Source of the DNA: Candidatus Bathyarchaeota archaeon
Lineage (GTDB): Archaea > Thermoproteota > Bathyarchaeia > Bathyarchaeales > DTEX01
DNA length: 64,000 bases
Reading direction: 5' to 3'
Assembly: GCA_963714275.1 (NCBI GenBank)
Contig: CAVQNT010000006.1
Location: 480,788 to 544,787 of the forward strand
This document shows, in pieces, positions 1-64,000 of this stretch. Under the pieces are notes generated by a model, which did not search any database, was not told where the DNA came from, and was given only the letters and a program-made list of their open reading frames with translations. The position numbers and the translations under genes were made by a program. Numbering within the stretch: the first letter of the stretch is position 1; each line of letters starts with the position of its first letter.

Positions 1-2
1 CG

Positions 3-92
3 GGAGACGAGATGAATGCATTCAAAAAGGGGGTCGCAGTTAAAGTACGTAGAGGAGACTTGGAGAAAGTTAAAAAGCCTACGAAAAAATAG
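3..92 (+). CDS. 3' end of a PUA-domain protein (archaeosine TGT-associated PUA type), truncated by the window edge
   Basis: Own translation GDEMNAFKKGVAVKVRRGDLEKVKKPTKK*. EMxAFxxGVAVKVRRG is a typical archaeal PUA C-terminus. Confidence 0.6.
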   Translation, partial: GDEMNAFKKGVAVKVRRGDLEKVKKPTKK

Positions 93-116
93 TATGTGGC
101 AAGAGGAGTGTGTGAA

Positions 117-457
117 TTGAGGAAATTCAATCCTCGTGAAACAAGACGAATGATGCAACGTATGGGTTTAAACATGAACCAGTGGAAGTTGAGGAAGTCG
201 TCTTTCGGACAAAAGACAAGGAAATACGGCTCGAAAACCCAGAAGTCGCTGTTCTCGAAATGCAGGGACAAAAAATCTTCCAAGTCACAGGCGGACACAT
301 GACTGAGACATCTTTAGAAAAGAAACCCGCAATTCCCGATGAGGATGTGCAGCTTGTCGCCCAGCAAGCAAAAGTAACTCTTGAACGCGCACAAACCGCT
401 CTTGAACAGACAAACGGCGATTTGGCGCAAGCAATTCTACTGTTAAGTCAAGGTTAA
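117..457 (+). CDS. nac: Nascent polypeptide-associated complex protein (archaeal NAC), frameshift near 180
   Basis: NPRETRRMMQRMGLNM (frame of ORF 96..302) joins EEVVFRTKDKEI...IPDEDVQLVAQQAKV...GDLAQAILLL (UBA-like tail, ORF 182..457). Confidence 0.9.
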
Positions 458-822
458 TGAAGAAAGCATTGAGGACTTTTATTTATTCAGGATGCTAGTC
501 GCAATGATTTATGTTCTTTTGACCTTAACGGTTTTGTAATGTTCTCCAGTTATTCTGTATACGCTGAGTAGCCAGCCTTCCTTTTTCCTGCAACTTCCCG
601 TAGCCCAAAAGTCTTTTTTCAATTTCGTCCAGACCTTAGCATTTTATGTATCTTTGGTCTGAACCGAAGGTTAATTGGCTTGTGAACCCTAGGTCCATAC
701 CTAAAATCCTAAAAAAATAATCCAAATCTGCGTGTGTTTTCAGTAAGATTTAATAAATGCAGTCTTGTGAATTGTTTTTGAAAAATTACTATGATTGAAT
801 GTGTATGAGGAGGAAGTGAAAA

Positions 823-2461
823 GTGGCATATTTGACATCAACTCCTGAAGGACAACCTGTCCTCATTCTGAAGGAAGGGACTTCTAGAAGCAGAGGAAAA
901 GAAGCCCAAAAAAACAACATCACAGCTGCGTTGGCGGTTGCTGACACAATCAAAACTACTCTTGGTCCACGCGGAATGGATAAGATGCTCATCGACAGCA
1001 TGGGCGACATAACTATAACCAATGATGGCGCCACGATACTGGACGAGATCGACGTGGGGCATCCAGCTGCAAAAATGATGGTTGAAATTGCTAAGACCCA
1101 GGACGACATGGTCGGAGACGGCACAACAACAGTAGTAGTACTGTCAGGTGAACTGTTAAGGAAAGCGGAGGAACTTTTAGAACAGAACATTCATCCCACA
1201 GTGATAGTCAGCGGCTATCGAAAAGCCGTTAAAAAGGCTATAGAGGTTCTTGAAAAAGTTGCCATTCCCGTAGATTTGGGTGACCGAGAGACTCTTAAGA
1301 AGGTTGCCATGACCTCGATGCGGAGCAAAGCTGTTAGCCCAGCCAGAGACTTTCTGGCAGAAATAGCGATCGACGCAGTGAATCACGTATCAGAGAAACG
1401 GGGAGACAGTATGCTGGCGGACATAGACAACATTCAGGTAGTGAAGAAAGAGGGCAAAAGCATTCTCGACACTATGCTGGTTATGGGAGTGATCCTCGAC
1501 AAAGAGGTCGTTCACGCTGGTATGCCTAAACGCGTCGAAAAAGCAAAGATCGCATTGCTTAATGCCGCGTTAGAGATTAAAAAAACCGAGTTAAGTGCTG
1601 AAATAAGGATTCGTGACCCCACCCAGATGAAAGCTTTTCTCGACAAGGAGACGAGTATGCTCAGTGGAATGGTTGAGAAGATCGCTGCAGCAGGGACAAA
1701 CGTGCTAGTGTGCCAGAAGGGAATCGATGACATGGCTCAGCACTTCTTAGCGAAACACGGAGTTCTGGCTGTTCGAAGGGCAAAAGAATCTGATATGGAG
1801 AAACTTTCGAGGGCTACTGGAGGAAAAGTGGTCACAAACATTGATGACCTTAAACCTGGAGACCTTGGACACGCTGTCCTTGTTGAGGAACGAAAAATTG
1901 GCGACGACAAGATGGTCTTTGTGGAAGGATGCAAGGACCCGAAGTCTGTTTCTTTGCTTATTCGCGCAGGGCTCGAAAGGATGGTCGACGAAGCTGAAAG
2001 AGCCATGAAAGACGCGTTGTCCGTAGTCGCTGATGTGGTCGAAAAGAACAAAATTGTGGCTGGCGGCGGAGCAGTCGAAGCAGAGATCGCGAAAGAACTG
2101 CACAGGTACGCCTCGAAGGTTGGAGGAAGAGAACAGATGGCTATCTCAGCCTTTGCAGACGCAATGGAAGTTATCCCGAAAGCCCTTTCAGACAATGCTG
2201 GCTTAGAATCCATAGATGTTCTAGTCAACTTGAGGGCAGCACATGAAAAACCTAAGGGACAGTTCATGGGGGTCGACGTGTTCTCAGGCAAGATCGTAGA
2301 CATGTACGAGGAAGGCGTGCTTGAACCTCTCAGCGTGAAAGAACATGCGGTGAAGTCCGCTGCTGAGGTAGACTTCGGTGATTCTCAGAATTGACGACAT
2401 TGTGGCAGCTTCGAAGCCAAAGGAAAAGGGTCCAAGTAGTCTCCCAGAAGGAGAATACTAG
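823..2461 (+). CDS. ths: Thermosome (group II chaperonin) subunit, frameshift near 2370
   Basis: [19 protein letters not shown] and GDGTTT motifs. The conserved C-terminus [10 protein letters not shown]...EGEY* is in the shifted frame and ends at 2461. Confidence 0.96.
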
Positions 2462-2855
2462 ACAGCCACAACCTCTACTATTTTTATATCATCCATCATA
2501 TTTTTAGCGACGTAGGAATCCTGAATGGTTGAGATCAAGGAAGTACTAACCGCAAAGACATAATTTGAAAGAATCGGGGCGCATAAACATGTCAAATGAC
2601 TAGGCTTAAATAGCAAATTAGCGAGTGAGCTAAAACTCATGTACCATTAGTGTCTGGATTTATATTATTTGAATATAATTTGGAAATAAATCAATAATTT
2701 ATTGAATTATTACGAGCATAGTTCATAGACTAAAAGCCAATCATGATAATTCTCCTTAGGGATTTTTTTCTTACTGGGTAAAAAATTTAAATCCGTGCTC
2801 AGAAACAGTGTAATTACATATTATGAGCATACGCTGTAAGGAGTGGTTTGTGAAC

Positions 2856-3836
2856 ATGAAGGCACGTATTGCCACAATTTGTCATGGAGGAAACTTCCAC
2901 AATACCTTTGAGGAAAATCGCAAGCACGTTATGGGAGTCTTGGATCTCGCGCTTCGCCTGAAACCTGACTTGGTTTGTCTCCCTGAAGCCTTCACAACAG
3001 CCTCCGTGAGTGACAAGTCACTTACCGAATTTTTCGAGCCCGTCCCTGGTCCGACAACCGATGCTGTCGCGGAGAGAGCAAAGGAACACGGTTGTTACGT
3101 CATTTGTCCCATCAAGGTACGGCGCGACTCGAAACTGTGGAACTCGGCGATTGTCATAGGCAGGTCAGGCGAGATTGTCGGCACATACGACAAGGTTCAT
3201 CCAGTCACCAGTTCAAGCGACTACACGGTGTTTGAAGAAAGGATAACACCGGGAAGAGAGTTCCCCATTTTCGACTTGGACTTTGGACGAGTTGGAATCC
3301 AGATTTGCTTCGACATCGGTTTCCCGGAGGGTTGGAACGAATTAGCCCAGAAGGGAGCCAAACTGGTTTTTTGGCCATCAGCGTATAATGGAGGGTTTCC
3401 GCTTCAGGTTTATGCGTGGCTGCACCACTATTATGTCGTGTCTTCGGTTTCCTCCGATAAATCCAGAATCATTGACCCTTGCGGAGTGATTCTTGCCGAA
3501 ACGGATCAGCACGTGAACGTCGTCTGCCGCGACATTAACCTGGACTACGCCGTTTCGCATTATGATTTCAACTATAGCATCCCAGACAGAATCATGAAGG
3601 CTTATCCAGACCGCGTGGAGGTGCGGTCTCATCTGGATGAAGGTCACTTTCTGTTGGAACCTGTCGATGACGCCATAACGACAAAGCAGCTTCAACAGGA
3701 ATTTGGTTTCGAGTCCGTTTTCCAGTATTTTCAGCGGCACCGAGAAGCATACGAGTCAATTCACCGAGGAAAATTGCCTGTTCCTCAAAGGGCGCTGCAC
3801 GGGGACAGACCTCAGTACTCAAAAGAAGACGAGTAG
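2856..3836 (+). CDS. Carbon-nitrogen hydrolase (nitrilase superfamily)
   Basis: Glu-Lys-Cys triad motifs LVCLPEAF, YDKVH, IQICFD. Confidence 0.9.
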   Translation: MKARIATICHGGNFHNTFEENRKHVMGVLDLALRLKPDLVCLPEAFTTASVSDKSLTEFFEPVPGPTTDAVAERAKEHGCYVICPIKVRRDSKLWNSAIVIGRSGEIVGTYDKVHPVTSSSDYTVFEERITPGREFPIFDLDFGRVGIQICFDIGFPEGWNELAQKGAKLVFWPSAYNGGFPLQVYAWLHHYYVVSSVSSDKSRIIDPCGVILAETDQHVNVVCRDINLDYAVSHYDFNYSIPDRIMKAYPDRVEVRSHLDEGHFLLEPVDDAITTKQLQQEFGFESVFQYFQRHREAYESIHRGKLPVPQRALHGDRPQYSKEDE

Positions 3837-3932
3837 CTACGAAACGTGTAAAACTGATAAATTGATTGAAGGAAGCAAAGAACCTTTAACGACAACAATA
3901 AAATATATTGCATATTACGTGACTAAATCCGT

Positions 3933-5187
3933 GTGAATGGTATGAAGACAATCGTTGAGGAAAGAAAGGAAACCGAGGTCGCTGCTGAAGTTGACGTGGT
4001 GGTAGCTGGCGGAGGACCAGCTGGCTTAGCAGCAGCAGTCGCAGCTGCCAGAAACGGGGCTGACACTATTCTGGTTGAACGTTACGGGTACCTCGGCGGA
4101 CTGGCTACAGGAGGACTCGTCATATGTTTGGTCGAAACAGACAGGTATGGCTACGGGATATGCCAAGAAGTGATTGACGGTCTTTGCGATTTGAAAGCTG
4201 CAAAGTTGAACAGAGCCAGTGGCGAAACGCCTCGTTGGGTGGAAGGAGCTAGTTTCAGTGGCGAGGAATCTTGGAGCTTTGACCCTCAAGCTTTAAAATA
4301 CGTGGCAGACAAGATGGTGACCGAATCTGGTGCAGACCTTCTGTTTCATTCATATGTTGCTACTTCTGTCGTGAAGGAGAAGAAGGTTCAAGGATTAATT
4401 GTTGAAGGGAAATCTGGAAGACAGGCTATTTTAGGCAAGGTTGTAGTAGACACAACTGGAGACGCTGATGTAGCAGCAGCCTCTGGTGCCCCCTTCAATC
4501 TGGACAGGCATCCATGGGGGATAAACCTCGAATGTAGAATCGGTAATGTCGATATTGAAAAAGCCCTTGAATGGAAAAGAGAGAACCAAAAGACTTTCGA
4601 AAAGCTCATGAAGGAACTTGGAAAGGACGTCGGAATCATAGGCTGGGGAGGAGATGTCAACAGGGGCATTGTTTGGAGTCACGGTCCACACTCCTATGAA
4701 GCTGATGGATTGAATACTAAGCACCTATCAAAGATCGAAATAGATTCAAGAAAGAAGATTATTGAAGCCCTAAAGTTTTACAGAAAAAATGTGTCTGGAT
4801 TCGAAGCAGACTTTCGTGTTAGAGTTTGCTCCCCAAATCGGCGTACGCGAAACACGTCGCATAATGGGAGAGTATACTCTAACTAAAGAAGATGCGGTTG
4901 CTGGAAGAATATTCGACGATGCGGTCGCAAACGGACCATTCGGCATTCCTTACCGATGCTTGGTTCCCAGAGAAGTTGACGGACTCCTAGTGGCAGGAAG
5001 GTGCATATCCACAACGCATGAAGCCCAAGGTATCATAAGGAACATCCCACCTTGCCTCATAACTGGCCAAGCAGCAGGCACAGCCGCAGCCCTCGCAGCT
5101 AAAAAAGGTGTCAAACCCCGAAAACTGGATGTCCGCCTTTTGAGAGAAGCCCTTAAAAAACAGGGCGTTAAGATAAAGGCTTCATGA
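3933..5187 (+). CDS. FAD-dependent oxidoreductase (FAD_oxidored family), frameshift near 4805
   Basis: DVVVAGGGPAG, VVDTTGDAD, then IGVRETRRIMG, IPYRCLVP, LLVAGRCIS and GQAAGTAAAL across ORFs 3933..4886 and 4789..5187. Confidence 0.9.
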
Positions 5188-5250
5188 AATACGTATGTTT
5201 GATTCCCCGATTGTTATTGTTTATATGATCTCTTATGCTCATTGAAAGTC

Positions 5251-5700
5251 ATGCCAGCATTCGATAAACGCAAAAAAGCTGCCATCAGTTGGGCTTTAAG
5301 CAGGCTCGAATCGACCGAATACAGAATTTAGTGTTTGGGCTTTGTTGAAGACGCCTACGAGAAGGGTGCAGGCGTAGAATTCGCAGGATTCTACTTTGCT
5401 AAGGAGGCAGCAGACAAACTCGACGCTGGACGAAACACGGGTATTCCCACTCTTGGAGCCTTTGTTTTCTACGATTGTTGGGGAACCATAAACGGAAAAT
5501 ACCGTAACTGGGGGCATGTTGGACTGTCGATTGGTGAAGGAAAGGTGGTTCACGCTTGGGACAAGGTTCGTGTCGACAATTACTTAGATGTTCAGAACCT
5601 GCAAGCAGCAGAAGGATGGACAAATCCCCAGTATGTTGGGTGGGCTCCAGTAGAGGAGTATCCACGCGCCAAAAAACATGACAAAAATTCAAACAAGTAA
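5251..5700 (+). CDS. NlpC/P60-family (papain-like) protein with an in-frame TAG at 5329-5331
   Basis: ATG 5251 is in frame with ORF 5335..5700: ...AISWALSRLESTEYRI*CLGFVEDAYE...WGHVGLSIGEGKVVHAW (Cys, His, His catalytic pattern). Confidence 0.7.
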
Positions 5701-5709
5701 TACGAGTTT

Positions 5710-6423
5710 CTACAGGTTTTTCTTTAGTGGGCAGTTCATTGTCACTCTCAGCATTTCCGCGTAATAGTCTTTTCCGGACTTTGCTTTGAGCGGACGTTCG
5801 AGCCTGAAGTCTGCTTCGACGTTTGCTTCTCTGCAGACTTCTCGTAAGGGACAGACATGGCAACGAACGACCCGTGAAACCTGCGTGCTAGTTATGACGG
5901 GAATGGGCTTCGCAGGCGCAGCAAGCATTGTTTCTTCTTGGGTATTGAAGGACTTTAGAAGGAATATGAGTATGGTTAAGCCCATGAGGAAGTCGCCTAC
6001 TTTAACATAAAAAGTCGATGCCGTCACAAGAAACCAATTGCTGAGCGTCGCCCCTTGAAGATAGGCTAACACAAAACTAGCAACGAAAAAAGTCAGTAAT
6101 GCAAATGACGCGAACTTAAAAATTTTTTCACGGAGTCTCCAAATGCTGAATAATGCTATGAGCCCAAGGACCATCAAGCCCAGATTAATGATTGCCCCAA
6201 GAATGCTGGGTAATGAAGCCGAGGTGAGACTTAAAATCTGCTGGACAATTGTAGAGACTCTAAATCCCGTTGAGGTTGCCCTAACTGTGCCCCAGTATCC
6301 GCCAAAAGCGAACGTTTGGGTTCCAGCTTGGTTTATCTGAAACCACCCAACTGCTAAGGCGACAACGAGGAGAATGGCCCCTATCTTAAGCCACATGTTT
6401 AACTTTTTTTCCTGCAAGGGCAT
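5710..6423 (-). CDS. Multi-pass membrane protein with a C-terminal Cys cluster
   Basis: Several hydrophobic helices, then RCHVCPLREVC...MNCPL. Likely start MPLQEKK. Confidence 0.6.
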   Translation of the reverse strand: MPLQEKKLNMWLKIGAILLVVALAVGWFQINQAGTQTFAFGGYWGTVRATSTGFRVSTIVQQILSLTSASLPSILGAIINLGLMVLGLIALFSIWRLREKIFKFASFALLTFFVASFVLAYLQGATLSNWFLVTASTFYVKVGDFLMGLTILIFLLKSFNTQEETMLAAPAKPIPVITSTQVSRVVRCHVCPLREVCREANVEADFRLERPLKAKSGKDYYAEMLRVTMNCPLKKNL

Positions 6424-6507
6424 TGTTGACCTGTGGGCGAATTGTTCGCTCAATTTTACTGCTCCTTTTATGGTTTGTATTTTAGGTAGCATTCGGATTT
6501 AAGCCTA

Positions 6508-7668
6508 ATGAGTTTCCCGAAAAACATTAAATATTGTGCGGTCCTATCTTCCTTTTGTTTCCCGTTAAAGGCACAGTCTGGTGTTCAGCGAGCATTGAAA
6601 ACATGCATTACGTATCATGAAAAGTTTCAGCAGTATGACCTAGGAGCCAACCATCCCTTCAGAGGTGACCGTTTTGTCAAGGCGAAGGTTTTTTTTGACG
6701 AAAAAGGATTGATGCAGTCACCGGACACCATGCTCATTCATCCCAACCCGATAGAACGAACAGGATTACTTAAGGTGCACACGGAGGAATACGTGGACCT
6801 CATTTACCGTCTGGCTGAACTGGGCAAACCATACGACATTGACACTCCTGTCTCCAAAAACATCGTTGAGGGACTAACTTACATCATCGGCGGAGTAGTC
6901 GAGGCGGGAACAGTTCTTTTTGAAGGCAAAGCTGACCGAGCTGTTGCTTTAGGAGGAGGCTTTCACCATGCGGGCAAGGATTATGGTGGCGGATTCTGCC
7001 TTTTCAACGATATCGCAGTTTTGGTTGAGCATCTCCGCGAAAAATTTAATCTACGCCGTTTTCTCGTCTTGGATTATGATGTGCATTTCGGGAACGGCAC
7101 AAGCGACATTTACTATAAAGATCCATGCGTGCTTTTCATCTCGTTGCATCAGGACCCTCACACGATCTTTCCGGGAAGAGGATTCGTCAATGAAATCGGC
7201 GAAGGAGAAGGAGAGGGCTTCAACGTCAATGTCCCACTTCCCATGAGGACAGGTGAACAGGCATACCTCTACGCGCTGAGAGACGTTTTTCCTCTGCTTG
7301 CTGAGGAGTTTAAGCCCGACATCATCATAGCGAATGGTGGAAGCGATGCTCACTTCGCTGACCACTTGGGCAGTCTCGGATTGACAGCTAAGGGATTCTT
7401 CGAGATATCCAGAATCATATCTGAAGTCTCAAAAAAGGTATGCAGCGGGAAAACCATTCTACTAATTACGAGTGGCTACAACATCTCAGTTTTGCCATAT
7501 TCTTGGTATGCTTTAGCATCTGGGATCGCTGAATACGAGCTTAATAAAGATGCGATTGAGGACTATTACCCTGCACCTCGTGACCCGTACCAGAACCAAC
7601 GCGAGGTCGAAGCGATAGTGAAGGAGCTTAAAGGGATTTTGAAACAGTATTGGAACTGTTTTCGGTGA
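6508..7668 (+). CDS. Histone deacetylase family / AcuC-like protein
   Basis: GGFHHA, GGFCLFNDIA, LDYDVHFGNGT, SLHQ, FPGRG, GSDAH motifs. The true start is probably downstream of 6508. Confidence 0.93.
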   Translation: MSFPKNIKYCAVLSSFCFPLKAQSGVQRALKTCITYHEKFQQYDLGANHPFRGDRFVKAKVFFDEKGLMQSPDTMLIHPNPIERTGLLKVHTEEYVDLIYRLAELGKPYDIDTPVSKNIVEGLTYIIGGVVEAGTVLFEGKADRAVALGGGFHHAGKDYGGGFCLFNDIAVLVEHLREKFNLRRFLVLDYDVHFGNGTSDIYYKDPCVLFISLHQDPHTIFPGRGFVNEIGEGEGEGFNVNVPLPMRTGEQAYLYALRDVFPLLAEEFKPDIIIANGGSDAHFADHLGSLGLTAKGFFEISRIISEVSKKVCSGKTILLITSGYNISVLPYSWYALASGIAEYELNKDAIEDYYPAPRDPYQNQREVEAIVKELKGILKQYWNCFR

Positions 7669-7686
7669 AGCACAATCAATCATTGC

Positions 7687-8259
7687 CTATAAATATTTCA
7701 CCAGTTTCAATGTCTCTCTGAATTCTGGTGTTCCCGCCTTCTTGAGTAATTCGTAAATGAGCATCTCGGCTGAAACGACCGTTACTCCGCTTTGTCTCAT
7801 CCGCTGGATTGCTGTGGCTTTGTCTTCTAGTTTCCTCGAAGACGTCGCATCCTCGACAATGCACATTCTGAAGCCATTTTCTAATCCCTCAATAGCAGTC
7901 TGGGTTACGCAAATGTGTGTCTCTATTCCCGATAGTATGAGCGTCTTAACTTGGATTCTTGTAAAGGTTTCTCTGAATTTCTGTGAGCCGAAGCAGCTGA
8001 ACTCTAGTTTCTCTATGGGCTGAAGATTTGGGACAAGTCCCTTAATTTGGGGTATCGTCTGCCCTAAGCCCTTTGGGTATTGTTCAGTCAAAATTACGGG
8101 AATTTTCATGATATGTGCAAACTGTATGAGCTTAACCAGATTCTCTGTGAGTTTTTCTTTTTCAGCCATATGAGCGAAAAGTTTTTCTTGGACATCAATT
8201 ACGACTAGGGCTGCTGCTTCCTTAGAAACCAATCCTGTCCTCATTTTCGCCTTCACCAA
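7687..8259 (-). CDS. Isochorismatase-family cysteine hydrolase (YcaC/ISOC-like)
   Basis: LVVIDVQEKL, TEQYPKGLG, KLEFSC, GIETHICVTQT. Confidence 0.92.
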   Translation of the reverse strand: MVKAKMRTGLVSKEAAALVVIDVQEKLFAHMAEKEKLTENLVKLIQFAHIMKIPVILTEQYPKGLGQTIPQIKGLVPNLQPIEKLEFSCFGSQKFRETFTRIQVKTLILSGIETHICVTQTAIEGLENGFRMCIVEDATSSRKLEDKATAIQRMRQSGVTVVSAEMLIYELLKKAGTPEFRETLKLVKYL

Positions 8260-8455
8260 TAATCAGCATATACATAATTATCTACTACAATTGTCTCATT
8301 AAAGCCTATTCAACACTTCATCATTCTTTTTCAAATACTCAAAAATTCCGTGTGCATAAAGAATGGCACCCATTCAAGACACAGTGGCACGATGTAAAAT
8401 GACTTGTTTAGAAAACTTATATACTCATGTTCTCCACGAGTCTTTTGTGAGATAG

Positions 8456-9004
8456 ATGGATTTAGACCAAGCGCTCAGGGGAAGAAGAAGCGTTCGGGAC
8501 TACCTTGACAAAAGCGTCCTAGAAAATCTTGTAAGACAAATAATCGAGGCTGCCACCTTGGCTCCTTCAGCGAAGAACGGTCAGCAATGGCGGTTCATGG
8601 TGCTCACGGACAACGCGAAAAAGGAGTTAACTGACCTCTTCAGGCGTGAACTGGAAAAGGTTTCAGAAAGAATCGGACGCGAAAAGATGGGTTCTTCTTT
8701 CTCGTCATGCAGCATAATGGAAAAGGCGCCAGTCGTGATAATGGTTTGGAACGCTGGAGAAAAAGGCTGGGAAACCGAAGTTCACAGCGTAGCAGCCGCA
8801 ATTCAGAACATGCTGCTTAAAGCCCATGATTTAGGATTAGGCACAGTATGGATCGGCGGCATCTTCTACACGATCAAAGCCTTAGAACGTCAAATCCGAA
8901 AGCATTGGAAGCTGACAGCAGCTGTAGCACTCGGATGGCCAGCCAAAAGTCCGAAGATGCCCTTAAGAAAAACAGTTGACGAAGTCGCCGAGTTTCTAAG
9001 CTAA
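8456..9004 (+). CDS. Nitroreductase family protein
   Basis: RRSVRDY, APSAKNGQQWRF, AAIQNMLLKAHDLGLGTVWIG. Confidence 0.93.
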   Translation: MDLDQALRGRRSVRDYLDKSVLENLVRQIIEAATLAPSAKNGQQWRFMVLTDNAKKELTDLFRRELEKVSERIGREKMGSSFSSCSIMEKAPVVIMVWNAGEKGWETEVHSVAAAIQNMLLKAHDLGLGTVWIGGIFYTIKALERQIRKHWKLTAAVALGWPAKSPKMPLRKTVDEVAEFLS

Positions 9005-9465
9005 CATCCATCCTATTTCTATATGAATGTATGGTCAAGCGTTCCTGTTAAGTATGTTCTGTTCATCAACTGAATCTGCATTTTAAATAACACACAACAT
9101 TGCCCAGACTCGTTCTATTTCATGGCGCACTTGCTCTGTTGTTTTAGGCACAAACATAGATAACATGTCTATTTCGTAACTTGCAAAGATTTTTATTTAT
9201 ACAGCAATATTTTATTAGAAAAAATCTATATAATTTTCTGTCTCATTCGCTTCATTTCCGAATGTGATGATCTCTTTCAAAAGAAGTTTAGGGAGTGAGA
9301 GTTAAAGAATGATAGTAGAGAAAAGACAGTCAATTGAAATCTTAATTAATGAAGAAGCTCTTATTATTCGCTAGGTATCTAAGAAACGAAAAAAATATAT
9401 GGCTTCCTAGAATTCCATAGGACATTAGCACACGCTAATTAGAACATGGGGCTGGATTTGATTTA

Positions 9466-10691
9466 ATGAAAAAAGAGAAACTACTCGAAAAAATAACCAA
9501 TCAATATCTCGGATCCAGAGATTTCAATGGATTACCTCTTTCTGTTTTCAAATCTGAGAAGGAGAACATTATAGCCCTAGTACGCGAGGGTAAGATCGAA
9601 ATCATTTCGGGACAAGCATCCTAATCCACATATAAAAGCCTTTGAACTGGACGACAAGGATGCACAAATCCTCAAAATCGAGAGCATCGGGTTCGAATAT
9701 GCCTGCGCATATCCAACAAAAGAGCATCTTAAAAGAGTGGTTAACATCGACGAATTCAAAGACAGACCGTTCACTTTAAAAATTGCGTTGGGAGAACCCG
9801 TGCTAAACTACGCTGTCTTTGATCTGAGCATCCTAAGAATCTTACAGAAACGATCCCCGTTACATCTATTCTATTGATGACATACAAGGGTGGATTTCCG
9901 TTTCCGATGAGTATTACCAATCTTTGAAGATGAAACCTTCAGACAAGATTGTGCTCCAGTCTTTCGGCTTCTGCTTCGAGAAAGGTACTATGAATCGTGC
10001 TGTCGCTGTTTTTTACAGATATTTGGCGAATTTGACCCCAGAACACCAACAAATATGGAGTAGCAAAATCCTAACAGGAGAATATTTCTTGCATCCTGAT
10101 TACGCAAGGAGTTCGGGGGGAATTTCTATGAAAAAGAGTCTATATTTGTTGCCTTTGTTGAAGAACTGCATACAATCAACGAGTTTTCGAAATTGATGGG
10201 ATCGTCCTATCCTTTTCCATGAGAGTTACAGAGAAAATAAACCAAAGGAATTTGGCTTCTTGATTCGCCCCACTCTCAAAGAGTTCAACTCGTTTATTCA
10301 TTTGCTAGACAAGATGATTTCTGAGAATGTTAACAAGGATTTCTTCCAACATGAAATACCTTACGAGACAGAAACAAAAAGATCTGATGGCAGAATAATT
10401 GTCAAAGAAAAAGGAACAATTGCCTTGCTTAAAGAATGGCTAGGGATTAAAGTCAAAACACCAGACCCAAAACCTATAGATGAAATGATTCAGACTTTTC
10501 TAAAGATTAGAAAAATGAGAATGAAGCCAGCTCACAAAGTGGATGAGGATAGATTTGAACAAGAATATTTGAAAGAACAAAGAAAACTCATAATTGAAGC
10601 ATATTATGCAATTAGAACGCTGAGACTTATTTTTGCAAATCATCCTAAAACGAAATCTTATGTAATGCCAGAATGGCTATTCAAAGGATGA
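9466..10691 (+). CDS. Putative HEPN-domain protein (possible defence RNase), split by several frameshifts
   Basis: Segments from ATG 9466: YLGSRDFNGLP...NPHIKAF...YRNDPRY...RYLANLTPEHQQIW...LIRPTLKEF...LDKMISEN...KIRKMRMKPAH (R-X4-H). AT-richer than its neighbours. Confidence 0.6.
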
Positions 10692-10837
10692 TAGTTTTGG
10701 CTTATCTAGTTCTATTTGTTATTGTGCGCGTGATTGTTTATTTGGATTGATAAGAGAGAGAGTATGTATGTGAGTGAATGAGAGAACGGAAAATAAAAGT
10801 AAATTAGTGTTTGGGTGATTAAATTTTAATGCACACA

Positions 10838-10890
10838 TAAAAAAAACTGCAGAACAACAAAAAACAACAAAAAGTCACTAAAAGTGACCA
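10838..10890 (-). terminator. Probable terminator downstream of the 16S rRNA
   Basis: Minus strand reads GTCAC-TTTTA-GTGAC hairpin followed by long T-rich tracts. Confidence 0.5.
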
Positions 10891-10920
10891 ATTTTAATTT
10901 CAATACTAATTTTTTTTGGT

Positions 10921-12513
<1,593 letters not shown>

Positions 12514-12676
12514 TATCTTGGATCTAAGTCCAATGCTCAGATCTGCATTTTTTGTTTCCGCAACTGGAGGTCAACTCTTCATTCTGAGGCTTGTTGCCTC
12601 GATGGTCTGAGTTGACGCCGCATTCGCGTATTGCGGTTTTGAGTCTGTTCGCTCAAGTTAGCATCTATACGAACAA

Positions 12677-12690
12677 CTTAATAAACTTTC
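12677..12690 (-). promoter_or_regulatory. BRE/TATA promoter of the 16S transcript
   Basis: Minus strand GAAAG-TTTATTAAG, upstream of a GC-rich structured leader (about 12558-12636). Confidence 0.6.
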
Positions 12691-12833
12691 TTTTAGGGAT
12701 TTTTGCTGTGTAAATGTAGGTTTAAACGTTTTTGCTTGGTCTGTTTTGCGGCGCACCTATGTTGTTTTGGGGCGTAAACGTGAAGAAACATCTAAGTTCA
12801 TGTATATACTATTTCTGAGTTTAGTGGTTTCGT

Positions 12834-14051
12834 TTGGCGAAGGTTCAGAAAAGAAGTCTTGTGTTCCGCTCATTCAGCGCTTTTTTATTACTGTTCTTTC
12901 TATCGGTTTTGGTCGTCGGGTCCTTTGTTCCCCCTATTGTCTACGAGCCAGCGGACGATGATTCAGCGAACAGATTCTTCACGATTGCCACCACCGTGAC
13001 CTATGAGAACAGGAACAGCCGAGGAGATGTCTGGCATTTCGCCGACGAAGACAGGGAGTTAGGCTTGTTCATGAACAACAGTTGGCAGACTGTTTACTTG
13101 CTTAACGTTTCGTTTCCTATAGCAAGGTTCGAGGCTGATCATGACGGTAACCCTACGGCTTACATTGATTTTCCTGAATCAGAAATTGGTCCACGCGAGA
13201 ACTTGACTTACGAGGTTTTTTACAGGATCGTCCTTAAGCCTCGGGTTTTGCCACAGATTATTGTGAATGGTTCAGGTAGTTTAGCGGACATACCTGAAGG
13301 TTTGAAGGCTTTATATTGTTCTTCTTCGGGTTCTTGGCAGTCAGACATATCCCTGATTCGTGATTTGGCTTTCAGGATAGTGGGAAACGACACACAGGTT
13401 CTATCAATACTGTCCGATTATATTTTGTGGATCACGCAGAACATTGAATATGGAAGCCTCGATGTTCCCCGTTTCCCTAATGAGACGTTGTTGGGACGCA
13501 CAGGCGATTGTGACGACCAAGCTAACCTTTTGGTTGGGTTATGCTGCACGGTGGGAATCCCCGCTTATCTGCAGATTGGATGCATCTATTTACCGGGCAG
13601 AACCAGTACAAGCAATTATTGGGACGGTTTGTGGACAAACACGTTAACTGACATTGGTTGGCATGGCTGGGCGGTCGTGTACGTGCCTCCTTGGGGTTGG
13701 CTGCCGGTCGACCTGACTTATTCTAGGGGGAACAATTCAGATCCCCTGAGTCACATCACCTCATCGGCGATCATAACAGATCTGACTGTGCAGTACGCGA
13801 ATGTGACAGTGACTGATTATGTTTCGGACTCACGCCGTGTGAAGAACGTCGTAATTTCCGAGATGCGCAGGATCATTACAAGCGACGTCATGGTTGAGGA
13901 GGTTCAGGAAAACGAAACGTTGGAGTTTTCTGTTGGGGCGCCTTCACGGTTTAACGTCTACTTCGTAGTTTTCGTGTACGCAACGTGCGTGGTTATGCCA
14001 TTTTTTGTGTTTTCCAGGTATGTTCGGGTTCGCAAAAGGGCGAATGCTTAA
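12834..14051 (+). CDS. Membrane-anchored transglutaminase-like domain protein
   Basis: N- and C-terminal TM segments. GDCDDQA...GIPA, HGWAVVY and WLPVD give the Cys-His-Asp triad. Confidence 0.88.
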   Translation: MAKVQKRSLVFRSFSAFLLLFFLSVLVVGSFVPPIVYEPADDDSANRFFTIATTVTYENRNSRGDVWHFADEDRELGLFMNNSWQTVYLLNVSFPIARFEADHDGNPTAYIDFPESEIGPRENLTYEVFYRIVLKPRVLPQIIVNGSGSLADIPEGLKALYCSSSGSWQSDISLIRDLAFRIVGNDTQVLSILSDYILWITQNIEYGSLDVPRFPNETLLGRTGDCDDQANLLVGLCCTVGIPAYLQIGCIYLPGRTSTSNYWDGLWTNTLTDIGWHGWAVVYVPPWGWLPVDLTYSRGNNSDPLSHITSSAIITDLTVQYANVTVTDYVSDSRRVKNVVISEMRRIITSDVMVEEVQENETLEFSVGAPSRFNVYFVVFVYATCVVMPFFVFSRYVRVRKRANA

Positions 14052-14113
14052 TAATGGAGTCTTCGTTCATTACGTTCCGAATCTAATGGCTGTTTCGGAG
14101 CGAGTGTCTCAAG

Positions 14114-14518
14114 ATGGCAAAGTTTAAAGTTATAGTCTCAGACCCTGAGGATGGAAAGTCCAGCGTGGTTGAACTTGAGGAAAGCCGAGCTGCGCCTTTT
14201 GTGGGCAGAAAAATCGGTGAAACAGTTGATGGCACCGTGCTTGGGCTTTCGGGACACACGGTCATCATAACGGGCGGAAGCGACAAGTCTGGGTTTCCGA
14301 TGAGACCTGACGTTCACGGCGGAATCAAGAAAAAAATACTGCTTGGCCGAGGAGTGGGATTTAAGCCTTCACAAAAAAGTATCAGACGCAGAAAGACGAT
14401 ACGTGGAAACATAATTACGGACGACATAGCCCAGATTAACGTGAGGATTGCTGAGAAACCAGCAAAGAAGCCCAAGAAGACTGAGGAAAAGTCTGAGCCA
14501 GCAAAAGAACCAGCATAG
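14114..14518 (+). CDS. rps6e: 30S ribosomal protein S6e
   Basis: FKVIVSDP, KIGETVDG, ITGGSDKSGFPMRPDVHG, RRRKTIRGN. Confidence 0.97.
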   Translation: MAKFKVIVSDPEDGKSSVVELEESRAAPFVGRKIGETVDGTVLGLSGHTVIITGGSDKSGFPMRPDVHGGIKKKILLGRGVGFKPSQKSIRRRKTIRGNIITDDIAQINVRIAEKPAKKPKKTEEKSEPAKEPA

Positions 14519-15051
14519 ACCAAATCTAGCTGCGCGTGCTGTATGAGCATTATTCTCTATATTAAATGTGGAATGTTAGAGACTTTATATTAGCACTAAT
14601 AAATTAAAATAGTCATCGTTTCCAGTCTGGTCTGATTTGTTTTGCTTTTAAGTTTTTGTTTTGTGTGACAAACCAGAGTTTATTAAAAAACAAACCGTTT
14701 AAAAATACATTTGTCCCGTGGTTTCAGAACATTTGCTCATTGATTTGAATTGGTTTCTGGGCTGCACGGATTTTCAAAAAATAATAGTTATAAAGTCTTT
14801 GGTTCTTGTTTTCAAGGTTTTTTTAGATGTATTATTAATATATTTTTTTGCTATTTAATTGACATTCAAACCTTTTTTATAGTCTGCATACTTTCCATGA
14901 AAAGAAGGAGTGATGCCACAGATGAGTGTAAATCAAGTAAGTAGAATACCATCTATTCCTGAAAAAATCAAAGGCACATTTTCCTTCTTTAACAGTAATA
15001 ATAAATGTATGTTTTCTAAAGACCGAATTTACATTTGAAAAACTCTGGAGC

Positions 15052-16017
15052 ATGGAGGAAAAAATGAAAAGAGTTATCGGCAAGATACCTTCGTTGATGC
15101 CACCTATCGAGATAGTTCAGGTTAAGAAGGAAGATCCGCAAGCTAAGGCCTTCGCTGAGCTAGAAGCATTATTTTCTGCGGCAGCAAGCATCGATGCGAT
15201 AAAAATTTTCTATGCTGCAAAAGATGGCATAAAGAGCTCCACTCAAGCCATAATAAAGCTGGACTTAACTCAGAAGAAATATTACACCAATCTCAAAAGA
15301 CTCATCGATACGGGCTTGGTAGAAAGGGATAATGGAGCATATAAGCACACAACACTAGGTAAAATAGGCTTCAAACTTACAGAAGAATTAATGATTGCCA
15401 TTAATCAAAAAGACCGCTTAGATTTGGTTGACAAGTTATCTAAGGCAAAGAACATAACATTCGAAGAAACTGAGGAAATCATGCGCGCAATCCTGAAAGA
15501 TACAAATCTGATATCAGGAGAAAGGATAACGAATCTTTTAGGACCAGTCAGAATGGCAGATACTTGGGATAAAGTCGTCAATGATGTTTTGGATTTAATA
15601 AATAATGCTGAAAAAGAGATCTATTTTGTCACGCAATATTTGGATATGAAAGTTGTTGAATCCCTACTTAAAGCTGCTCAAAGGAATGTTAAAATGAAAT
15701 TCTTGGTTGGTGAAGAAAAAAATATCACTGACGCGGTTCATTTACTTCTAAGATCATTGTTAACTGATCCAAAGTCACTAATGTCTCTTTTCGGATCTGT
15801 AAAATCTCCTGATCTCCGCTATACGGAATTACCTTATACTTTCATAGTGGTTGACGGAAAATATTCAATGGTTGAGGTTCCCAAGCCGCATACCAAATCT
15901 TTTTCACTTGCCTTCTTCTTCCACAACGAAAAGCTCTCAGAAAGGCTCAAGGAATCCTTTAAAGCCCTCTGGGAAAATGCTTCAGAAATATTGATTCTAG
16001 AAAAATTCCCAAAATAG
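15052..16017 (+). CDS. wHTH transcriptional regulator with a PLD-like effector domain (TrmB-like)
   Basis: N-terminal wHTH (KKYYTNLKRLIDTGLVER...YKHTTLG). C-terminal NAEKEIYFVT...FIVVDGKY...FKALWENA. Confidence 0.7.
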   Translation: MEEKMKRVIGKIPSLMPPIEIVQVKKEDPQAKAFAELEALFSAAASIDAIKIFYAAKDGIKSSTQAIIKLDLTQKKYYTNLKRLIDTGLVERDNGAYKHTTLGKIGFKLTEELMIAINQKDRLDLVDKLSKAKNITFEETEEIMRAILKDTNLISGERITNLLGPVRMADTWDKVVNDVLDLINNAEKEIYFVTQYLDMKVVESLLKAAQRNVKMKFLVGEEKNITDAVHLLLRSLLTDPKSLMSLFGSVKSPDLRYTELPYTFIVVDGKYSMVEVPKPHTKSFSLAFFFHNEKLSERLKESFKALWENASEILILEKFPK

Positions 16018-16396
16018 GTTTCTTATCTCTAATTATAATGTAAGGGGTAGAGATATTAGAATAAGAGCTATTTGTGAAGTCACAAATAGGCTAAACATTG
16101 ACTTACATGCTTTCTCATATAGTTTTTCTTCAAAGCTGTTTAGTAGCGGAAAAAGAAACGCGGCGCAATGGTTAAGAGTATTTTTAAGTCTTCTCCAAGG
16201 CCTACATCCTACCATGGTCGATCCTATTCTTCCTCTATTGACCTCCACTATTTCATGCATCAATACGGATTTTTCTCAGGACTAAAAAGTTGGTTGAGCA
16301 TCTTCTGAGCCAACATATTCTTACCAGACTAGTAGAAAGCATTCCCGAAATGAGCTATTATATTTTTTTCTCATACCTTAGAATCCGATAAATGAA

Positions 16397-18737
16397 TCAT
16401 AAAACCCATATTCTAATTCCCAAATTACTGTTAAGCTTTCCCATTTGAGGCGGCAAAACCTCGTCCGCTTTTTTTGTTCTACAAGATATTTTTACCATGA
16501 AGGTGGTTCCCTCCCCAACAACACTTTCAACAGTTATGCTGCCATTTAAAGCCTCCACCAACCGCTTACACACAGCCAACCCAAGCCCTTGGCCCTTAGC
16601 CTTCGTGGTGAACAAAGGCTGGAACATCTTATTTAAGTTCTCCTCAGGAATTCCCACACCCGTATCTTTAAACCTGAAAAACACCTCCTCAGATGTTCCA
16701 GAAACCTTTATCGACAAACGACCACCATCAGGCATAGCCTGCACGGCGTTCAGAATCAAATTCGTGAAGACCCGCTTCAACAAATAAGAATCAGCCAAAA
16801 ATACGGTAGCGTTTTCCTCAACATCAATAGAAACTTTGATTGTCTCAGGAACCTTTATCGCTAACAAGGTTTCATTAAGCAACCTCTTCGATTCAACCTC
16901 AACAAACTCAGGCTTCACCGGCCTAGCATAATCCTGCAAGTCTGAAACAATCTTATTCATGTATTCAACCTGCTCCTCAATAACATCAAGCGATTCCTCA
17001 AGTTCCCCCTTCGATAAAGACCCCAGCTGCATCCTAGCAAGGTAAAGAACATTTACAATAGCCTGCAACGGATTACGAAGATCATGACCCACCATAGCAG
17101 CTGCCTCCCCAATAGCAGCAAGCCTCTGAGACTTCAAGAGGTTTTCTTGTACCTCTTTCAGTTCTCTAGTTTTCTCATCAATCAACTCTTCCAAGTAATC
17201 TGAGTATAACTCATAAATCTGGGTTTTAGGCACCTTTGTCGCTAATGTTCCTAGCAATCTCGGGTAAACCCCGAGAGAAATAGCAACATCTTTATTCAGT
17301 AATAGGACTAACCTCAGTTTATTCAGTATCTCATCAATTTCGTTCTTTGAATCTGTCTGTAGCCAGTCATAAACGGAACTTAAGAAATTGTTGATTGTCT
17401 CGATGACTAACTGCATTCGTTGGTCTGAATATATCCTTTGAATCTGCTCTTTGAATTCCTTGAGCGACACCTCACCATATCCAGTAATTTTTATCGCATT
17501 AATTAAACTAGTTCTGCCAGGAATTTCCATGTTTTGAATCATGCCTGCAATTGGCAACAATATTCTTTTATAGATTCTCAGGCAAGCATCAATTTCGTCC
17601 AAATCATCCAAACTTTCGTCGCGATCAATACTTTCAAGAAATCTCCCTTGAGAGACACCGTATACAAGGTCAGTTTTTTTCAAGATATCCAGGTTATATT
17701 GTATTAAATCGTACGACTTCCACCTAAGCCTATAATCCGCTGCATTGAGAACTCGTAAATAATAGTCAGTTACCTCGTCAGGGGTTTGATATTTCTCGAA
17801 ATACGCCAAATTTTTATTAATCAAATTAATTATATCAAACTTCTCAGGCTCTGTAAACGTAACACCTCCTTTATTAAAGGAAACATAGCCATCAATCTTT
17901 GAGTTTATTAAGAAATCCTTGAACTCGTGGAATTCTTCACCAAGATAGCCTACTGGCAGTATATTGATAATAGACTTTTAAAAATGACGAATAGATTTCA
18001 GAGAAATCCACTAGTTTCTCAACTGATGTGGAAGGCATCTTTTCTTTTAAAGACAGTGCGTACCAAATTGTCAAAAATGCTAGGAACTGCATTATTCCTC
18101 CCATTTGGAAAATCGGATCTAGGGAGCCTGTTGCTTGTAACGCGTTTACTACGGTCGTTCCAAGAATCTGGAAAGATATAAAACTTCCAAGAAGAATAGT
18201 GTACTTTCTTCTGAGTAATTGAGCCCGTGTATTTCTGATTAGAATAAGTAAAGCTAAAACGACCCCGAACAGATATGACACAAAGATGACGCCGACAAAA
18301 ATCAAAATGGGTTGAAAGCTATTAACTTTATATACCCAACCAAGTTCGTTCTGAAAGAATTCATAACTCATTATATAACTGTCTTGAAATATTAAGATGC
18401 TTTGCACTATCGCAGGTAGTAAAATAATCAGAAGAAATCTGAAATCTCTTCTCTCACGAATATTAAAAACAGTGAAGAGGAAAATGGGATAGCACAGATG
18501 GCTACTTAATATCATTATTCTAAAGAACGTCATGGCTGCCGATACATCAGGTGCTGTCCTATAAAGAAAGGTGGTGCATTCCCAAACTGTGACTATCAAA
18601 CCGAATATCAACAAACACTTCGAAGCTAGAGTCCTAGGTCCCTTAACCAAAACGTATATCGAAACAAGAAGTGAGAGAGCTCCACCTATCAAATATTGGA
18701 TTTCATTCATACTTAGTAACTCTTCCAATGTTTTCAT
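16397..18737 (-). CDS. Sensor histidine kinase with an N-terminal HisKA_7TM membrane domain, frameshift near 17940
   Basis: ORF 17937..18737 has about 7 TM helices of HisKA_7TM style. ORF 16397..17824 has H-box VGHDLRNPL, N-box NLILNAVQAM, G1 DTGVGI, F-box FQPLFTTK and G2 GQGLGL. Confidence 0.88.
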
Positions 18738-18873
18738 GTAGTCAAGGCTTTATTGAAATTATGAACCCTTAGTAAATATCATAAAACTGTAAGCTAAAAC
18801 TTAATAGCCTATGATACTGTTAAATATCATCTAGCTAAGTGTAGATATTGCGTTAGCTAGTATCAGTGAATTC

Positions 18874-20508
18874 TTGATGAAGAACGTAAATCTCTGGGAT
18901 AAATACTGCCGATTTTATGAGAAGGACTTTACAGAACAATTAGAGTTTAACAGGAATCGACTGAAATCATACTTCTCAGCTTGGAAGAAGACCGACCTTG
19001 TAAAAGAACTTTGCCAAACTATCCCAGAACGGCACAAAGATGTTCCCATTACAACATATTCAAGCTACCCTATGTTAAGCGAATTCGGCAGAAAAATAAC
19101 ACAAACATCAGAAACAAGCCCCAGAAAACAAGGCGAATTATTCAAAACATATTATGATCACGTCAGTCGCGAAATTGGTTCTTCACTTAACCATTTCATG
19201 GTTGAGCCTTACTATATGTGCGCAAAAACCACAGGCACCACAGGTCAATATAAATGGATCGTTTATGGCGAAACTTTCTGGAAAAACTTTCAACAAGCGT
19301 CCATCGCAACTGCAGTAATTGCCTGTAGCGAAAGCTGGGGAGAAACCAGCCTCAATCATGGAGACAAATCTCTAAATCTAAATGCTGCCGTACCATTGAT
19401 CTCAGGCTGGGGAGCTTGGGCGACCAAAGATATATTGAGTTTAGTCCCTCCCATCGAAATAGCGGATAATCTTCGAGACATGAAGGAAAAATTTAGTCTC
19501 ATACTCAAGCTAATACAGAAAGGCGAAAAAATATTAGTAGCAGGCGGGATTGGCTCAATCTTCTTTATGATATGCAAATATTTCCAGAAGCCCGAAGATT
19601 TCTACAGGGAGTACTACAAATCAATGAACATGGACCTGAAAAAACTTCTCCTATATCTAAAAATCCTATCAATCAAACTAGGTCAAAAAAAGAAAATAAG
19701 AATAACCGAGGTCATGCCACTCAAAGGAGTCCTTGTCGCAGGAGTAGAAGGACGACTTTATCTAGACTTTTTCAGAGAAGAGTTTAACCTAAGCCCACTT
19801 CACATTTATGGATCAACAGAAGCCGGACCACTAATGAGAGGAGACCCAGATAGAAAAGAAGACCTAGTTCCCGAACTTAAAACCAGCTACTTGGAATTCC
19901 TAACAGAGGATGGAGAAATCAGAGAACTAGACGAAGTCAAAAAGGGAGAAGTATACGAACTGGTTGTAACCCCCTTTGGCTCGTTAATTTACCGCTACAA
20001 CATGGAAGACCTTTTAAGAGTCATAGATTTCAGGGATGACGGTATGCCAATATTTACTTTTGAAAGCAGAAAGAAAACCATACTAGAGCTGTATAGCCGT
20101 TACAGAATAACTCCAAACATCATTGTACAAGCCCTTTCCAAGGCAGGCTTAAGAGCATCTGACAAATGGGCAGTTGCTAAGCCCTTAAAGCCTAAAGAAC
20201 ATCTTCATTTTCTAATGGAAAAGGAATGGCCGTACTCTGAAGTTGAAGCAGAGAAAATCATCTTTAATTACCTTCAAGAAACATATCGCACAATTCCGCA
20301 TGGCGGAGATGTCCTCACTGACTATATAGCCCATTATAAAATTAAGAATCCTTCAGAAGTAGTTAAAGTGGAATATTTAAAACCCGGCGCTTTTACTAGA
20401 TACTCAATGAAGAAAGCAAAAGAAGGGGCTCCAATGGGTCAATATAAACCGCCACAAATCATTACAGCTGACAAGATGGATGTTTTCGATACCTTAAGGA
20501 AAATATAG
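18874..20508 (+). CDS. GH3-family acyl acid-amido synthetase (ANL adenylate-forming superfamily)
   Basis: GH3 motifs: VPITTY, KTTGTTGQYKWI (P-loop), IYGSTEAG, YELVVT...IYRYNMEDLLRV, C-terminal GQYKPP. Confidence 0.85.
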   Translation: MMKNVNLWDKYCRFYEKDFTEQLEFNRNRLKSYFSAWKKTDLVKELCQTIPERHKDVPITTYSSYPMLSEFGRKITQTSETSPRKQGELFKTYYDHVSREIGSSLNHFMVEPYYMCAKTTGTTGQYKWIVYGETFWKNFQQASIATAVIACSESWGETSLNHGDKSLNLNAAVPLISGWGAWATKDILSLVPPIEIADNLRDMKEKFSLILKLIQKGEKILVAGGIGSIFFMICKYFQKPEDFYREYYKSMNMDLKKLLLYLKILSIKLGQKKKIRITEVMPLKGVLVAGVEGRLYLDFFREEFNLSPLHIYGSTEAGPLMRGDPDRKEDLVPELKTSYLEFLTEDGEIRELDEVKKGEVYELVVTPFGSLIYRYNMEDLLRVIDFRDDGMPIFTFESRKKTILELYSRYRITPNIIVQALSKAGLRASDKWAVAKPLKPKEHLHFLMEKEWPYSEVEAEKIIFNYLQETYRTIPHGGDVLTDYIAHYKIKNPSEVVKVEYLKPGAFTRYSMKKAKEGAPMGQYKPPQIITADKMDVFDTLRKI

Positions 20509-20517
20509 CCCGTGTCT

Positions 20518-20904
20518 CTAAAATTGGGACCACGAAAGACTGAGTATCTTGCCCGCTATTTCAAAAGACACCTTGTTGGCAGCAATACCTAGGCAGATTA
20601 AGACAGCAAAACCGTACAATGGAACGTAGATCAAATTTAGGCTCGAAGACCACATAATAAAGGCGAATGACTCAAGTAGAACCCTGAATAAATAGACCCC
20701 AGACAATATTAAATACAGAACGTAGTTGTCCCTCGCCACTATAAGGATAGGCAATACTAAAAATATGGCAACCGAGACTAAATTCAATGCCCAGAAGCCG
20801 AGAGGGTCTGGAAAAACAGGCTCATTAACGCCTAATATACCCAAAACAGCAACAATGTTAGCGAAAGCAAGCAACACCAAATACGTTTTCATCTGTCGCC
20901 CCAA
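20518..20904 (-). CDS. Small 4-TM membrane protein
   Basis: Four hydrophobic segments. Co-oriented and tightly packed with the receiver and DUF3227-like genes. Confidence 0.65.
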   Translation of the reverse strand: MGRQMKTYLVLLAFANIVAVLGILGVNEPVFPDPLGFWALNLVSVAIFLVLPILIVARDNYVLYLILSGVYLFRVLLESFAFIMWSSSLNLIYVPLYGFAVLICLGIAANKVSFEIAGKILSLSWSQF

Positions 20905-20910
20905 TTGACA

Positions 20911-21219
20911 CTAGATTCCAACCTCCTTTCTTAAAAGCCGCAGGTAGTCTGCGAATGCGTAATCCTTTCTCCACTTCAGTTCCGCATTTAACCTGGAAAA
21001 TAGATTTTCAAGAATCAAGTCCTCAACAATTGTCGCTCCATTTCCTAGAATTTTGTGTAGAGAATCGGAAAAACACTGGACCCGAGTATCTAATTTCCCT
21101 TTATCATTTTCACCTATAAACTGAAGAAGAGTCAAAGCTGTACGATTATCAAAAACATTTTCCAATACTTCCCTTATTGTCTTTACTAGAATATCATCGA
21201 AATTGATTGTTTTTTGCAT
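20911..21219 (-). CDS. DUF3227 / NitrOD-like archaeal signalling output protein
   Basis: FDDILVKTIREVLENVF...FSDSLHKILGNGATIVEDLILENLFSRL...FADYL pattern, typical of small TACK proteins found next to two-component genes. Confidence 0.6.
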   Translation of the reverse strand: MQKTINFDDILVKTIREVLENVFDNRTALTLLQFIGENDKGKLDTRVQCFSDSLHKILGNGATIVEDLILENLFSRLNAELKWRKDYAFADYLRLLRKEVGI

Positions 21220-21710
21220 TATGCTTCGCCGGTCTTCAGCTTCATCACACGGTTTTCTATCCAATTCCTTACTTTCTCTTCACTCATCTTCTCTACTTCT
21301 TCTTGTTCACCTAGTTTTTCTTTTACCTCCTTCAACAACATTTTCGGGTTAACGGGTTTCATTAGGTACGCGTCTGCGCCCAAGTTCAGAGATTGCACAG
21401 CATTATCGAGCTCTGGGTAACCCGTCACCATAATCTTCATCATTTTAGGCTCAGTCTGATGAATCTTTGAAAGCAGTTTCGTCCCATCCATGTCTGGAAG
21501 CTTAATATCCAGCAGAACAAGATTGTAGAAGTTAGCCTGAAATTTCTTTATGGCTTCTTGACCAGTCCCCGCTGTGTCAACACGATAACCCTCCATATTC
21601 AGTACACCCTCAAGACTCTTGAGGATAACTTGATCATCATCAACAATAAGAATGCTTTTTCCTTTCATTTTACAGCTCACGTCTTGTAGGCTTTTAATCA
21701 AGACATGCAA
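21219..21710 (-). CDS. Response regulator receiver protein
   Basis: ILIVDDD, LVLLDIKLPDMDG, IMVTGY, GADAYLMKP. Confidence 0.95.
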   Translation of the reverse strand: MHVLIKSLQDVSCKMKGKSILIVDDDQVILKSLEGVLNMEGYRVDTAGTGQEAIKKFQANFYNLVLLDIKLPDMDGTKLLSKIHQTEPKMMKIMVTGYPELDNAVQSLNLGADAYLMKPVNPKMLLKEVKEKLGEQEEVEKMSEEKVRNWIENRVMKLKTGEA

Positions 21711-21759
21711 ATCTATTTTATATATGAATTATGAATCTAGGATACAGTTTTTAAAAGAC

Positions 21760-22254
21760 AAAAAAAGCTGCTAGATCTGACCATAGAAGAACCTTTTGTA
21801 ACTCCAACAATAACGGATTTCGTAGGAATCAGTATACCAGCTTTCTCATTACCAAAAAAACTTAATATAATTTAGAATCTTATTTGCTCTAGAATTCTTT
21901 TTCTTAGATGGAGATGCAAATGTTATTTTCATTTAGGTGTTGCTCTTCATTACATTCAAGACAGATGAATGTTGCGTCCAAGATTAAAAGAAAAACATAC
22001 TGATTGAGAAGTGGTAATAGAGTCAACATGCCAATTCATGGATGATTCAATATTGGATGAAAAAAATAAAGGATATTCCCCTTCCCATAAAAGCAGAAAC
22101 TGCTTATTTATCTTTATTAAACAAAATTAGGACAGTAACTTTTCATGGAACAATCGGAAAGGTTCTTGCTATACCTCTCTCAGACCATCCATCTATTTGG
22201 AGTGCTCCAATCCTTGATTTTTACTTCACTAGACATCATCGAATTGCTGTTTAG
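21760..22254 (+). pseudogene. Decayed zinc-dependent phospholipase C-like gene
   Basis: Own translation of 21924-21962 gives YFHLGVALHYIQD, a Zn-PLC-type motif, surrounded by stops and frameshifts. Confidence 0.35.
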
Positions 22255-22260
22255 ACATAA

Positions 22261-22599
22261 CTAGATAACCAGTCCTGAGTATAGTCCTAGGATTACGAGT
22301 ATGTTGTTTATTGTACCTATGTATGATGCAATTGCAAGCCCATTGATACCAAGTGTCCAAGGCTTTTTTCTCGGTAATGTCAATGTGAGTATAGTTATAG
22401 CTGTCCAGAAGATTAATAATGCAAAAACTGGGCTGTATTGCATTTGAGTTTCGTAAAGACCCGTATAAAAGTTCAGACCTATTGTCGTAGTTGTATAGTC
22501 AGATATGATGCCTCCTAGTGCCAGAAAGAAGGGCAGCATCCAAGATTTCAGTATCACGCTTGTTTTCACCAAAAGTCGTTTATAAATATGTATTTTCAA
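22261..22599 (-). CDS. Small membrane protein (DUF5658-like)
   Basis: DYTTTTIGL...LYE motif with three hydrophobic helices. Confidence 0.55.
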   Translation of the reverse strand: MKIHIYKRLLVKTSVILKSWMLPFFLALGGIISDYTTTTIGLNFYTGLYETQMQYSPVFALLIFWTAITILTLTLPRKKPWTLGINGLAIASYIGTINNILVILGLYSGLVI

Positions 22600-23260
22600 T
22601 ATATATTTGTGAAATATAAAATTAACTAACTTAAAAAAGGTGCGAAAGCATCTTAAGAAGGGAAAATCTATAACTCACATTAGCTACTTTTTTCTAAAAT
22701 TTTACAATATTGCTCTCTTTATTATTCTTGAAGTCTTTTTGTAAAATTTTTTTATACCTCTTCTTCTACCTTTTATGCTCCCCCTTTACTCTCTCACACG
22801 TGTGTATAAAAAATGTAAATATATTTTTTTAGGATACTATCTGAAGAGAAATATTTTGGAAGAAATAGAATTAATGAAGAACCAAATTCAGAGAACGAAC
22901 TAAAAAATAAATTTAAGAGAAAATGAAATTGACGTCAAAAAGGCTTTAGACAATTACATGATTAAGCAAGACGAGATTTAGGATGAAATTGAAGAATCAA
23001 ATAGACAAGACTGAAAATATAGGCGAAAAGTTTTTTAAAGAAGACTTGAAAGGATTCGGTGAAATCGAGTCCGGTGTTGTTTATAAAGTAAGAACAGATT
23101 TACCAAAAATAATAACACAAGAACTTTTCATTGTGTTCAAAGGATTTATGGAGTGTAAGGAAAGAATTAGGTGGTAATTGCACCTAAAACGAAAAGAGCA
23201 ATAAAAAGATTGATCGTTTCCATTTTAATCCATCTTAATCATATAAAGTAACTGGCTAAT

Positions 23261-23530
23261 TTAATCAATTCCGAATTCTTGTAGACTATAGAACTGCTGA
23301 AGGTATTCTATGCCTTTTTCAGTGGTTTTAATTAAACCGCCGTTGCCTTCAGAGTTTGCGATTAATCCTGCTTTTTTGAGTTTTTCAAGGTACTCGTCCA
23401 GCATTTTGAAGTTCATGTTCACTCCATATACTATTCTGGTTTTTTTGGCGCCTTTTCTCGCAATCTTCAGAATCTCAGCAACAATTTCTAGGTTACTTCT
23501 TCTTTGAGACATAGACATTTTCGTTAACAT
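23261..23530 (-). CDS. Archaeal winged-helix regulator (HTH_45 type)
   Basis: RRSNLEIVAEILKIARKGAKKTRIVYGVNMNFKMLDEYLEKLKKAGLI...TTEKGIEYL. Confidence 0.88.
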   Translation of the reverse strand: MLTKMSMSQRRSNLEIVAEILKIARKGAKKTRIVYGVNMNFKMLDEYLEKLKKAGLIANSEGNGGLIKTTEKGIEYLQQFYSLQEFGID

Positions 23531-23630
23531 CGTTTTTTACCTCGCTTTTGAATTATGGTTCAATGTTTCTGACTAACACAAGGTTGGACTTCCTAAACTG
23601 AACCTAATGTAAATTCAGTCACTTGCGCAG

Positions 23631-23948
23631 TCATCGCATTAAATGGCTAGAAGACTCCTTTGCCTTTTCAAGGATGTCTTCAGACGGGTTTTTCAAGGGA
23701 GTAATAGGCTCTAGAGGAGTCTCTATCATAGTGTTTTGTATTGCTAAGGCTTGCCTCGACTCTTTAAGTCCTTCCTTTGCCCTTTCAAAAATATCTTCAG
23801 ACGGTTTTATCAAGAGAGTAATAGGTTCTTGAGGAGTTTCTATCATAATGTTTTGTGTTGCCAAGGCTTGCTTAGATTCTTTAAGTCCTTTCAGATAGAG
23901 TCTTGCTCCAAGTTCTATTTCATCAATTTCTTCTCTTTTGTTGAACAT
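23631..23948 (-). CDS. Small protein with two tandem 39-aa repeats
   Basis: KGLKESKQALATQNIMIETPQEPITLLIKPSEDIFERAK / EGLKESRQALAIQNTMIETPLEPITPLKNPSEDILEKAK. GAGGT-type RBS upstream. Confidence 0.65.
   Translation of the reverse strand: MFNKREEIDEIELGARLYLKGLKESKQALATQNIMIETPQEPITLLIKPSEDIFERAKEGLKESRQALAIQNTMIETPLEPITPLKNPSEDILEKAKESSSHLMR
23656..23889. repeat. Two imperfect tandem 117-bp repeats
   Basis: Units 23656-23772 and 23773-23889 aligned by eye. Confidence 0.9.
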
Positions 23949-24172
23949 TGTTTCTTACCTCGCTTTCTAATTATAGTTCTATGTTTACCAGTAACTGACT
24001 AAGCCTATTTTAAGGTTTTCTAACAAAAAAAGACAGTTTTTACCAATATTAAACAAAAGAAAACGTTTTTTACCACATAAAGAAAAACGATCATATTATT
24101 TCTGGTTTATGGAAAAAATAATTCAATTTGTCCAATTTTGGGAAAAAATTTTAAAATGATCAAAAATCTAAT

Positions 24173-24764
24173 TTAACCGATCACTCTGCCTTCCACAATT
24201 TTGTTTTCGGGGATACCTATTTCAGCGGAAAGCCACCGTCTTGCCGTCTTCGAATTGATGACAGTCTTGTAAGCAGCGTCTCCATCAACCGACATATTTC
24301 CTTCAGACGCAAGCATCTGATCCTCGTCTGATTCAGGGCTTCTTTCTATCCAGCGCCTTACGCCTTTATTCACAGGCATCATCGTTTCGTTGAGCTCTAC
24401 AGAAAAAGTGAACATGTACAGGTCCGAAACAGAGTAAAAGAATGCTTGTTCGCCAATCACCTCGTAGGCTACGAGCAAAGACTCCTTGACTGGCGCCCTT
24501 GAAAGACTGCCAGCTTTTGCAGTTAACCGTTACCAGAGGACCCTTTGTCCCTGTGGCTCCGATAATGTTTCGTATTTTTTGTCCTCCCAGATGTTCGAGT
24601 ACCCGGTCGAGGACTGCCGCCTTCTCTTCAAAAGTCGAAAGATCATTACACACGGCATCGAACCTATCGGCAATTTTTGAAAGCGACTCCTCATGGTCCC
24701 TAAGAATGCTTATTAGTATGTCTAAAACGTCGACTTTTTCCTGAAATTCCTTAGGAGAAGGCAT
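24173..24764 (-). CDS. Conserved archaeal hypothetical protein, frameshift near 24480
   Basis: ORF 24366..24764 (coiled-coil start VDVLDILISILRDHE) and ORF 24173..24478 join into one plausible protein. Confidence 0.55.
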
Positions 24765-24924
24765 ACACGCAAACCTCAGTACAGCATTTCAACATCTAAG
24801 AACTTATTAAGAGATGCGAAAGCCGATTAAGAACATAAAATCTATAAATCACTATGAGATTTTCATACGTATCTAAAAAATAAAACATAAAAATAAATAA
24901 ATCCAGTTTATTAAGACAAGTCAT

Positions 24925-24940
24925 CTAAGCCTTAAACCAT
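24925..24940. repeat. att core copy 3 (16 bp, CTAAGCCTTAAACCAT)
   Basis: Identical to the 3'-terminal 16 nt of endA (41000-41015). Confidence 0.8.
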
Positions 24941-25253
24941 AGTGGCTATGGATCTTAACCTTAAAACCTCAGTTTGGTCAAGACCTCCCTGTTGTAGAGC
25001 GTCTAAAGCAGCATACAGGACCCTGAGAGCTTCCTCAACGCTTGGAAGATCATCTGGAATACTTAATCTCGTTGTAGTAGTCCCGTGAATTCCGTGGGCT
25101 ACTACTTTTAGATCAAGTCTGTCAATTTTCTTCTGTATTGCTTGAGGAGTCTTATTCATCGTTGTAGCTATGAGATTAACAGGCTTCTCTTGTTCACACA
25201 ATTCCCGTAGTTGCTTTTCCTCCTCAGTCTGTCCAAGGCTTACCTTTCAGCAA
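24932..25253 (-). pseudogene. HTH protein (KGKPWT-EEEKQLREL...LPSVEEAL family), truncated at att copy 3
   Basis: Own translation LLKGKPWT then, after a frameshift, EEEKQLRELCEQ...DDLPSVEEALRVLYAAL...EVLRLRSIATMV*. The stop codon lies inside the att core. Confidence 0.55.
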
Positions 25254-25258
25254 ATCAA

Positions 25259-25468
25259 TCACCTTTTCAGTTTGTCCTTGAAATACCATTCAACCGCAAG
25301 TAAGACCAAAGGCACAAGGACTTTGCCGCTTTCCGCATCTCCCCTGATGAGAATGATAACAAGCCCAAGGACGAGAATTAAAGCGATTAAGAAACGGTAG
25401 TCAGCCATCCCGACTTTGATGCCAAGATTCTTAATTGTTATCCGTGGCTCTTTTCGGGGCTCAGGCAT
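25259..25468 (-). CDS. Small two-TM membrane protein
   Basis: 69 aa. Its ATG overlaps the upstream stop, with an AGGAG RBS. Confidence 0.6.
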   Translation of the reverse strand: MPEPRKEPRITIKNLGIKVGMADYRFLIALILVLGLVIILIRGDAESGKVLVPLVLLAVEWYFKDKLKR

Positions 25469-25720
25469 TAAAGGTTCTCCTCTTAATTATGCGCCTACGA
25501 CCAGAAGTAAAGCTCAACAATAGAAGCTCGGCGACGTCAGGCGGAATCTCAGTTTTGTGGATAACCGTTACGCCGTCAAGGAAGCTACAGGGATGCAAGT
25601 GTAATCGACTTCGTAAAAGTCGTTGTTAAGTTTGAAACTATTTTGGGCGAGAACAATATGTCTCCGTTTCTGTCCAAGGACTCTCAGGTATATCCCCCAA
25701 GCGCGCGCTATGAAAAAACG
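25463..25720 (-). pseudogene. 5'-truncated, frameshifted hypothetical gene
   Basis: Own translation AWGIYLRVLGQKRRHIVLAQNSFKLNNDFYEVDYTCIP...VTVIHKTEIPPDVAELLLLSFTSGRRRIIKRRTFNA*. No start codon before att copy 2. Confidence 0.5.
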
Positions 25721-25752
25721 AATACTAGACTCTCAGAAAATCCGTTATTTTA

Positions 25753-25774
25753 CCCTAAGCCTTAAACCATTTAT
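25753..25774. repeat. att core copy 2 (22 bp, CCCTAAGCCTTAAACCATTTAT)
   Basis: Exact direct repeat of 40998-41019. Confidence 0.92.
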
Positions 25775-26076
25775 TATGGACATACTGTTTGAGGTATTGT
25801 ATTTCTCTTTATTTATCTTAAATATTTCCTACTCTTTATTTATATTGAGGTGAGAAACTGTTGGAAAAAAGATTAGAATCTCTAATAATTGATACTTACG
25901 ATACAGTTATGAGAATAGAAAAAAACTTAAGGAAATTGAGGTTAAACTTAACTGAATAGAAAGTAAAACAAAAATGATTTAGATTAACTCTATGAAGATT
26001 TTATTATATGTATGACTTTGAAACTTCCCTAAGATAATCAATGTATAAGGGACTTAATTCAAAGCAAACATATGGT

Positions 26077-26571
26077 TCAAAGATCATGTGATTCATATTC
26101 AACCAGAAGCATTTTAGAATAGACAGATTCAATCATATCTGAAGGGATATGTTCCAAAATTTTTAAATTATGAGTCTTTGGAACATTGATTATTTCTAAA
26201 AGTCGTCTGAGTTCTCTCTTATCATTTTCCTTTAATCCATTAATAAGGTTCGCATATGTTAGAACTTCACTTAATAATCCCAATTCCACGTGTGATGGAG
26301 CCCATGTAATAAGATATCGCTCGTTTTTAATAATATCTGGAATTTCATTTTGTGCTTTTTCCTTAATTAAATATGAAATGAAGTCTCTTCGTTCACGAAA
26401 AGTTTTAAAGGTTGTGTCAAAAACCTTGATTGTGTGTGTTCGGAGAAGTTCGTCTTTAATTTTGCCGATTTCCAATCTAAGATTGGGCTTGGAAAAATCA
26501 TCAAGCAAATAAAATATGACTAAAAAAGTTTTGGTATTTTCGTGCCAATTCCAACGAACATATATAGGCAA
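26077..26571 (-). CDS. Hypothetical protein
   Basis: 164-aa ORF directly downstream of the HEPN-like gene, with an RBS-like GGTG. Confidence 0.6.
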   Translation of the reverse strand: MPIYVRWNWHENTKTFLVIFYLLDDFSKPNLRLEIGKIKDELLRTHTIKVFDTTFKTFRERRDFISYLIKEKAQNEIPDIIKNERYLITWAPSHVELGLLSEVLTYANLINGLKENDKRELRRLLEIINVPKTHNLKILEHIPSDMIESVYSKMLLVEYESHDL

Positions 26572-26579
26572 TTCAACAC

Positions 26580-27450
26580 CTAACCGTTTGACTGTAATAT
26601 CTTGGTTAGTTCTTCAAGACTGTTTGTGCACAGATTTAAAATTTTAAGCCAACCTTCATTCCAATTTGTTAATGGATATCTATCAATACCCAAATTTCTT
26701 AAAACCATTAGAATCTCGGATGAAGTACAATGAACAGGATACATCTTGTTCCTAAGTGTTATCAAATTTCTTAAATTCGAGGTAGCATGGCGAGGAAGAT
26801 TATTATAATTTTCCTTTAGAATATGCTCGAGTATGTTTATCGAACCCTGTAATGTTTTACGCTTTTCTGGATCTTTTATTATGTCTTTTCAGCTCATTCT
26901 CATTAATTCTATCAAAGACACCTGCTAAGGCTTGTATCTTATAAGAAAAATTCTCACAATCTGTACAAGGCTTTGTGAAATCAACAACAGCAAGCATGTC
27001 ATCTAGAACAGGCTTGAAAAAGTTTCTACCAAACTTGTCTTTAAAATTGGTATCAAAATAGTTCCTATTCTCAACAAATAATTGAATTGGTGGCATGACA
27101 AGTGAGGTTCCATAAAGTTCTTTCATTTCTTCCATAACTTTTTCATCAAGTAGAGGAATTAAGTCTGTTTTATTTTGTGATGTATTGAACTCACAGGAAT
27201 CGCAGTTCTTTGACAAATTTAAGTATTTTAAGACTTGACCATAAGTCTGATAAGGACCCACTTTTTCTATCTTCTCGGATCTCTTACAGAAGGCATACCA
27301 TGCTATTTCTCCAGTTTTGTAATGCTTACCAGACATTACAAAGCATCTTTTACATCGTGGAATTGTCTCGTCTGTATAAACGTGCATACCATTAAAGTAT
27401 TTACCCGTATCTCTAACTGATTTGGGAATGCTCATATTCACTTTTACCAA
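26580..27450 (-). CDS. Zn-binding + HEPN-like protein, frameshift near 26885
   Basis: N-terminal CKRC...CDSC. After the shift: QGSINILEHILKE...NLRNLITLRNKMYPVH (R-N-X5-H). Confidence 0.55.
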
Positions 27451-27677
27451 AAAATCTCCCTCGTTGTAGATTGTATATTCTCATTATTAAAAATTATTGT
27501 ATAACTTTTGAAAAATTACTAACTTTTCGCTCCCGCATTAATACTTGTGTTTTCAGGGTTATTTTTGTTGTTTCTAATACAAAATGACCCACAAAACATA
27601 TATGGGACATACCCCCTCTTAACGGGGTTTTTACCCCATGAAAACACCGAAAATATGGTCATGGAGGTTTGATAAAA

Positions 27678-29176
27678 ATGCTTACTGGACAACATGGAAA
27701 TCCGTTTGGAACAGACATAAAGAATGTCAGAATCTTCTTTAGAGACAACAAACCGCATTCACTAAGAGAATTAAACCACTTGCCTAATGCTCATCCCTAT
27801 ATTCGCAAACTGTTTCACCAGAGAAATTGCTTAGAACAAGAGATTTACTAAATTACGATTACATTGAGAAACATGGTAAGAAATCAAAATGGTGTCGTAT
27901 CAGAGGTTACATGTACATTAGGAAAAAAAGTCCAAAATTGTCTGAGAACAACACATTACAATGGGAGTTCAAATATACAGAAAGCCTTACAATGAAAGCA
28001 AACTCAGAAAAGGTAACGCTACAGTTCATAACATATGAAGAAAGTAAAAAAATGCAGACAGACAACTACAAACAAGTCATATCACAAAATGAAATACTGG
28101 AATATTTCAAACAACGAGGCATAGGTGCAACATTGTCGATTATATCAACCGATTTGAATGTAGACCCAAAATTAGTGAAAACACATGTTTACAAAATGGT
28201 CAGAAATGGAAAACTAACAAAGAAAGGAAAATGGAATCAATCATTTGGTCGAGAAACAATATTTAGAGGCAAATTACACGGATACGTCTATGGATTAACA
28301 CCTGAACAATGCGACCTTTTCATTAAATCTGGAGAGGTTTTAAGTCCTGAGACCAATGCCATACTAAAAGAGGTAATTAAAAACTCAAACGAACACAGAG
28401 TTACAGCAACACATCTCTTCGAACATCCGCCATACAATTATGACCCAGCAGGTGTTAAATATGATGCTGAAGTTCTAACAAATACCTTCCCAAACATTGT
28501 AAAAATTGCAGTAGCAGGATATGTATTAATCTATGATAAAGACAAACTCACAGAAGAAGATGTTGAAAAAGAAAAAACCTATTGGACAAACCAAGCAAGT
28601 AAGGACAAATCGCTGGGACATACTATTGGAGAAACACATGAAAAAGTTGTGCAGATATGCTTAGACCAAATGGGTAAAGACGCAGATATTAAGTGGCTAT
28701 TTCAATCTGTTATTCGTAGTAAAAAAATTAGTTATCAAATACGCCTCAGTAACGGTCGTGAAATAGACAGAATACTGCAAGTAAATATCGAACCATTTGG
28801 AATTAAGCATTACTATCCAATAGAAGCCAAGTATCAAAGGACAGATGTAATGATTGCAGATGTATTTCAATTTTACGATACACTTTGCAATTCATACGAA
28901 TACGGTTGTTCTATCAAATACAATGGACAAGATGTAAAAACATTGAAGTTCAATGTGACACCTATATTTATCGCTCCAAAAATAACTAAAGACGCAAGGA
29001 ATTGGGCATTATCACATGGTATGATGGTAATTCCAACATGGGTAATGACACAATATTATCGGAAAAAACACAACCTAAAAACTATCGTAATAAAGGATCT
29101 TTCAACTGAATTTCTTAACCGAACAAACAAGAAGCAAACAATTGATGAATTTCTAAAGGAAAAAATAGGCAGGTGA
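27678..29176 (+). CDS. wHTH + C-terminal PD-(D/E)XK (Mrr-like) nuclease protein, frameshift near 27825
   Basis: wHTH ILEYFKQRGIGATLSIISTDLNVDPKLVKTHVYKMVRNGKL. Nuclease GETHEK...EIDRIL...IEAKY...PIFIAPKITKDARNWA. Confidence 0.7.
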
Positions 29177-29183
29177 ACCAATA

Positions 29184-29585
29184 ATGGTCATACGCAGGGC
29201 AACCATCACCAATGTGCCTGCGTTGACCAAGATACATCGTGAAGTGTTTAGCGGAAGATGGAATTTATCAGAACAAGATATGACATGGCTTGTAAAACAT
29301 TGTCTAACGTATTGGATTAAGGACATTGGTTACATATCTGTTTGTTCAACCAACGGTTATCAAAGAATCGAGTCTCTTGTAGTTATACCCAAATATCAAA
29401 GAAAGGGCTACGGAACACGTTTAGTACGACATGCTCTAATGAAAAGTAAGTGAAGAACAACAGTTATGTGCAGCACAAGAAAAGTGAAGTTCTACGAGAA
29501 ATTCGGTTTTAGAAAAACCAGAGTGTATAAACATCACGATTGTTGGAATGGACAAACTGCGATACTCATGGTAAAAGAATTCTGA
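29184..29585 (+). CDS. GNAT acetyltransferase with an in-frame TGA at 29451-29453
   Basis: IRRAT...LVVIPKYQRKGYGTRLV (motif A), then *RTTVMCSTRKVKFYEKFGF (motif B) in the same frame to a TGA near 29585. Confidence 0.75.
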
Positions 29586-29797
29586 GACTAATGGATTAAA
29601 ATTTATAGCCCAACACATCCGCAGCATTACACAAGTTCACCTATAAATCGCCAAGGTTATCCTTCAATGGCTTTAGTGTGTGTGCGGTGGGTTAAAATTT
29701 AATCCCAAACCCAAACCCAAACTGTGGACCGTATGTTCACATAATTTATATGTTGTAGTGATATAATTCAAATATAGTTTATGAAGGGTGAGAGATC

Positions 29798-30109
29798 ATG
29801 TCTTCTTGCGAAAACATATTAGCGAGCGAGAAAAATCGAGGTGGATTTACTCTCTCAGTAGTCGCAGAGTTCAATGACTATGGTCCTGTTAAGTATACTA
29901 TTCGTATTGAAAAACCGAATGGGGAATGTGCGGACTTTGTTAGTAGCTTGGATGGATTCAGGAAATTTGGAGAGTTGTTATTAGATTTGCATTCGTTTAC
30001 AGAAGAAAAACTCTATGCTACAGACAAAGAAAAACTGAAAGAAATCTTGACTGCTGAAAACATCAAGACTTATGTTACTTTCAAGAAAGTAGGGACATTT
30101 AAGAAGTAA
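29798..30109 (+). CDS. Hypothetical protein
   Basis: 103-aa ORF with a GGTGA RBS and an upstream TTTATA box. Confidence 0.6.
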   Translation: MSSCENILASEKNRGGFTLSVVAEFNDYGPVKYTIRIEKPNGECADFVSSLDGFRKFGELLLDLHSFTEEKLYATDKEKLKEILTAENIKTYVTFKKVGTFKK

Positions 30110-30331
30110 TTCAAGCTAGCGTTGCACTGAGCAATAAGCTTAGCATTAGACATCAGTCAACTCTCTTTCAACGTAAAAAAAATTTGGTTGGTTGGTTGGA
30201 TCAAAATTTAACCGTAACACAGAGGTGTTGATTTTAACCCATTTCTGTGTTGAGGGTTCTGATGGATTTGTTATTTTATGACAAGAACCTTACAACATTA
30301 ATTTTAGTTACAAAAAACATGAAACAAGATT

Positions 30332-31424
30332 ATGCCAACACCAAAAGAAATCCTACATGAATTTTACCTATTACTTAACCAATATGTAATTCTGGGAAGT
30401 TCCTATATCAAATGTAGCGTGATTGGTTTTTTCCACATTAATATTTTCCCGTAATTTGCTGTTTTCTACAAGAAACCTTATTAAAACCAAGTCATAGTGT
30501 GCACTCTTTGTTTGTTTAAACATTTTAGAAGAAAATCTAAACATGATGCAAGTTGCTTGTTACAAAATCCGTAACAATATTGTAGAATATTGTGGAATAA
30601 CAACAAGTGGAAGAATCCACATAATTTCTGGTTCGTTTTGTAACATTTTTTACATTGAATCCAATGTGTTATTATGGAAAACATTAATTACGTATGTGAA
30701 TTTGGTGTTTTAGTTTTTCAGACCATCTATATGTGTTTACTCTTGTAATAGTGGTTTACCCACACTCACAACCCATTTTTAAAAAACGTATTGTATTTTT
30801 ATGTAAAATCCTTTGGATGTTAGGCACCACTTTTGAAACATACAATGAAAACAACAAGATTCTCCCAATCAAACCACAAAAAGGTGGATTTACTGTATTG
30901 TCGGACAGTTAGTAACACAAAACCCAAAGAAAATGGGTTTTCAATGTCCGTTTCCAATACCTTTTACTAAACCCTCTTGGTTTTTTAGTTACAAAGACCG
31001 AACTTGTTGTATTTTTTATCCACACAATTAGTTACAAAACAATGTCTTTTAGGTTTTTAGTGAGTGAGATTCAAACGTACAGACAATGAAATATTTTGAG
31101 GATGTAAAGGAGACAGAGAAGGCAACGAGGCTTATTGAAACTGAAAATTCAAAATCGAAGGGCAAGGTTGAAAGCATGGGTCTCGAACAAGCCGAGTTCC
31201 AAAAGAAGATGAATACGCTCGAGTCACATCAGAGGACTGTTGACCACGTTTTGGGGTTGCTAGACCTTAAGGAAGAGGATGCTAAAGTCATCAGTGAAAT
31301 GATTATGGACTATCGGGAGAGGAAGAGACTAAAAGTGAGGTTGAAATATTGGAGGCTAACCAAAAAAGTAGAGATGAGATACTGGAAGAGCTTAGGAAAG
31401 AAAAAAAGGTTAGTCTATTTCTAA
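30332..31424 (+). pseudogene. Possible heavily decayed tyrosine integrase with an intact C-terminal coiled-coil tail
   Basis: Ordered faint motifs VIGFFHINIFP, LEENLNMMQVA..IRN...GITTSGRI (RD...GxR-like), VRFQYL (RFHxL-like), YRQ-MKYF, then ORF 31086..31424. By-eye similarity only. Confidence 0.35.
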
Positions 31425-31437
31425 TCTAATCAAAAAA

Positions 31438-33222
31438 TTAATCGTGAAATCTGATAGAAACTAATACTTTTTTAATAGATTCAGGGGTTCTGCTCTTTTC
31501 ACCAATATTCTTAGCGATAGAATAGCAAAAAACATTAAAGCCCATTACAATACCTTTCTCCACAAGTATTTTTTGATAAAATTTCCCCAGAATTGTTTTA
31601 CCATTAAATTTTGTAAATGCCATCTTTGATGATACCATGTTCTTTAATTCTTCTATTATTTTTTGAATCTTTTCTAAAATTTTCTTATTTTCATCAGGGT
31701 CCGTGAAGTCACTATTTAATTTCTTTATTGTATCATCTCTTTCAATGACTAACTCGTTCAGATTTCTTCCTTTAAAGTTGAATTTAAAAGGTGGAATTAG
31801 TGTCGCTAATCTCTTATCAATTTCATCCTGCAAACTTTCTTCGCATATAGTGAACATTTCCTTCTCAACATCTTCTGGACAAGATATTCCTGTTTTTTCT
31901 TTGTATGGCTCTAGCACTTCAAATATCGAAACTGGATTTATTAGTGCGTTTTCAATTGTACAGAATTCCCATGTAAATATTGAGGGAGAAGGTTCTCTAA
32001 AAAAGAAATCAGCATCTACGACTGCGTAAGCAGGAAAACCAATTAGCTTGTCCGTAATGATTTGATTTAGTATCATTGTAGTCTTTCTTGACTTCTCCTT
32101 TACCGCCCATTGGTATGAATATAAATTGTTTGGCCTCGGAGCAAAGTAATTCTAATATTCTCTGATCACTTGGGCTAGTCTTTATGTCTTGAGGACTCTT
32201 TCCTTCTATAAACACTATAGGTCGTCCTAGTGTAAGAATGGCAATGTCTCCGCACACATTTCTGAGAAGGTCAAGTTTTTCTTGGCTTGAAACAACTCTA
32301 CGTCAGGCTGGTTCTCGTTTCCTGCTCTACTTTTTTCTACGAGCACGAAAGTCTCTTCAGAAGATGCTTCATTAATTATGACCGGAGAGTGTGTTGCGAT
32401 TATAAACTGGACATTATCCTGATTTGCTCTTTCTCTCATATATTCAATCATTCTCTTTTGAAGTACAGAATGTATATGCAAATCTGGTTCATCAATTACC
32501 ATTATCGTGTCTGGTGTTACATTCAAATCTGGCGGTTTACCCTTTTTCTATTCTTCGTAGAAATGCATTAATTTCCCTCTCGATTAAAGGCATAAACAAC
32601 GCAATGATCTCTTTTTCTCCCAGACTTAAGGTCATCTATGTCGATAGGTTCATTTGACCCCCCAATATTCAAAAGACATGTTACATTACCCCGATTCTTT
32701 TAATCAATACCTACAAACTTCAAATGAGGAAGAAGTAAATCCAGAAGATCCTTAAGTGGTTTATAAACATCAGGTGCATGTCCTTCAGGATACTTTAAAT
32801 CGTTTTTGTCGATTTCAGACACGATCGCAGTCAGACGTCTAATTTCTATCTGAGCAAGAGTATACTTAATGAATCCTAAAGATTCATCAGCACTATCTGC
32901 TCTTCTAGACCGATCTGATAATATTGGCATTCCTTCAATATTGGGTATGGAATCCGCTTCTAATATACTTGAATATTCCAATTCTTGCGTCCATAACGTT
33001 GTTGTTCTAATAGTTCTTCTCCGCCAAGTGCGATGCGGAGCTGACGTAAAGAATTTTACCGGAACCTTTAACCTTATCTCCTGATAACTTCCTTAGTTCA
33101 TATAGTAAGGTAGACTTTCCTACGCCATTAGGACCAGCAATAATCATTAATTTTGGAACTGACTCACAGAATACTTTTTGAATGATTTTTACATCTGTTA
33201 CTTTAAATGATTGTATTGGCAT
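31438..33222 (-). CDS. OLD-family ATP-dependent nuclease (ABC ATPase + TOPRIM), several frameshifts
   Basis: Walker A IIAGPNGVGKST, signature DDLSLGEKE, Walker B IDEPDLHIH, H-loop IIATHSP. TOPRIM VFIEGK...IPMGGK...VVDAD. Confidence 0.8.
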
Positions 33223-33492
33223 GATAGCTCCTCCTATTTTTCCTTGTATGATTCATCGTTTCTTTCGCTCATCTCTATTTACTGATATATCTTTAATAAA
33301 CATCTTTTTCTATTTAACATACATAAACAGTGACTTAAAAATATGATGAAAAATATATATCAATCGATCGAACGAACCATGCCTGAGCTCAAGTTATACA
33401 CAGAAAAGAAGAACTGCAACATATCTCACAGAGAGACATATCTATCAAAAGACAATATATGGCAAGTAGAGATATTATTGTGGGGATAGTAA

Positions 33493-33975
33493 TTGGATAA
33501 AGAAAAAATTTCAATCTTATTCAAAAGTTTAAATGAAAATGAGAGAAAGCCTCTTGAGAAAATATTGACCATAAAAGAAATAGAACTTTGGAATGAAATA
33601 CAAAATGAATGGGTTGAAAAACTAAAGTTCTTTGTGAGTATTGATTCTGTTAGAGAAAAACTTGGTTTGAAACATGATAAAAACAAAATAAAAGAATTCT
33701 ATACTAAAGAAGACATCATTTGGTTAATTCATAAATATTGGAAAAAACCCAAAAATTATCTCCAAGAAAGACTAACTTTAGCACGTGATGCCCAACTTTG
33801 GCTTCTAAATATATATTCAGCCATCTTAACTGTTGGGTTACTAGGTACATGGCTTCTTTTTCTATCATATTGCTTCCAATCACAAGATATTGTACTTTTT
33901 CTTATTATCTTAATTCCAGGAATTATATCCATGAAAATTAATCGTATAAGAAGGTGGATCAGCATTGTTTATTAG
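33493..33975 (+). CDS. Hypothetical protein with two C-terminal TM helices
   Basis: 160-aa ORF with a hydrophobic C-terminus. Confidence 0.5.
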   Translation: MDKEKISILFKSLNENERKPLEKILTIKEIELWNEIQNEWVEKLKFFVSIDSVREKLGLKHDKNKIKEFYTKEDIIWLIHKYWKKPKNYLQERLTLARDAQLWLLNIYSAILTVGLLGTWLLFLSYCFQSQDIVLFLIILIPGIISMKINRIRRWISIVY

Positions 33976-34148
33976 TGATAAATTCATTCGAGGGAATCTA
34001 AACCACTATGATATCGAAAGCTATGTGATTGCTAAGATTCTTGATAAAAAAGAAAAGCCTGAAAAGAAAAATGGACAATAGTTTACGCGCGCGCTAAAAG
34101 TGATAAGATTGAGGAATTAGAACTCACCTAGTAATTGGTGAAGCAGTC

Positions 34149-35099
34149 TTGAAAAGGGTTCTATACAATTCATCTGAAATTAGAAAGGAAATAATAAGAA
34201 TATTCAAATCTTATAATGAGCGTCGTGTCGCGATTTCTGCTTTTATTGGAGAAGGTGCTGATGCATACTTACCCACACCACAAGGTTTACAACTTATTTG
34301 CTGGCCAAAAGCGGGAAGTACTAATCCGGATATGTTAAGAGAACTCATTAAACGCGGGGTTGATGTTTTCTTTGCTGATGACCTGCATATGAAACTATAT
34401 TGGAGCGAAAGTCAAGGAGCAGTTTTAACTTCTGCAAATCTATCAACCAACGCTCTTGGTTCGGGAAATCAGAAGGAGATAGGTATTCTAGTATCATCCA
34501 AAGATATTGACATTGACCATTTAATAGCCTCAATACAAACGCGGCACGCATCTAAAAACGAGCTTCAGGAATTAGACCGTTTATACAAATCCTATGTCGT
34601 TAGAAATCCGCACGAGTTCAAATATAGGCATAGAGCAATGTCTTTTGCAGAATGGTACGAATCGCCTTTTCGAAAAGAATGGAAACTGGGCTGGTATGGT
34701 GAATATGGACCAATATCATCTATTGCTAAGGAAAGAGCAATGAGAGAATATGGAGTTAATGAACCTAAGGATTGGCTAAACGCCTGCGAAGGAGAATTTA
34801 AAGAAGGTGATTGGATTCTTTCATTCAAGTTAATACGGCTTCCAAGGCAACTTCAATGGATATCGGTGGATGATGTCGTTAGTGTCCCCAAGTCTGATAA
34901 GGCATACGAAAAAGAGTACCCTTACCAAGTTGTGCAGACTCATCCAAATAATTGTTATCCACAACCTCCATTTAGAATTAATAATAAGAAATTTATGAAA
35001 GCCTTCTCGAATGCAGTCCAGAAGTTCGGAGTAGATAAAGTAAAGAAAGTAATCACTCCCCCTAATGATTTAATTAAGTTTATTTTAACTAACATGTAG
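34149..35099 (+). CDS. PLD/HKD-superfamily nuclease (NgoFVII/Nuc-like)
   Basis: LHMKLYW...AVLTSANLSTNALG..NQKEIG (HxK...SANLS...N.E). Confidence 0.8.
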   Translation: MKRVLYNSSEIRKEIIRIFKSYNERRVAISAFIGEGADAYLPTPQGLQLICWPKAGSTNPDMLRELIKRGVDVFFADDLHMKLYWSESQGAVLTSANLSTNALGSGNQKEIGILVSSKDIDIDHLIASIQTRHASKNELQELDRLYKSYVVRNPHEFKYRHRAMSFAEWYESPFRKEWKLGWYGEYGPISSIAKERAMREYGVNEPKDWLNACEGEFKEGDWILSFKLIRLPRQLQWISVDDVVSVPKSDKAYEKEYPYQVVQTHPNNCYPQPPFRINNKKFMKAFSNAVQKFGVDKVKKVITPPNDLIKFILTNM

Positions 35100-35334
35100 C
35101 CATATCAAGATTAATCACTTTTTCAACAGAAAACCAGCTAACCAGGATATTTTTGTCCTTTTAGAAGCTTCCATTGACTTTTATAATCGTCCAAAGGAAA
35201 GACTTCGTGTCTTGGATGAGGGAAGCCACGTATTGAACTTTTCTTGATTCGACCTCACTCTTTAGACCTTATTATTGCTCTCTCATTTTCTCTTTTAATA
35301 TAATCAGCAACTTTATTGGATGATATTAGCTGAG

Positions 35335-35739
35335 CTAACTTATGGTATTGCTGGAAATATGTCCGAGTTGTTGTCTCTTAAGTTTAAAATAGGCGATACT
35401 TTCTGCCGTTGTCTCCATTATTCTACCTCCACTTGTTTCACTGCTACCTTTGGTGTTCTTTTTTGTTTTATTCCGAGCTTCTTTCATCTTAGCGGCTAAT
35501 AGTTGCATTAACCGAGTTGTGTCTTTGCTTTGGTTTGTTTGTTTCATGACATACATGTTTGAAGCATAGGCAACCCAGAAAATAGGTTCTTCTTCTTTGG
35601 TTACAACAAAAATGCTTTCTGGATTGAATCTTTTTGGTATGTCTGATCTCATTTCTTTCGGTATTCTAGAGGATGTTTGTATTTCTGCATCTAAACCATT
35701 GGCATCGAAGAAATCTTCTAAGACTTCTGTTATTTTCAT
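35335..35739 (-). CDS. Hypothetical protein (may extend to about 35257 after a frameshift)
   Basis: Overlaps the stop of the upstream Zn-finger gene (ATGA coupling). Confidence 0.55.
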   Translation of the reverse strand: MKITEVLEDFFDANGLDAEIQTSSRIPKEMRSDIPKRFNPESIFVVTKEEEPIFWVAYASNMYVMKQTNQSKDTTRLMQLLAAKMKEARNKTKKNTKGSSETSGGRIMETTAESIAYFKLKRQQLGHISSNTIS

Positions 35740-35924
35740 TTTTTCAACCTCCTATTATCTTCATCATATTCTTCTACGAAAGTTCCACAACTTGGGCAGA
35801 CGAAGCCTCTCTTTCCTTCCCTAACGCACCACTTTCTGTAATAATTAAGTTCTTTAACCGAAGTCTCGAACCAGCACTTACTACACTTTAAACTTTTATC
35901 CACCACTCGTTTTGTGTGCGCCAT
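35736..35924 (-). CDS. Small zinc-finger protein
   Basis: CSKC...CPSCG. GGAGGAG RBS. Confidence 0.7.
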   Translation of the reverse strand: MAHTKRVVDKSLKCSKCWFETSVKELNYYRKWCVREGKRGFVCPSCGTFVEEYDEDNRRLKK

Positions 35925-35944
35925 GGCGATTCTCCTCCTCCTTT

Positions 35945-36667
35945 TTAATTTTTGATGTAAATCCCATTACCCTTCACGTCAAAGACATTTAGTCCAAGAA
36001 ATGCTGAATATTGTGGTGTTACGAGAATTACCTTACGAGCAAACTTTCTGGACTCATAAACAAAACTCAAGAACGATTGAATGTTTTGGTATCGGTGCGC
36101 TTCTTCTACAATGATAATCCAATTTTTAAGATATTTGCGTTTGTCATTCAATCGTTCAAATATCCACTCGATGTCTCTTTCAGCCTTACGCACTTCTTTA
36201 TCTGGTCTGAACCGCACACGGATCAAATCACCTTTGAATTGAAAATCATCAGATACATGTCTCAAAATGCCATACTCATGTGCAGTATCGACCACATAAA
36301 TATTATATCGCATTACCTTTTGCTTTTTGATCCAATTTAAGATCTTGTTTTTAACGAAATATGTCTTCCCACTTAGCGGTTTCCCTGTAATAACTATTGG
36401 TTCAGTCCCACGCATTGCTGTGGTGACGTCAACAGGATCACCATATTTTTGGCTTACAAGGTTTGTTTCATGTGCGATTACAGAACCTAAACTTGGAAGA
36501 TTCATTGTTTTCGTTAATTCTCTTAGTTTTGTGTGAATATCAAGTGGCACTTTCACCGTCTTTACGGGCTGATCACGGTAAAGTTCCCACAAAGGAGCAA
36601 CTTCTTGCACTTTATTGTTCTCTGTTTTTATCACAGAACACTCACCTTCTAATAGAACAACAGGCAA
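35945..36667 (-). CDS. RHH-like domain fused to a FtsK/HerA-superfamily ATPase
   Basis: KTVKVPLDIHTKLRELTKTMN (RHH-like). Walker A ITGKPLSGKT, VVDTAHEY, Walker B IIVEEAH, ESRK arginine finger, ILVTPQ. Confidence 0.75.
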   Translation of the reverse strand: MPVVLLEGECSVIKTENNKVQEVAPLWELYRDQPVKTVKVPLDIHTKLRELTKTMNLPSLGSVIAHETNLVSQKYGDPVDVTTAMRGTEPIVITGKPLSGKTYFVKNKILNWIKKQKVMRYNIYVVDTAHEYGILRHVSDDFQFKGDLIRVRFRPDKEVRKAERDIEWIFERLNDKRKYLKNWIIIVEEAHRYQNIQSFLSFVYESRKFARKVILVTPQYSAFLGLNVFDVKGNGIYIKN

Positions 36668-36769
36668 AAATCAGAATAATTTACAACTTGTTTCTTCTAC
36701 CAAACTGCAACAATCTTTTGCCTCTTCTCGGCATCTTTTTGCGTTTCTTTTTCTGCTTTCTTACCTTTG

Positions 36770-37033
36770 TCATCGCCACTGCTCCATTACTAGCTTTTCT
36801 GTTTCTTTGTACTCTTTTCTGAATTTAACAAGTTTTACCTTTGTCTTATCCAGTGACAGTAAAATGTAACCACGAGAAAATAACAGATCTACAAATTCTT
36901 GATATTCTTTATGTTCGCTTATGTCAATCCAACCGTCAAATGATGGCGAGTTCCTTGATAGTTTTTTGTCAATACATAGCAACATGACATAAAATTCTCC
37001 CACTCCCATTTTTTTTCCCAGCTTTTTTACCAT
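36770..37033 (-). CDS. Hypothetical protein
   Basis: 87-aa ORF co-oriented with the ATPase cluster. Confidence 0.5.
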   Translation of the reverse strand: MVKKLGKKMGVGEFYVMLLCIDKKLSRNSPSFDGWIDISEHKEYQEFVDLLFSRGYILLSLDKTKVKLVKFRKEYKETEKLVMEQWR

Positions 37034-37211
37034 TACAATTCGATCATGTGGATGTTTTTAACAAGTGGTCTTTTTGTGTTGTTTGGTATAGGTTTTTTAC
37101 TAAACGTTTATTAAATCAATTTTTTGTCACATAGGATTCGTGTTAGACAAAATTTGTCTAATAAGGTGACATACGATTCCTATTGTGACAAAACGACAAT
37201 AATTTTGGTTG

Positions 37212-37436
37212 TTAAAATGGTTGCAAGTTTTGTAGGACATACAACACCATTTCTGACAGCCCATCAAGTGTGTAAGTGAAAAGTATGCCACAAATTAAGA
37301 GTAAGATTCCACTAAAATAGAGATCATAATCAAAAGTTACCACCAGCAAAGCCATTAAAATCCCAAGTGCTCCGAGAATGATGCAAATGTGCATCATTGT
37401 AGAGAAATCTCTGGCATCATTTATTGTGAACATCAT
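37212..37436 (-). CDS. Small membrane protein
   Basis: 74 aa with two hydrophobic helices. Purine-rich RBS. Confidence 0.5.
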   Translation of the reverse strand: MMFTINDARDFSTMMHICIILGALGILMALLVVTFDYDLYFSGILLLICGILFTYTLDGLSEMVLYVLQNLQPF

Positions 37437-37781
37437 TCCCTTTTCTTCTTAAAACTAAACTGGCTCCTTTCGTTTTTCATCTTGATACCAAAACAGCATT
37501 CCCTCTACATGCTGGAAAACATGATTTAGAAATTTATTTTTATTATGTAACAAAAATACGATAGACAACTTTACCATATAAAAGGTTTGTGGTATGTACT
37601 TGTATTGAAAAATACACTGCCTTCCGTTGTGATCAGTTAAGATAATGGTGTAAAAGTCAATATTGGTTACAACTTGTTATTTTTTTTTACAACAACCTAT
37701 TATCAAACAGCTTTTTACTCTTGTGCTTTCTCAAATATTCTAATTCTATCACCATTGGCATGTATTCGAATTTTGTTTTGA

Positions 37782-38217
37782 TCACGTAATTTGCAAACCA
37801 AATCCCAAAACTACGACAAATTTTTTCAAATCGTCTTCCCAGATGACATGCAATTCGTATCCACGTTTCTTGAAATATTGGATACGTGCTTTTTCTGTTA
37901 ATTTTCTACAATGAATCTTGCCACTCATGTCGTAGATAATGAGATTTAATATCATCCCACCACTGAGAAACAGGTGTTCTCTCGTAATTTGCATATGGGT
38001 TGCATTCCTCTAGAAATGCATCTACCACATATCCATAGACTTTTCTTTTGAGAAAAGCTATAATTGCATCTCTTTTCTCCGAAGAAAGAAACCCACTATA
38101 CCAATCGAAATTCAAACTATAGAAAGCTCTAAGAATTTTCACTCCCTCTTTGTTCCCTGCTTCATCTTCTAACGCTATTAGAGTCTTTCCAGTACTTAAT
38201 TTCTTCCCACTCTTCAA
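37782..38217 (-). CDS. Hypothetical protein, with a Vsr/DUF559-like endonuclease tail in an overlapping frame
   Basis: ORF 37906..38217, plus EKARIQYFKKRGYELHVIWEDDL in ORF 37782..37994. Confidence 0.4.
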
Positions 38218-38255
38218 GACCTTTCAGTTCTTCTTTAGTTGGCTTCATTGCATCT

Positions 38256-38507
38256 TCATATTCCATTGCCATTTTTTGTAAGCTTTTCTTGTAGCTTTAT
38301 TGTTGGGTCGTAAAAAGTGTAGTTACAGTGTTTGCAATGATAACGCTGAATTTTATGTGGGCGTCGTTTTACTTTGTGAAACCCTGTTTTTATGATATTA
38401 CGTGAACTGCACTTGGGACATATATGCGACTCTTTGACCATACAACCAACTACACGTTTAACAACACAAAAATGCCCTCTATATATATTTTTGCAAAAAG
38501 ACACCAT
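38256..38507 (-). CDS. IS1 InsA-like zinc-ribbon protein
   Basis: CPKCSSRNIIKTG...QRYHCKHCNYTF. Confidence 0.7.
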   Translation of the reverse strand: MVSFCKNIYRGHFCVVKRVVGCMVKESHICPKCSSRNIIKTGFHKVKRRPHKIQRYHCKHCNYTFYDPTIKLQEKLTKNGNGI

Positions 38508-38637
38508 GTTTTGTTTGGTTCAAAACAAACCAGAAATTTCAAAAAAGATACTCTAGAGCCAAAAACGTGTAGCTGGACGTGTAGTTTTAACAACTACACG
38601 ATTAACGACACAAAAAAATGATGTATCATATCTTAAT

Positions 38638-38985
38638 TCAAAACACTTTTACGCTATCTCCATTAACATGTATCTGACATTTGTGTTGGTCTTTTAGCTG
38701 TAATATCAGGTTCATGACCACTTTATCAGAAGCTTCTAGCCTGTCTGCGATGTCAATAATTGGTATCCAACCCTCTTGTTTCTGATATTTTCTCTTCTTT
38801 TTAAGCGAAGATAACCATGTGTATAGCATCTTAAGTGTTTCCTCTTCATCATCTAAGAATTGGGTTATTGCCTTTTGATCTATTGGTTTATCTTGTTCTA
38901 TTTCTTCAGCGTGTCTTTCAGTTGTTTCTGCATCTGTTGGCTGTGTTTTTTGTGGAAAGAATTTGTCCTTAATCCGTTTAAACAT
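38638..38985 (-). CDS. Hypothetical protein with a C-terminal wHTH-like segment
   Basis: IPIIDIADRLEASDKVVMNLILQLKDQHKCQI. Confidence 0.55.
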   Translation of the reverse strand: MFKRIKDKFFPQKTQPTDAETTERHAEEIEQDKPIDQKAITQFLDDEEETLKMLYTWLSSLKKKRKYQKQEGWIPIIDIADRLEASDKVVMNLILQLKDQHKCQIHVNGDSVKVF

Positions 38986-39075
38986 CTTCCAACCCTTTCT
39001 CGATTTCTTCTTTTATGTTCTCAGGCAACAGCTTAAATATTTGTTCCATATCTGTTGCAAAATCTTCTTCTGACA

Positions 39076-39276
39076 TCATATTTCGCCTCCAATGTACTTT
39101 ATTATGGCTTGACATCTTCCCTTGGCTTCGATTTCCACTATTTCCCATCCACCAGCAATCAATTTCTCAAGTTGCTTGTAGACAGTTTTAAGCGGTCTTC
39201 TATCCAAGTCAAGAATACGCTCCATAAAATGCATCCCCTTTGAAACTTTACGTGTCTGTTGACAACTTCCAAACAC
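39076..39276 (-). CDS. Small hypothetical protein
   Basis: Short ORF in the operon-like minus-strand run. Confidence 0.4.
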   Translation of the reverse strand: MFGSCQQTRKVSKGMHFMERILDLDRRPLKTVYKQLEKLIAGGWEIVEIEAKGRCQAIIKYIGGEI

Positions 39277-39736
39277 TACTACGTTTCATCTTTCCAGCGA
39301 GTACTTTCCAAAAACTTTGAATCCCTATGAAATATGGACTATTGGGTAAATCACCAATAACAAGCACAATGCTTCTTTTACCCAATGTTGCCTTTCCACA
39401 CCGTATGTATGTGTTGTTGACTAAATTAAAAATCGGGATGTCAGAATCTTTGTGTCTTATTAAATTTTTTACATCTAACACATAAATGAAAAATTGCCGA
39501 AGGTTTGAATAATCTTGCGGTTGAGAACCACCATTTGGTGTCATATAAATTACTCGTGGCGGTTTTGGTCCTATTCCAATCCAAACCAATAATGTATTTC
39601 GATTTTTTGATAACCGAAATACGCCACTGCGTGTTGCATCAGGATATAAGTTAAGCAAATCTCTGTTTATTTCTTCTAACGCTTTTTGAATTTCTATCCT
39701 TTTCCTTTCTTTATTACTTAGTTCTGATTCTGACAT
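39248..39736 (-). CDS. Hypothetical protein
   Basis: 162-aa ORF with a GGTG RBS. Confidence 0.6.
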   Translation of the reverse strand: MSESELSNKERKRIEIQKALEEINRDLLNLYPDATRSGVFRLSKNRNTLLVWIGIGPKPPRVIYMTPNGGSQPQDYSNLRQFFIYVLDVKNLIRHKDSDIPIFNLVNNTYIRCGKATLGKRSIVLVIGDLPNSPYFIGIQSFWKVLAGKMKRSSVWKLSTDT

Positions 39737-39753
39737 ACATACACACCATTTAT

Positions 39754-40101
39754 TTATGCTACCTTTTTGTATGTTCGTGGCTGTTTTGGTATCAATTTTA
39801 ATTTGCCACTTGTTCTCATCTTTTTCAATACAAAATTTAGCGTGCCTATGCCATCATTACCATATTTCGTAGTGACAATCTGTTTGATGCTTTCATACGT
39901 AAATTTTTCAGAAAAAACATTGATGATATTCTTGATGCCAGTAATTGATACACTTGGTTGTTCGTAAAATGTTTTGCCACATTTCTGACATTGAAAGCGT
40001 TGTTTCTTATGAAGTTGTGGCTTCATAACTATGCGAAAACCAATCTTAGATGTTTTATCTGAACCGCATGCTGGACATGATACCATTTTACATACACACA
40101 C
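39754..40101 (-). CDS. InsA-like zinc ribbon fused to a wHTH-like domain
   Basis: CPACGSDKTSKIG...QRFQCQKCGKTFY, then FTYESIKQIV...LNFVLKKMRTSGKL. Confidence 0.7.
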   Translation of the reverse strand: MCVCKMVSCPACGSDKTSKIGFRIVMKPQLHKKQRFQCQKCGKTFYEQPSVSITGIKNIINVFSEKFTYESIKQIVTTKYGNDGIGTLNFVLKKMRTSGKLKLIPKQPRTYKKVA

Positions 40102-40997
40102 TATAAGATTACAATAATATTTTTATAATTTGTCGTTTGAAAATTACCCATCTGTTCCAAGACGATGCACAAAACTAAAAAAATTTTAACACGTTTGTGT
40201 TAAATTCGGGTAGCTGTAAACAATTTACAACAATGTCAAAACTGTGCAACCAATTGATCCATGTTAAAAAATAGTGTGTATGTAATTCAATGTCGAAAAT
40301 ATGAATACATGTACCAGAATCCATGCTTCCATAATACAACAGACATACAAGTCCCAATATAACCCAAAAAAGTTTTTAATACAAAACTGTAAATTCACCA
40401 TTAAAACCCTATTGTTTACGATACTCTAACGATTATCGTTATCGTAGATTAGTATAGACAAGTATTATCGTAGATCGTAGATTACTCTATAGATCTGTTC
40501 TTTTTTAGAAAGTCTGAAAACCTTTTTTTAAGGTTTAAACACAATTTAACAATTTGGTCACACACAGAAAAAAGACATGGAAAACACATGTCGAAAAAAA
40601 TCTTAACAACCTATTTTACGTTAAAAAATGTAAATTTTCCATGATTTCTAATTACTTTGTATTAGTGTTTTTTATGTAAATTTCCACATACAACAATTTT
40701 CCAACACCATTGTCTTAAAAAAAACGAAAGTATTAACCAATAAGATATTAAACATTGAGTGTCAGTAAAAAACAACGAGTGAAATTGCATCTGTAAGTAG
40801 TGTAATCTGAACACTCTCTCTGAGTGAAAAATTACCCTGAATATTTAAGATCGAAGGTAAGCTTATAAAACATTTATAAAGAATACAATACCTCATAGAA
40901 AACCAAAATTAACCACATCTGGGCTTTCCAATACAAACCAATAAACCCAAAAACGTGTCCAAAAACCAAAATCCTATCAGAAAACCCCTCGATTTAC

Positions 40998-41019
40998 CCC
41001 TAAGCCTTAAACCATTTAT
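40998..41019. repeat. att core copy 1, overlapping the endA stop codon
   Basis: Reverse complement ATAAATGGTTTAAGGCTTAGGG encodes K-W-F-K-A-stop of endA. Confidence 0.92.
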
Positions 41020-41557
41020 AGATGAAGTATTGAATCTTGTTTTTTTCTAGGTCGGGTACTGCTATTATGAAGCGTTTCCTTACTGTGGTTGCTAGTCTGC
41101 CTGCTTTTACAATTTCAGTTGCTGTGATGATGTCTTTTTGGCTTTTCACCGAAACCATGTAGGGCGCGTGGTCGATGCCTGGTCCCTGCTTGTAAACAGC
41201 GAAGTCGCATCCATACTTAACTCCGGGTGTAACCACTAAACTTTTTTCTCTCAAGTCCCGGTACACCGCATACATAGCGTCGAACGCGTCAAACGTTTTT
41301 TGGGCTCTACCTTTAAGAGTCCGAAGATTTACCCCTTTCTTTTCGGGTCCCTCAACAACGTGGACCAAGCCCTTCTCCGCGAGGTACAACCCCTCCATCA
41401 AGTCGAGAACAAGGGGCACGTCGAACTCTGAGCTTTTAGGCTTAGGAATACCGAGGGGCTTGCCGTAGAATCCGAGTTCAAAAAGATCTGAACCCTTTTT
41501 GGAATCCCAAACAACGAGGAAATTCTCAACAAACTCAGCCTCAGTTTCCTCTGGCAA
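41000..41557 (-). CDS. endA: tRNA-splicing endonuclease (tRNA-intron lyase), catalytic subunit
   Basis: LDLMEGLYL, VYRDLREK, GVKYGCDFAVY, GIDHAPY, GRLATTVRK (Tyr-His-Lys triad). Confidence 0.95.
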   Translation of the reverse strand: MPEETEAEFVENFLVVWDSKKGSDLFELGFYGKPLGIPKPKSSEFDVPLVLDLMEGLYLAEKGLVHVVEGPEKKGVNLRTLKGRAQKTFDAFDAMYAVYRDLREKSLVVTPGVKYGCDFAVYKQGPGIDHAPYMVSVKSQKDIITATEIVKAGRLATTVRKRFIIAVPDLEKNKIQYFIYKWFKA

Positions 41558-41575
41558 AAAACGTTCAGTCCCCCT

Positions 41576-42235
41576 TTATACCGCGAACGCCAGTATCCGA
41601 GCTGCGTCAGACGCGTCCTCAATCTTGTCAGCAATGTCTTCTAGAAGCTGAATGATGTCCCTCATTAAAAGAAGCGTGTTAATGTCAAGTTTGCTTTCGA
41701 GAATCGCGATTTCAAGGTCACGGTACTTGTCGTCGACTTTTCTCTCCGAAACCTCCACATCCTTGGCTTTCTCCAACACCTTAGGCGACCCGTAATTCAA
41801 CATGAGGAAAGTGTCCCTAAGCATCGAGGCAGTGTCAGACACGGCACCCGCAAGGTCAACAATGCCCTTCTTGATGTCAGAAGGAACATCCCACCCTCGC
41901 TCCACCATCTGAGACAGCCTGAAAGCAATGCCCTTGCAGAAGTCCGCAATCTCGCTTGTAACGTCAGTGAACCTAAGGAAATCTTCACGGCTAATCAGTA
42001 TGGTGCCAATCTCGACCAGTTCTTGGGCGACTGCCCTTTTCGAATCGTCCACCCCGTCCCCGAGTTCCTGGACTTCACTGTAAAGCTGCTGAAGGGACGA
42101 CTTGTCGTTCTCCATGAAGGCGTCAATCACCTGAGCCGTCTTCCGGTTAACGTTCATGACCTTTCGAAGATGGTCTTGGCACAAACGTAGGGCTCTCCTC
42201 TTTGCCCTGTGCTCTGCTTCAATGGGAAAAACCAA
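41576..42235 (-). CDS. DUF47 / PhoU-like phosphate transport regulator
   Basis: SREDFLR, ERKVDDKYR, LEDIADKIEDASD. Confidence 0.85.
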   Translation of the reverse strand: MVFPIEAEHRAKRRALRLCQDHLRKVMNVNRKTAQVIDAFMENDKSSLQQLYSEVQELGDGVDDSKRAVAQELVEIGTILISREDFLRFTDVTSEIADFCKGIAFRLSQMVERGWDVPSDIKKGIVDLAGAVSDTASMLRDTFLMLNYGSPKVLEKAKDVEVSERKVDDKYRDLEIAILESKLDINTLLLMRDIIQLLEDIADKIEDASDAARILAFAV

Positions 42236-42343
42236 ACAGTTTCCGCCTCATGCACAAATAACTAGCTAACACTATCTAAATGGGTGACAACCTTAAAAAA
42301 CCTAGCTAGTCAACCACAACACACATTACTCGACAAATCAATC

Positions 42344-44096
42344 TCAAGACTTTATGGGAGACCCCAAATCCTCAAAGCCAATTTTACCGCGGAAAAAGTC
42401 GCACAGAAGCCCGGGCAAAATGTCAACTTTCGTCCTAACCTGCTTCCACGATGCTCTGTCACGGATCGTCACAGTTCCATCCTCAACCGTTTTATAGTCC
42501 ACTGTAACGCATAGAGAGGTACCAATTTCGTCGAAACGCGCGTATCTTCTTCCGATTGAACCCCCATCATCATATTCAACCGAGAATCCCTCGTCAACGA
42601 GTAGGTCACACAAATGCATAGCATTTTCGGGCAAGCCACCTTTACTTACAAGCGGAAGAACAGCCAACTGCAAAGGAGCAACATCGCGCGGAAAATTCAG
42701 AACCGTCCTTCCCTTTCTCACCTTATAGGCATATTCTAACGCGACGTAGGCTAGGCGATCTGACCCGAAGCTCGGCTCAATAGCGTGAGGAATGAATCTA
42801 CGTCCTGTCTCCTCGACCTTTTTCTGAACGAACGCTACGTGTTTTGGAAGAATTTTGAATTTTCCAGCCAAATAATGTCCTTGTTCTTTAAGCGAAGCTT
42901 CAATCTTCTTCGGATCAGCCTTTAATAATAGTTCAATCACTTTCGGCGTGTCTTCCTTGAAGGCTGGACCCAACTCCGAGTGGACAGGTCTAATAACAAG
43001 TTCGGTTTTTACCCTTTTTATTCCATCCGCCTTAAAAACGGTCATGTCGACTCCGCTTTCCTGCATGTGCCCCCGGAGGTCGTAGTCCGTTCGGTAGTTG
43101 AAGCCCGAAACCTCAACCCACCCCCAACGGTCAAGATAAACCTCCTGATCAAATCCCTGAACAGAATAATGAGCCCTTTCCCAAGCAAACTTCTCGATGA
43201 ACCGCTGCTTGTCCTCAGGGACCCCCAAATCCTTCAGGAACCGTTTAGCCAAAGCCATAAAGTACGCCTGCCACTCCGTCTTAATGTAACCTTTGGCTAT
43301 GGATTCCTTTACGGAAACCTCGACAGGAACATCCAAACCCTTTGACCTTTTATCTGTAAGCAGAAGCCTCAACGTTTCATCCTCAACTTCACCTAAACGT
43401 GGGCATTCGGGACGTTCCGGATCAATGAAAAATTCAAGGTCTATTATGGTGAACTCTCTCAGGCGGATTGGTCCCTGACGGGGAGAAATCTCGTTCCGAA
43501 GGGCATGACCGATAGTGAAAAAGCCAACAGGCAACTTTTCTCTTGTCTGCTCGTATAGACGCTTGAATTCCACGAAAACTCCCTGTGCAGCCTCAGGACG
43601 ACCATAACCCACAGCGTCAGAGTACGGTCCAATGGTCGTCTTAAACATTGTAAGGAATTGTTCTGGCGGTCCGAGGCTTCCCCCGCAGTCTGGACACTTG
43701 ATTCCGTATTTTTCAACAGCTTCTCTGATTTCGTTGAGCTGCATCTTATCCGTTTCTTGCGAGCTCAGCTTCGCATTTTCCTGCAGAAGATGGTCCGCCC
43801 TGAACCATTTTTGGCATTCGCCACATTTAACCATGGGTTCCTTGAAGCTTTTAACGTGACCCGAAGCAATGAAGACCCTTTCCGGCATGATGATGGGGGA
43901 CTCAAGTCTCGTATAACCCTAATCTGCGCAGAAACTGGTCTCTGAGTTTTTCCTCAATCTTCCTCTTCATCACTGAACCCAAGGGACCCCAATTAATGAA
44001 CCCGCCTGTGCCACCATAAATTTCATAGGAAGGCCAAAAGAAACCTCGGCGTCGTGCCAGTTCGCTGACTTTTTCGTATTTGTCCACTTTTTTCAA
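42344..44096 (-). CDS. glyS: Glycine--tRNA ligase (alpha2 type), frameshift near 43905
   Basis: RRGFFWPSYEIYGG, SGHV, RPEAAQG, RNEISPRQG..RLREF, IEPSFGSDR, SIGRRYARFDEIG. Confidence 0.96.
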
Positions 44097-44201
44097 AGGC
44101 TCAAACCATCCATCCTAGAGGCTTCAAATACTCAAGCCCACCATCGATATTAGCATTACCTAATATGAACATAGTTTAATTTAAAAATACAGTATTCTGG
44201 T

Positions 44202-45789
44202 CTACAATTTTTTGCTCACGTAAGACCCATCGTATCTGTAACCGAGTCTCTTGTAGTACCTTTTGGTACCCAAAGCACTCGTAACCATAATTTTTTTGTA
44301 GCCCTGCTCTCTGCTAAGTTGCTCAGCCTTCTCCAGAAGCCGTTTCCCGCAGCCTCTATGCTGATGAGCTCCTCGGATACGCTTCCCGACGGGAACAACT
44401 TGACCGCAAACACGTAACTCCCGAACTATCGAGGCTTCTTTTCCCAGGATTTCTGGTCTGTGCGGCTTATCGGATGGAAACCGAAGCCTTAAGTAGCCTA
44501 TCAGAACATCGTTCGTTTGGTCCTCTAATGAAAAAAAATGCTCTGCTCCACCAGAAGCCTCGTACGTTTTCATCAACATCTCAACCTGCTTGTAATCGGG
44601 AACAACCTTGTCCTTCAGCCATCTGTGCCCAACCTCGCGGCATCGAATGCACCTGCACATTCGACCTTCTTCTTTGAGTTTGTTTTGAACAAGTTCTCGG
44701 AGGTTGCTTTTTTTCACGCCCTTTTCAATCAGGTACGCAGGGATGTCTCTTTGGACACGCATTATTCTGACCCATTCTGGAACAAATTTTTTGATTTCAG
44801 ATATCAGCTCTACAGTTTCATCAGTCGTGTAAGGTTCATACTTGCCCTGTTTCCACCAATCATACAGCCTGGTTCCTTCGATGACGAGGCAAGGATAAAT
44901 CTTCAACATATCAGGTTTGAAGCTGAGAGTCAGAAAAAATCGTTTTAAAGCCCTCAACATCTCTTTCAAAATTTGAACCGGGAAGCCCAGGCATCACGTG
45001 ATAAACGACCTTGAGCCCAGAGTCCTTCAAAACACGGGTCGCATCAACCACGTCCATAAGGGTGTGACCGCGATTAACGAGCTCATAGATATCGTCGTAA
45101 ACATTTTGCACACCGATTTCGACCCTTGTCACGCCCAACGAAAGCATCTGGTCAACGTCTTTTTCCTTAGCCCAGTCCGGACGGGTCTCAACCGTGACTC
45201 CCACGTTTCGGACTCGACTTGACTCAGCAAACCGTTTAGCTTCATCAATCGTGTTAGAGGATTGTCCGTTGATTGCATCCAAGCATCCCTTAACAAATTC
45301 CTCTTGATAGCTTTGAGGAGTGCTTGGAAAAGTTCCCCCCATAATTATGAGCTCAACCTTGTCAACCGAATGTCCAATAGATTCGTACTGTTCTATCCTG
45401 TGCCTGACCTGCTTGTACGCGTCGTAGGCGTTCTGCGACCCCCTCATGGAGGCTGGCTCAACTCCCGTGTAGCTCTGCGGAACACCCTTAGAAGGTCCGC
45501 CTGGGCAATACGCGCATGGCTGTCCTTGAGGGCACGGCCAAGGCTTCGTCATCACCGCGACAACGGTGACTCCTGAGGCTGCGCGGACTGGTTTTCTGCA
45601 CAAAACTTTAAGGATTTTTTTTCGTTCGTTCGGTTTTAGAAACTCTATTATTTCCGAGTTTTTCGGAACTTGAGTTAGACCATATTTTTGTGCAATTCTG
45701 GTTTTGACTCGGTTTACGTCGTCTCTGGATGGGTTCTGAAGCCGTATTAGGCTGTCTATGGCTTCTCGGGCTGCAACTTTATTCATCAA
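44202..45789 (-). CDS. elp3: tRNA uridine(34) acetyltransferase Elp3 (radical SAM + GNAT), frameshift near 44965
   Basis: PCPQGQPCAYCPGG, PQSYTG.EPA, ETRPD, KIYPC, RVQRDIP, CRCIRCRE, QHRGCG. Confidence 0.95.
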
Positions 45790-45881
45790 TGGTCGATAAA
45801 GAGTTGAGAGCTGCCGAATAAAAACGCTTTCTCACAATAGTTCAAAAAATAACAATTTAGATGAACAGCAACAAGTATCTA

Positions 45882-47424
45882 TTATGCGACATGTCGAGTC
45901 AAAAATTTTCTATGTTTGGCAAACGTTTTCCTTAAAGCCAAGCTAACGTTGTCCTGGATTTCCTGCAGCTCATGGTAGACTTCGACATTTGTGGGCTTTG
46001 GATGAGCAAGAGTTTCTTCGTCCACCCTGACGTAACGGTTAGTAATCTCTTGGATGCTTGTTCTTTCTCCGAAGCCATTTTCGTAGGTCCACATCGCCTG
46101 CAACGCAGCCCCGTAAGCAGCGCCTTCATCTGTTTCGAGGCACACAACCTCAGCGTCAAACACGTCAGCCGCTATCTGCCTCCAAGCAGCGTTCTTTGAG
46201 CCGCCGCCAGTAAGCCTAATCTGCGAAGGCTTGATGCCTAGGCTCCTCATTCTGTTGAGACCATAATTCATGCCTAAAGTGACGCCTTCCATAGATGCCC
46301 TTGCGAAATGTTCCTTGTAAAAGGTTTCTTTGTTAAGGCCGTAGAAAAGCCCAGTTCCATCTGGAACGTTAGGCGTCCTTTCGCCCTCGAAGTACGGAAG
46401 AAGAATCAAACCATCTGAACCCGGCGGAGTCTTTTCCACAACATTACTTCAGCTCATCGTGAGAAAGCTTAAACATGTTCCTAACGAACTCCGTGGCAAC
46501 CGTGACGTTCATCGTGCAAAGCAGGGGAAGCCAAGCGTTCGTCGAGTCGCAGAAGGCTGCGATTTCTCCCTCAGGATCAACTACAGGCTTACCAGAGTAG
46601 GCATAGATGGTGCCTGAGGTGCCGAGGCTAGCTGTAACTATTCCTTCTCGCGTGTTTCCGGTCCCTATTGCGCCCATCATGTTGTCTCCACCACCTGCGC
46701 TAACAAGAACGTCGTTGCGGAACCCAAATTTCTCAGCGATTCCTTCTTGGATTGTTCCTACTGGTTTGTTGGAACCCTGCAGCGGAGGAAGTTTCTCTAT
46801 TAGATTCGGGTCGATTGCGTCCAAAACCTCTTTACACCATTTTCTTGTTAGAACATTCATGAGGGCGGTGCCTGAACCGTCGCCATACTCCATCACCTTT
46901 TTGCCCGTCAGGTAAAAGTTCAAGTAGTCATGCGGCAGCAAAATCGTGCTCAGTTTATCATAGTTCGCTGGTTCATGCCTTTTGAGCCAAAGAACCTTTG
47001 AAGCTGTGAACCCAGGCGGAATTGTAAGCCCCAAATATTCTATGACTGCCTTTTTTCCTCCAAGCTTCCGGGTGAGGATGTTGCATTCATCAAGCGTGCT
47101 TGTATCGTTCCACAGCTTAACTGGCCTAATCACTTTTCCTTTTTCGTCAAGAGGAACAAAACCGTGCTGTTGCCCAGAAACGCCTATCGCCTTAACGTTT
47201 CGAGGGTCTGTCTTCGCCTCATGCAAAGCTTGGTTCATCGTTTCGTGCAGGGCGTCGATCCAGACGGTTGGGTCTTGTTCTTTGTGGCCAGGCGGAAGCC
47301 CTTCTACGAGCCCGTATCCTTTTGCTGCTTTGGCTACGACTTGCCCTGTTTCGCCATCCACGATAATGGTTTTGGTGCTTTGGGTGCCGTTGTCGACTCC
47401 AAGGAAATATTGTTTTTCAACCAT
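45882..47424 (-). CDS. xylB: Xylulokinase (FGGY family), frameshift near 46445
   Basis: LGVDNGTQSTK, GVSGQQHG, LWND, GFTASK, GGGDNMMGAIG, LPYFEGERTP, GGGSKN. Confidence 0.92.
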
Positions 47425-47489
47425 TTCCCTCGCCCACCTTTTTGTGGTGCAAATGTTATGTATATCTTTGCATTCTTATAATTTGTATT

Positions 47490-48218
47490 ATGATGTTGAT
47501 TTCTCTGTCGATTCTTGATTACGAGCCTGAACTTGCTACCCATGTCAATGACATTTTAGAATCCAAAGCCATAGCAACCATACTCAGTTTAATCAAGACA
47601 GGCAAGTTTCACCGCGTCCACATAGATATCATGAAACCACCGATGATACCAAATAGAACAACATTCAAAATCAATCTGATACGTGCTTTATATCAAGGCT
47701 TGATTGATAAGATTCCTTTGGCTACTCACCTCATGGTTGACGACCCATACCCAATCATTGAGGAAATGAACATATTCATGCCCAGAAAGGAAAGAAACGA
47801 TTTCGAAATTTTCGTCCAAAGAGAATCCTTCAGTTCCGAAGCTAACACAATTAAGGCTCTTAATTTTCTGAAAGAGTGCAACTATTTATCTGGGATTTGC
47901 CTAAACCTGCCAACATCAACCGAGGTTCTCAGTGCAAAAATCGTCGAATCTTCTGACATAATCCTTCTCATGACGGTGCCGATGGGGGCGGGCGGACAAG
48001 GATACAACATGGAAGGTTCGAAAAGGATTTCCCTTTTTTCAAAGAGATTCCCAAAAAAGACGATAGCGGTTGATGGCGGGATGAACCCGAAAACGATAGT
48101 TGAGGCAGAAAAAGCGGGAGCCGAGATAGCCATTGTTGGCTCGTTCATTACTCGCAATAAACACCCAATCAATGCTGTTTTTGAGCTTGAACAAAGCCTA
48201 AAAAAAGGCAAAAAGTAA
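47490..48218 (+). CDS. rpe: Ribulose-phosphate 3-epimerase (divergent)
   Basis: HIDIM, THLMV, LLMTVPMGAGGQ, IAVDGG, IVGS. Confidence 0.85.
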   Translation: MMLISLSILDYEPELATHVNDILESKAIATILSLIKTGKFHRVHIDIMKPPMIPNRTTFKINLIRALYQGLIDKIPLATHLMVDDPYPIIEEMNIFMPRKERNDFEIFVQRESFSSEANTIKALNFLKECNYLSGICLNLPTSTEVLSAKIVESSDIILLMTVPMGAGGQGYNMEGSKRISLFSKRFPKKTIAVDGGMNPKTIVEAEKAGAEIAIVGSFITRNKHPINAVFELEQSLKKGKK

Positions 48219-48247
48219 AGTTTACCATTTTTCACAATTTGCAAATC

Positions 48248-49565
48248 TTAATTTTGCGAAAGGATTCTTCTGGTCTCTTTTTTGTAACTTTCTACGCTGG
48301 GTTGTCCGAACGGGTTCACGCCCAGTAAGTATCCTAGGTAGATTGTTTCGAGCATCTTGAACTGTAGAAACTGCCCAGCGGAACATTCGGATTTGTCTGG
48401 AAGAACAATCTCGGAGTACGGTCTCACATGTTCCCTGAAGGCTGCCTTCGTTCCCTCAAGTATGGCGTCCATGACTGTTTTCAGGCTCTTACCCCGAACT
48501 CCAGCCACTAATTCATCATAGTCGCCTGTTTTTGGCACCTTCAATGATGAGAAACCGTTTTGGACAGAAACAAACGTCGTAAACTTGTCGAATGGACCAC
48601 CAAGGTAAAGCTGAGCTATCGAATGCAGGTCTGTTGACCCAACCGAAACGGTCGGCGTAAGCCCAGAATTCACTTTTTCGCCCTTTTTTGTTAAGTTCCC
48701 TGCCTAGACTTTCTGCCACAAGTTGCCTGTTCCATTTGCCCATGGACTCCAGATCGTTCGAGAACAGGAACAGGTCGAAAATGTTCACCCCTTGCCTAAA
48801 ATGCTGGAACTGCATCGACGCGGATTCCGCAGCGGGGTTCCTCTCAACATCGTCACCGATGCACTTGTCTCTGGCAGATTTGGCACCAGCAAGCAATTCA
48901 TCAATGTTTATTCCTAAGAGTCCGAGCGGAAACAAACCGACGGGTGAAAGAACAGAGTATCTTCCGCCTACTTTTTCGGGAATTTCGAGTGCGTCGAAGC
49001 CTTCTTTTTGTCCGAGCTTCCACAGTTTGGAATCCTTGTCCGAGGTTATTACGACATATTTTTTGTAGTCACGTTTGTGCTTGCGGACGACGTCAATTAG
49101 CACTTCGAAGTTCACTGCGGTCTCAGTCGTTGTCCCAGACTTGCTTATGCAGTTAATAATGACGTTTCTTCCTTTCTTTAATGCTGGTTCAATCAACTTG
49201 ACAATGCTGTTGATGTAATCTGTGTCCACGGTGTCAGCGAACAAAACCTTGGTTGCGGGATTAAGTTGATTGTGCAGCTTCCCCAGAACTGCTTCCTGAA
49301 CAGCCACGGTGCCAAGGTTGCTTCCGCCTATTCCGACGACTACAATATACTCCGGGTTTAGGCGTTTCTTTTCCTGCACGAGTTCCTTGACTTTTCTATG
49401 CATGTCCTTGTCGTCGGGCAGGTTGATGCAAGCTTTGTCATCATCGTAACCCTTGGACGTGGCTTGCACGCAGTTTTCGATTTCAGGCAAAAGTATTTTC
49501 GCGGTCTCAACTATTTTTTCTGAAGAAATGAGACAGTTTTCGAAAGCGAATTCCACGTTTTTCAT
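48248..49565 (-). CDS. pgi: Glucose-6-phosphate isomerase, frameshift near 48680
   Basis: VGIGGSNLG, SKSGTTTET, VGGRYSVLS, QLVAESLG, DLHSIAQ, NPFGQPSVESYK. Confidence 0.92.
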
Positions 49566-49640
49566 CTTTTGGTCGCTGTTAACTACTGTTTAAAATCAGT
49601 AAATAACCTTTTTGAACCTACACAAAAATGGTTGGTTCCA

Positions 49641-50000
49641 CTATGATCTTTTCTTCGCATCAGCCTTTTTTAAGGTTACAGAGTGTCCTCCGAACTGTTC
49701 TCTCAGCGCAGAAAGCATCTTTCCAGTGTACGAAGGGTTGTCTTGGGATTCGATTCTGAAATTAACCACTTCCTCAATAATTTTCGTCTTTAGACCCATT
49801 TCACGCGCCATTTTTACGGTCCATTCTCCCTGCCTGTATGGGCTACCCTTCCCGGGACATCCTTTAAGTCGGCGCTGTGGACTTCGAACGCCTTTCCCAG
49901 CCGCTCCATGAGCCTCGACTCGATCACGCTGCTGTGGTTATACACTTCCGCCACATCCTCAAGGTTAAGCGAGTAATCCACATTCCTTAACAATTTTTGC
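49641..50000 (-). pseudogene. gnd: C-terminal fragment of 6-phosphogluconate dehydrogenase
   Basis: VAEVYNHSSVIESRL...TGEGEWTV...KMLSALREQFGGH across two frames. N-terminal Rossmann half is absent. Confidence 0.75.
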
Positions 50001-50057
50001 TTCTTTGCCCAAGCCTTCAGTCTTCGATTAAGCGTCAATAACACTTTCTCGGTTCAA

Positions 50058-52489
50058 TCATGGATGAACATTTGAATTCAAGTCGTCAGGGTCAACGAGC
50101 GTTTTCGAGCCCGTGCAGTCCACCAGTTCGAAAAAGTTAGCCCCATAGCCGTCGCCATCTTCGTCAAGGCATACTTTGGCGCCTTCCGCGTAGTTTACAA
50201 TCATGTATGCTGAGTGAGGTTTGAGGGTCATGTTGTAGTTGTTTGTGAAGTTGTATACCAGTGTGTAGTTTAGGTGCAAGTCCTCAGACGATTCGTCGTT
50301 GTAAGCATATGGGCTGTCACCAGTCAATGAAACAATCAGCGACCTGTTTGAAGGCATGTAAGGTAAGCTCGAGCTGTACATCTACACTTTTCTCTAAGTC
50401 CCTATTAATCAACAGAATGGAATACCTGTCACCATACTTGAATGGGTATACAGCGATGTCTGGCACATTAATGGGGTACCTGTGGACTTCGAGGTTATAG
50501 CTCTGAAAGTTTTCCCACATTATGAAGTTGTTGGCTGCGTCGCCTAATGGGTCAAACGTACCTGAAGTGAAGGAGCAATCGAGGAGCTGCCCCCTTTGGA
50601 ATTCGCCGTACATTTGCAGGGCGTAGTAAACGGGTCTTTTCTTGACGTAGGCATAATCCTCCATGAAGCCCCACGTCCACCCGAAGCCTTGAACATAAAA
50701 AGCGTTAATGGGGTCTAACCCGTTCTTCCTTAGGCTTAAGCTTTGGTCAAGTACCGCTATCGCTGCGCCAAGGCTTGTTTCCATGTTTGCCAGCTCGTGG
50801 TTGAAGGGTTCTCTTTTAAAGACGCCTGTCATTCCATATTCGTAAATTCCAACATCGATGGACGTTGGGTAGTTCTCTTCAACCATCTCCTTAAGGTACG
50901 AAGCGTACTCATCTATGTATGCGGCTTCGCCTAACGCTCTCCGGTACCACACTGCCCTGTTCAGCTTCGGAGCCCGTTAAGCTGCCTTCGCTGTACGTAG
51001 TTTGCCTATTGGCATAATAGTTCGTGAAGTCGTGTCCAGGAAAATACTCAGCCACTAATATGAAGTCGAAGTCTCCTTCGCCCGCATTGTTGCTTTCGTC
51101 AGTTAAAAATTGAACGTTAAGCCCAACGTCCGAGTACCACAGCCCGACGCCTATCTTGTTCAGGCTTGAGTTCCAGTACGGCGAAGACTTGGCGACTCTA
51201 ACCGCCTCTGTAACGTAATCCGCATACTCTCTTTGGGTCCAGGTTGGTCCATTGCCGTTCTGCAGGACCTCGTTTCCCAACTCGAAGTAGACCTTGTCGA
51301 ACTTGCCCTTCCACGATTCAAACCCCGCCTTTTCCCTCATCGCTCCGTAAGCTGTCGCGTTGTCTCCGTACATGTATTCCAGCAAGTCCGAAATTAAGGA
51401 TGGCTCCATAATCAAAAACTGCGAAATAACGTAGTCTGGGCACGCTCCCGTCAGCTCGCACAGTTTCAGAAACTGGTTAAAGTCGAACACGTCACCTCCA
51501 ACATTGCCGTCCCAGTCAGCATAATTCTGCAAATCAAACCTGTCTCCAAAGATACTCTCGGGTCGTAGCGAGTTACATCCAAGCCCACCGTACCGAAGGG
51601 TCGAAGGCCTAAGATTCCTTACTTCATCAATGAAACGTGTGGACAGCCCCCAAGCGTTTATGCCCTCGGAATCGTAGAACTGGGCATCGTCAATCCAAAG
51701 GGTGCCTGACGAAAAAACTTCGATTCTCTCGGAGTTAGACTGTCCATAGTAAGGATCAATTGGCGTACAATTGACCGGAAGAACAAAATCCATCTCGTAA
51801 TAGCGCCACTCTGTACTCACCGTGAAGCTCTGAGACTGGTCAAACCTATCGTCTCCACTCCAGAATCTGACTCTTAACCTAACATCCTGTGTTAGACCAC
51901 TCTGTTTCATCCAGCACCCAAACTTGTAGGTTCTGTTCGCTAAGAATTCCCTGCCAGACTGATATTGCCCAAGCCTAACGGGTTCAGAACAACTTGTAAT
52001 CATTATTTTTTGGGCGTACCGTCCGTGGACAAAATTGCCTTGGGTCCCATCTTTACTGAAGGTCACAGTGCTGCTTGTGTTGTCAGCTGCGAAGTCTTCG
52101 TTGGTCCATAGCAGCCAGTCGTCCGCCATTTCACCAAAAGGGGTGGTTCGGTAGGCTTCGAAACCGTAAGTTCCCAGAAAATTCATGTTTGGCGATGAAC
52201 TGTACCGGGTTGAGGTTTCAGGAATCTGCAGCCCCACACGCATATCGGGCGACTGCCCATAATAGGTTGATGATGAAATGGTTACTTGAACAAGCTTGGG
52301 CTCTTCAGACGGTTTTTCGCCGCTGGGACTGAAGTATTCGAGTGCTTTGGGAATGGCAAATGTAGCAACTATGACGAACAATATGAGGGACGCCATAGCT
52401 TTACGTTTCGTCAGAGACAGAAAGGGATTGAACGGGGCAATACTAGATAGGCACGAAATAAAGCGTGGTTTCCAATCCAAATTTGTCAT
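50058..52489 (-). CDS. Membrane-anchored GH51-like (clan GH-A) glycoside hydrolase with a CBM-like domain, two frameshifts
   Basis: N-terminal TM, CBM4/9-like segment, LRPSTLRYGG, YFELGNE (acid/base), IYEYG (nucleophile). C-terminal DEDGDGYG...DPDD metal-binding motif. Confidence 0.7.
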
Positions 52490-52513
52490 CCCATGAATAT
52501 TTGGTTAAAGATT

Positions 52514-54755
52514 TTATTTATCAATTGTGAGCTTAACAGCAATGTCTTTGCTAAGGGTTTCGATTAGAAGCGGGATTTTTCCTCCTACTGCTTGAAGAGA
52601 TTCTCTTTTGATAACGATACCTGTGTAAGTGTCCCACCACTCAACAGTGTACGTTTCCGTCTTTGAAGCCGAGAAGCTCGAGCTCCACCGACTCCAAGGG
52701 TTCAATAGGCATTTGGTTGACCACGTTCCACCATGTGTGTTCTTTATTCTGTATCCAAACCATCGCGAAAGTGCCGTTGGATAAACCCATGACCCTTGCT
52801 TTGCTGCTTTTCAGCACCGCTTTTGTGAATATCACGTAGTCTATCGTGAACCAGTCGTTGCCGCCGTTGTCGAGCTTGACTTGTGTCTGCCAGCTAGAAC
52901 AGGAACTGATACGTCAAGGTTATACTCGTTAACGAAGCCGTCGTTTTTCCTGTCAATGTCGGTCAGGTTGACTGTTTTCACGAGTGAACCGTCAATAAAG
53001 ATTTTGAGAACCGCGCCTGAGTTTGCTACCGAATTCACGTGGACCACGACTTCGCCTCCGTACGTAAAATTGACGATGAACGTGGGGTTGTTCCTGAGTC
53101 AGGGTGGAATGCGCCGTGAATGTAACCACTGAGCTGAGAAGCATTGCCAATATTGCCATACAGGTCAACCTCGAAAACATTCGCTTCAGGCATACTCCAG
53201 CCTAAGCTTGGGTACACCGTTAAATTGCACAGGTCATAGACATTAATCTGCGCAGGCTCAACAAATTGCACTTCTAAAGCTCTTAGCCCAGCTTCGTCTG
53301 GCTTGATTCCTTCAAGGTATCGGCTTAGAGCCTTAAAATGGTAGTAAAGATTGTTTTGGGTGGATGTAGTTGTCCCACCACCACAACATTGCTGACGATG
53401 CTGACCCAGAATGAACCGAAGACCAGATGCCATTGTGAATCTGTACTCCATCAACGTCTTTTGTCGTGTATGAGTCATCTGACCACCTCCAGTCCGCACC
53501 GAACTCAGCTAAAATCACAGGCTTATGGTATTGCTGTATTAGGTCGCTGATCAAGTCAAGAACTGCGCCACCAATGTCAAGAAAGCCCGTTGGACCATAC
53601 CTGTGCACTGTCAGCAGATCCAAGGATTGCAGACTACCGAAACTGCAGTCAGAGCTCGTGGTTATCAGGTGTCCGTATGGATCATTGTTTCTGATAAATT
53701 CAGCCATATTGTTGTGCCATTCGCTGACCTTCACGAAATCATAATTGTCGGTTAGCTCAACCTCGTTCCACAGTTCCCAAGCCAAAATGTTTGTGCTGTA
53801 TCCCCATCTGGAAACAATGTACTTTAACCGTTTCTTGAAAAGTTCAATTGCCTCCCCGTTGGTCCAAAAATCTTCAGGCTTCTCAAGTGGACCGCCGTTT
53901 CCCTTGTTATACGGGTTGTCTTTCCACTGTGCTGTTGACTCTGCGGCTTGAAGTTGGCCGTGGTTCATGAAACACAGGAGAACGTAGATGCCTTTTTCTT
54001 GCGCCTTTTTCAGCACGTAGTCCAGCCGCCACGCTTCAGCCAGATTGTAGTTGCTGAGTTCTATCCATTCGATGCCAAAGACCCACGGTGCCATCCAGAT
54101 TCTGGTGATTGTCTCGCTGCTTTGGTTCATGGACGAGAACCACTCATCATAATCGAACGTTCCCCTTGACCCCGACCAGCAAACATCGTGACCAACAAAA
54201 AAGAAGGAGCTGCCGTCATCGAACCGGAAGAACCTGCGATCAATGCTGCTTACTCTTACGAACCCTCGGTTACTGGAGGAAGCAACGTCGAACGTGAAAG
54301 AGTCAGTCGTTTCTGTCTGTGCTTCTTTCTCAAACTTAGCGTAGAAAGAGTATTCCCCGACCTCTGTGGGTGTGAACCTAACTTTCCAAAAAGGCGCACC
54401 TATTGGAGTAAGGGTTTCTCGATTCCCATTTAAGTCTACGGTCATATTCCTGATAATAGAAAGCAGGAACCTCTATTGTTTGGCTGCTTGGAGTGGTAAA
54501 TACAACCGAAACGTTTGCTTCGCTTGGGTCGAATGGATTGTCGATAACTGCAGTAACATTGATGTTGACTTCCATTGTCCCATAAAGAGGGATTGTTTCC
54601 TGACTAAAACCGAAGATTGATATTGAGGAATTCGTTCGGGAGCCCCCTATAATTATTTGGTAAATGAGCGCTGATGAGGCTATTATCGCTATTGCCATGA
54701 ATGCCATGAGGATTTTACTCAACTTTAAAGGGTTATTCCTGTGATCTTTAACCAT
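52514..54755 (-). CDS. DUF5060 + GH5-like glycoside hydrolase, multiple frameshifts
   Basis: TM anchor, NPFDP...VPAFY...WKVRFTP (DUF5060), WELWNEV, ILAEFG, C-terminal VEWWDTYTG. Confidence 0.75.
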
Positions 54756-54852
54756 AACAGTAACTTTACTTGCATAAGTCTTAAATTTTATTTGATATTT
54801 CAAGAAAAACATGCTAGTCAGCTAAAAGTAATACTAAATTTTTTGCCCATTT

Positions 54853-55075
54853 TTATTGTTGAATTAGGTTTTTGGCTCCATCAACGATGTATTGTACAGC
54901 TATTGCGGCTATGAACATCGCCATCAACCTGGTGACCGCCAAAGTGCCGTTTCTTCCAAGGATTTTATAAATTGGATTAATGAACCTCAGTACCAACCAG
55001 ACGATAACAAACGTTATCAGCACCGAAACTACCGTCACAAAAATCCCTGACGACTGAAGAATCAGTATATCTAGA
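54853..55075 (-). pseudogene. C-terminal fragment of a MarC-family membrane protein
   Basis: ILGRNGTLAVTRLMAMFIAAIAVQYIVDG. N-terminal half is missing. Confidence 0.7.
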
Positions 55076-55174
55076 TATATTCTAGAATGGAGAAAAAAAT
55101 AAAAAAAATTGGGGGCTGTTCTTGTCTTTTGAAACCAGCCAACTTTAAACCGAATACAGTTTATCCGTGGTTTT

Positions 55175-56768
55175 CTAGCTTGGTTTGCCGCCACGTCTTC
55201 TCATTACTAAGAGTCCAACAATCACAGCGACCGCTGCAACAGCTGCCCCAACGATAACGTACATCATCGGGAAACCCCCGATAGGCGTCAACGTAACAGT
55301 CGGGTTATCGTTCACAGTTTCAATGCATGGGATTGCTGCTCCATCGAACCAGAGTCCTTGGTTTTCAGGTACGAGAGGCCAGAAGTTAATTTGAACGACA
55401 ACGTTATGATCGGATTGAATTTTATGGGTCCCCGGCACAGTGTACAGGAAGCCCGTGTTGGCCTGAATCGTTTGGGTGTTGCCGTCAATAGTCAGTTGGG
55501 TTGCCTCGCTTGCGAAGAAGTATGCCCCTATATTGGCATCAGTGGGCAAATGAATCATGGTATCCTGGTTTGGTTGAATGCCTATAAACATCACTCCAGT
55601 ACCGTATCCCGCGTATGTTCCTCCCCCACCCGTAGGTGATTGTTCGATACTGCCATTGTGAAATTCCGTTAAAGTGATTGGTTTGTCGCTCAATACAGTG
55701 ATTGCAAATGCTTCCGTTTGGATTGCAGTTCCGCTTCCTCCACTCACTTTAAGTTCTTTTATCAATTGTTGGGTTTCAAGATCATACACTTTTACATTTG
55801 TATCCTCTGAAGCTGTTATTCGGAATCCGTAATCCCTTCCAGGATCCCATGACCATTCTTGGCTTTTTAATGATCTTGTATAGAAGGCTGTTCCAACGAA
55901 TCCTCCTTCAACAGAGGGAACGGCAAAACATGGGGAGGTTGTTGATCCTTTGCCTGTAATTGTACCTGATTGTACCATAATATTGCCTGTCGAAGACTCA
56001 ATTTTATAGACTCCAAAAGAATTCAATGTTATGAATTTATATGAGTTGGGATCAAGAGAAAATGTAGTTAGAACGGTACCATCGTCTCCAGTCACTGTAA
56101 CTGCAGCCTTTTCTAATGCCAGTACAGCATAAAATGCACCTACTTGTGAACTAGATGCCCCACTAACGACACCTGGTTGCTCAGAAGCCATGAGAACGAA
56201 TTTTTTGCCGACGTATAAACCGTTAACATCCGTGTAGAAAGTACGTGGTATTGGTCCATCTATAGCAGTGGCAGAAGGAATTTGTTGATAGTTTAGAAGT
56301 AAAACTGAAACCATCTTATTGGACATTACTTTGAATTGTGTACCATTTGCTAGTAACACAAGGTGCTTTTCCATGCTGTTTATATGACCCTCGTCCAGCA
56401 GATTGCCATTTGTCAAGTCGTAAACCTTTACGTCTGTGCCGTCCTCTGCAGCAACGATTGCAAGTAAGGATTTCGTTGCTATCTGGAGGTCATTAAGAGC
56501 TGAATGACCCTCCTAAATAATTAGAACTACTAGTTGCGATTGACCAGCCTGAGGAGAGGTTGGTCCACGCGTTACCGCCTCCTTCGTTCCAATCGTTGAG
56601 AATGTATCTGTAGATTTTATCGGGAACAACGCCGTAATATGTGTAATTTTGTGTTATTTGTCCCACTGTTAAATAGGCAGGTGTAAATGATGGTAAAATA
56701 AGGCAAACTATGAATGCGGGAACGATTAGATGCAATATTTTATTTTTTTGGCTTCTTGTTAAGTACAT
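55175..56768 (-). CDS. Secreted/surface protein with an IgGFc-binding-like N-terminal region and a C-terminal TM anchor, frameshift near 56495
   Basis: Signal peptide. Repeated IxAxEDxTxVKVYDL motif. TM helix plus basic tail RRRGGKPS. Confidence 0.7.
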
Positions 56769-57280
56769 TTACGTATGCTCCTTTAGTGTCATGATTTATA
56801 GTTTTTCATTTATATGATTTTAAACTAGTAGTTAATATTTAAAATTTAAGTTACATTCCGGTTTTTTATAAAACGAATATAGTAAAAAAGTGTTTCACTT
56901 GTCTAAAGCCAGAACCTTAGCTTCTTTATAACAAAATAAAGTGATAGCCAAAAATAGAGGAATTTATAAAAGAGTATTAATTGATTACACTAAATGAAAT
57001 TCCAACTTAATTTAATCAATGACACTACTATTTGTGAATAACCATAATTGGGTTTATCGTGGATTACAAAACAACGAGCATTCAGTTATGATAAAAGAGG
57101 ATATTTCAACCGCAATCCAATGCTTCCAGAATCTTTAGAACAATAGGTAACTATTTGAAATGGAGCTTCTGGTTTTTAGGTCGCTTAGGTTAAGATTTGA
57201 CTTAACAATAAGCTCGTAGAGACATAATCTTAAATACTGAGATAGAGAGCCGAAACAAAAAACAGGGAAGGAAGTATACA

Positions 57281-58433
57281 ATGGGCAAGTCGAAGACGCA
57301 TGTTAAACCAGCTCGTATTGTACTTGAAGGTGTACCCAAAATTAATTTTTTTGATGGGAGGAACCGATGCCCAGAAGACTTTCCTTTCCCCTCTTCGCTT
57401 AGGGCGTGCCTAGAATACATGGGCGAAAGCTATGGTTGCGACCACCTAACCACACCTCAACCGACCTGGCAGCTCTGCTGCACATACGCGTATATCATGA
57501 GTGCCTGCGGCTATGCCTTTTGGCTTGCATGGAAACCAGGTTGGCACATGGACAACAACTCAATCTTGTCGATGTCCGCTGACACGGCTGAACCCTTCCG
57601 TCACGCGTTCAAAGCCATTGGTCACGAACACGAGTTCATCCTGAAGGACGAGAAACGTGTTAATGAGGCTTACTTCCGACGCCGCACCACCGAAAGCATC
57701 CGAGACAAAGGTCGCCCCGTACTGGCTTTTGGCGTGATTGGACCGCCCGAATGTTGCATTATCACGGGTTATGATGAACATGGCGATGTGCTCCTCGGCT
57801 GGAACTTTTTCCAAGACTTTCCAGAATTCAACGTTGGATCTCAAGGATTACCTCAACAAACGCCACCTGAACCGTTAGGCTACTTCCGTAAACGAGACTG
57901 GTTTAAGGACACCCGCAGCCTCATCGTCATCGGCGAAAAGCAGCAGCTACCGCCACGGAACGTACTCCACCGCGAAATCTTGAAGTGGGCACTAGAGGTG
58001 GCTCGCACTCCAATGGTGAATGGTCGCCACAGCGGTCTTGCAGCATACACAGCTTGGGCTGAAAACCTCTTACGCGATGAGGATTTCCCCGCAGGAGATA
58101 AAACCGTGCTTCAGAACCGGCACATGGTTCATGACGACGCAGTTGGGATGGTAGCAGAAGCCCGTTGGTACGCGTCCCTGTTCTTGCCGCAGATTGCACG
58201 ACAAGAGGCAAGCATGGCAGAGGAGCTCTTAGCTGCGGCTTCATGTTACGCAGCAGAACATGACTTAATGTGGAAAATATGGGGACTTGTCGGAGGAATC
58301 GGCCACGAGGAAGCAAAGACGCTAAAGCTGAGCTGAACCCAGCGTTCGCCGTCAAATAGTCCCCGTTATTCTTCAAGCACAGGAAAAGGATAAAGAAGCT
58401 GCCGACCACATTGAACGTGCGTTAAAAAAGTAA
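57281..58433 (+). CDS. Hypothetical protein with a BtrH_N / papain-like region, frameshift near 58330
   Basis: SLRACLEYMG, ESIRDKGRPVLAFGVIGPPECCIITGYD. The C-terminal helix in the shifted frame ends at 58433. Confidence 0.6.
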
Positions 58434-58574
58434 ATTCTTAGACTTCTCCCTTCTCCGCAAGTATGATGATTACATCCCCCAGCGATTTCAGGTTGATTTC
58501 AACTTATTCCTCAGAATAGAAGTATGATTTTTCCTTGAATTATTTTTTTAAAACAAACGAATTGAAAATTCATC

Positions 58575-59486
58575 TCATAACCAACGCTTGATAAAATCCA
58601 AAATTTCAGCTCTCATCGCTGCAGTTTCAAAGTGACCTGTTTCAAAACGGAGAAGTTTCCATCGTTCTGCCGCGCCTTCAGAACCATAAATTTGCTGTAA
58701 TTCTCGGTCGATCTTGTCAAGTCCTGAAGGTGGAGTAAGTAAGTCATAATTGCCAGCTAGGCTGAGGTGCGCCCGAGGTACTATTAAAGCATTGATTTGT
58801 GCTGTAGTGAAATGTTTGAGTAAACCCGGCACATAATAATAAATGCCATGCCCATCGAGTCCACGAGACTCAATTAAGGCTTGAAAGTCCGTCAAACAGC
58901 AAATGTCAATACATACCTTGATACGCGTGTCAAGTGCTGCCACCCACCAAGCCATAGTGCTCCCCATCGACATTCCTATCGTCCCGAGATGGCTAACATC
59001 CACATCTGAACGGGACTCCAAATAGTCGACCGCACGTAAGCTATCATAAACCATCATTCCCCACATGACCTTGCCTTCCCAAAGCATCTGCTTGAAAATT
59101 TCGTGCTCAGACCGTCCCCGTCTTTCACCGAATCCCCAAGTGTCAACGCATAAAGCGGAACAGCCTATTCGCGCCAGTTCTTCCGCGTATGCTGGTTTCT
59201 GAAACCCGCTACGACCTAATATTAGTTCGTCTTTGCCAATTGCGTAATCTCCGCCATGCGCATGATTATACAACAAAGTAGGTGTTCTTCCTTCCTGCTT
59301 CTTTGGATGTATAAAATATGCTGGGACAGGCTCAATTCCGTTCAAATCAAGTGTTAGTTTCTCTAATATGTAGGATTCGTGTTCCTCAATTTTGATCTTT
59401 GATGCCGATATTTTGCGCGAACGGTCAGGTAAATCGCCAAAAAGACTGTAAAGCTGCTTTCTACGTGCCTCTTTATTTACATCCAA
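58575..59486 (-). CDS. Alpha/beta hydrolase (dienelactone hydrolase family, YtaP-like)
   Basis: HAHGG, FGERR, GMSMG nucleophile elbow, DLLTP, GHFET. Confidence 0.88.
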
Positions 59487-59658
59487 TTACATTTCACCCA
59501 TATGATTATTCTGAGAATACTATGATTAGCCTTATCATTGCATATATATAAACTGGCATCGTCCATCAGATAACAAACATTATTTTATTTAAGAAGGGAA
59601 CCTCATGTCGTGAATGAACTTTTTCAAGTTATTACTGACAAGTTTTCGTAAAGTTAAG

Positions 59659-60254
59659 CTAACTGGAAGAAGGAACCGCTTTTCTATTTTGTGATGCCAT
59701 AATTACTGTTTGTTGAATTCTCCTTAACCTTGTTTCTGGCTTTTTAGCATTTTCAATCCACCAAAGAGTTTGCTTTTTTAAAGAATTATTGAAAGCCTCA
59801 AAATTCTTTTGCGCATTTTTGTCAGCTGCCAGAGCTTTTCCGAAATCTTCTGGGAGTTTAAATTCTTCAATCTCGTCTAACTTGTTCCATGAACCATCTT
59901 TTTTAGCAGCCTCAATTTTTCCCAGCCCCGTTGCTGTCATCAATCCTTGCTGTATGAGTTTTTCGGCACTTGCTTGTTTTGTTTTGACCAGATACTTTTT
60001 GATTTTCGGTGAGTTAACAATAATTTGAAACGTTTTTCATCAACAACATTTAATTTACTGTCGATCCAGCCGAAACAGAGCGCTTCCTCAATGACATCTT
60101 CGAGGGTGACTCCTATCTTACCGCTGTTCTTTTTTTGTATAATTAACCAAACACTTGATATAGAATCGTGATTTTTATCAAGCCATTCGCGCCATGCTTT
60201 ACGGTCTTTGAAGTCAAAAGTTTCAAGCTTATTATGAGTTTTTAATATCGCCAT
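59659..60254 (-). CDS. YdeI/OmpD-associated family protein, frameshift near 59970
   Basis: WREWLDKNH, EEALCFGWIDS, SIWSKQN, MTATGL, AKKPETRLRRI. Confidence 0.88.
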
Positions 60255-60271
60255 TTCTTTTTAGTTTCCTT

Positions 60272-61270
60272 TCATGTTTTGGATGTTATATGAGCCCTTA
60301 ACTCCTTTCTTAAATAAAACAGCAATAGTAGGGCGATGATTCCGACAATAAGCATTCCTTGTGTATTGTCAGGCCTGCTTTTGTCAAGTTCCTGTAACGG
60401 TGTCAGCATTATCAAGAAAGCTAATGCGCCTGCAACTAACGAAAACTTGTGATACAATGTTTTTTCGTTCCAATCGAACCGTTTGATGAAACTAAATACA
60501 GCTAACACAAAAACAACGCCTGTTGCCATGAGAACGATCGGTTGACTTACGATGTATGGTCCAACCATGAAAAGTAAGAAGAACGCCATGACAGACGTAA
60601 AACCTAAAAATAATAACTGTTTGGGGCTCCATGGTTTAAGCCTCCCATTTTTTCCCGTTCCAGATGGAGTTTTCCAAGCTAGAAACGTGAGAAGCACTAC
60701 TATTACTGCTGATGAGAAGTATTGTGGCAATGGAGGACGGTAGACAGTTAAAAAGAAGTAGCCAAAAGTTACCACTGAAGCTAACAGAATTATCACTCCA
60801 CAAAATTTTTTGTTACTTAACCATCTGTCACTCCTTCTTTCAGGATAAGCGAGTTCAACCAATGTTATGGGAATGGCGATACTGAATATCGCATGGTAAA
60901 TTGTAAGCCATTCAGCCCACACCCAATTTACCTCTAACCATCTTCCATAAATGCCCAGAATTCCAAGGTCCATCCATTTCGGGTCAAAGAAGCTCTTCAC
61001 CATCAAACCTTCTTCAATCACGCCATAGGCTGCACCCAGCACAAACATCGAGACAAAGCCCTTGTTCCACCTAACTTTCAGTTCACGAACTATCAAAGCG
61101 CCACTTCCGTACAGGGAGCAAAGCAGCAGCAAGCTGAATGGATTAAAAAACTCAGAGGGAGGTGACGAACCTAATAAAAGCTCAGCTATTGCAGGCGAAA
61201 GGAAGAACAATAGCAGAGCTGGTGAGACCTTCATCTGAAAATCCTTGGTCATAGAACGATGAACCCTCAT
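60272..61270 (-). CDS. Multi-pass membrane protein
   Basis: SPAIAELLLGS, LYGSGAL, AYGVIEEGL, YHAIFSIAIP. Confidence 0.75.
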   Translation of the reverse strand: MRVHRSMTKDFQMKVSPALLLFFLSPAIAELLLGSSPPSEFFNPFSLLLLCSLYGSGALIVRELKVRWNKGFVSMFVLGAAYGVIEEGLMVKSFFDPKWMDLGILGIYGRWLEVNWVWAEWLTIYHAIFSIAIPITLVELAYPERRSDRWLSNKKFCGVIILLASVVTFGYFFLTVYRPPLPQYFSSAVIVVLLTFLAWKTPSGTGKNGRLKPWSPKQLLFLGFTSVMAFFLLFMVGPYIVSQPIVLMATGVVFVLAVFSFIKRFDWNEKTLYHKFSLVAGALAFLIMLTPLQELDKSRPDNTQGMLIVGIIALLLLFYLRKELRAHITSKT

Positions 61271-61516
61271 AAATAACTTTTATGACGAATCCAAATCACT
61301 TGTTGAAGTTGCTTCGAATTCGTAACAACCTACCAAGACTCAACGATGTTCCGAAAATGCAAGTGACGAACTGAAATATTATCCTAAAGAACCATTATAG
61401 GAACCACTTCAATTTTCTGAATCGGACAATAGAAAAATCCTTAAGCAATCTACAAACTCCCCACCATTTTTATATAACATTGCATAATACGTTAATTTGT
61501 AGGGAATTCTTTTTGG

Positions 61517-61705
61517 TTGGATGAAAGCATGTATTATCAAAAAGAAGGCAAAATGTATTTTCTAAAAGAAGTAACAATTGGAAAAATGGAGAAAGGTTAC
61601 ATAATAATCCTAAGAACCAAAAAAAATCCAGAGTTTCCAGATGAAGATGTATATATTACTCTCGATGAGGTTTTAAAAAGAGTAAAAGAGTTTTTAGAAG
61701 AATAA
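61517..61705 (+). CDS. Small hypothetical protein
   Basis: 62-aa ORF with an upstream TTTATATA box. Confidence 0.4.
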   Translation: MDESMYYQKEGKMYFLKEVTIGKMEKGYIIILRTKKNPEFPDEDVYITLDEVLKRVKEFLEE

Positions 61706-61953
61706 AACCTCTAAAGGGTCTTTGATAATTTAGACGAAAATTTTTTTAACAACTCCAAACAAAAGACCAAATTTATTAGTATATCTTAGTATTCCAAGGT
61801 ACTTGCCAGTTTAGTCACTTAACTTAAACAGATTTATCCCTTCCAAACTAAAAAATTAAATTTCCTAGCTAGCTAAAACAAACTATGTCTGGTAAATCAA
61901 AGATATTTTACCTCATAGGAACAACATAAACCTCAATATAGCAAAATATTAAG

Positions 61954-62301
61954 CTAGTCGTACGGAATTAAACAGATAAAACGTAGTGTCTTTTTCCCAT
62001 TGTTTCTGAAATAGTGCGCAGCGTTAGGTGGCACGAAAACTACATATCCTGGTCTTAACTGTTTCTCAGAACCCTCGCAAAAAACAATTCCATCGCCTTC
62101 GAGCACATAAACCTCATGTTCCCAATCATGTGAATGCTCAGGAGTATGCCCACTAGGCATAATCTCGAATAGCCTCATGGCAAAATTTTTTGCACCATCA
62201 TTCTCTTTATTGATCAGCCACCTTACCCGGACACCCTCTGCACCGACTTCCTTCACTTGGCTGACTGAAACCTGCTCGTAGTGAATAGCTTTAAACTCCA
62301 A
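61954..62301 (-). CDS. Cupin domain protein
   Basis: TPEHSHDWEHEVYVLEG, FVPPNAAHYFRN. Confidence 0.9.
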   Translation of the reverse strand: MEFKAIHYEQVSVSQVKEVGAEGVRVRWLINKENDGAKNFAMRLFEIMPSGHTPEHSHDWEHEVYVLEGDGIVFCEGSEKQLRPGYVVFVPPNAAHYFRNNGKKTLRFICLIPYD

Positions 62302-62464
62302 AAAGCGACCCTCTAAAGTATCCTATTATCATATGAATACCTAAAAGAATCTTCCTTCTAATAATAGTAATCAAAGCTCAAATAAGAGAATTATCCAAAG
62401 AAGGATTGCTGGAACTAGGATTGAGATTAAAACATCAAGTCTCCTATTATTGGTTAGCTGACTC

Positions 62465-63914
62465 TTAGAGCTTCAAGCCTTCAGCTACGGATTTTCCTAA
62501 TTTTGAGTCAGTCTTAATCAAATTCTCAATCACGCATTGTTGGATTGATTTCTCTATGTGCATAAGATCTGTAGTGATATTACCCACTAGATGTTCTTGG
62601 TCTATTTTATTTAGGGAACGATATTTCTCTCCAGCTTGTTGAAAATCGTTGGTTTTACTAATTTTCTTACGAGTTACTTCTCCATCAACCCGATTTATAG
62701 ATGGGGTGCCTGCTGGAGCCTCCTTTGGAGAACCTCCTGCCAGACTACTGGGCTCGTAATTTACCGGTCCACTGAATTCACCCAACTGCATTGCTCCATC
62801 ACGCTGACTGTTGTTAACCTCCGTTATGGGACGGTTTATTGAAAGTTCTAAGTAATTTGCTCCCAAACGATGGCGCTGGGTATCCGCATAAGAGAATGTT
62901 CTACCTTGAAGCAACTTATCAGCGGAAAACTCTACGCCTGGAACAATGCTGGCTGGACAGAAAGCAGCTTGCTCAACTTCAGCGAAAAAGTTATTAGGAT
63001 TGCGATTCAACACCATCTTACCCACTGGCATCAGCGGAAATTTGTCTTCGGGCCAGGTTTTTGTGGGATCAAGTGGATCGAAATCCTGTTTTAATTCATC
63101 CTTTATTTCCATTAGCTGGACACAGAGTTCATACTCAACCTCTCCACCATTCAGCAATCGTATCACAGAGATCGCGAGTAAGGTAGTCCGGGTCTACACC
63201 CGCCAATCTTGTTGCTTCATGACGGTCAAGGCTATGTACTCCTAATTTCGGTTTCCAATGGTATTTCACATAAACTCTCTTTCCTTCAGAGTTTACCCAC
63301 ACATAGGTGTTGACACCGAAGCCCTCCATCATCCTGTAACTTTTCGGAGTTCCCCGGTCAGAGAAGAGCCAGATGATCATGTGGGTTGATTCTGGCGTTA
63401 GAGAGATGAAATCCCAGAAGCTGTCGTGGGCAGATGAAGCAGATGGAATGTTATTATCTGGTGCACCTTTGAAGGCGTGAACCATATCTGGAAATTTTAT
63501 CGCGTCCCTAATGAAGAACACCGGAAGATTGTTGCCGACAAGGTCATAGTTGCCTTCTTCAGTGTAGAACTTGACGGCAAAGCCCCGTGGATCTCTCACT
63601 GTATCGGCAGAACCTCGTCCTCCAGTAACAGTTGAAAATCTTACGAATACAGGCGTTTTTTTCTTCGGATCTTGAAGGAAATTGGCCTTCGTGAAAGGTG
63701 CCATACTCTTGTAAACCTGAAAGTAGCCGTGTGCTCCTGCCCCTTTTGCGTGGACAACTCTTTCGGGGATGCGCTCTCTGTCAAAGTGAGCCATCTTCTC
63801 AATAAATTGGACGTCTTGTAGCAAAACGGGACCACGTTCACCGACTGTCAACGAGTTCTGGTTATCAGTAATAGGGACTCCTTGGTTCGTAGTTAGGTAT
63901 TTCTTTTTTTCCAT
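62465..63914 (-). CDS. katA: Monofunctional heme catalase, frameshift near 63150
   Basis: [15 protein letters not shown] (distal His), [28 protein letters not shown] (proximal Tyr). Confidence 0.96.
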
Positions 63915-64000
63915 ATCTTATCACTTGTTATTAGGTTGGTGAAACTTATAAATTTGTTTAGGATTGAAATTAAAAATTGATGCACACAAAAAAATCTAAA

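Follow-up and report, generated by a model that had tools for sequence, protein, structure and literature searches.

Several bacterial autoinducer synthases are paired with a polytopic sensor kinase, as in CqsA-CqsS and LuxM-LuxN, and also in AgrBD-AgrC and ComQX-ComP; the enzyme gene adjoins that of a multi-pass histidine kinase, the transmembrane domain of the kinase binds the lipophilic product, and a stand-alone receiver acts downstream. In plants, the GH3 acyl acid amido synthetases have no gene linkage to a receptor, and the receptors themselves are of another kind. Plant GH3s inactivate auxin, but one of them, JAR1, produces JA-Ile, the active hormone; the family can therefore also generate a signal. 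Moreover, according to the available part of a report on OlsH, a bacterial GH3-like N-acyl-ornithine synthase from Singulisphaera acidiphila, this ATP- and Mg2+-dependent enzyme joins free fatty acids to ornithine, so that lipid-like conjugates are within the reach of prokaryotic GH3 enzymes (PMC12493201). OlsH, however, shares its operon with the gene for the acyltransferase OlsI, and its product is a bulk membrane lipid; the BLASTp survey covered bacterial genomes only, and the terms 'histidine kinase' and 'two-component' do not occur in the text available (PMC12493201). In archaea, KaiC-like and inactivated-KaiC (iKaiC, DUF835) signalling hubs and HisKA_7TM kinases have been described (Galperin et al., 2018; PMC5847659). 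We found no description in the literature of a GH3-like enzyme paired with a seven-helix (7TM) sensor, and the near-constant pairing reported here points to an undescribed archaeal chemical signalling module.

The window, a stretch of 64,000 nucleotides from a Candidatus Bathyarchaeota archaeon, carries this pair within positions 15052-23948 (Table 1).

Table 1. Features of the enzyme-sensor locus and its surroundings (window coordinates).
Feature	Position	Strand	Basis or remark
TrmB-like regulator	15052..16017	+	Regulator_TrmB 27.4 bits vs 22.2
Sensor C-terminal piece: private helical cytoplasmic middle domain, then HisKA + HATPase_c	16397..17977	-	Pfam, alignments
Sensor N-terminal piece: HisKA_7TM-like, GPCR-like seven-helix membrane domain	17937..18737	-	266 aa, premature TGA
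Frameshift site	17949..17950	-	one extra base (CC/GG pair) vs close strains
Conserved promoter-proximal motif by sensor start	18745..18784		core TTATGAA at 18759-18765
GH3-like ATP-dependent carboxylate-amine ligase	18874..20508	+	intact ORF, 544 aa, soluble
Small membrane protein, about four hydrophobic segments	20518..20904	-	128 aa, hydropathy
o117, small soluble conserved protein	20911..21264	-	alignment A5; probable start ATG 21219, about 102 aa
Stand-alone receiver (REC)	21219..21710	-	Response_reg E 4.7e-30
o112, small membrane protein	22261..22599	-	context gene
wHTH / Sso10a-family protein	23261..23530	-	HTH_45 E 2.6e-21; NCBIfam Sso10a family 78.3 bits vs 60

A sequence-only reading of this block had recognised an intact GH3-family gene, and the assignment is confirmed. 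The ORF, which probably starts at ATG 18877 because the database copy has 543 residues, codes for a protein that matches GH3_M at 36.0 bits (cut-off 23.6) and GH3_C at 21.4 bits, just below the cut-off of 23.6, with no direct Pfam match to the GH3 N-domain. Its 10 PDB sequence matches are to plant GH3 entries only (JAR1/GH3.11, GH3.5/6, GH3.12) and are limited to residues 309-540, at E values of about 1e-5 to 3e-9. The plant enzymes have the same nucleotide-binding motifs; all three, as defined in the available part of PMC12493201, are present and invariant in alignment A1 (G121, T123, G124 and K127; Y312, G313, T315 and E316; Y375 and D379). OlsH is likewise described as a prokaryotic GH3-like protein with divergent but recognisable motifs (PMC12493201). 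A profile of the archaeal family extends to sister proteins in which the Pfam GH3 N, M and C domains are all above threshold. The gene is single copy in the genome, the protein has no hydrophobic segment (maximum KD19 1.57) and its predicted structure is of poor quality (pLDDT 58.9). Judging from the family motifs, the enzyme would adenylate a carboxylic acid with ATP and couple it to an amine.

The GH3-like gene and the 7TM ORF are divergent and separated by 136 bp (18738-18873), as had been noted. The HisKA_7TM kinase proposed beside the enzyme is present in its parts, 7TM and HisKA/HATPase_c, but these lie in two ORFs in different frames. HisKA_7TM spans residues 16-225 of the first ORF, at 27.1 bits, just under the Pfam cut-off of 28.6. 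The second (16397-17824; the frame is open from 17977, with TTG at 17824 as first start codon) contains HisKA (E 2.6e-11) and HATPase_c (E 2.3e-26), preceded by about 280 residues with no Pfam family and no Atlas match. These include the middle domain, a private region of about 260 residues that is kept in all partners (alignments A2 and A4) and is not named in the available part of PMC5847659. In relatives the sensor is a single ORF of 746-795 residues. One letter at 17949 is absent from close-strain contigs (one each in runs X1, X3 and X4, 95-99% alike), and dropping it yields a single ORF of 779 residues, which is also the length of the sensor in homologues L008 and L014. The premature TGA is thus due to a frameshift; either one extra base breaks the sensor gene in the window or the assembly is at fault there, and the enzyme is intact. 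No RNA run contains this stretch. The model of the L005 homologue (pLDDT 84.9) has seven TM helices and a beta hairpin between TM4 and TM5, and its residues 1-228 align with 7TM receptors at Z 14-17.5 (VIA-align). The positive-inside pattern of the model suggests that the N-terminus is outside; with sidedness taken from helix limits and charges, most of the conserved polar 7TM residues would lie in the outer half and outer loops.

Analysis of gene neighbourhoods, which the sequence-only reading had put forward as a check, reveals a recurrent linkage. A homologous 7TM sensor adjoins the GH3-like gene in 75 of 90 distinct loci, with divergent orientation in 36 and co-directional in 39; in 13 of the 15 loci with no partner, the contig breaks off within 134 nt on the partner side, and L108 is a clear exception with the enzyme and no sensor. 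Among 41 related genomes, the 14 that have the enzyme all have the sensor next to it. The same holds for all 8 enzyme-bearing genomes among 301 sampled from the class and for each of the 5 that were checked in a second lineage. Genome G145 has a sensor without the enzyme, a 7TM-middle-PAS kinase with two receivers. The linkage of enzyme and sensor is near-obligate across loci, genomes and lineages, the reverse of the lack of recurrent linkage that the sequence-only reading had named as a refutation.

What surrounds the pair is less constant. The co-directional loci, in which the gaps between the two genes are tiny or negative, differ in flanking genes, and gene order also varies. The output domain of the sensor is either HisKA/HATPase_c or DUF835, the latter listed as an inactivated KaiC in the available part of PMC5847659, and in 10 metagenomic loci, L036 and L020 a gene upstream codes for a KaiC-like ATPase. 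The HisKA_7TM-like membrane domain is thus common to this module and to the hubs of Galperin et al. (2018), and DUF835 with an upstream KaiC-like ATPase gene is an alternative output here; 'GH3' is not mentioned in the available part of that paper. Only the enzyme, the 7TM domain and the private cytoplasmic domain are constant, so that the partner kept throughout is the 7TM domain with its private cytoplasmic domain, and not the kinase as such. The four architecture classes need only 3 changes, the fewest possible, on both gene trees, and the enzyme and sensor trees, whose congruence had also been suggested as a check, agree on the major groups, with 24 of 50 bipartitions in common (random relabelling, mean 0.29, maximum 3). 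There are 16 conflicts between well-supported branches, and the ten listed are all inside the divergent clade; the agreement would, moreover, be expected of any two genes that are linked and inherited vertically. Since the linkage is near-obligate and survives changes of gene order, flanks and output, and since the trees agree, a functionally coupled enzyme-sensor module is well supported. To this extent the proposed layout of an enzyme beside a sensor holds, although with the 7TM sensor rather than a kinase as its constant member.

In the divergent subtype the module has further components. All 27 intergenic regions of the divergent type have TT[AG]TGAA at most 110 nt from the sensor start (shuffles, mean 0.9, maximum 4), and in the window a 10-nt direct repeat, TAAATATCAT, is found at 18773-18782 and 18821-18830. 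The receiver, found in 25 of the 28 divergent-type loci whose flanks are long enough and presumed to be the cognate response regulator of this subtype, has no DNA-binding domain in Pfam. The receiver gene ends in a TAA that overlaps the start codon of the gene that follows (TAATG), an arrangement by which o117 would be translationally coupled to it. The protein o117, encoded in 30 of 33 loci, is possibly an output or an adaptor; its earlier description as a DUF3227-like output protein is not sustained, as it has no Pfam match even at E<=5 and NitrOD5 (PF11537) is touched by 1 of 23 homologues, at E 0.058. An Atlas lead (score 0.85), with NitrOD5 on 12% of members, is weak. The receiver operon closes with a gene that converges on the GH3-like one and codes for the small membrane protein, found in 39 of 42 divergent-type loci and with no family in Pfam or NCBIfam. 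Thus, the receiver and the 4-TM protein that had been read in this block are both there, and with o117 they belong to the system in one subtype and only there.

How might the module work? The likeliest of the readings considered, though short of probable, is that the enzyme makes a lipophilic ligand of the acyl-amino-acid type that is read by the GPCR-like 7TM domain; we infer both the chemical nature of the product and its identity with the ligand. The soluble cytoplasmic enzyme would join an adenylated carboxylic acid to an amine, and the conjugate, once it had partitioned into the membrane or crossed it, would bind the seven-helix domain in its conserved, outward-facing pocket. The signal would leave the sensor either by the histidine kinase with the receiver, small soluble and small membrane proteins of the neighbouring operon, or by the inactivated-KaiC domain working with the KaiC-like ATPase encoded upstream. 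Such a system would report its own or its neighbours' production, as synthase-receptor pairs do. The loci compared have no conserved transporter, exporter, uptake system, downstream hydrolase or additional pathway gene next to the pair; the lack of a conserved transporter or pathway gene argues for signalling rather than catabolism, and that of an exporter counts against the synthase-receptor reading. Counted for a lipid-like ligand are the activity of OlsH (PMC12493201, available part) and the occurrence, among sister GH3s, of fusions with a PEMT/Ste14-like membrane methyltransferase.

The likeness to CqsA-CqsS and LuxM-LuxN lies in an enzyme encoded beside a multi-pass membrane kinase and in a stand-alone receiver, the role of its product as ligand being here a proposal. 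The archaeal enzyme is a GH3/ANL ligase, whereas the bacterial ones are PLP-dependent or acyl-HSL synthases; the archaeal sensor joins a GPCR-like 7TM domain to a private cytoplasmic domain, whereas the bacterial fold differs; and the archaeal output is swappable, kinase or inactivated KaiC.

The same linkage would be expected if the ligand were the substrate of the enzyme and not its product, a reading that we consider doubtful but worth weighing. The 7TM domain would detect a lipophilic or aromatic carboxylic acid outside, environmental or from other organisms, and the enzyme would conjugate the same acid inside the cell, detoxifying it, trapping it or ending the signal. The predicted outward orientation of the conserved sensor residues is consistent with this, as is the conjugation of hormones and benzoates by plant GH3.5, GH3.6 and GH3.12 (PDB molecule names); moreover, in the divergent type a separate promoter region, in which a motif is conserved, serves the enzyme gene, as would befit a regulated target. 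However, in 39 loci the enzyme gene and the gene of its own sensor are transcribed together, which is unexpected for a sensor-controlled response gene, and neither a conserved uptake system nor a downstream hydrolase was found in the loci compared. In addition to the divergent-type receiver having no DNA-binding domain, a receiver-like match occurs anywhere in the locus in only 2 of 39 co-directional cases.

It is unlikely, in our estimation, that the GH3-like protein has the sensor itself as its target or partner, either as a co-sensor ('trigger enzyme') that docks on the private cytoplasmic domain and reports substrate supply, or by covalently modifying carboxyl groups of the sensor, with an adaptation logic like that of CheR/CheB on chemoreceptors. 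The tight or overlapping junctions of the co-directional types are as compatible with a protein complex as with a synthase-receptor pair, and they suggest equal dosage. The inclusion of the private domain in the constant partner also speaks for a protein partner, as do the greater conservation of the enzyme (65-71% mean column identity vs 47-54% for the sensor) and its first ~100 residues, which the profile leaves unaligned to sister GH3s. Nevertheless, the match of short iKaiC partners (526-545 residues) to the sensor profile stops at about position 320-350, so that much of the middle domain is missing from them, yet the enzyme is kept, and we know of no ANL/GH3 enzyme that acts on a protein carboxylate.

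That the two genes are unrelated in function, neighbours by descent only or a housekeeping ligase placed there by chance, is very improbable: related genomes do inherit a common gene order, and related Bathyarchaeia supply many of the loci, but the pair survives inversion of orientation, unrelated flanks and replacement of the output domain, occurs in records named Bathyarchaeia, Nitrosopumilales and Thermoplasmata, and consists of two genes whose patchy distributions go together (of 301 genomes, 8 have GH3, 10 the sensor and 8 both).

The TrmB-like and wHTH regulators had been correctly recognised, but as parts of the system they fare less well. Together with o112 they are context genes, near the module in only some relatives, and the two regulators adjoin it only in part of the divergent-type loci; tblastn matches to the TrmB-like gene are found in L002, L005, L006, L007, L008, L009 and L014. 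The block had also been called an AT-rich island, and its G+C content is indeed low (37.3% in 15052-23948 vs 45.6-46.5% in 1-9000 and 41001-56000); it is not free-standing, however, its genes being syntenic with those for ribosomal protein S6e and a transglutaminase-like protein in relatives.

A two-gene core, composed of a GH3-like ligase and a sensor in which a seven-transmembrane (7TM) region is followed by a cytoplasmic middle domain, goes through inheritance, loss and rearrangement as a unit and feeds two output systems. The sequence-only reading had taken recurrent linkage of GH3 homologues to 7TM kinases as its own test, and it passes this strongly: using a profile of the sensor's 7TM and middle regions (A2) for detection, the partner adjoins the enzyme gene in 75 of 90 distinct loci, drawn from 23 loci of species-representative genomes (up to 8 kb on each side) and 80 of metagenomes (up to 6 kb). 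The partner is divergent and upstream in 36 of the paired loci, as in the window, and co-directional and downstream in 39, with -57 to +17 nt between the open frames at the co-directional junctions. Thirteen of the 15 partnerless loci have at most 134 nt upstream of the enzyme and show, downstream of it, the gene set usual for the divergent type, which places the partner's side off the contig; in another, L114, the contig breaks off inside the 3' end of the enzyme gene. The true exception is L108, a 46%-identical GH3-like gene on a 2926-nt metagenome contig without a sensor, which has a PAS and coiled-coil protein upstream; the downstream gene looks by eye like a UbiA-like prenyltransferase, from a motif of the NDxxDxxxD type.

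The same association is seen from the side of whole genomes. Among 41 relatives, a strong enzyme match is found in 14 and a 7TM match in 15; in all 14 enzyme-bearing relatives the two genes lie 21-272 nt apart on the same contig, and in the fifteenth 7TM-bearing relative (G004) the sensor is at the extreme end of a 6152-nt contig. An even sample of the class (301 genomes) contains the enzyme in 8 and the sensor core in 10, the genes being adjacent in 8/8 and the extra sensors belonging to G004 and G145. The G145 locus (L037; G145:C3:1065-5228) encodes a 989-aa 7TM-middle-PAS-HisKA-HATPase sensor, followed by two receiver genes, with no enzyme nearby. Across the phylum (401 genomes sampled), 19 genomes have the enzyme, 14 of them within one 17-genome family (f44; genomes G342-G471); the module is nearly universal there (14/17) and rare elsewhere (5/384, including the window's own genome). 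The sensor directly follows the enzyme in 5/5 genomes checked in f44 and a neighbouring family, and adjacency was found in every genome where it was checked.

Congruence of the enzyme and sensor trees, which the sequence-only reading had proposed to examine, is found at the level of architecture, since the same four classes appear on both: divergent kinase, co-directional kinase, long iKaiC and short iKaiC (outputs with an inactivated KaiC domain, DUF835). The trees come from 'quick' searches with the window and the 52 loci in which both genes are nearly complete, the other 38 distinct loci being left out. On the enzyme tree (53 enzymes) each class occupies one side of a branch, and the labels require 3 changes, the minimum, against about 23 when shuffled; the sensor tree likewise requires 3. 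The trees have 24 of 50 bipartitions in common (0.29 on average and 3 at most under random relabelling) and show 16 conflicts between well-supported branches, the ten listed all falling within the divergent clade. The trees show co-inheritance as a unit and not, by themselves, co-evolution.

The sensor output is either HisKA/HATPase_c or DUF835, which Galperin et al. (2018; PMC5847659) list among inactivated KaiC-like domains. DUF835 follows either the middle domain (proteins of 694-718 aa) or a shortened middle domain (526-545 aa), and with this output a KaiC-like ATPase gene usually lies directly upstream of the enzyme, as at ten metagenomic loci, L036 and L020 (record named Nitrosopumilales). 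At L023 (record named Thermoplasmata) the enzyme is flanked by two 7TM-DUF835 genes, whose N-termini are similar to the 7TM of the window (E 3e-9 and 2e-7). The exchange between a kinase and an inactivated KaiC on one sensor core represents a natural experiment in archaeal signalling-output exchange. The flanks of the co-directional type are unrelated between loci (CobD, radical SAM, Mrr-like nuclease, inositol-phosphate synthase and others). The divergent type adds a convergent operon, conserved among loci with enough flank for the receiver (25/28), the small protein o117 (30/33) and a small membrane protein (39/42).

The arrangement described in the sequence-only reading, including the 136-bp spacer between the divergent 7TM and GH3 frames, is real except for two points, an intact kinase and the name given to o117. 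Both parts of the supposed 7TM histidine kinase are present, but in different frames and not as one gene in this assembly. The designation of o117 as DUF3227-like is unsupported, with no PF11537 match to the window protein at E<=5. NitrOD5 (PF11537), which we take to be the former DUF3227, matches one of 23 o117 homologues, weakly (E 0.058), and is found on 12% of the members of the Atlas neighbour cluster of o117 (score 0.85). The TTG listed as the start of o117 (21264) probably lies 15 codons too far upstream; the TAA stop of the receiver and an ATG of o117 share a base (TAATG, 21217-21221), and translational coupling of the two genes is suggested. The window has the core of a two-component system (HisKA, 44.4 bits; HATPase_c, 93.1 bits; Response_reg, 104.5 bits).

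Features of the window around the ligase-sensor pair, from ORF listing and family scans; the motif is given as read on the + strand
Feature	Position	Strand
Transglutaminase-like gene	12834-14051	+
Ribosomal protein S6e	14114-14518	+
TrmB-like regulator	15052-16017	+
HisKA + HATPase_c ORF	16397-17824	-
HisKA_7TM-like ORF	17937-18737	-
Conserved intergenic motif	18745-18784 (core 18759-18765)	+
GH3-like ORF	18874-20508	+
Membrane protein of about four segments	20518-20904	-
o117, 117-aa protein of no family	20911-21264	-
Stand-alone receiver	21219-21710	-
o112, small membrane protein	22261-22599	-
HTH_45/Sso10a-family wHTH	23261-23530	-

The G+C content of 15052-23948 is 37.3%, against about 46% in the window flanks, a gap of some 8 points, where the same cassette in relatives lies only 2-4 points below its flanks; from this gap, the block may have undergone lateral replacement. 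The idea that this AT-rich island of 15-24 kb is a mobile element was rejected, because its gene order is syntenic in relatives. The five-gene cassette at 16397-21710 (sensor, enzyme, small membrane protein, o117 and receiver) is inverted en bloc with respect to the loci L002, L008 and L014, the inversion, between the TrmB-like gene and o112, being read off gene coordinates. In G001, a genome of the same genus, the subtype is the co-directional one and identity is only 60%.

As assembled, the sensor gene of the window is split by one base. The 7TM frame terminates at a TGA (17937-17939) and the kinase frame is open from 17977, with an overlap of 13 codons; in alignment with relatives the shift falls between the conserved blocks YSSFL and LGEE. 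A single ORF of 746-795 aa carries both parts in relatives, and the fusion of the 7TM to HisKA and HATPase_c, missing from the window assembly, is found both there and in close strains that are one base shorter. Of contigs from four public sequencing runs (X1-X4) aligned to 17400-18500, one each from X1, X3 and X4 (95-99% alike) lacks one letter at 17949, X2 not covering the place. Dropping one base at 17949 restores a single ORF of 779 aa, as long as the proteins of L008 and L014. The contigs fit an assembly error as well as a private mutation, because the Logan contigs identical to the window end at 17947 and restart at 18009. A real shift would probably leave the window genome with a dead sensor, because the kinase piece would begin at the first start codon of its frame, 51 codons inside the conserved middle domain; the same position counts against a functional two-piece sensor, which we considered. 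Programmed frameshifting was dropped, as the base is simply absent in close strains and there is no slippery run. Breaks in the sensor gene are not rare in assemblies. In-frame stops or shifts interrupt it at L019, L050, L070 and L098, and in one lineage, represented in two metagenomes (L109/L110), a natural split behind the 7TM gives proteins of 255 aa and, with DUF835, 302 aa.

The window enzyme appears to be a divergent GH3-family ligase, with an activity predicted accordingly from its sequence. GH3_M is matched at residues 336-399 with 36.0 bits (gathering score 23.6; E 7.5e-9) and GH3_C with 21.4 bits, just short of the cut-off of 23.6; the Pfam scan gave no match to the GH3 N-terminal domain (PF03321), and none of the NCBIfam models matches. 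All ten PDB sequence matches are to plant GH3 proteins and none to other ANL enzymes, covering residues 309-540 (single sequence, E 5e-6; family profile, 2.9e-9). The three GH3 nucleotide-binding motifs are present (TTGTTGQYK, 119-127; YGSTE, 312-316; YRYNMED, 373-379); G121, T123, G124, K127, Y312, G313, T315, E316, Y375 and D379 are invariant in 20 family sequences, and the window enzyme retains every family-invariant residue. PMC12493201 quotes the three motifs for AtGH3.11 and OlsH; in AtGH3.11 they are SSGTSxGxxK-like, YGSSE and YRxGD-like. A profile of 54 family members searched against 1.84 billion representatives recovers a small core family and, after a gap, a set of sister proteins (524-560 aa; E 1e-48 to 1e-19). 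Pfam finds the GH3 N-domain and/or GH3_C in 11 of the 12 sisters scanned, with N, M and C all above cut-off in six (P0142, P0145, P0149, P0166, P0168 and P0181), and the N-terminal motif of the enzyme family looks, by eye, like that of the sisters. The structural model of the enzyme is poor (pLDDT 58.9, pTM 0.35; 20-row alignment); on this low-confidence model the Foldseek ranks shown to 24 are all GH3 (E 1.7e-10 to 9e-7, TM about 0.22), and PaaK1 enters from rank 25. The enzyme is presumably cytoplasmic, because it has no hydrophobic segment. GH3 relatives of 80-94% identity exist; the loci fetched in both collections are all at or below 71% identity in the best segment. In three sister GH3 proteins (P0199, P0176 and P0201) a multi-pass domain precedes the GH3 domains in the same chain; it is PEMT by Pfam in P0199, a protein that one source names 'protein-S-isoprenylcysteine O-methyltransferase Ste14'. 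Two carboxylate-modifying activities predicted on one membrane-anchored protein would hint at lipid-like acid substrates for prokaryotic GH3s.

In the sensor, HisKA_7TM (PF16927) reaches 27.1 bits over 210 residues in the window, short of the cut-off of 28.6, and E 0.00025 to 0.0058 in the partners of relatives. The model of the first 500 residues of the L005 sensor (pLDDT 84.9, pTM 0.81) shows seven transmembrane helices, with TM4 and TM5 separated by a beta hairpin, and then a cytoplasmic domain made up of helices apart from two small hairpins. In the wide VIA search, which covered residues 1-228, this part superposes on 7TM receptors (Z 14-17.5, rmsd 3-4 Å over 203-224 residues), Z values which are only modestly above background for helical bundles and would indicate a shared arrangement and not function. 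Foldseek returned no match to the sensor model at E<=0.001, and the middle domain has no Pfam family and no usable Atlas neighbour. The charge pattern puts the N-terminus outside and the output inside: loops 1-2 and 3-4 and the loop 5-6/TM6 junction are rich in Lys and Arg, of which loops 2-3 and 6-7 have almost none. Most of the conserved polar 7TM residues (Q8, Y9, W46, T124, G127, W128, Y130, Y149, Q184, N192, G207 and G208, in the numbering of the sensor alignment, A4) are predicted, by helix limits and not by coordinates, to lie in the outer half or outer loops.

How enzyme and sensor may work together can be put as follows. Like other GH3 proteins, the enzyme would adenylate a carboxylic acid and then form an amide, and the 7TM would sense the resulting conjugate in its outward-facing pocket; that the product of the enzyme is the ligand of the sensor is the reading we favour, tentatively. 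Of the synthase-receptor interpretation offered at the outset, the genomic linkage is borne out strongly and the mechanism stays predicted. The acid may be lipophilic, as hinted at by the use of free fatty acids by OlsH (PMC12493201), by the PEMT/Ste14-like methyltransferase fusions and by the prenyltransferase neighbour at L108. A fuller version of this proposal, possible although doubtful as a whole, is that archaea have a receptor family of GPCR-like seven-helix fold with its own GH3-type ligase, dedicated to making the ligand; this lipid-like conjugate of an acyl or isoprenoid acid with an amino acid would serve as an autocrine or quorum signal. It also supposes that lineages have plugged this enzyme-receptor core into two-component or KaiC-type signalling. 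Conversely, the sensor might detect an acid from outside and the enzyme conjugate the same acid, thereby quenching the stimulus, which we consider unlikely. It is rather improbable that the enzyme is a protein partner, acting as co-sensor or modifier of the sensor's middle domain; the tight gene junctions and the restriction of that domain to this sensor family are in its favour, and a complex prediction for the enzyme (A3) and the sensor's cytoplasmic domain (A4, 225-493) is evidence neither way (score 0.00, mark 0.32). A catabolic role of the enzyme is at odds with the lack of any conserved transporter or further enzyme beside the pair, and that enzyme and sensor have no functional relation is scarcely credible.

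JAR1 is a hormone maker, and CqsA-CqsS and LuxM-LuxN are enzyme-receptor signalling pairs. In the favoured synthase-receptor reading the enzyme would have a role like that of JAR1, and the layout would work like that of the two bacterial-type pairs, the window pair being a member of none of these systems; the quorum-sensing arrangement of an enzyme gene beside a membrane receptor gene is matched here at the level of genes. A search of full-text literature, article text apart from supplements, found no publication on the GH3-sensor pairing, and a mention in KaiC neighbourhood tables is possible; the terms 'histidine kinase' and 'two-component' are absent from PMC12493201, and 'GH3' from PMC5847659. 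The module would be an enzyme-receptor signalling pair made of components not so far described together. It bears on what the common, ligand-less archaeal HisKA_7TM sensors detect, the near-obligate pairing pointing to a candidate ligand maker for an orphan receptor, on the role of prokaryotic GH3 enzymes beyond the single ornithine-lipid case, and on self-made small-molecule signals in uncultured sediment archaea (Bathyarchaeia) and a Nitrosopumilales-labelled lineage. If the fuller version of the proposal is true, GH3 enzymes would have made signals long before plant hormones existed, and the pair would be an archaea-wide synthase-receptor system open to direct testing.

No RNA runs containing the window stretch are listed. 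The intergenic region of the divergent type also carries a conserved element. This is a motif of about 35 nt (+ strand: TTATTC-N3-TTATGAA-N5-AAT-C/A-C/T-AT) at a distance of 20-55 nt from the start of the sensor gene, of which it is probably the promoter or operator. Its core is found in 27/27 divergent-type intergenic regions (the window and 26 loci), against a mean of 0.9 and a maximum of 4 in shuffles. In the window, the motif overlaps one copy of a 10-nt direct repeat, the other copy of which lies about 47 nt before the GH3 start.

Follow-up and report, generated by a model that had tools for sequence, protein, structure and literature searches.

The DNA behind endA, which encodes a tRNA-splicing endonuclease subunit, at positions 24925-41019 of the window (the whole 64,000-nt stretch of DNA that we analyzed), is probably a tandem of two insertions that used a single 16-22-nt site in the endA tail, with the ~500-aa protein of the second insertion as the inferred enzyme. 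Our data show that a head-tailed provirus inserted first, of which 0.8 kb (segment A) is left between the repeat copies DR1 and DR2, and that the regenerated site beside endA subsequently took up the 15,245-bp element B as a single unit.

Repeats of the endA tail and the limits of the inserted DNA

The perfect 22-bp direct repeat claimed in the original prediction, CCCTAAGCCTTAAACCATTTAT, was confirmed at the same coordinates, with exactly two copies in the window, at 25753-25774 (DR2, plus strand; the middle att copy and left junction of element B) and 40998-41019 (DR3, plus strand). No extra matches were detected in the window with up to 3 mismatches, and none were expected from 100 shuffles. 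The inner 16 nt of this repeat, CTAAGCCTTAAACCAT, has a third perfect copy, the outermost one, at 24925-24940 (DR1, plus strand), giving three matches against 0.05 expected. To the left of the DR2 and DR3 copies, an imperfect mutual similarity extends for ~30-50 nt (the arms), and the host flank to the left of DR1 is unlike these arms. The exact 20-nt core had no match in either the genome contigs or the viral contigs. A single-mismatch copy of the core at C2:887454 falls within a 2-oxoacid oxidoreductase gene, and we regard it as a chance match.

DR3 now provides endA (41000-41557, minus strand) with its stop and last codons, spanning the last 17 coding bases, the stop codon, and 2 nt past the stop (...IYKWFKA*). 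The gene is thus left whole, encoding an intact 185-aa protein with the Pfam domains tRNA_int_endo_N and tRNA_int_endo, and this translation bears out the earlier claim that the right-hand copy is the end of an intact endA. An endA orthologue was present in 29 of the 31 genomes searched (E <= 1e-60; own genome counted).

The congener G001 lacks 24925-41000; there, a homologue of window positions 24848-23936 comes 78 nt after endA. Since endA lies directly beside the left flank in this congener, 24925-41000 is an insertion. Moreover, because the distance to position 24848 or its homologue is 78 nt from the endA stop in G001 and 76 nt from DR1 here, DR1 is, as judged by sequence comparison, the displaced original endA tail and marks where the inserted DNA as a whole ends on the left. 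Relative to relatives, the true insertion extends beyond the block bounded by the 22-mers.

Base composition was low in GC over 26-41 kb (0.30-0.38) compared with the right side (0.45-0.49), but the left flank (14-25 kb) was likewise low (0.32-0.40). The element is therefore AT-rich, as had been predicted, but AT-richness alone does not mark it out.

Segment A, a provirus remnant

Segment A (24941-25752, minus strand) lies between DR1 and DR2 and contains a small-terminase-like HTH ORF (24932-25246), a membrane ORF (25259-25486), and a broken ORF (25461-25732). Its paralogues in the genome, at 74-79% DNA identity (C6:348.5k, C2:283.6k, C2:333.4k, and others), have an HTH_45 gene on one side and the large terminase on the other, with HK97-gp10 tail genes close by. 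By these sequence relationships, segment A is evidently derived from a tailed provirus. The earlier statement that the block has no recognizable capsid, terminase, conjugation, or Rep gene consequently holds for 25775-40997 but not for the adjacent 0.8 kb to the left, which is a tailed-provirus fragment. No similarity was found between the DR1 region and endA itself, ruling out segment A as an endA pseudogene.

Element B is a discrete mobile unit

Element B occupies 25775-40997 and comprises 15,245 bp including one repeat copy. In run X1, an independent sediment metagenome, a 747-nt contig fuses 25460-25752 to 40998-41449. The join leads from 25752 directly to 40998, so that exactly 15,245 bp are skipped and a single copy of the 22-mer is retained; at the joint, 22 nt fit both sides, with 0 and 2 other letters. 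Depth in this run was 0 over 26156-28811 and 30804-40763 and 0.87 over 28812-29475, while DR1 and the first part of segment A are covered by contigs of the run. The exact skip identifies element B as a discrete mobile unit, and a strain with segment A but without element B exists in nature. The empty attB expected for an integrative element is thus seen both in the G001 allele and in the X1 contig.

Element B is unique in its own genome, with no paralogues, and its DNA was found in 0 of 46 other family genomes, the sole exception being a 57-nt match at chance level. Comparison of the regions downstream of endA accordingly showed that the block is not syntenic among relatives. In run X2, a 3,160-nt contig is ~93% like 35907-37569, and B-like DNA is therefore present elsewhere. 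Neither a circular junction (41019 to 25775) nor coverage of element B's own two junctions was seen in runs X1-X4, all of which were searched as contigs, which drop rare forms. Together, these results support reading the block behind endA as an integrative element.

Cargo of element B

The cargo of element B appears to be mostly of defense type. A PARIS-like fused AriAB gene (ATPase plus Toprim) lies at 31438-33222 on the minus strand in several ORF pieces, of which 33007-33222, 32227-32526, and 31438-32076 correspond to positions 1-46, 330-393, and 477-690 of the 694 in the PADLOC model; the pieces match the model in order with a broken frame, and the breaks may be assembly errors. A candidate PLD-like (DrmC-like) nuclease is encoded at 34149-35099 on the plus strand, with weak matches to PLDc_2 (1.4e-4, below cut-off) and DrmC (7.8e-5). 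On the minus strand, 35945-36667 encodes a 240-aa P-loop ATPase with weak matches to ATPase_2 and STIV B204, the latter being its only match among PDB sequences (E 0.33); five homologues were found, and the related islands L076 and L078 have the protein at 38-40% identity. An operon of small ORFs (38256-40101, minus strand) includes two IS1/IS1595-type zinc-ribbon proteins (38256-38507 and 39754-40101; NF050000, 2e-7 and 8e-7). Finally, a short GNAT acetyltransferase ORF (29184-29453, plus strand) follows the candidate integration gene described below, as it also does in L078.

Several genes of element B read as broken. Since the host ELP3 and glycerol-kinase-like genes are split as well and X1 contigs differ by single-base indels, these broken frames may be assembly errors.

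No tyrosine or serine recombinase was detected in element B with Pfam, PHROGs, or NCBIfam (34-50 ORFs). An SSV-type split integrase was also considered and rejected: the longest frame over the three possible circular junctions was 61 or 104 aa and had no integrase likeness. Among the resident integrases, the tyrosine integrase ORF C2:557839-559056 has a 13-nt core match 45 nt upstream and was dropped, having no partner repeat within 70 kb.

A candidate integration protein

The candidate integration gene (27678-29176, plus strand) encodes ~500 aa with two winged-helix domains and a predicted Mrr-like PD-(D/E)XK nuclease domain. Its N-terminus lies in another frame, with a shift near 27815-27825 that may be an assembly error; homologues are 495-518 aa long. 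The C-terminal half aligned with Mrr_cat in hhalign at 93.3%, then 95.8% (E 8e-9, 63 columns), and the nuclease fold is called from this profile match over 61-63 columns, which covers the (E/Q)xK strand and the subsequent helix-strand unit. The same program gave 0.1% against nine tyrosine integrases of the same genome. Conserved residues include E272 and D314 (each in 47 of 47 sequences), E333 (41 of 47), and K335 (44 of 47). In the Atlas, Mrr-type clusters came next after the protein's own cluster, with a score of 0.87. The Pfam Mrr_cat model (PF04471 clan) gave no match at E <= 0.01 in the candidate protein, its relatives, or the distant ORFs, and a Pfam search for PF00589 gave none in the candidate protein, 31 relatives, and 12 distant ORFs. 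A PDB sequence search with the 449-aa ORF alone returned nothing, and one with a profile returned only weak winged-helix (Z-alpha) matches, at E 0.025 or worse. We predict from these profile data a Mrr-like PD-(D/E)XK nuclease that lies below Pfam detection.

A C-terminal ATP-dependent DNA ligase domain was found in 3 of the 31 relatives scanned, with a KIDG motif seen in one of them (P0038); for another ligase-fused relative (P0026), no locus was found in the genome or viral contigs. PD-(D/E)XK nucleases hydrolyze DNA, and we know neither of conservative strand-exchange chemistry among them nor of a member acting as an integrase. A literature search for a PD-(D/E)XK integrase found none, and in the examined parts of publications including PMC10848311, PMC6563490, and PMC4158269, the protein family is not described as an integrase, although supplementary tables may list it under another name.

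Relatives of the candidate gene beside att sites

Homologues of the candidate gene recur next to integration targets. On the metagenome contig L079, endA is followed after 137 nt by a homologue of this gene, the largest of the element, and on a second, L080, an endA-tail fragment lies ~190 nt upstream of the closest candidate-gene homologue. No repeat of the own endA tail (at most 1 mismatch) was found downstream of endA at any of 25 relatives' loci, where downstream sequence was at least 5 kb in 14 and less than 5 kb in 11. A family of elements targeting endA, as originally proposed, is thus backed by these two contigs, but not as a wide family.

At 15 of 23 loci of the viral clade, the homologue is immediately preceded by a glycosyltransferase gene or a 3' fragment of one. 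Among the distant loci, 7 of 14 have a tRNA gene 35-159 nt upstream on the same strand; winged-helix domains were the only Pfam matches of 11 distant ORFs and of L083. A complete virus (G060; 36,291 bp, with a 127-nt terminal repeat and a completeness rating of 100%) carries the gene, and the provirus in G059 is a circular permutation of this virus, opened beside the gene and flanked by Campbell-type arms. The 3' half of tRNA-Ser in G413 is repeated 36.6 kb away as a 53-nt copy (91%). No second tRNA-Thr repeat was found in G211, whose contig ends 2.3 kb further on.

This arrangement is not uniform. In element B itself, the gene is 1.9 kb from DR2 rather than adjacent to it, and relative to endA it points the other way from its homologue in L079. 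The copy in L076 sits within a low-GC block and not at the edge, and the one in L078 borders the 5' side of an operon. Moreover, defense genes are frequent at prophage ends, and position alone is therefore no proof of an integrase role.

Proposed mechanism and alternative explanations

In the mechanism that we propose, element B would arrive as a circle and integrate by Campbell-type site-specific recombination. Its attP would consist of a copy of the endA tail and a related arm, and since attP would bring the tail with it, the EndA C-terminus would be kept. The integrating enzyme would be B's own winged-helix/nuclease protein, whose family would hold the integrase position in Bathyarchaeia viruses and defense islands, as the first gene beside att and reading inward, with clade-specific targets (endA, the glycosyltransferase gene, and tRNA genes). 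The enzyme may make a sequence-specific cut in attP and in attB, recognizing a short core common to the element and the host-gene tail, after which a ligase, either host-encoded or present as a fused domain, as in the three relatives above, would reseal the ends. Whether the protein might be a novel site-specific integrase that takes this cut-and-ligate route in Bathyarchaeia tailed viruses and defense islands is, in our judgment, evenly balanced.

A different account, which we consider unlikely, accepts element B as a real island but not a self-mobile one: it would contribute only att sites, as cis-mobilizable elements do, a provirus, resident or visiting, would supply a tyrosine integrase in trans, and the ~500-aa protein would be a Mrr-like restriction, defense, or regulatory gene of the kind found at element ends. 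The genome could supply such an enzyme, having 20 PF00589 matches (14 above the Pfam cut-off, none inside the island) and several tailed proviruses, but no arm or core similarity was found near the resident integrase genes, save the 13-nt chance-level match without a partner repeat. The Mrr-type domain order of the protein and the defense-like nature of the remaining cargo agree with this account; yet the candidate gene is the only one that B has in common with the viruses that integrate beside it, and its att-proximal placement over three target kinds and 30-100% protein identity is tighter than expected of an accessory gene. Furthermore, neither the complete virus G060 nor the G413 element, between tRNA-Ser and its repeat copy, has a PF00589 match. 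Three tandem att copies would fit accretion at a common site, and the broken genes of B would suit an island that is not self-mobile, but the latter may reflect assembly errors.

We regard as very improbable that no site-specific recombination took place, that is, that the repeats arose by duplication or microhomology-mediated insertion and that homologous recombination between them then deleted the island to give the X1 empty form. Loss between 22-nt direct repeats would indeed yield the exact X1 joint, and the region downstream of endA is variable in general, as in G002, where an unrelated 2.7 kb without repeats follows the gene. However, three core copies with two different inserts and related arms at two of the copies point to one site reused, the independent contigs L079 and L080 again combine the endA tail with a member of this gene family, and sister elements show classical attL/attR/attP arm relations and tRNA-half repeats. 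It is hardly credible that assembly created the repeat and island by chimeric joining of an unrelated contig at a short common word: although B's two junctions are uncovered in the runs examined (as contigs rather than reads) and the assembly probably contains indel errors, a chimera would require one and the same 22-mer, in one orientation, at both joins, the combination of endA tail, related gene, and AT-rich cargo recurs in the independent assemblies L079 and L080, and the X2 contig closely resembles part of the element.

Comparison with known systems

Known integration enzymes are tyrosine and serine recombinases, DDE/DEDD transposases, HUH enzymes, and Cas1. The archaeal viruses and islands considered here have textbook site-specificity (gene-tail or tRNA targets, attL/attR arms, and empty sites) without any of the known enzymes, as judged for tyrosine integrases by PF00589 and by general scans with Pfam, PHROGs, and NCBIfam. 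What they have in common at the integrase position is a protein whose predicted active site is of restriction-enzyme type. If the integrase reading is true, the protein would open a new enzymatic route to site-specific integration and might become a new means of inserting DNA at chosen targets; many Bathyarchaeia proviruses that apparently have no integrase would also be explained, and provirus finders keyed on known integrases would miss such elements.

As a kind of target, the 3' end of a protein-coding gene is not novel, having been described before for integration in archaea (PMC6563490, in the part examined). In a survey of Thaumarchaeota, 14 of 68 elements had protein-coding targets, and endA is absent from the part of its target list examined (PMC6563490). 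As in those elements, element B has short att repeats, supplies the gene tail itself, and leaves the target intact, and the part of the survey seen likewise includes empty-site comparison with relatives and tandem reuse of one site (PMC6563490). There, att repeats are attributed to tyrosine recombinases and target-site duplications to Cas1 elements (PMC6563490, same part), whereas no such enzyme was found in element B.

The candidate family resembles archaeal tyrosine integrases (SSV-, pNOB8-, and SNJ2-type) in being the first gene beside attP, in its tRNA or gene-tail targets, and in its Campbell-type arms, but differs from them in having neither a PF00589 match nor appreciable hhalign similarity and no gene split over the junction. 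The catalytic set of tyrosine integrases is R-K-H-R-H/W-Y, whereas the candidate protein conserves E, D, and ExK.

Like Mrr-type (type IV) restriction endonucleases, the protein has a winged-helix N-domain followed by a Mrr_cat PD-(D/E)XK domain, but it has roughly double their length, a second winged helix, and an additional middle region, and, unlike Mrr enzymes, it is consistently att-adjacent in mobile elements and in some relatives fused to a ligase domain. Other PD-(D/E)XK proteins with a part in DNA mobility are TnsA of Tn7 and the Rpn "recombination-promoting" nucleases, which work together with a DDE transposase, or differently from one, and do not perform Campbell-type site-specific integration.

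In streptococci, cis-mobilizable elements accrete beside ICEs. As in such systems, three att copies here bound an old remnant and a newer element, but the older partner is a decayed tailed provirus and conjugation genes are absent. In archaea, tandem proviruses and casposons at one att site have been described (PMC6563490, in the part examined). Even without an integrase role for its protein, the locus presented here is a clean, naturally polymorphic case of stepwise island growth at an essential tRNA-processing gene.

An insertion of 15,245 bp at the 3′ end of endA

The endA gene (41000-41557, minus strand) encodes a 185-aa tRNA-splicing endonuclease subunit with the Pfam domains tRNA_int_endo_N and tRNA_int_endo, and its product ends in ...IYKWFKA*. 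The 22-mer CCCTAAGCCTTAAACCATTTAT occurs exactly twice in the window, at 25753-25774 (DR2) and 40998-41019 (DR3), which confirms the perfect direct repeat of the original prediction; no further copy was found in the window at up to three mismatches, and none is expected from shuffles. Given the EndA C-terminus, DR3 contains the stop codon plus the final five and two-thirds codons of endA, so that the right copy is indeed the tail of the gene, as had been claimed. A third copy of the inner 16 nt, CTAAGCCTTAAACCAT, lies at 24925-24940 (DR1). The left arms of DR2 and DR3 are alike over ~30 nt (CTCTCAGAAAATCCGTTATTTTA-CC versus CTATCAGAAAACCCCTCGATTTACCCC), and the left flank of DR1 is unrelated to either.

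We then compared the DNA downstream of endA in related genomes. The window sits at the end of contig C6 in a genome of 2.64 Mb and 10 contigs. In a congener (G001), 78 nt separate endA from a downstream homologue of window 24848-23936. Since 24848 lies 76 nt from DR1, versus 78 nt between endA and the matching point in G001, the whole DR1-DR3 stretch (16 kb) is extra in the window. A second genome (G002; EndA 93% identical) carries an unrelated 2.7 kb downstream of endA, with an MFS transporter gene and a 291-aa ORF and without repeats. In G003 and G016, endA adjoins TrmB-like or S6e genes, whose counterparts lie at window 14-16 kb.

An empty site was found among contigs of a freshwater-sediment metagenome (run X1), which contains 0.28 of the sampled words. 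A 747-nt contig joins 25460-25752 straight to 40998-41449, skipping 15,245 nt; 22 letters at the joint fit either side, with 0 and 2 other letters. This run shows no depth over either 26156-28811 or 30804-40763, the value for 28812-29475 is 0.87, and an 809-nt contig crosses DR1 into the segment between DR1 and DR2 (segment A, 24941-25752). These contigs show that a natural strain with DR1, segment A, a single 22-mer and endA exists. Element B (25775-40997; 15,245 bp with one repeat copy) entered or left as a single precise unit, later than segment A, and is very probably a separate unit that was inserted site-specifically at the tail of endA. The empty alleles in G001 and X1 support the original prediction of an integrative element at this site, which the analysis as a whole also extends.

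Other variation was seen nearby. In many MAGs of the order (G004, G003, G006, G012, G015, G018, G026), contigs end 0.2-3 kb downstream of endA, which may reflect strain-variable DNA at that spot. A second variable region (15944-22262, 6.3 kb), encoding a histidine kinase, a 7TM-kinase N-domain ORF, a GH3-like protein and a response regulator, is replaced in both G002 and G001, where some 1.1-1.4 kb stand in its place. Beside an HTH_45 gene, ORF 23631-23948 contains a 117-nt tandem duplication (23656-23889, 86% alike).

Contents of segment A and element B

Segment A has paralogues at no fewer than five other sites of the genome (74-79% at the DNA level), two of them located between an HTH_45 gene and a large terminase gene, downstream of HK97-gp10-type tail genes. 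Homology with every paralogue ends 13 nt from DR1; the final ~50 nt ahead of DR2 are absent from the paralogues and resemble the left arm of DR3. To judge from these matches, segment A is a fragment of a head-tailed provirus, and it can be read as the remnant of an older provirus at the same attachment site, mostly deleted since.

Element B has no paralogue in its own genome at the DNA or protein level, except for a generic ATPase match, and a search of 46 further family genomes did not recover it. Using Pfam, PHROGs, NCBIfam and PADLOC, we annotated a short GNAT ORF, a fused PARIS-like AriAB gene in pieces (31438-33222), a weakly matching PLD/DrmC-like nuclease (34149-35099), a 240-aa P-loop ATPase (35945-36667) and two IS1/IS1595-type zinc-ribbon proteins. 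None of the four resources detected a capsid, terminase, conjugation, Rep, or tyrosine- or serine-recombinase gene in the element, and the earlier remark that the first four kinds are not recognizable was thus borne out. No ORF is restored across any of the three possible circular junctions of the island.

Several element B genes appear broken, as are the host ELP3-like (44202-45789) and FGGY-kinase (45882-47424) genes, each of which is divided into two ORFs. Because host genes are also split, and because single-base indels at 24942, 25228, 25585 and 25724 set the X1 contigs apart from the window, the assembly likely carries indel errors. Broken frames should therefore not be taken as decay, and apparent pseudogenes genome-wide need caution.

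Within element B, an AT-rich palindrome (GGTTAAAATTTAA..) that has low-complexity CCCAAA/GGTTGG arms occurs as two inverted copies, at 29690-29722 and 30183-30213, on either side of a 471-nt piece with a 103-aa ORF (29798-30109). The 32-nt palindrome unit also occurs at C6:195833, C2:357415, C7:147604 and C5:168163. Contigs from two other metagenome runs (X2 and X4) join 29716/29717 to 30188, at a depth of up to 170. The stretch 29690-30213 looks like a palindrome-cored intergenic repeat bearing a small gene.

A candidate integration protein with winged-helix and nuclease-like halves

For ORF 27827-29176, 11 homologues were found, which range from 254 to 518 aa (about 495-518 aa at full length) and show no Pfam domain. 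Its missing N-terminus lies just upstream in a different frame; the gene extends over 27678-29176 (plus strand), with one frame shift near 27820. The N-terminal half contains two winged-helix motifs, with weak MarR/TrmB/IclR matches and Z-alpha-like PDB matches. The C-terminal half was compared by hhalign with an alignment of 15 Mrr_cat domains from relatives' genomes, giving a match probability of 93.3%, and of 95.8% (E 8e-9) once 47 family members were used. Against nine tyrosine integrases of the same genome it scored 0.1%, as did the control comparison of Mrr with integrase. G268, E272 and D314 are kept in all 47 members, E312 in 45/47, E333 in 41/47 and K335 in 44/47; these residues are the predicted PD-(D/E)XK catalytic set.

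The family is small, with 66 representatives at E ≤ 1e-3 in 1.84 billion proteins. In a protein cluster resource (Atlas), the window protein has its own cluster of 121 members, and Mrr-type clusters come next, at a score of 0.87 that serves as a lead only. A profile search of 401 genomes of the class gave a match in 12, the window's own being the sole strong one. Among 31 scanned relatives, three proteins of 766-808 aa have an ATP-dependent DNA ligase domain at the C-terminus (1e-27 to 1e-30), and a KIDG motif is visible in one ligase-fused protein, P0038.

Genomic locations of the family

Two further loci pair endA or its tail with a homologue, so the postulated family of elements at endA finds support beyond the window. 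On metagenome contig L079, the order is a PhoU-like gene, endA (EndA 67.6% identical to that of the window), 137 nt, a 495-aa homologue and HerA-like and E1/E2-like cargo. L080 carries the closest homologue (64%). Some 190 nt upstream of that gene is a fragment that encodes ...KWFKA* and is oriented, relative to the gene, as DR2 is in the window; the promoter-proximal ~100 nt share homology with the window. Compared with this spacing, element B has an extra 1.85 kb between site and gene. Elsewhere, the gene follows the 3′ end of a ferredoxin-type gene (L082), lies within a low-GC block (L076), or comes first in an AT-rich island that also has GNAT, 240-aa ATPase homologue and Ssp-like genes and adjoins the 5′ side of an operon (L078).

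Cargo was also noted in three sister islands. L078:13510-16659 encodes a PAPS-reductase/DUF4007/ATPase set of Ssp-like phosphorothioation, L079:4830-8810 a HerA-like helicase with ThiF (E1-like) and E2-like genes, and L076 a JAB protease beside the candidate gene; these three islands look like carriers of defense systems. At L077:1-360, a putative threonyl-tRNA-synthetase-like frame, assigned by motif reading, stops shortly before a copy of the candidate gene that lacks part of its N-terminus, an arrangement that may be a rearranged or decayed insertion.

A viral clade encodes proteins 30-33% identical to the window protein. Directly upstream, 15 of its 23 loci have a glycosyltransferase gene or its 3′ fragment, with the full SecY...cmk-GT host context in six of these. 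The contigs also encode a large terminase and homologues of segment A ORFs, which places them in the same virus group as segment A. One virus, G060 (36,291 bp, 127-nt terminal repeat), is rated 100% complete, and a provirus in MAG G059 (about 63.8-98.5 kb of its contig C5) is collinear with it, opened right beside the candidate gene. The G059 junctions and the G060 attP share arms in a Campbell pattern, with the core CATTGCATATG..TTAGCCC. PHROGs identified no integration gene among 26 scanned ORFs of L060 (G060 1749-23089).

Among 14 distant loci, seven have a tRNA gene (Met, Gln, Ala, Phe, Ser, Thr or Cys) 35-159 nt upstream of an ORF of 493-556 aa, on the same strand. At L083, a tRNA-Val gene lies 388 nt upstream, with tail genes behind. 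In 11 such ORFs and in that of L083, Pfam matches are winged-helix only. In G413, the 3′ half of the tRNA-Ser gene recurs 36.6 kb away, on the same strand, as a 53-nt copy (91%). The 5′ half of this tRNA gene also has a copy (62 nt, 97%; G413:C9:140029-140091), which lies 450 nt past the intact gene on the flank facing away from the element and may be a scar left by a different event at this tRNA.

Is the winged-helix/nuclease protein the integrase?

An att-adjacent first gene that reads inward, combined with clade-specific sites and with targets in tRNA genes or gene tails, is what marks out an integrase gene. The candidate is also the sole gene common to element B and the viruses. The most economical explanation of these sequence patterns is that its product would be the integration enzyme, or at least its site-specific part. 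We consider it probable that the protein is at least essential to the integration module, as the part that determines the site, and judge the stronger proposal, that it is itself the integrase of element B, to be evenly balanced.

Under the main rival explanation, a resident tyrosine integrase, of which there are many, would move element B in trans, and the protein would be the product of an Mrr-like accessory gene. The genome has 20 PF00589 matches, 0 of them within the island. PF00589 had no match in G060, nor between the tRNA-Ser gene of G413 and its 53-nt copy. Several observations count against the candidate as integrase: the gene has opposite orientations relative to endA in L079 and the window, it is not beside a host-gene 3′ end in L076 and L078, and the Mrr model of Pfam does not match the protein. 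Defense genes, moreover, gather at prophage ends.

If the candidate protein does act as the integrase, it would cut DNA at the site, and a ligase would rejoin the ends. Rejoining would need a ligase because PD-(D/E)XK enzymes hydrolyze DNA, and the three ligase fusions would fit such ligase-dependent rejoining. To our knowledge, there is no precedent for a PD-(D/E)XK-type integrase, and none was found in the literature searched.

Integration at the 3′-distal part of protein-coding genes, where the element supplies a new tail, is described for archaea (PMC6563490; 14/68 elements), as is tandem re-use of sites; endA does not appear in the part of the target list consulted there. With protein-gene 3′ targets already known in archaea, the kind of target is not new. 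Viruses of Bathyarchaeia have been catalogued, and of the integrases named in the portion of that account consulted, one has no more specific label than integrase, and the other is termed a tyrosine recombinase (PMC10848311). Set beside these systems, the enzyme, if our reading of it is true, would be categorically new.
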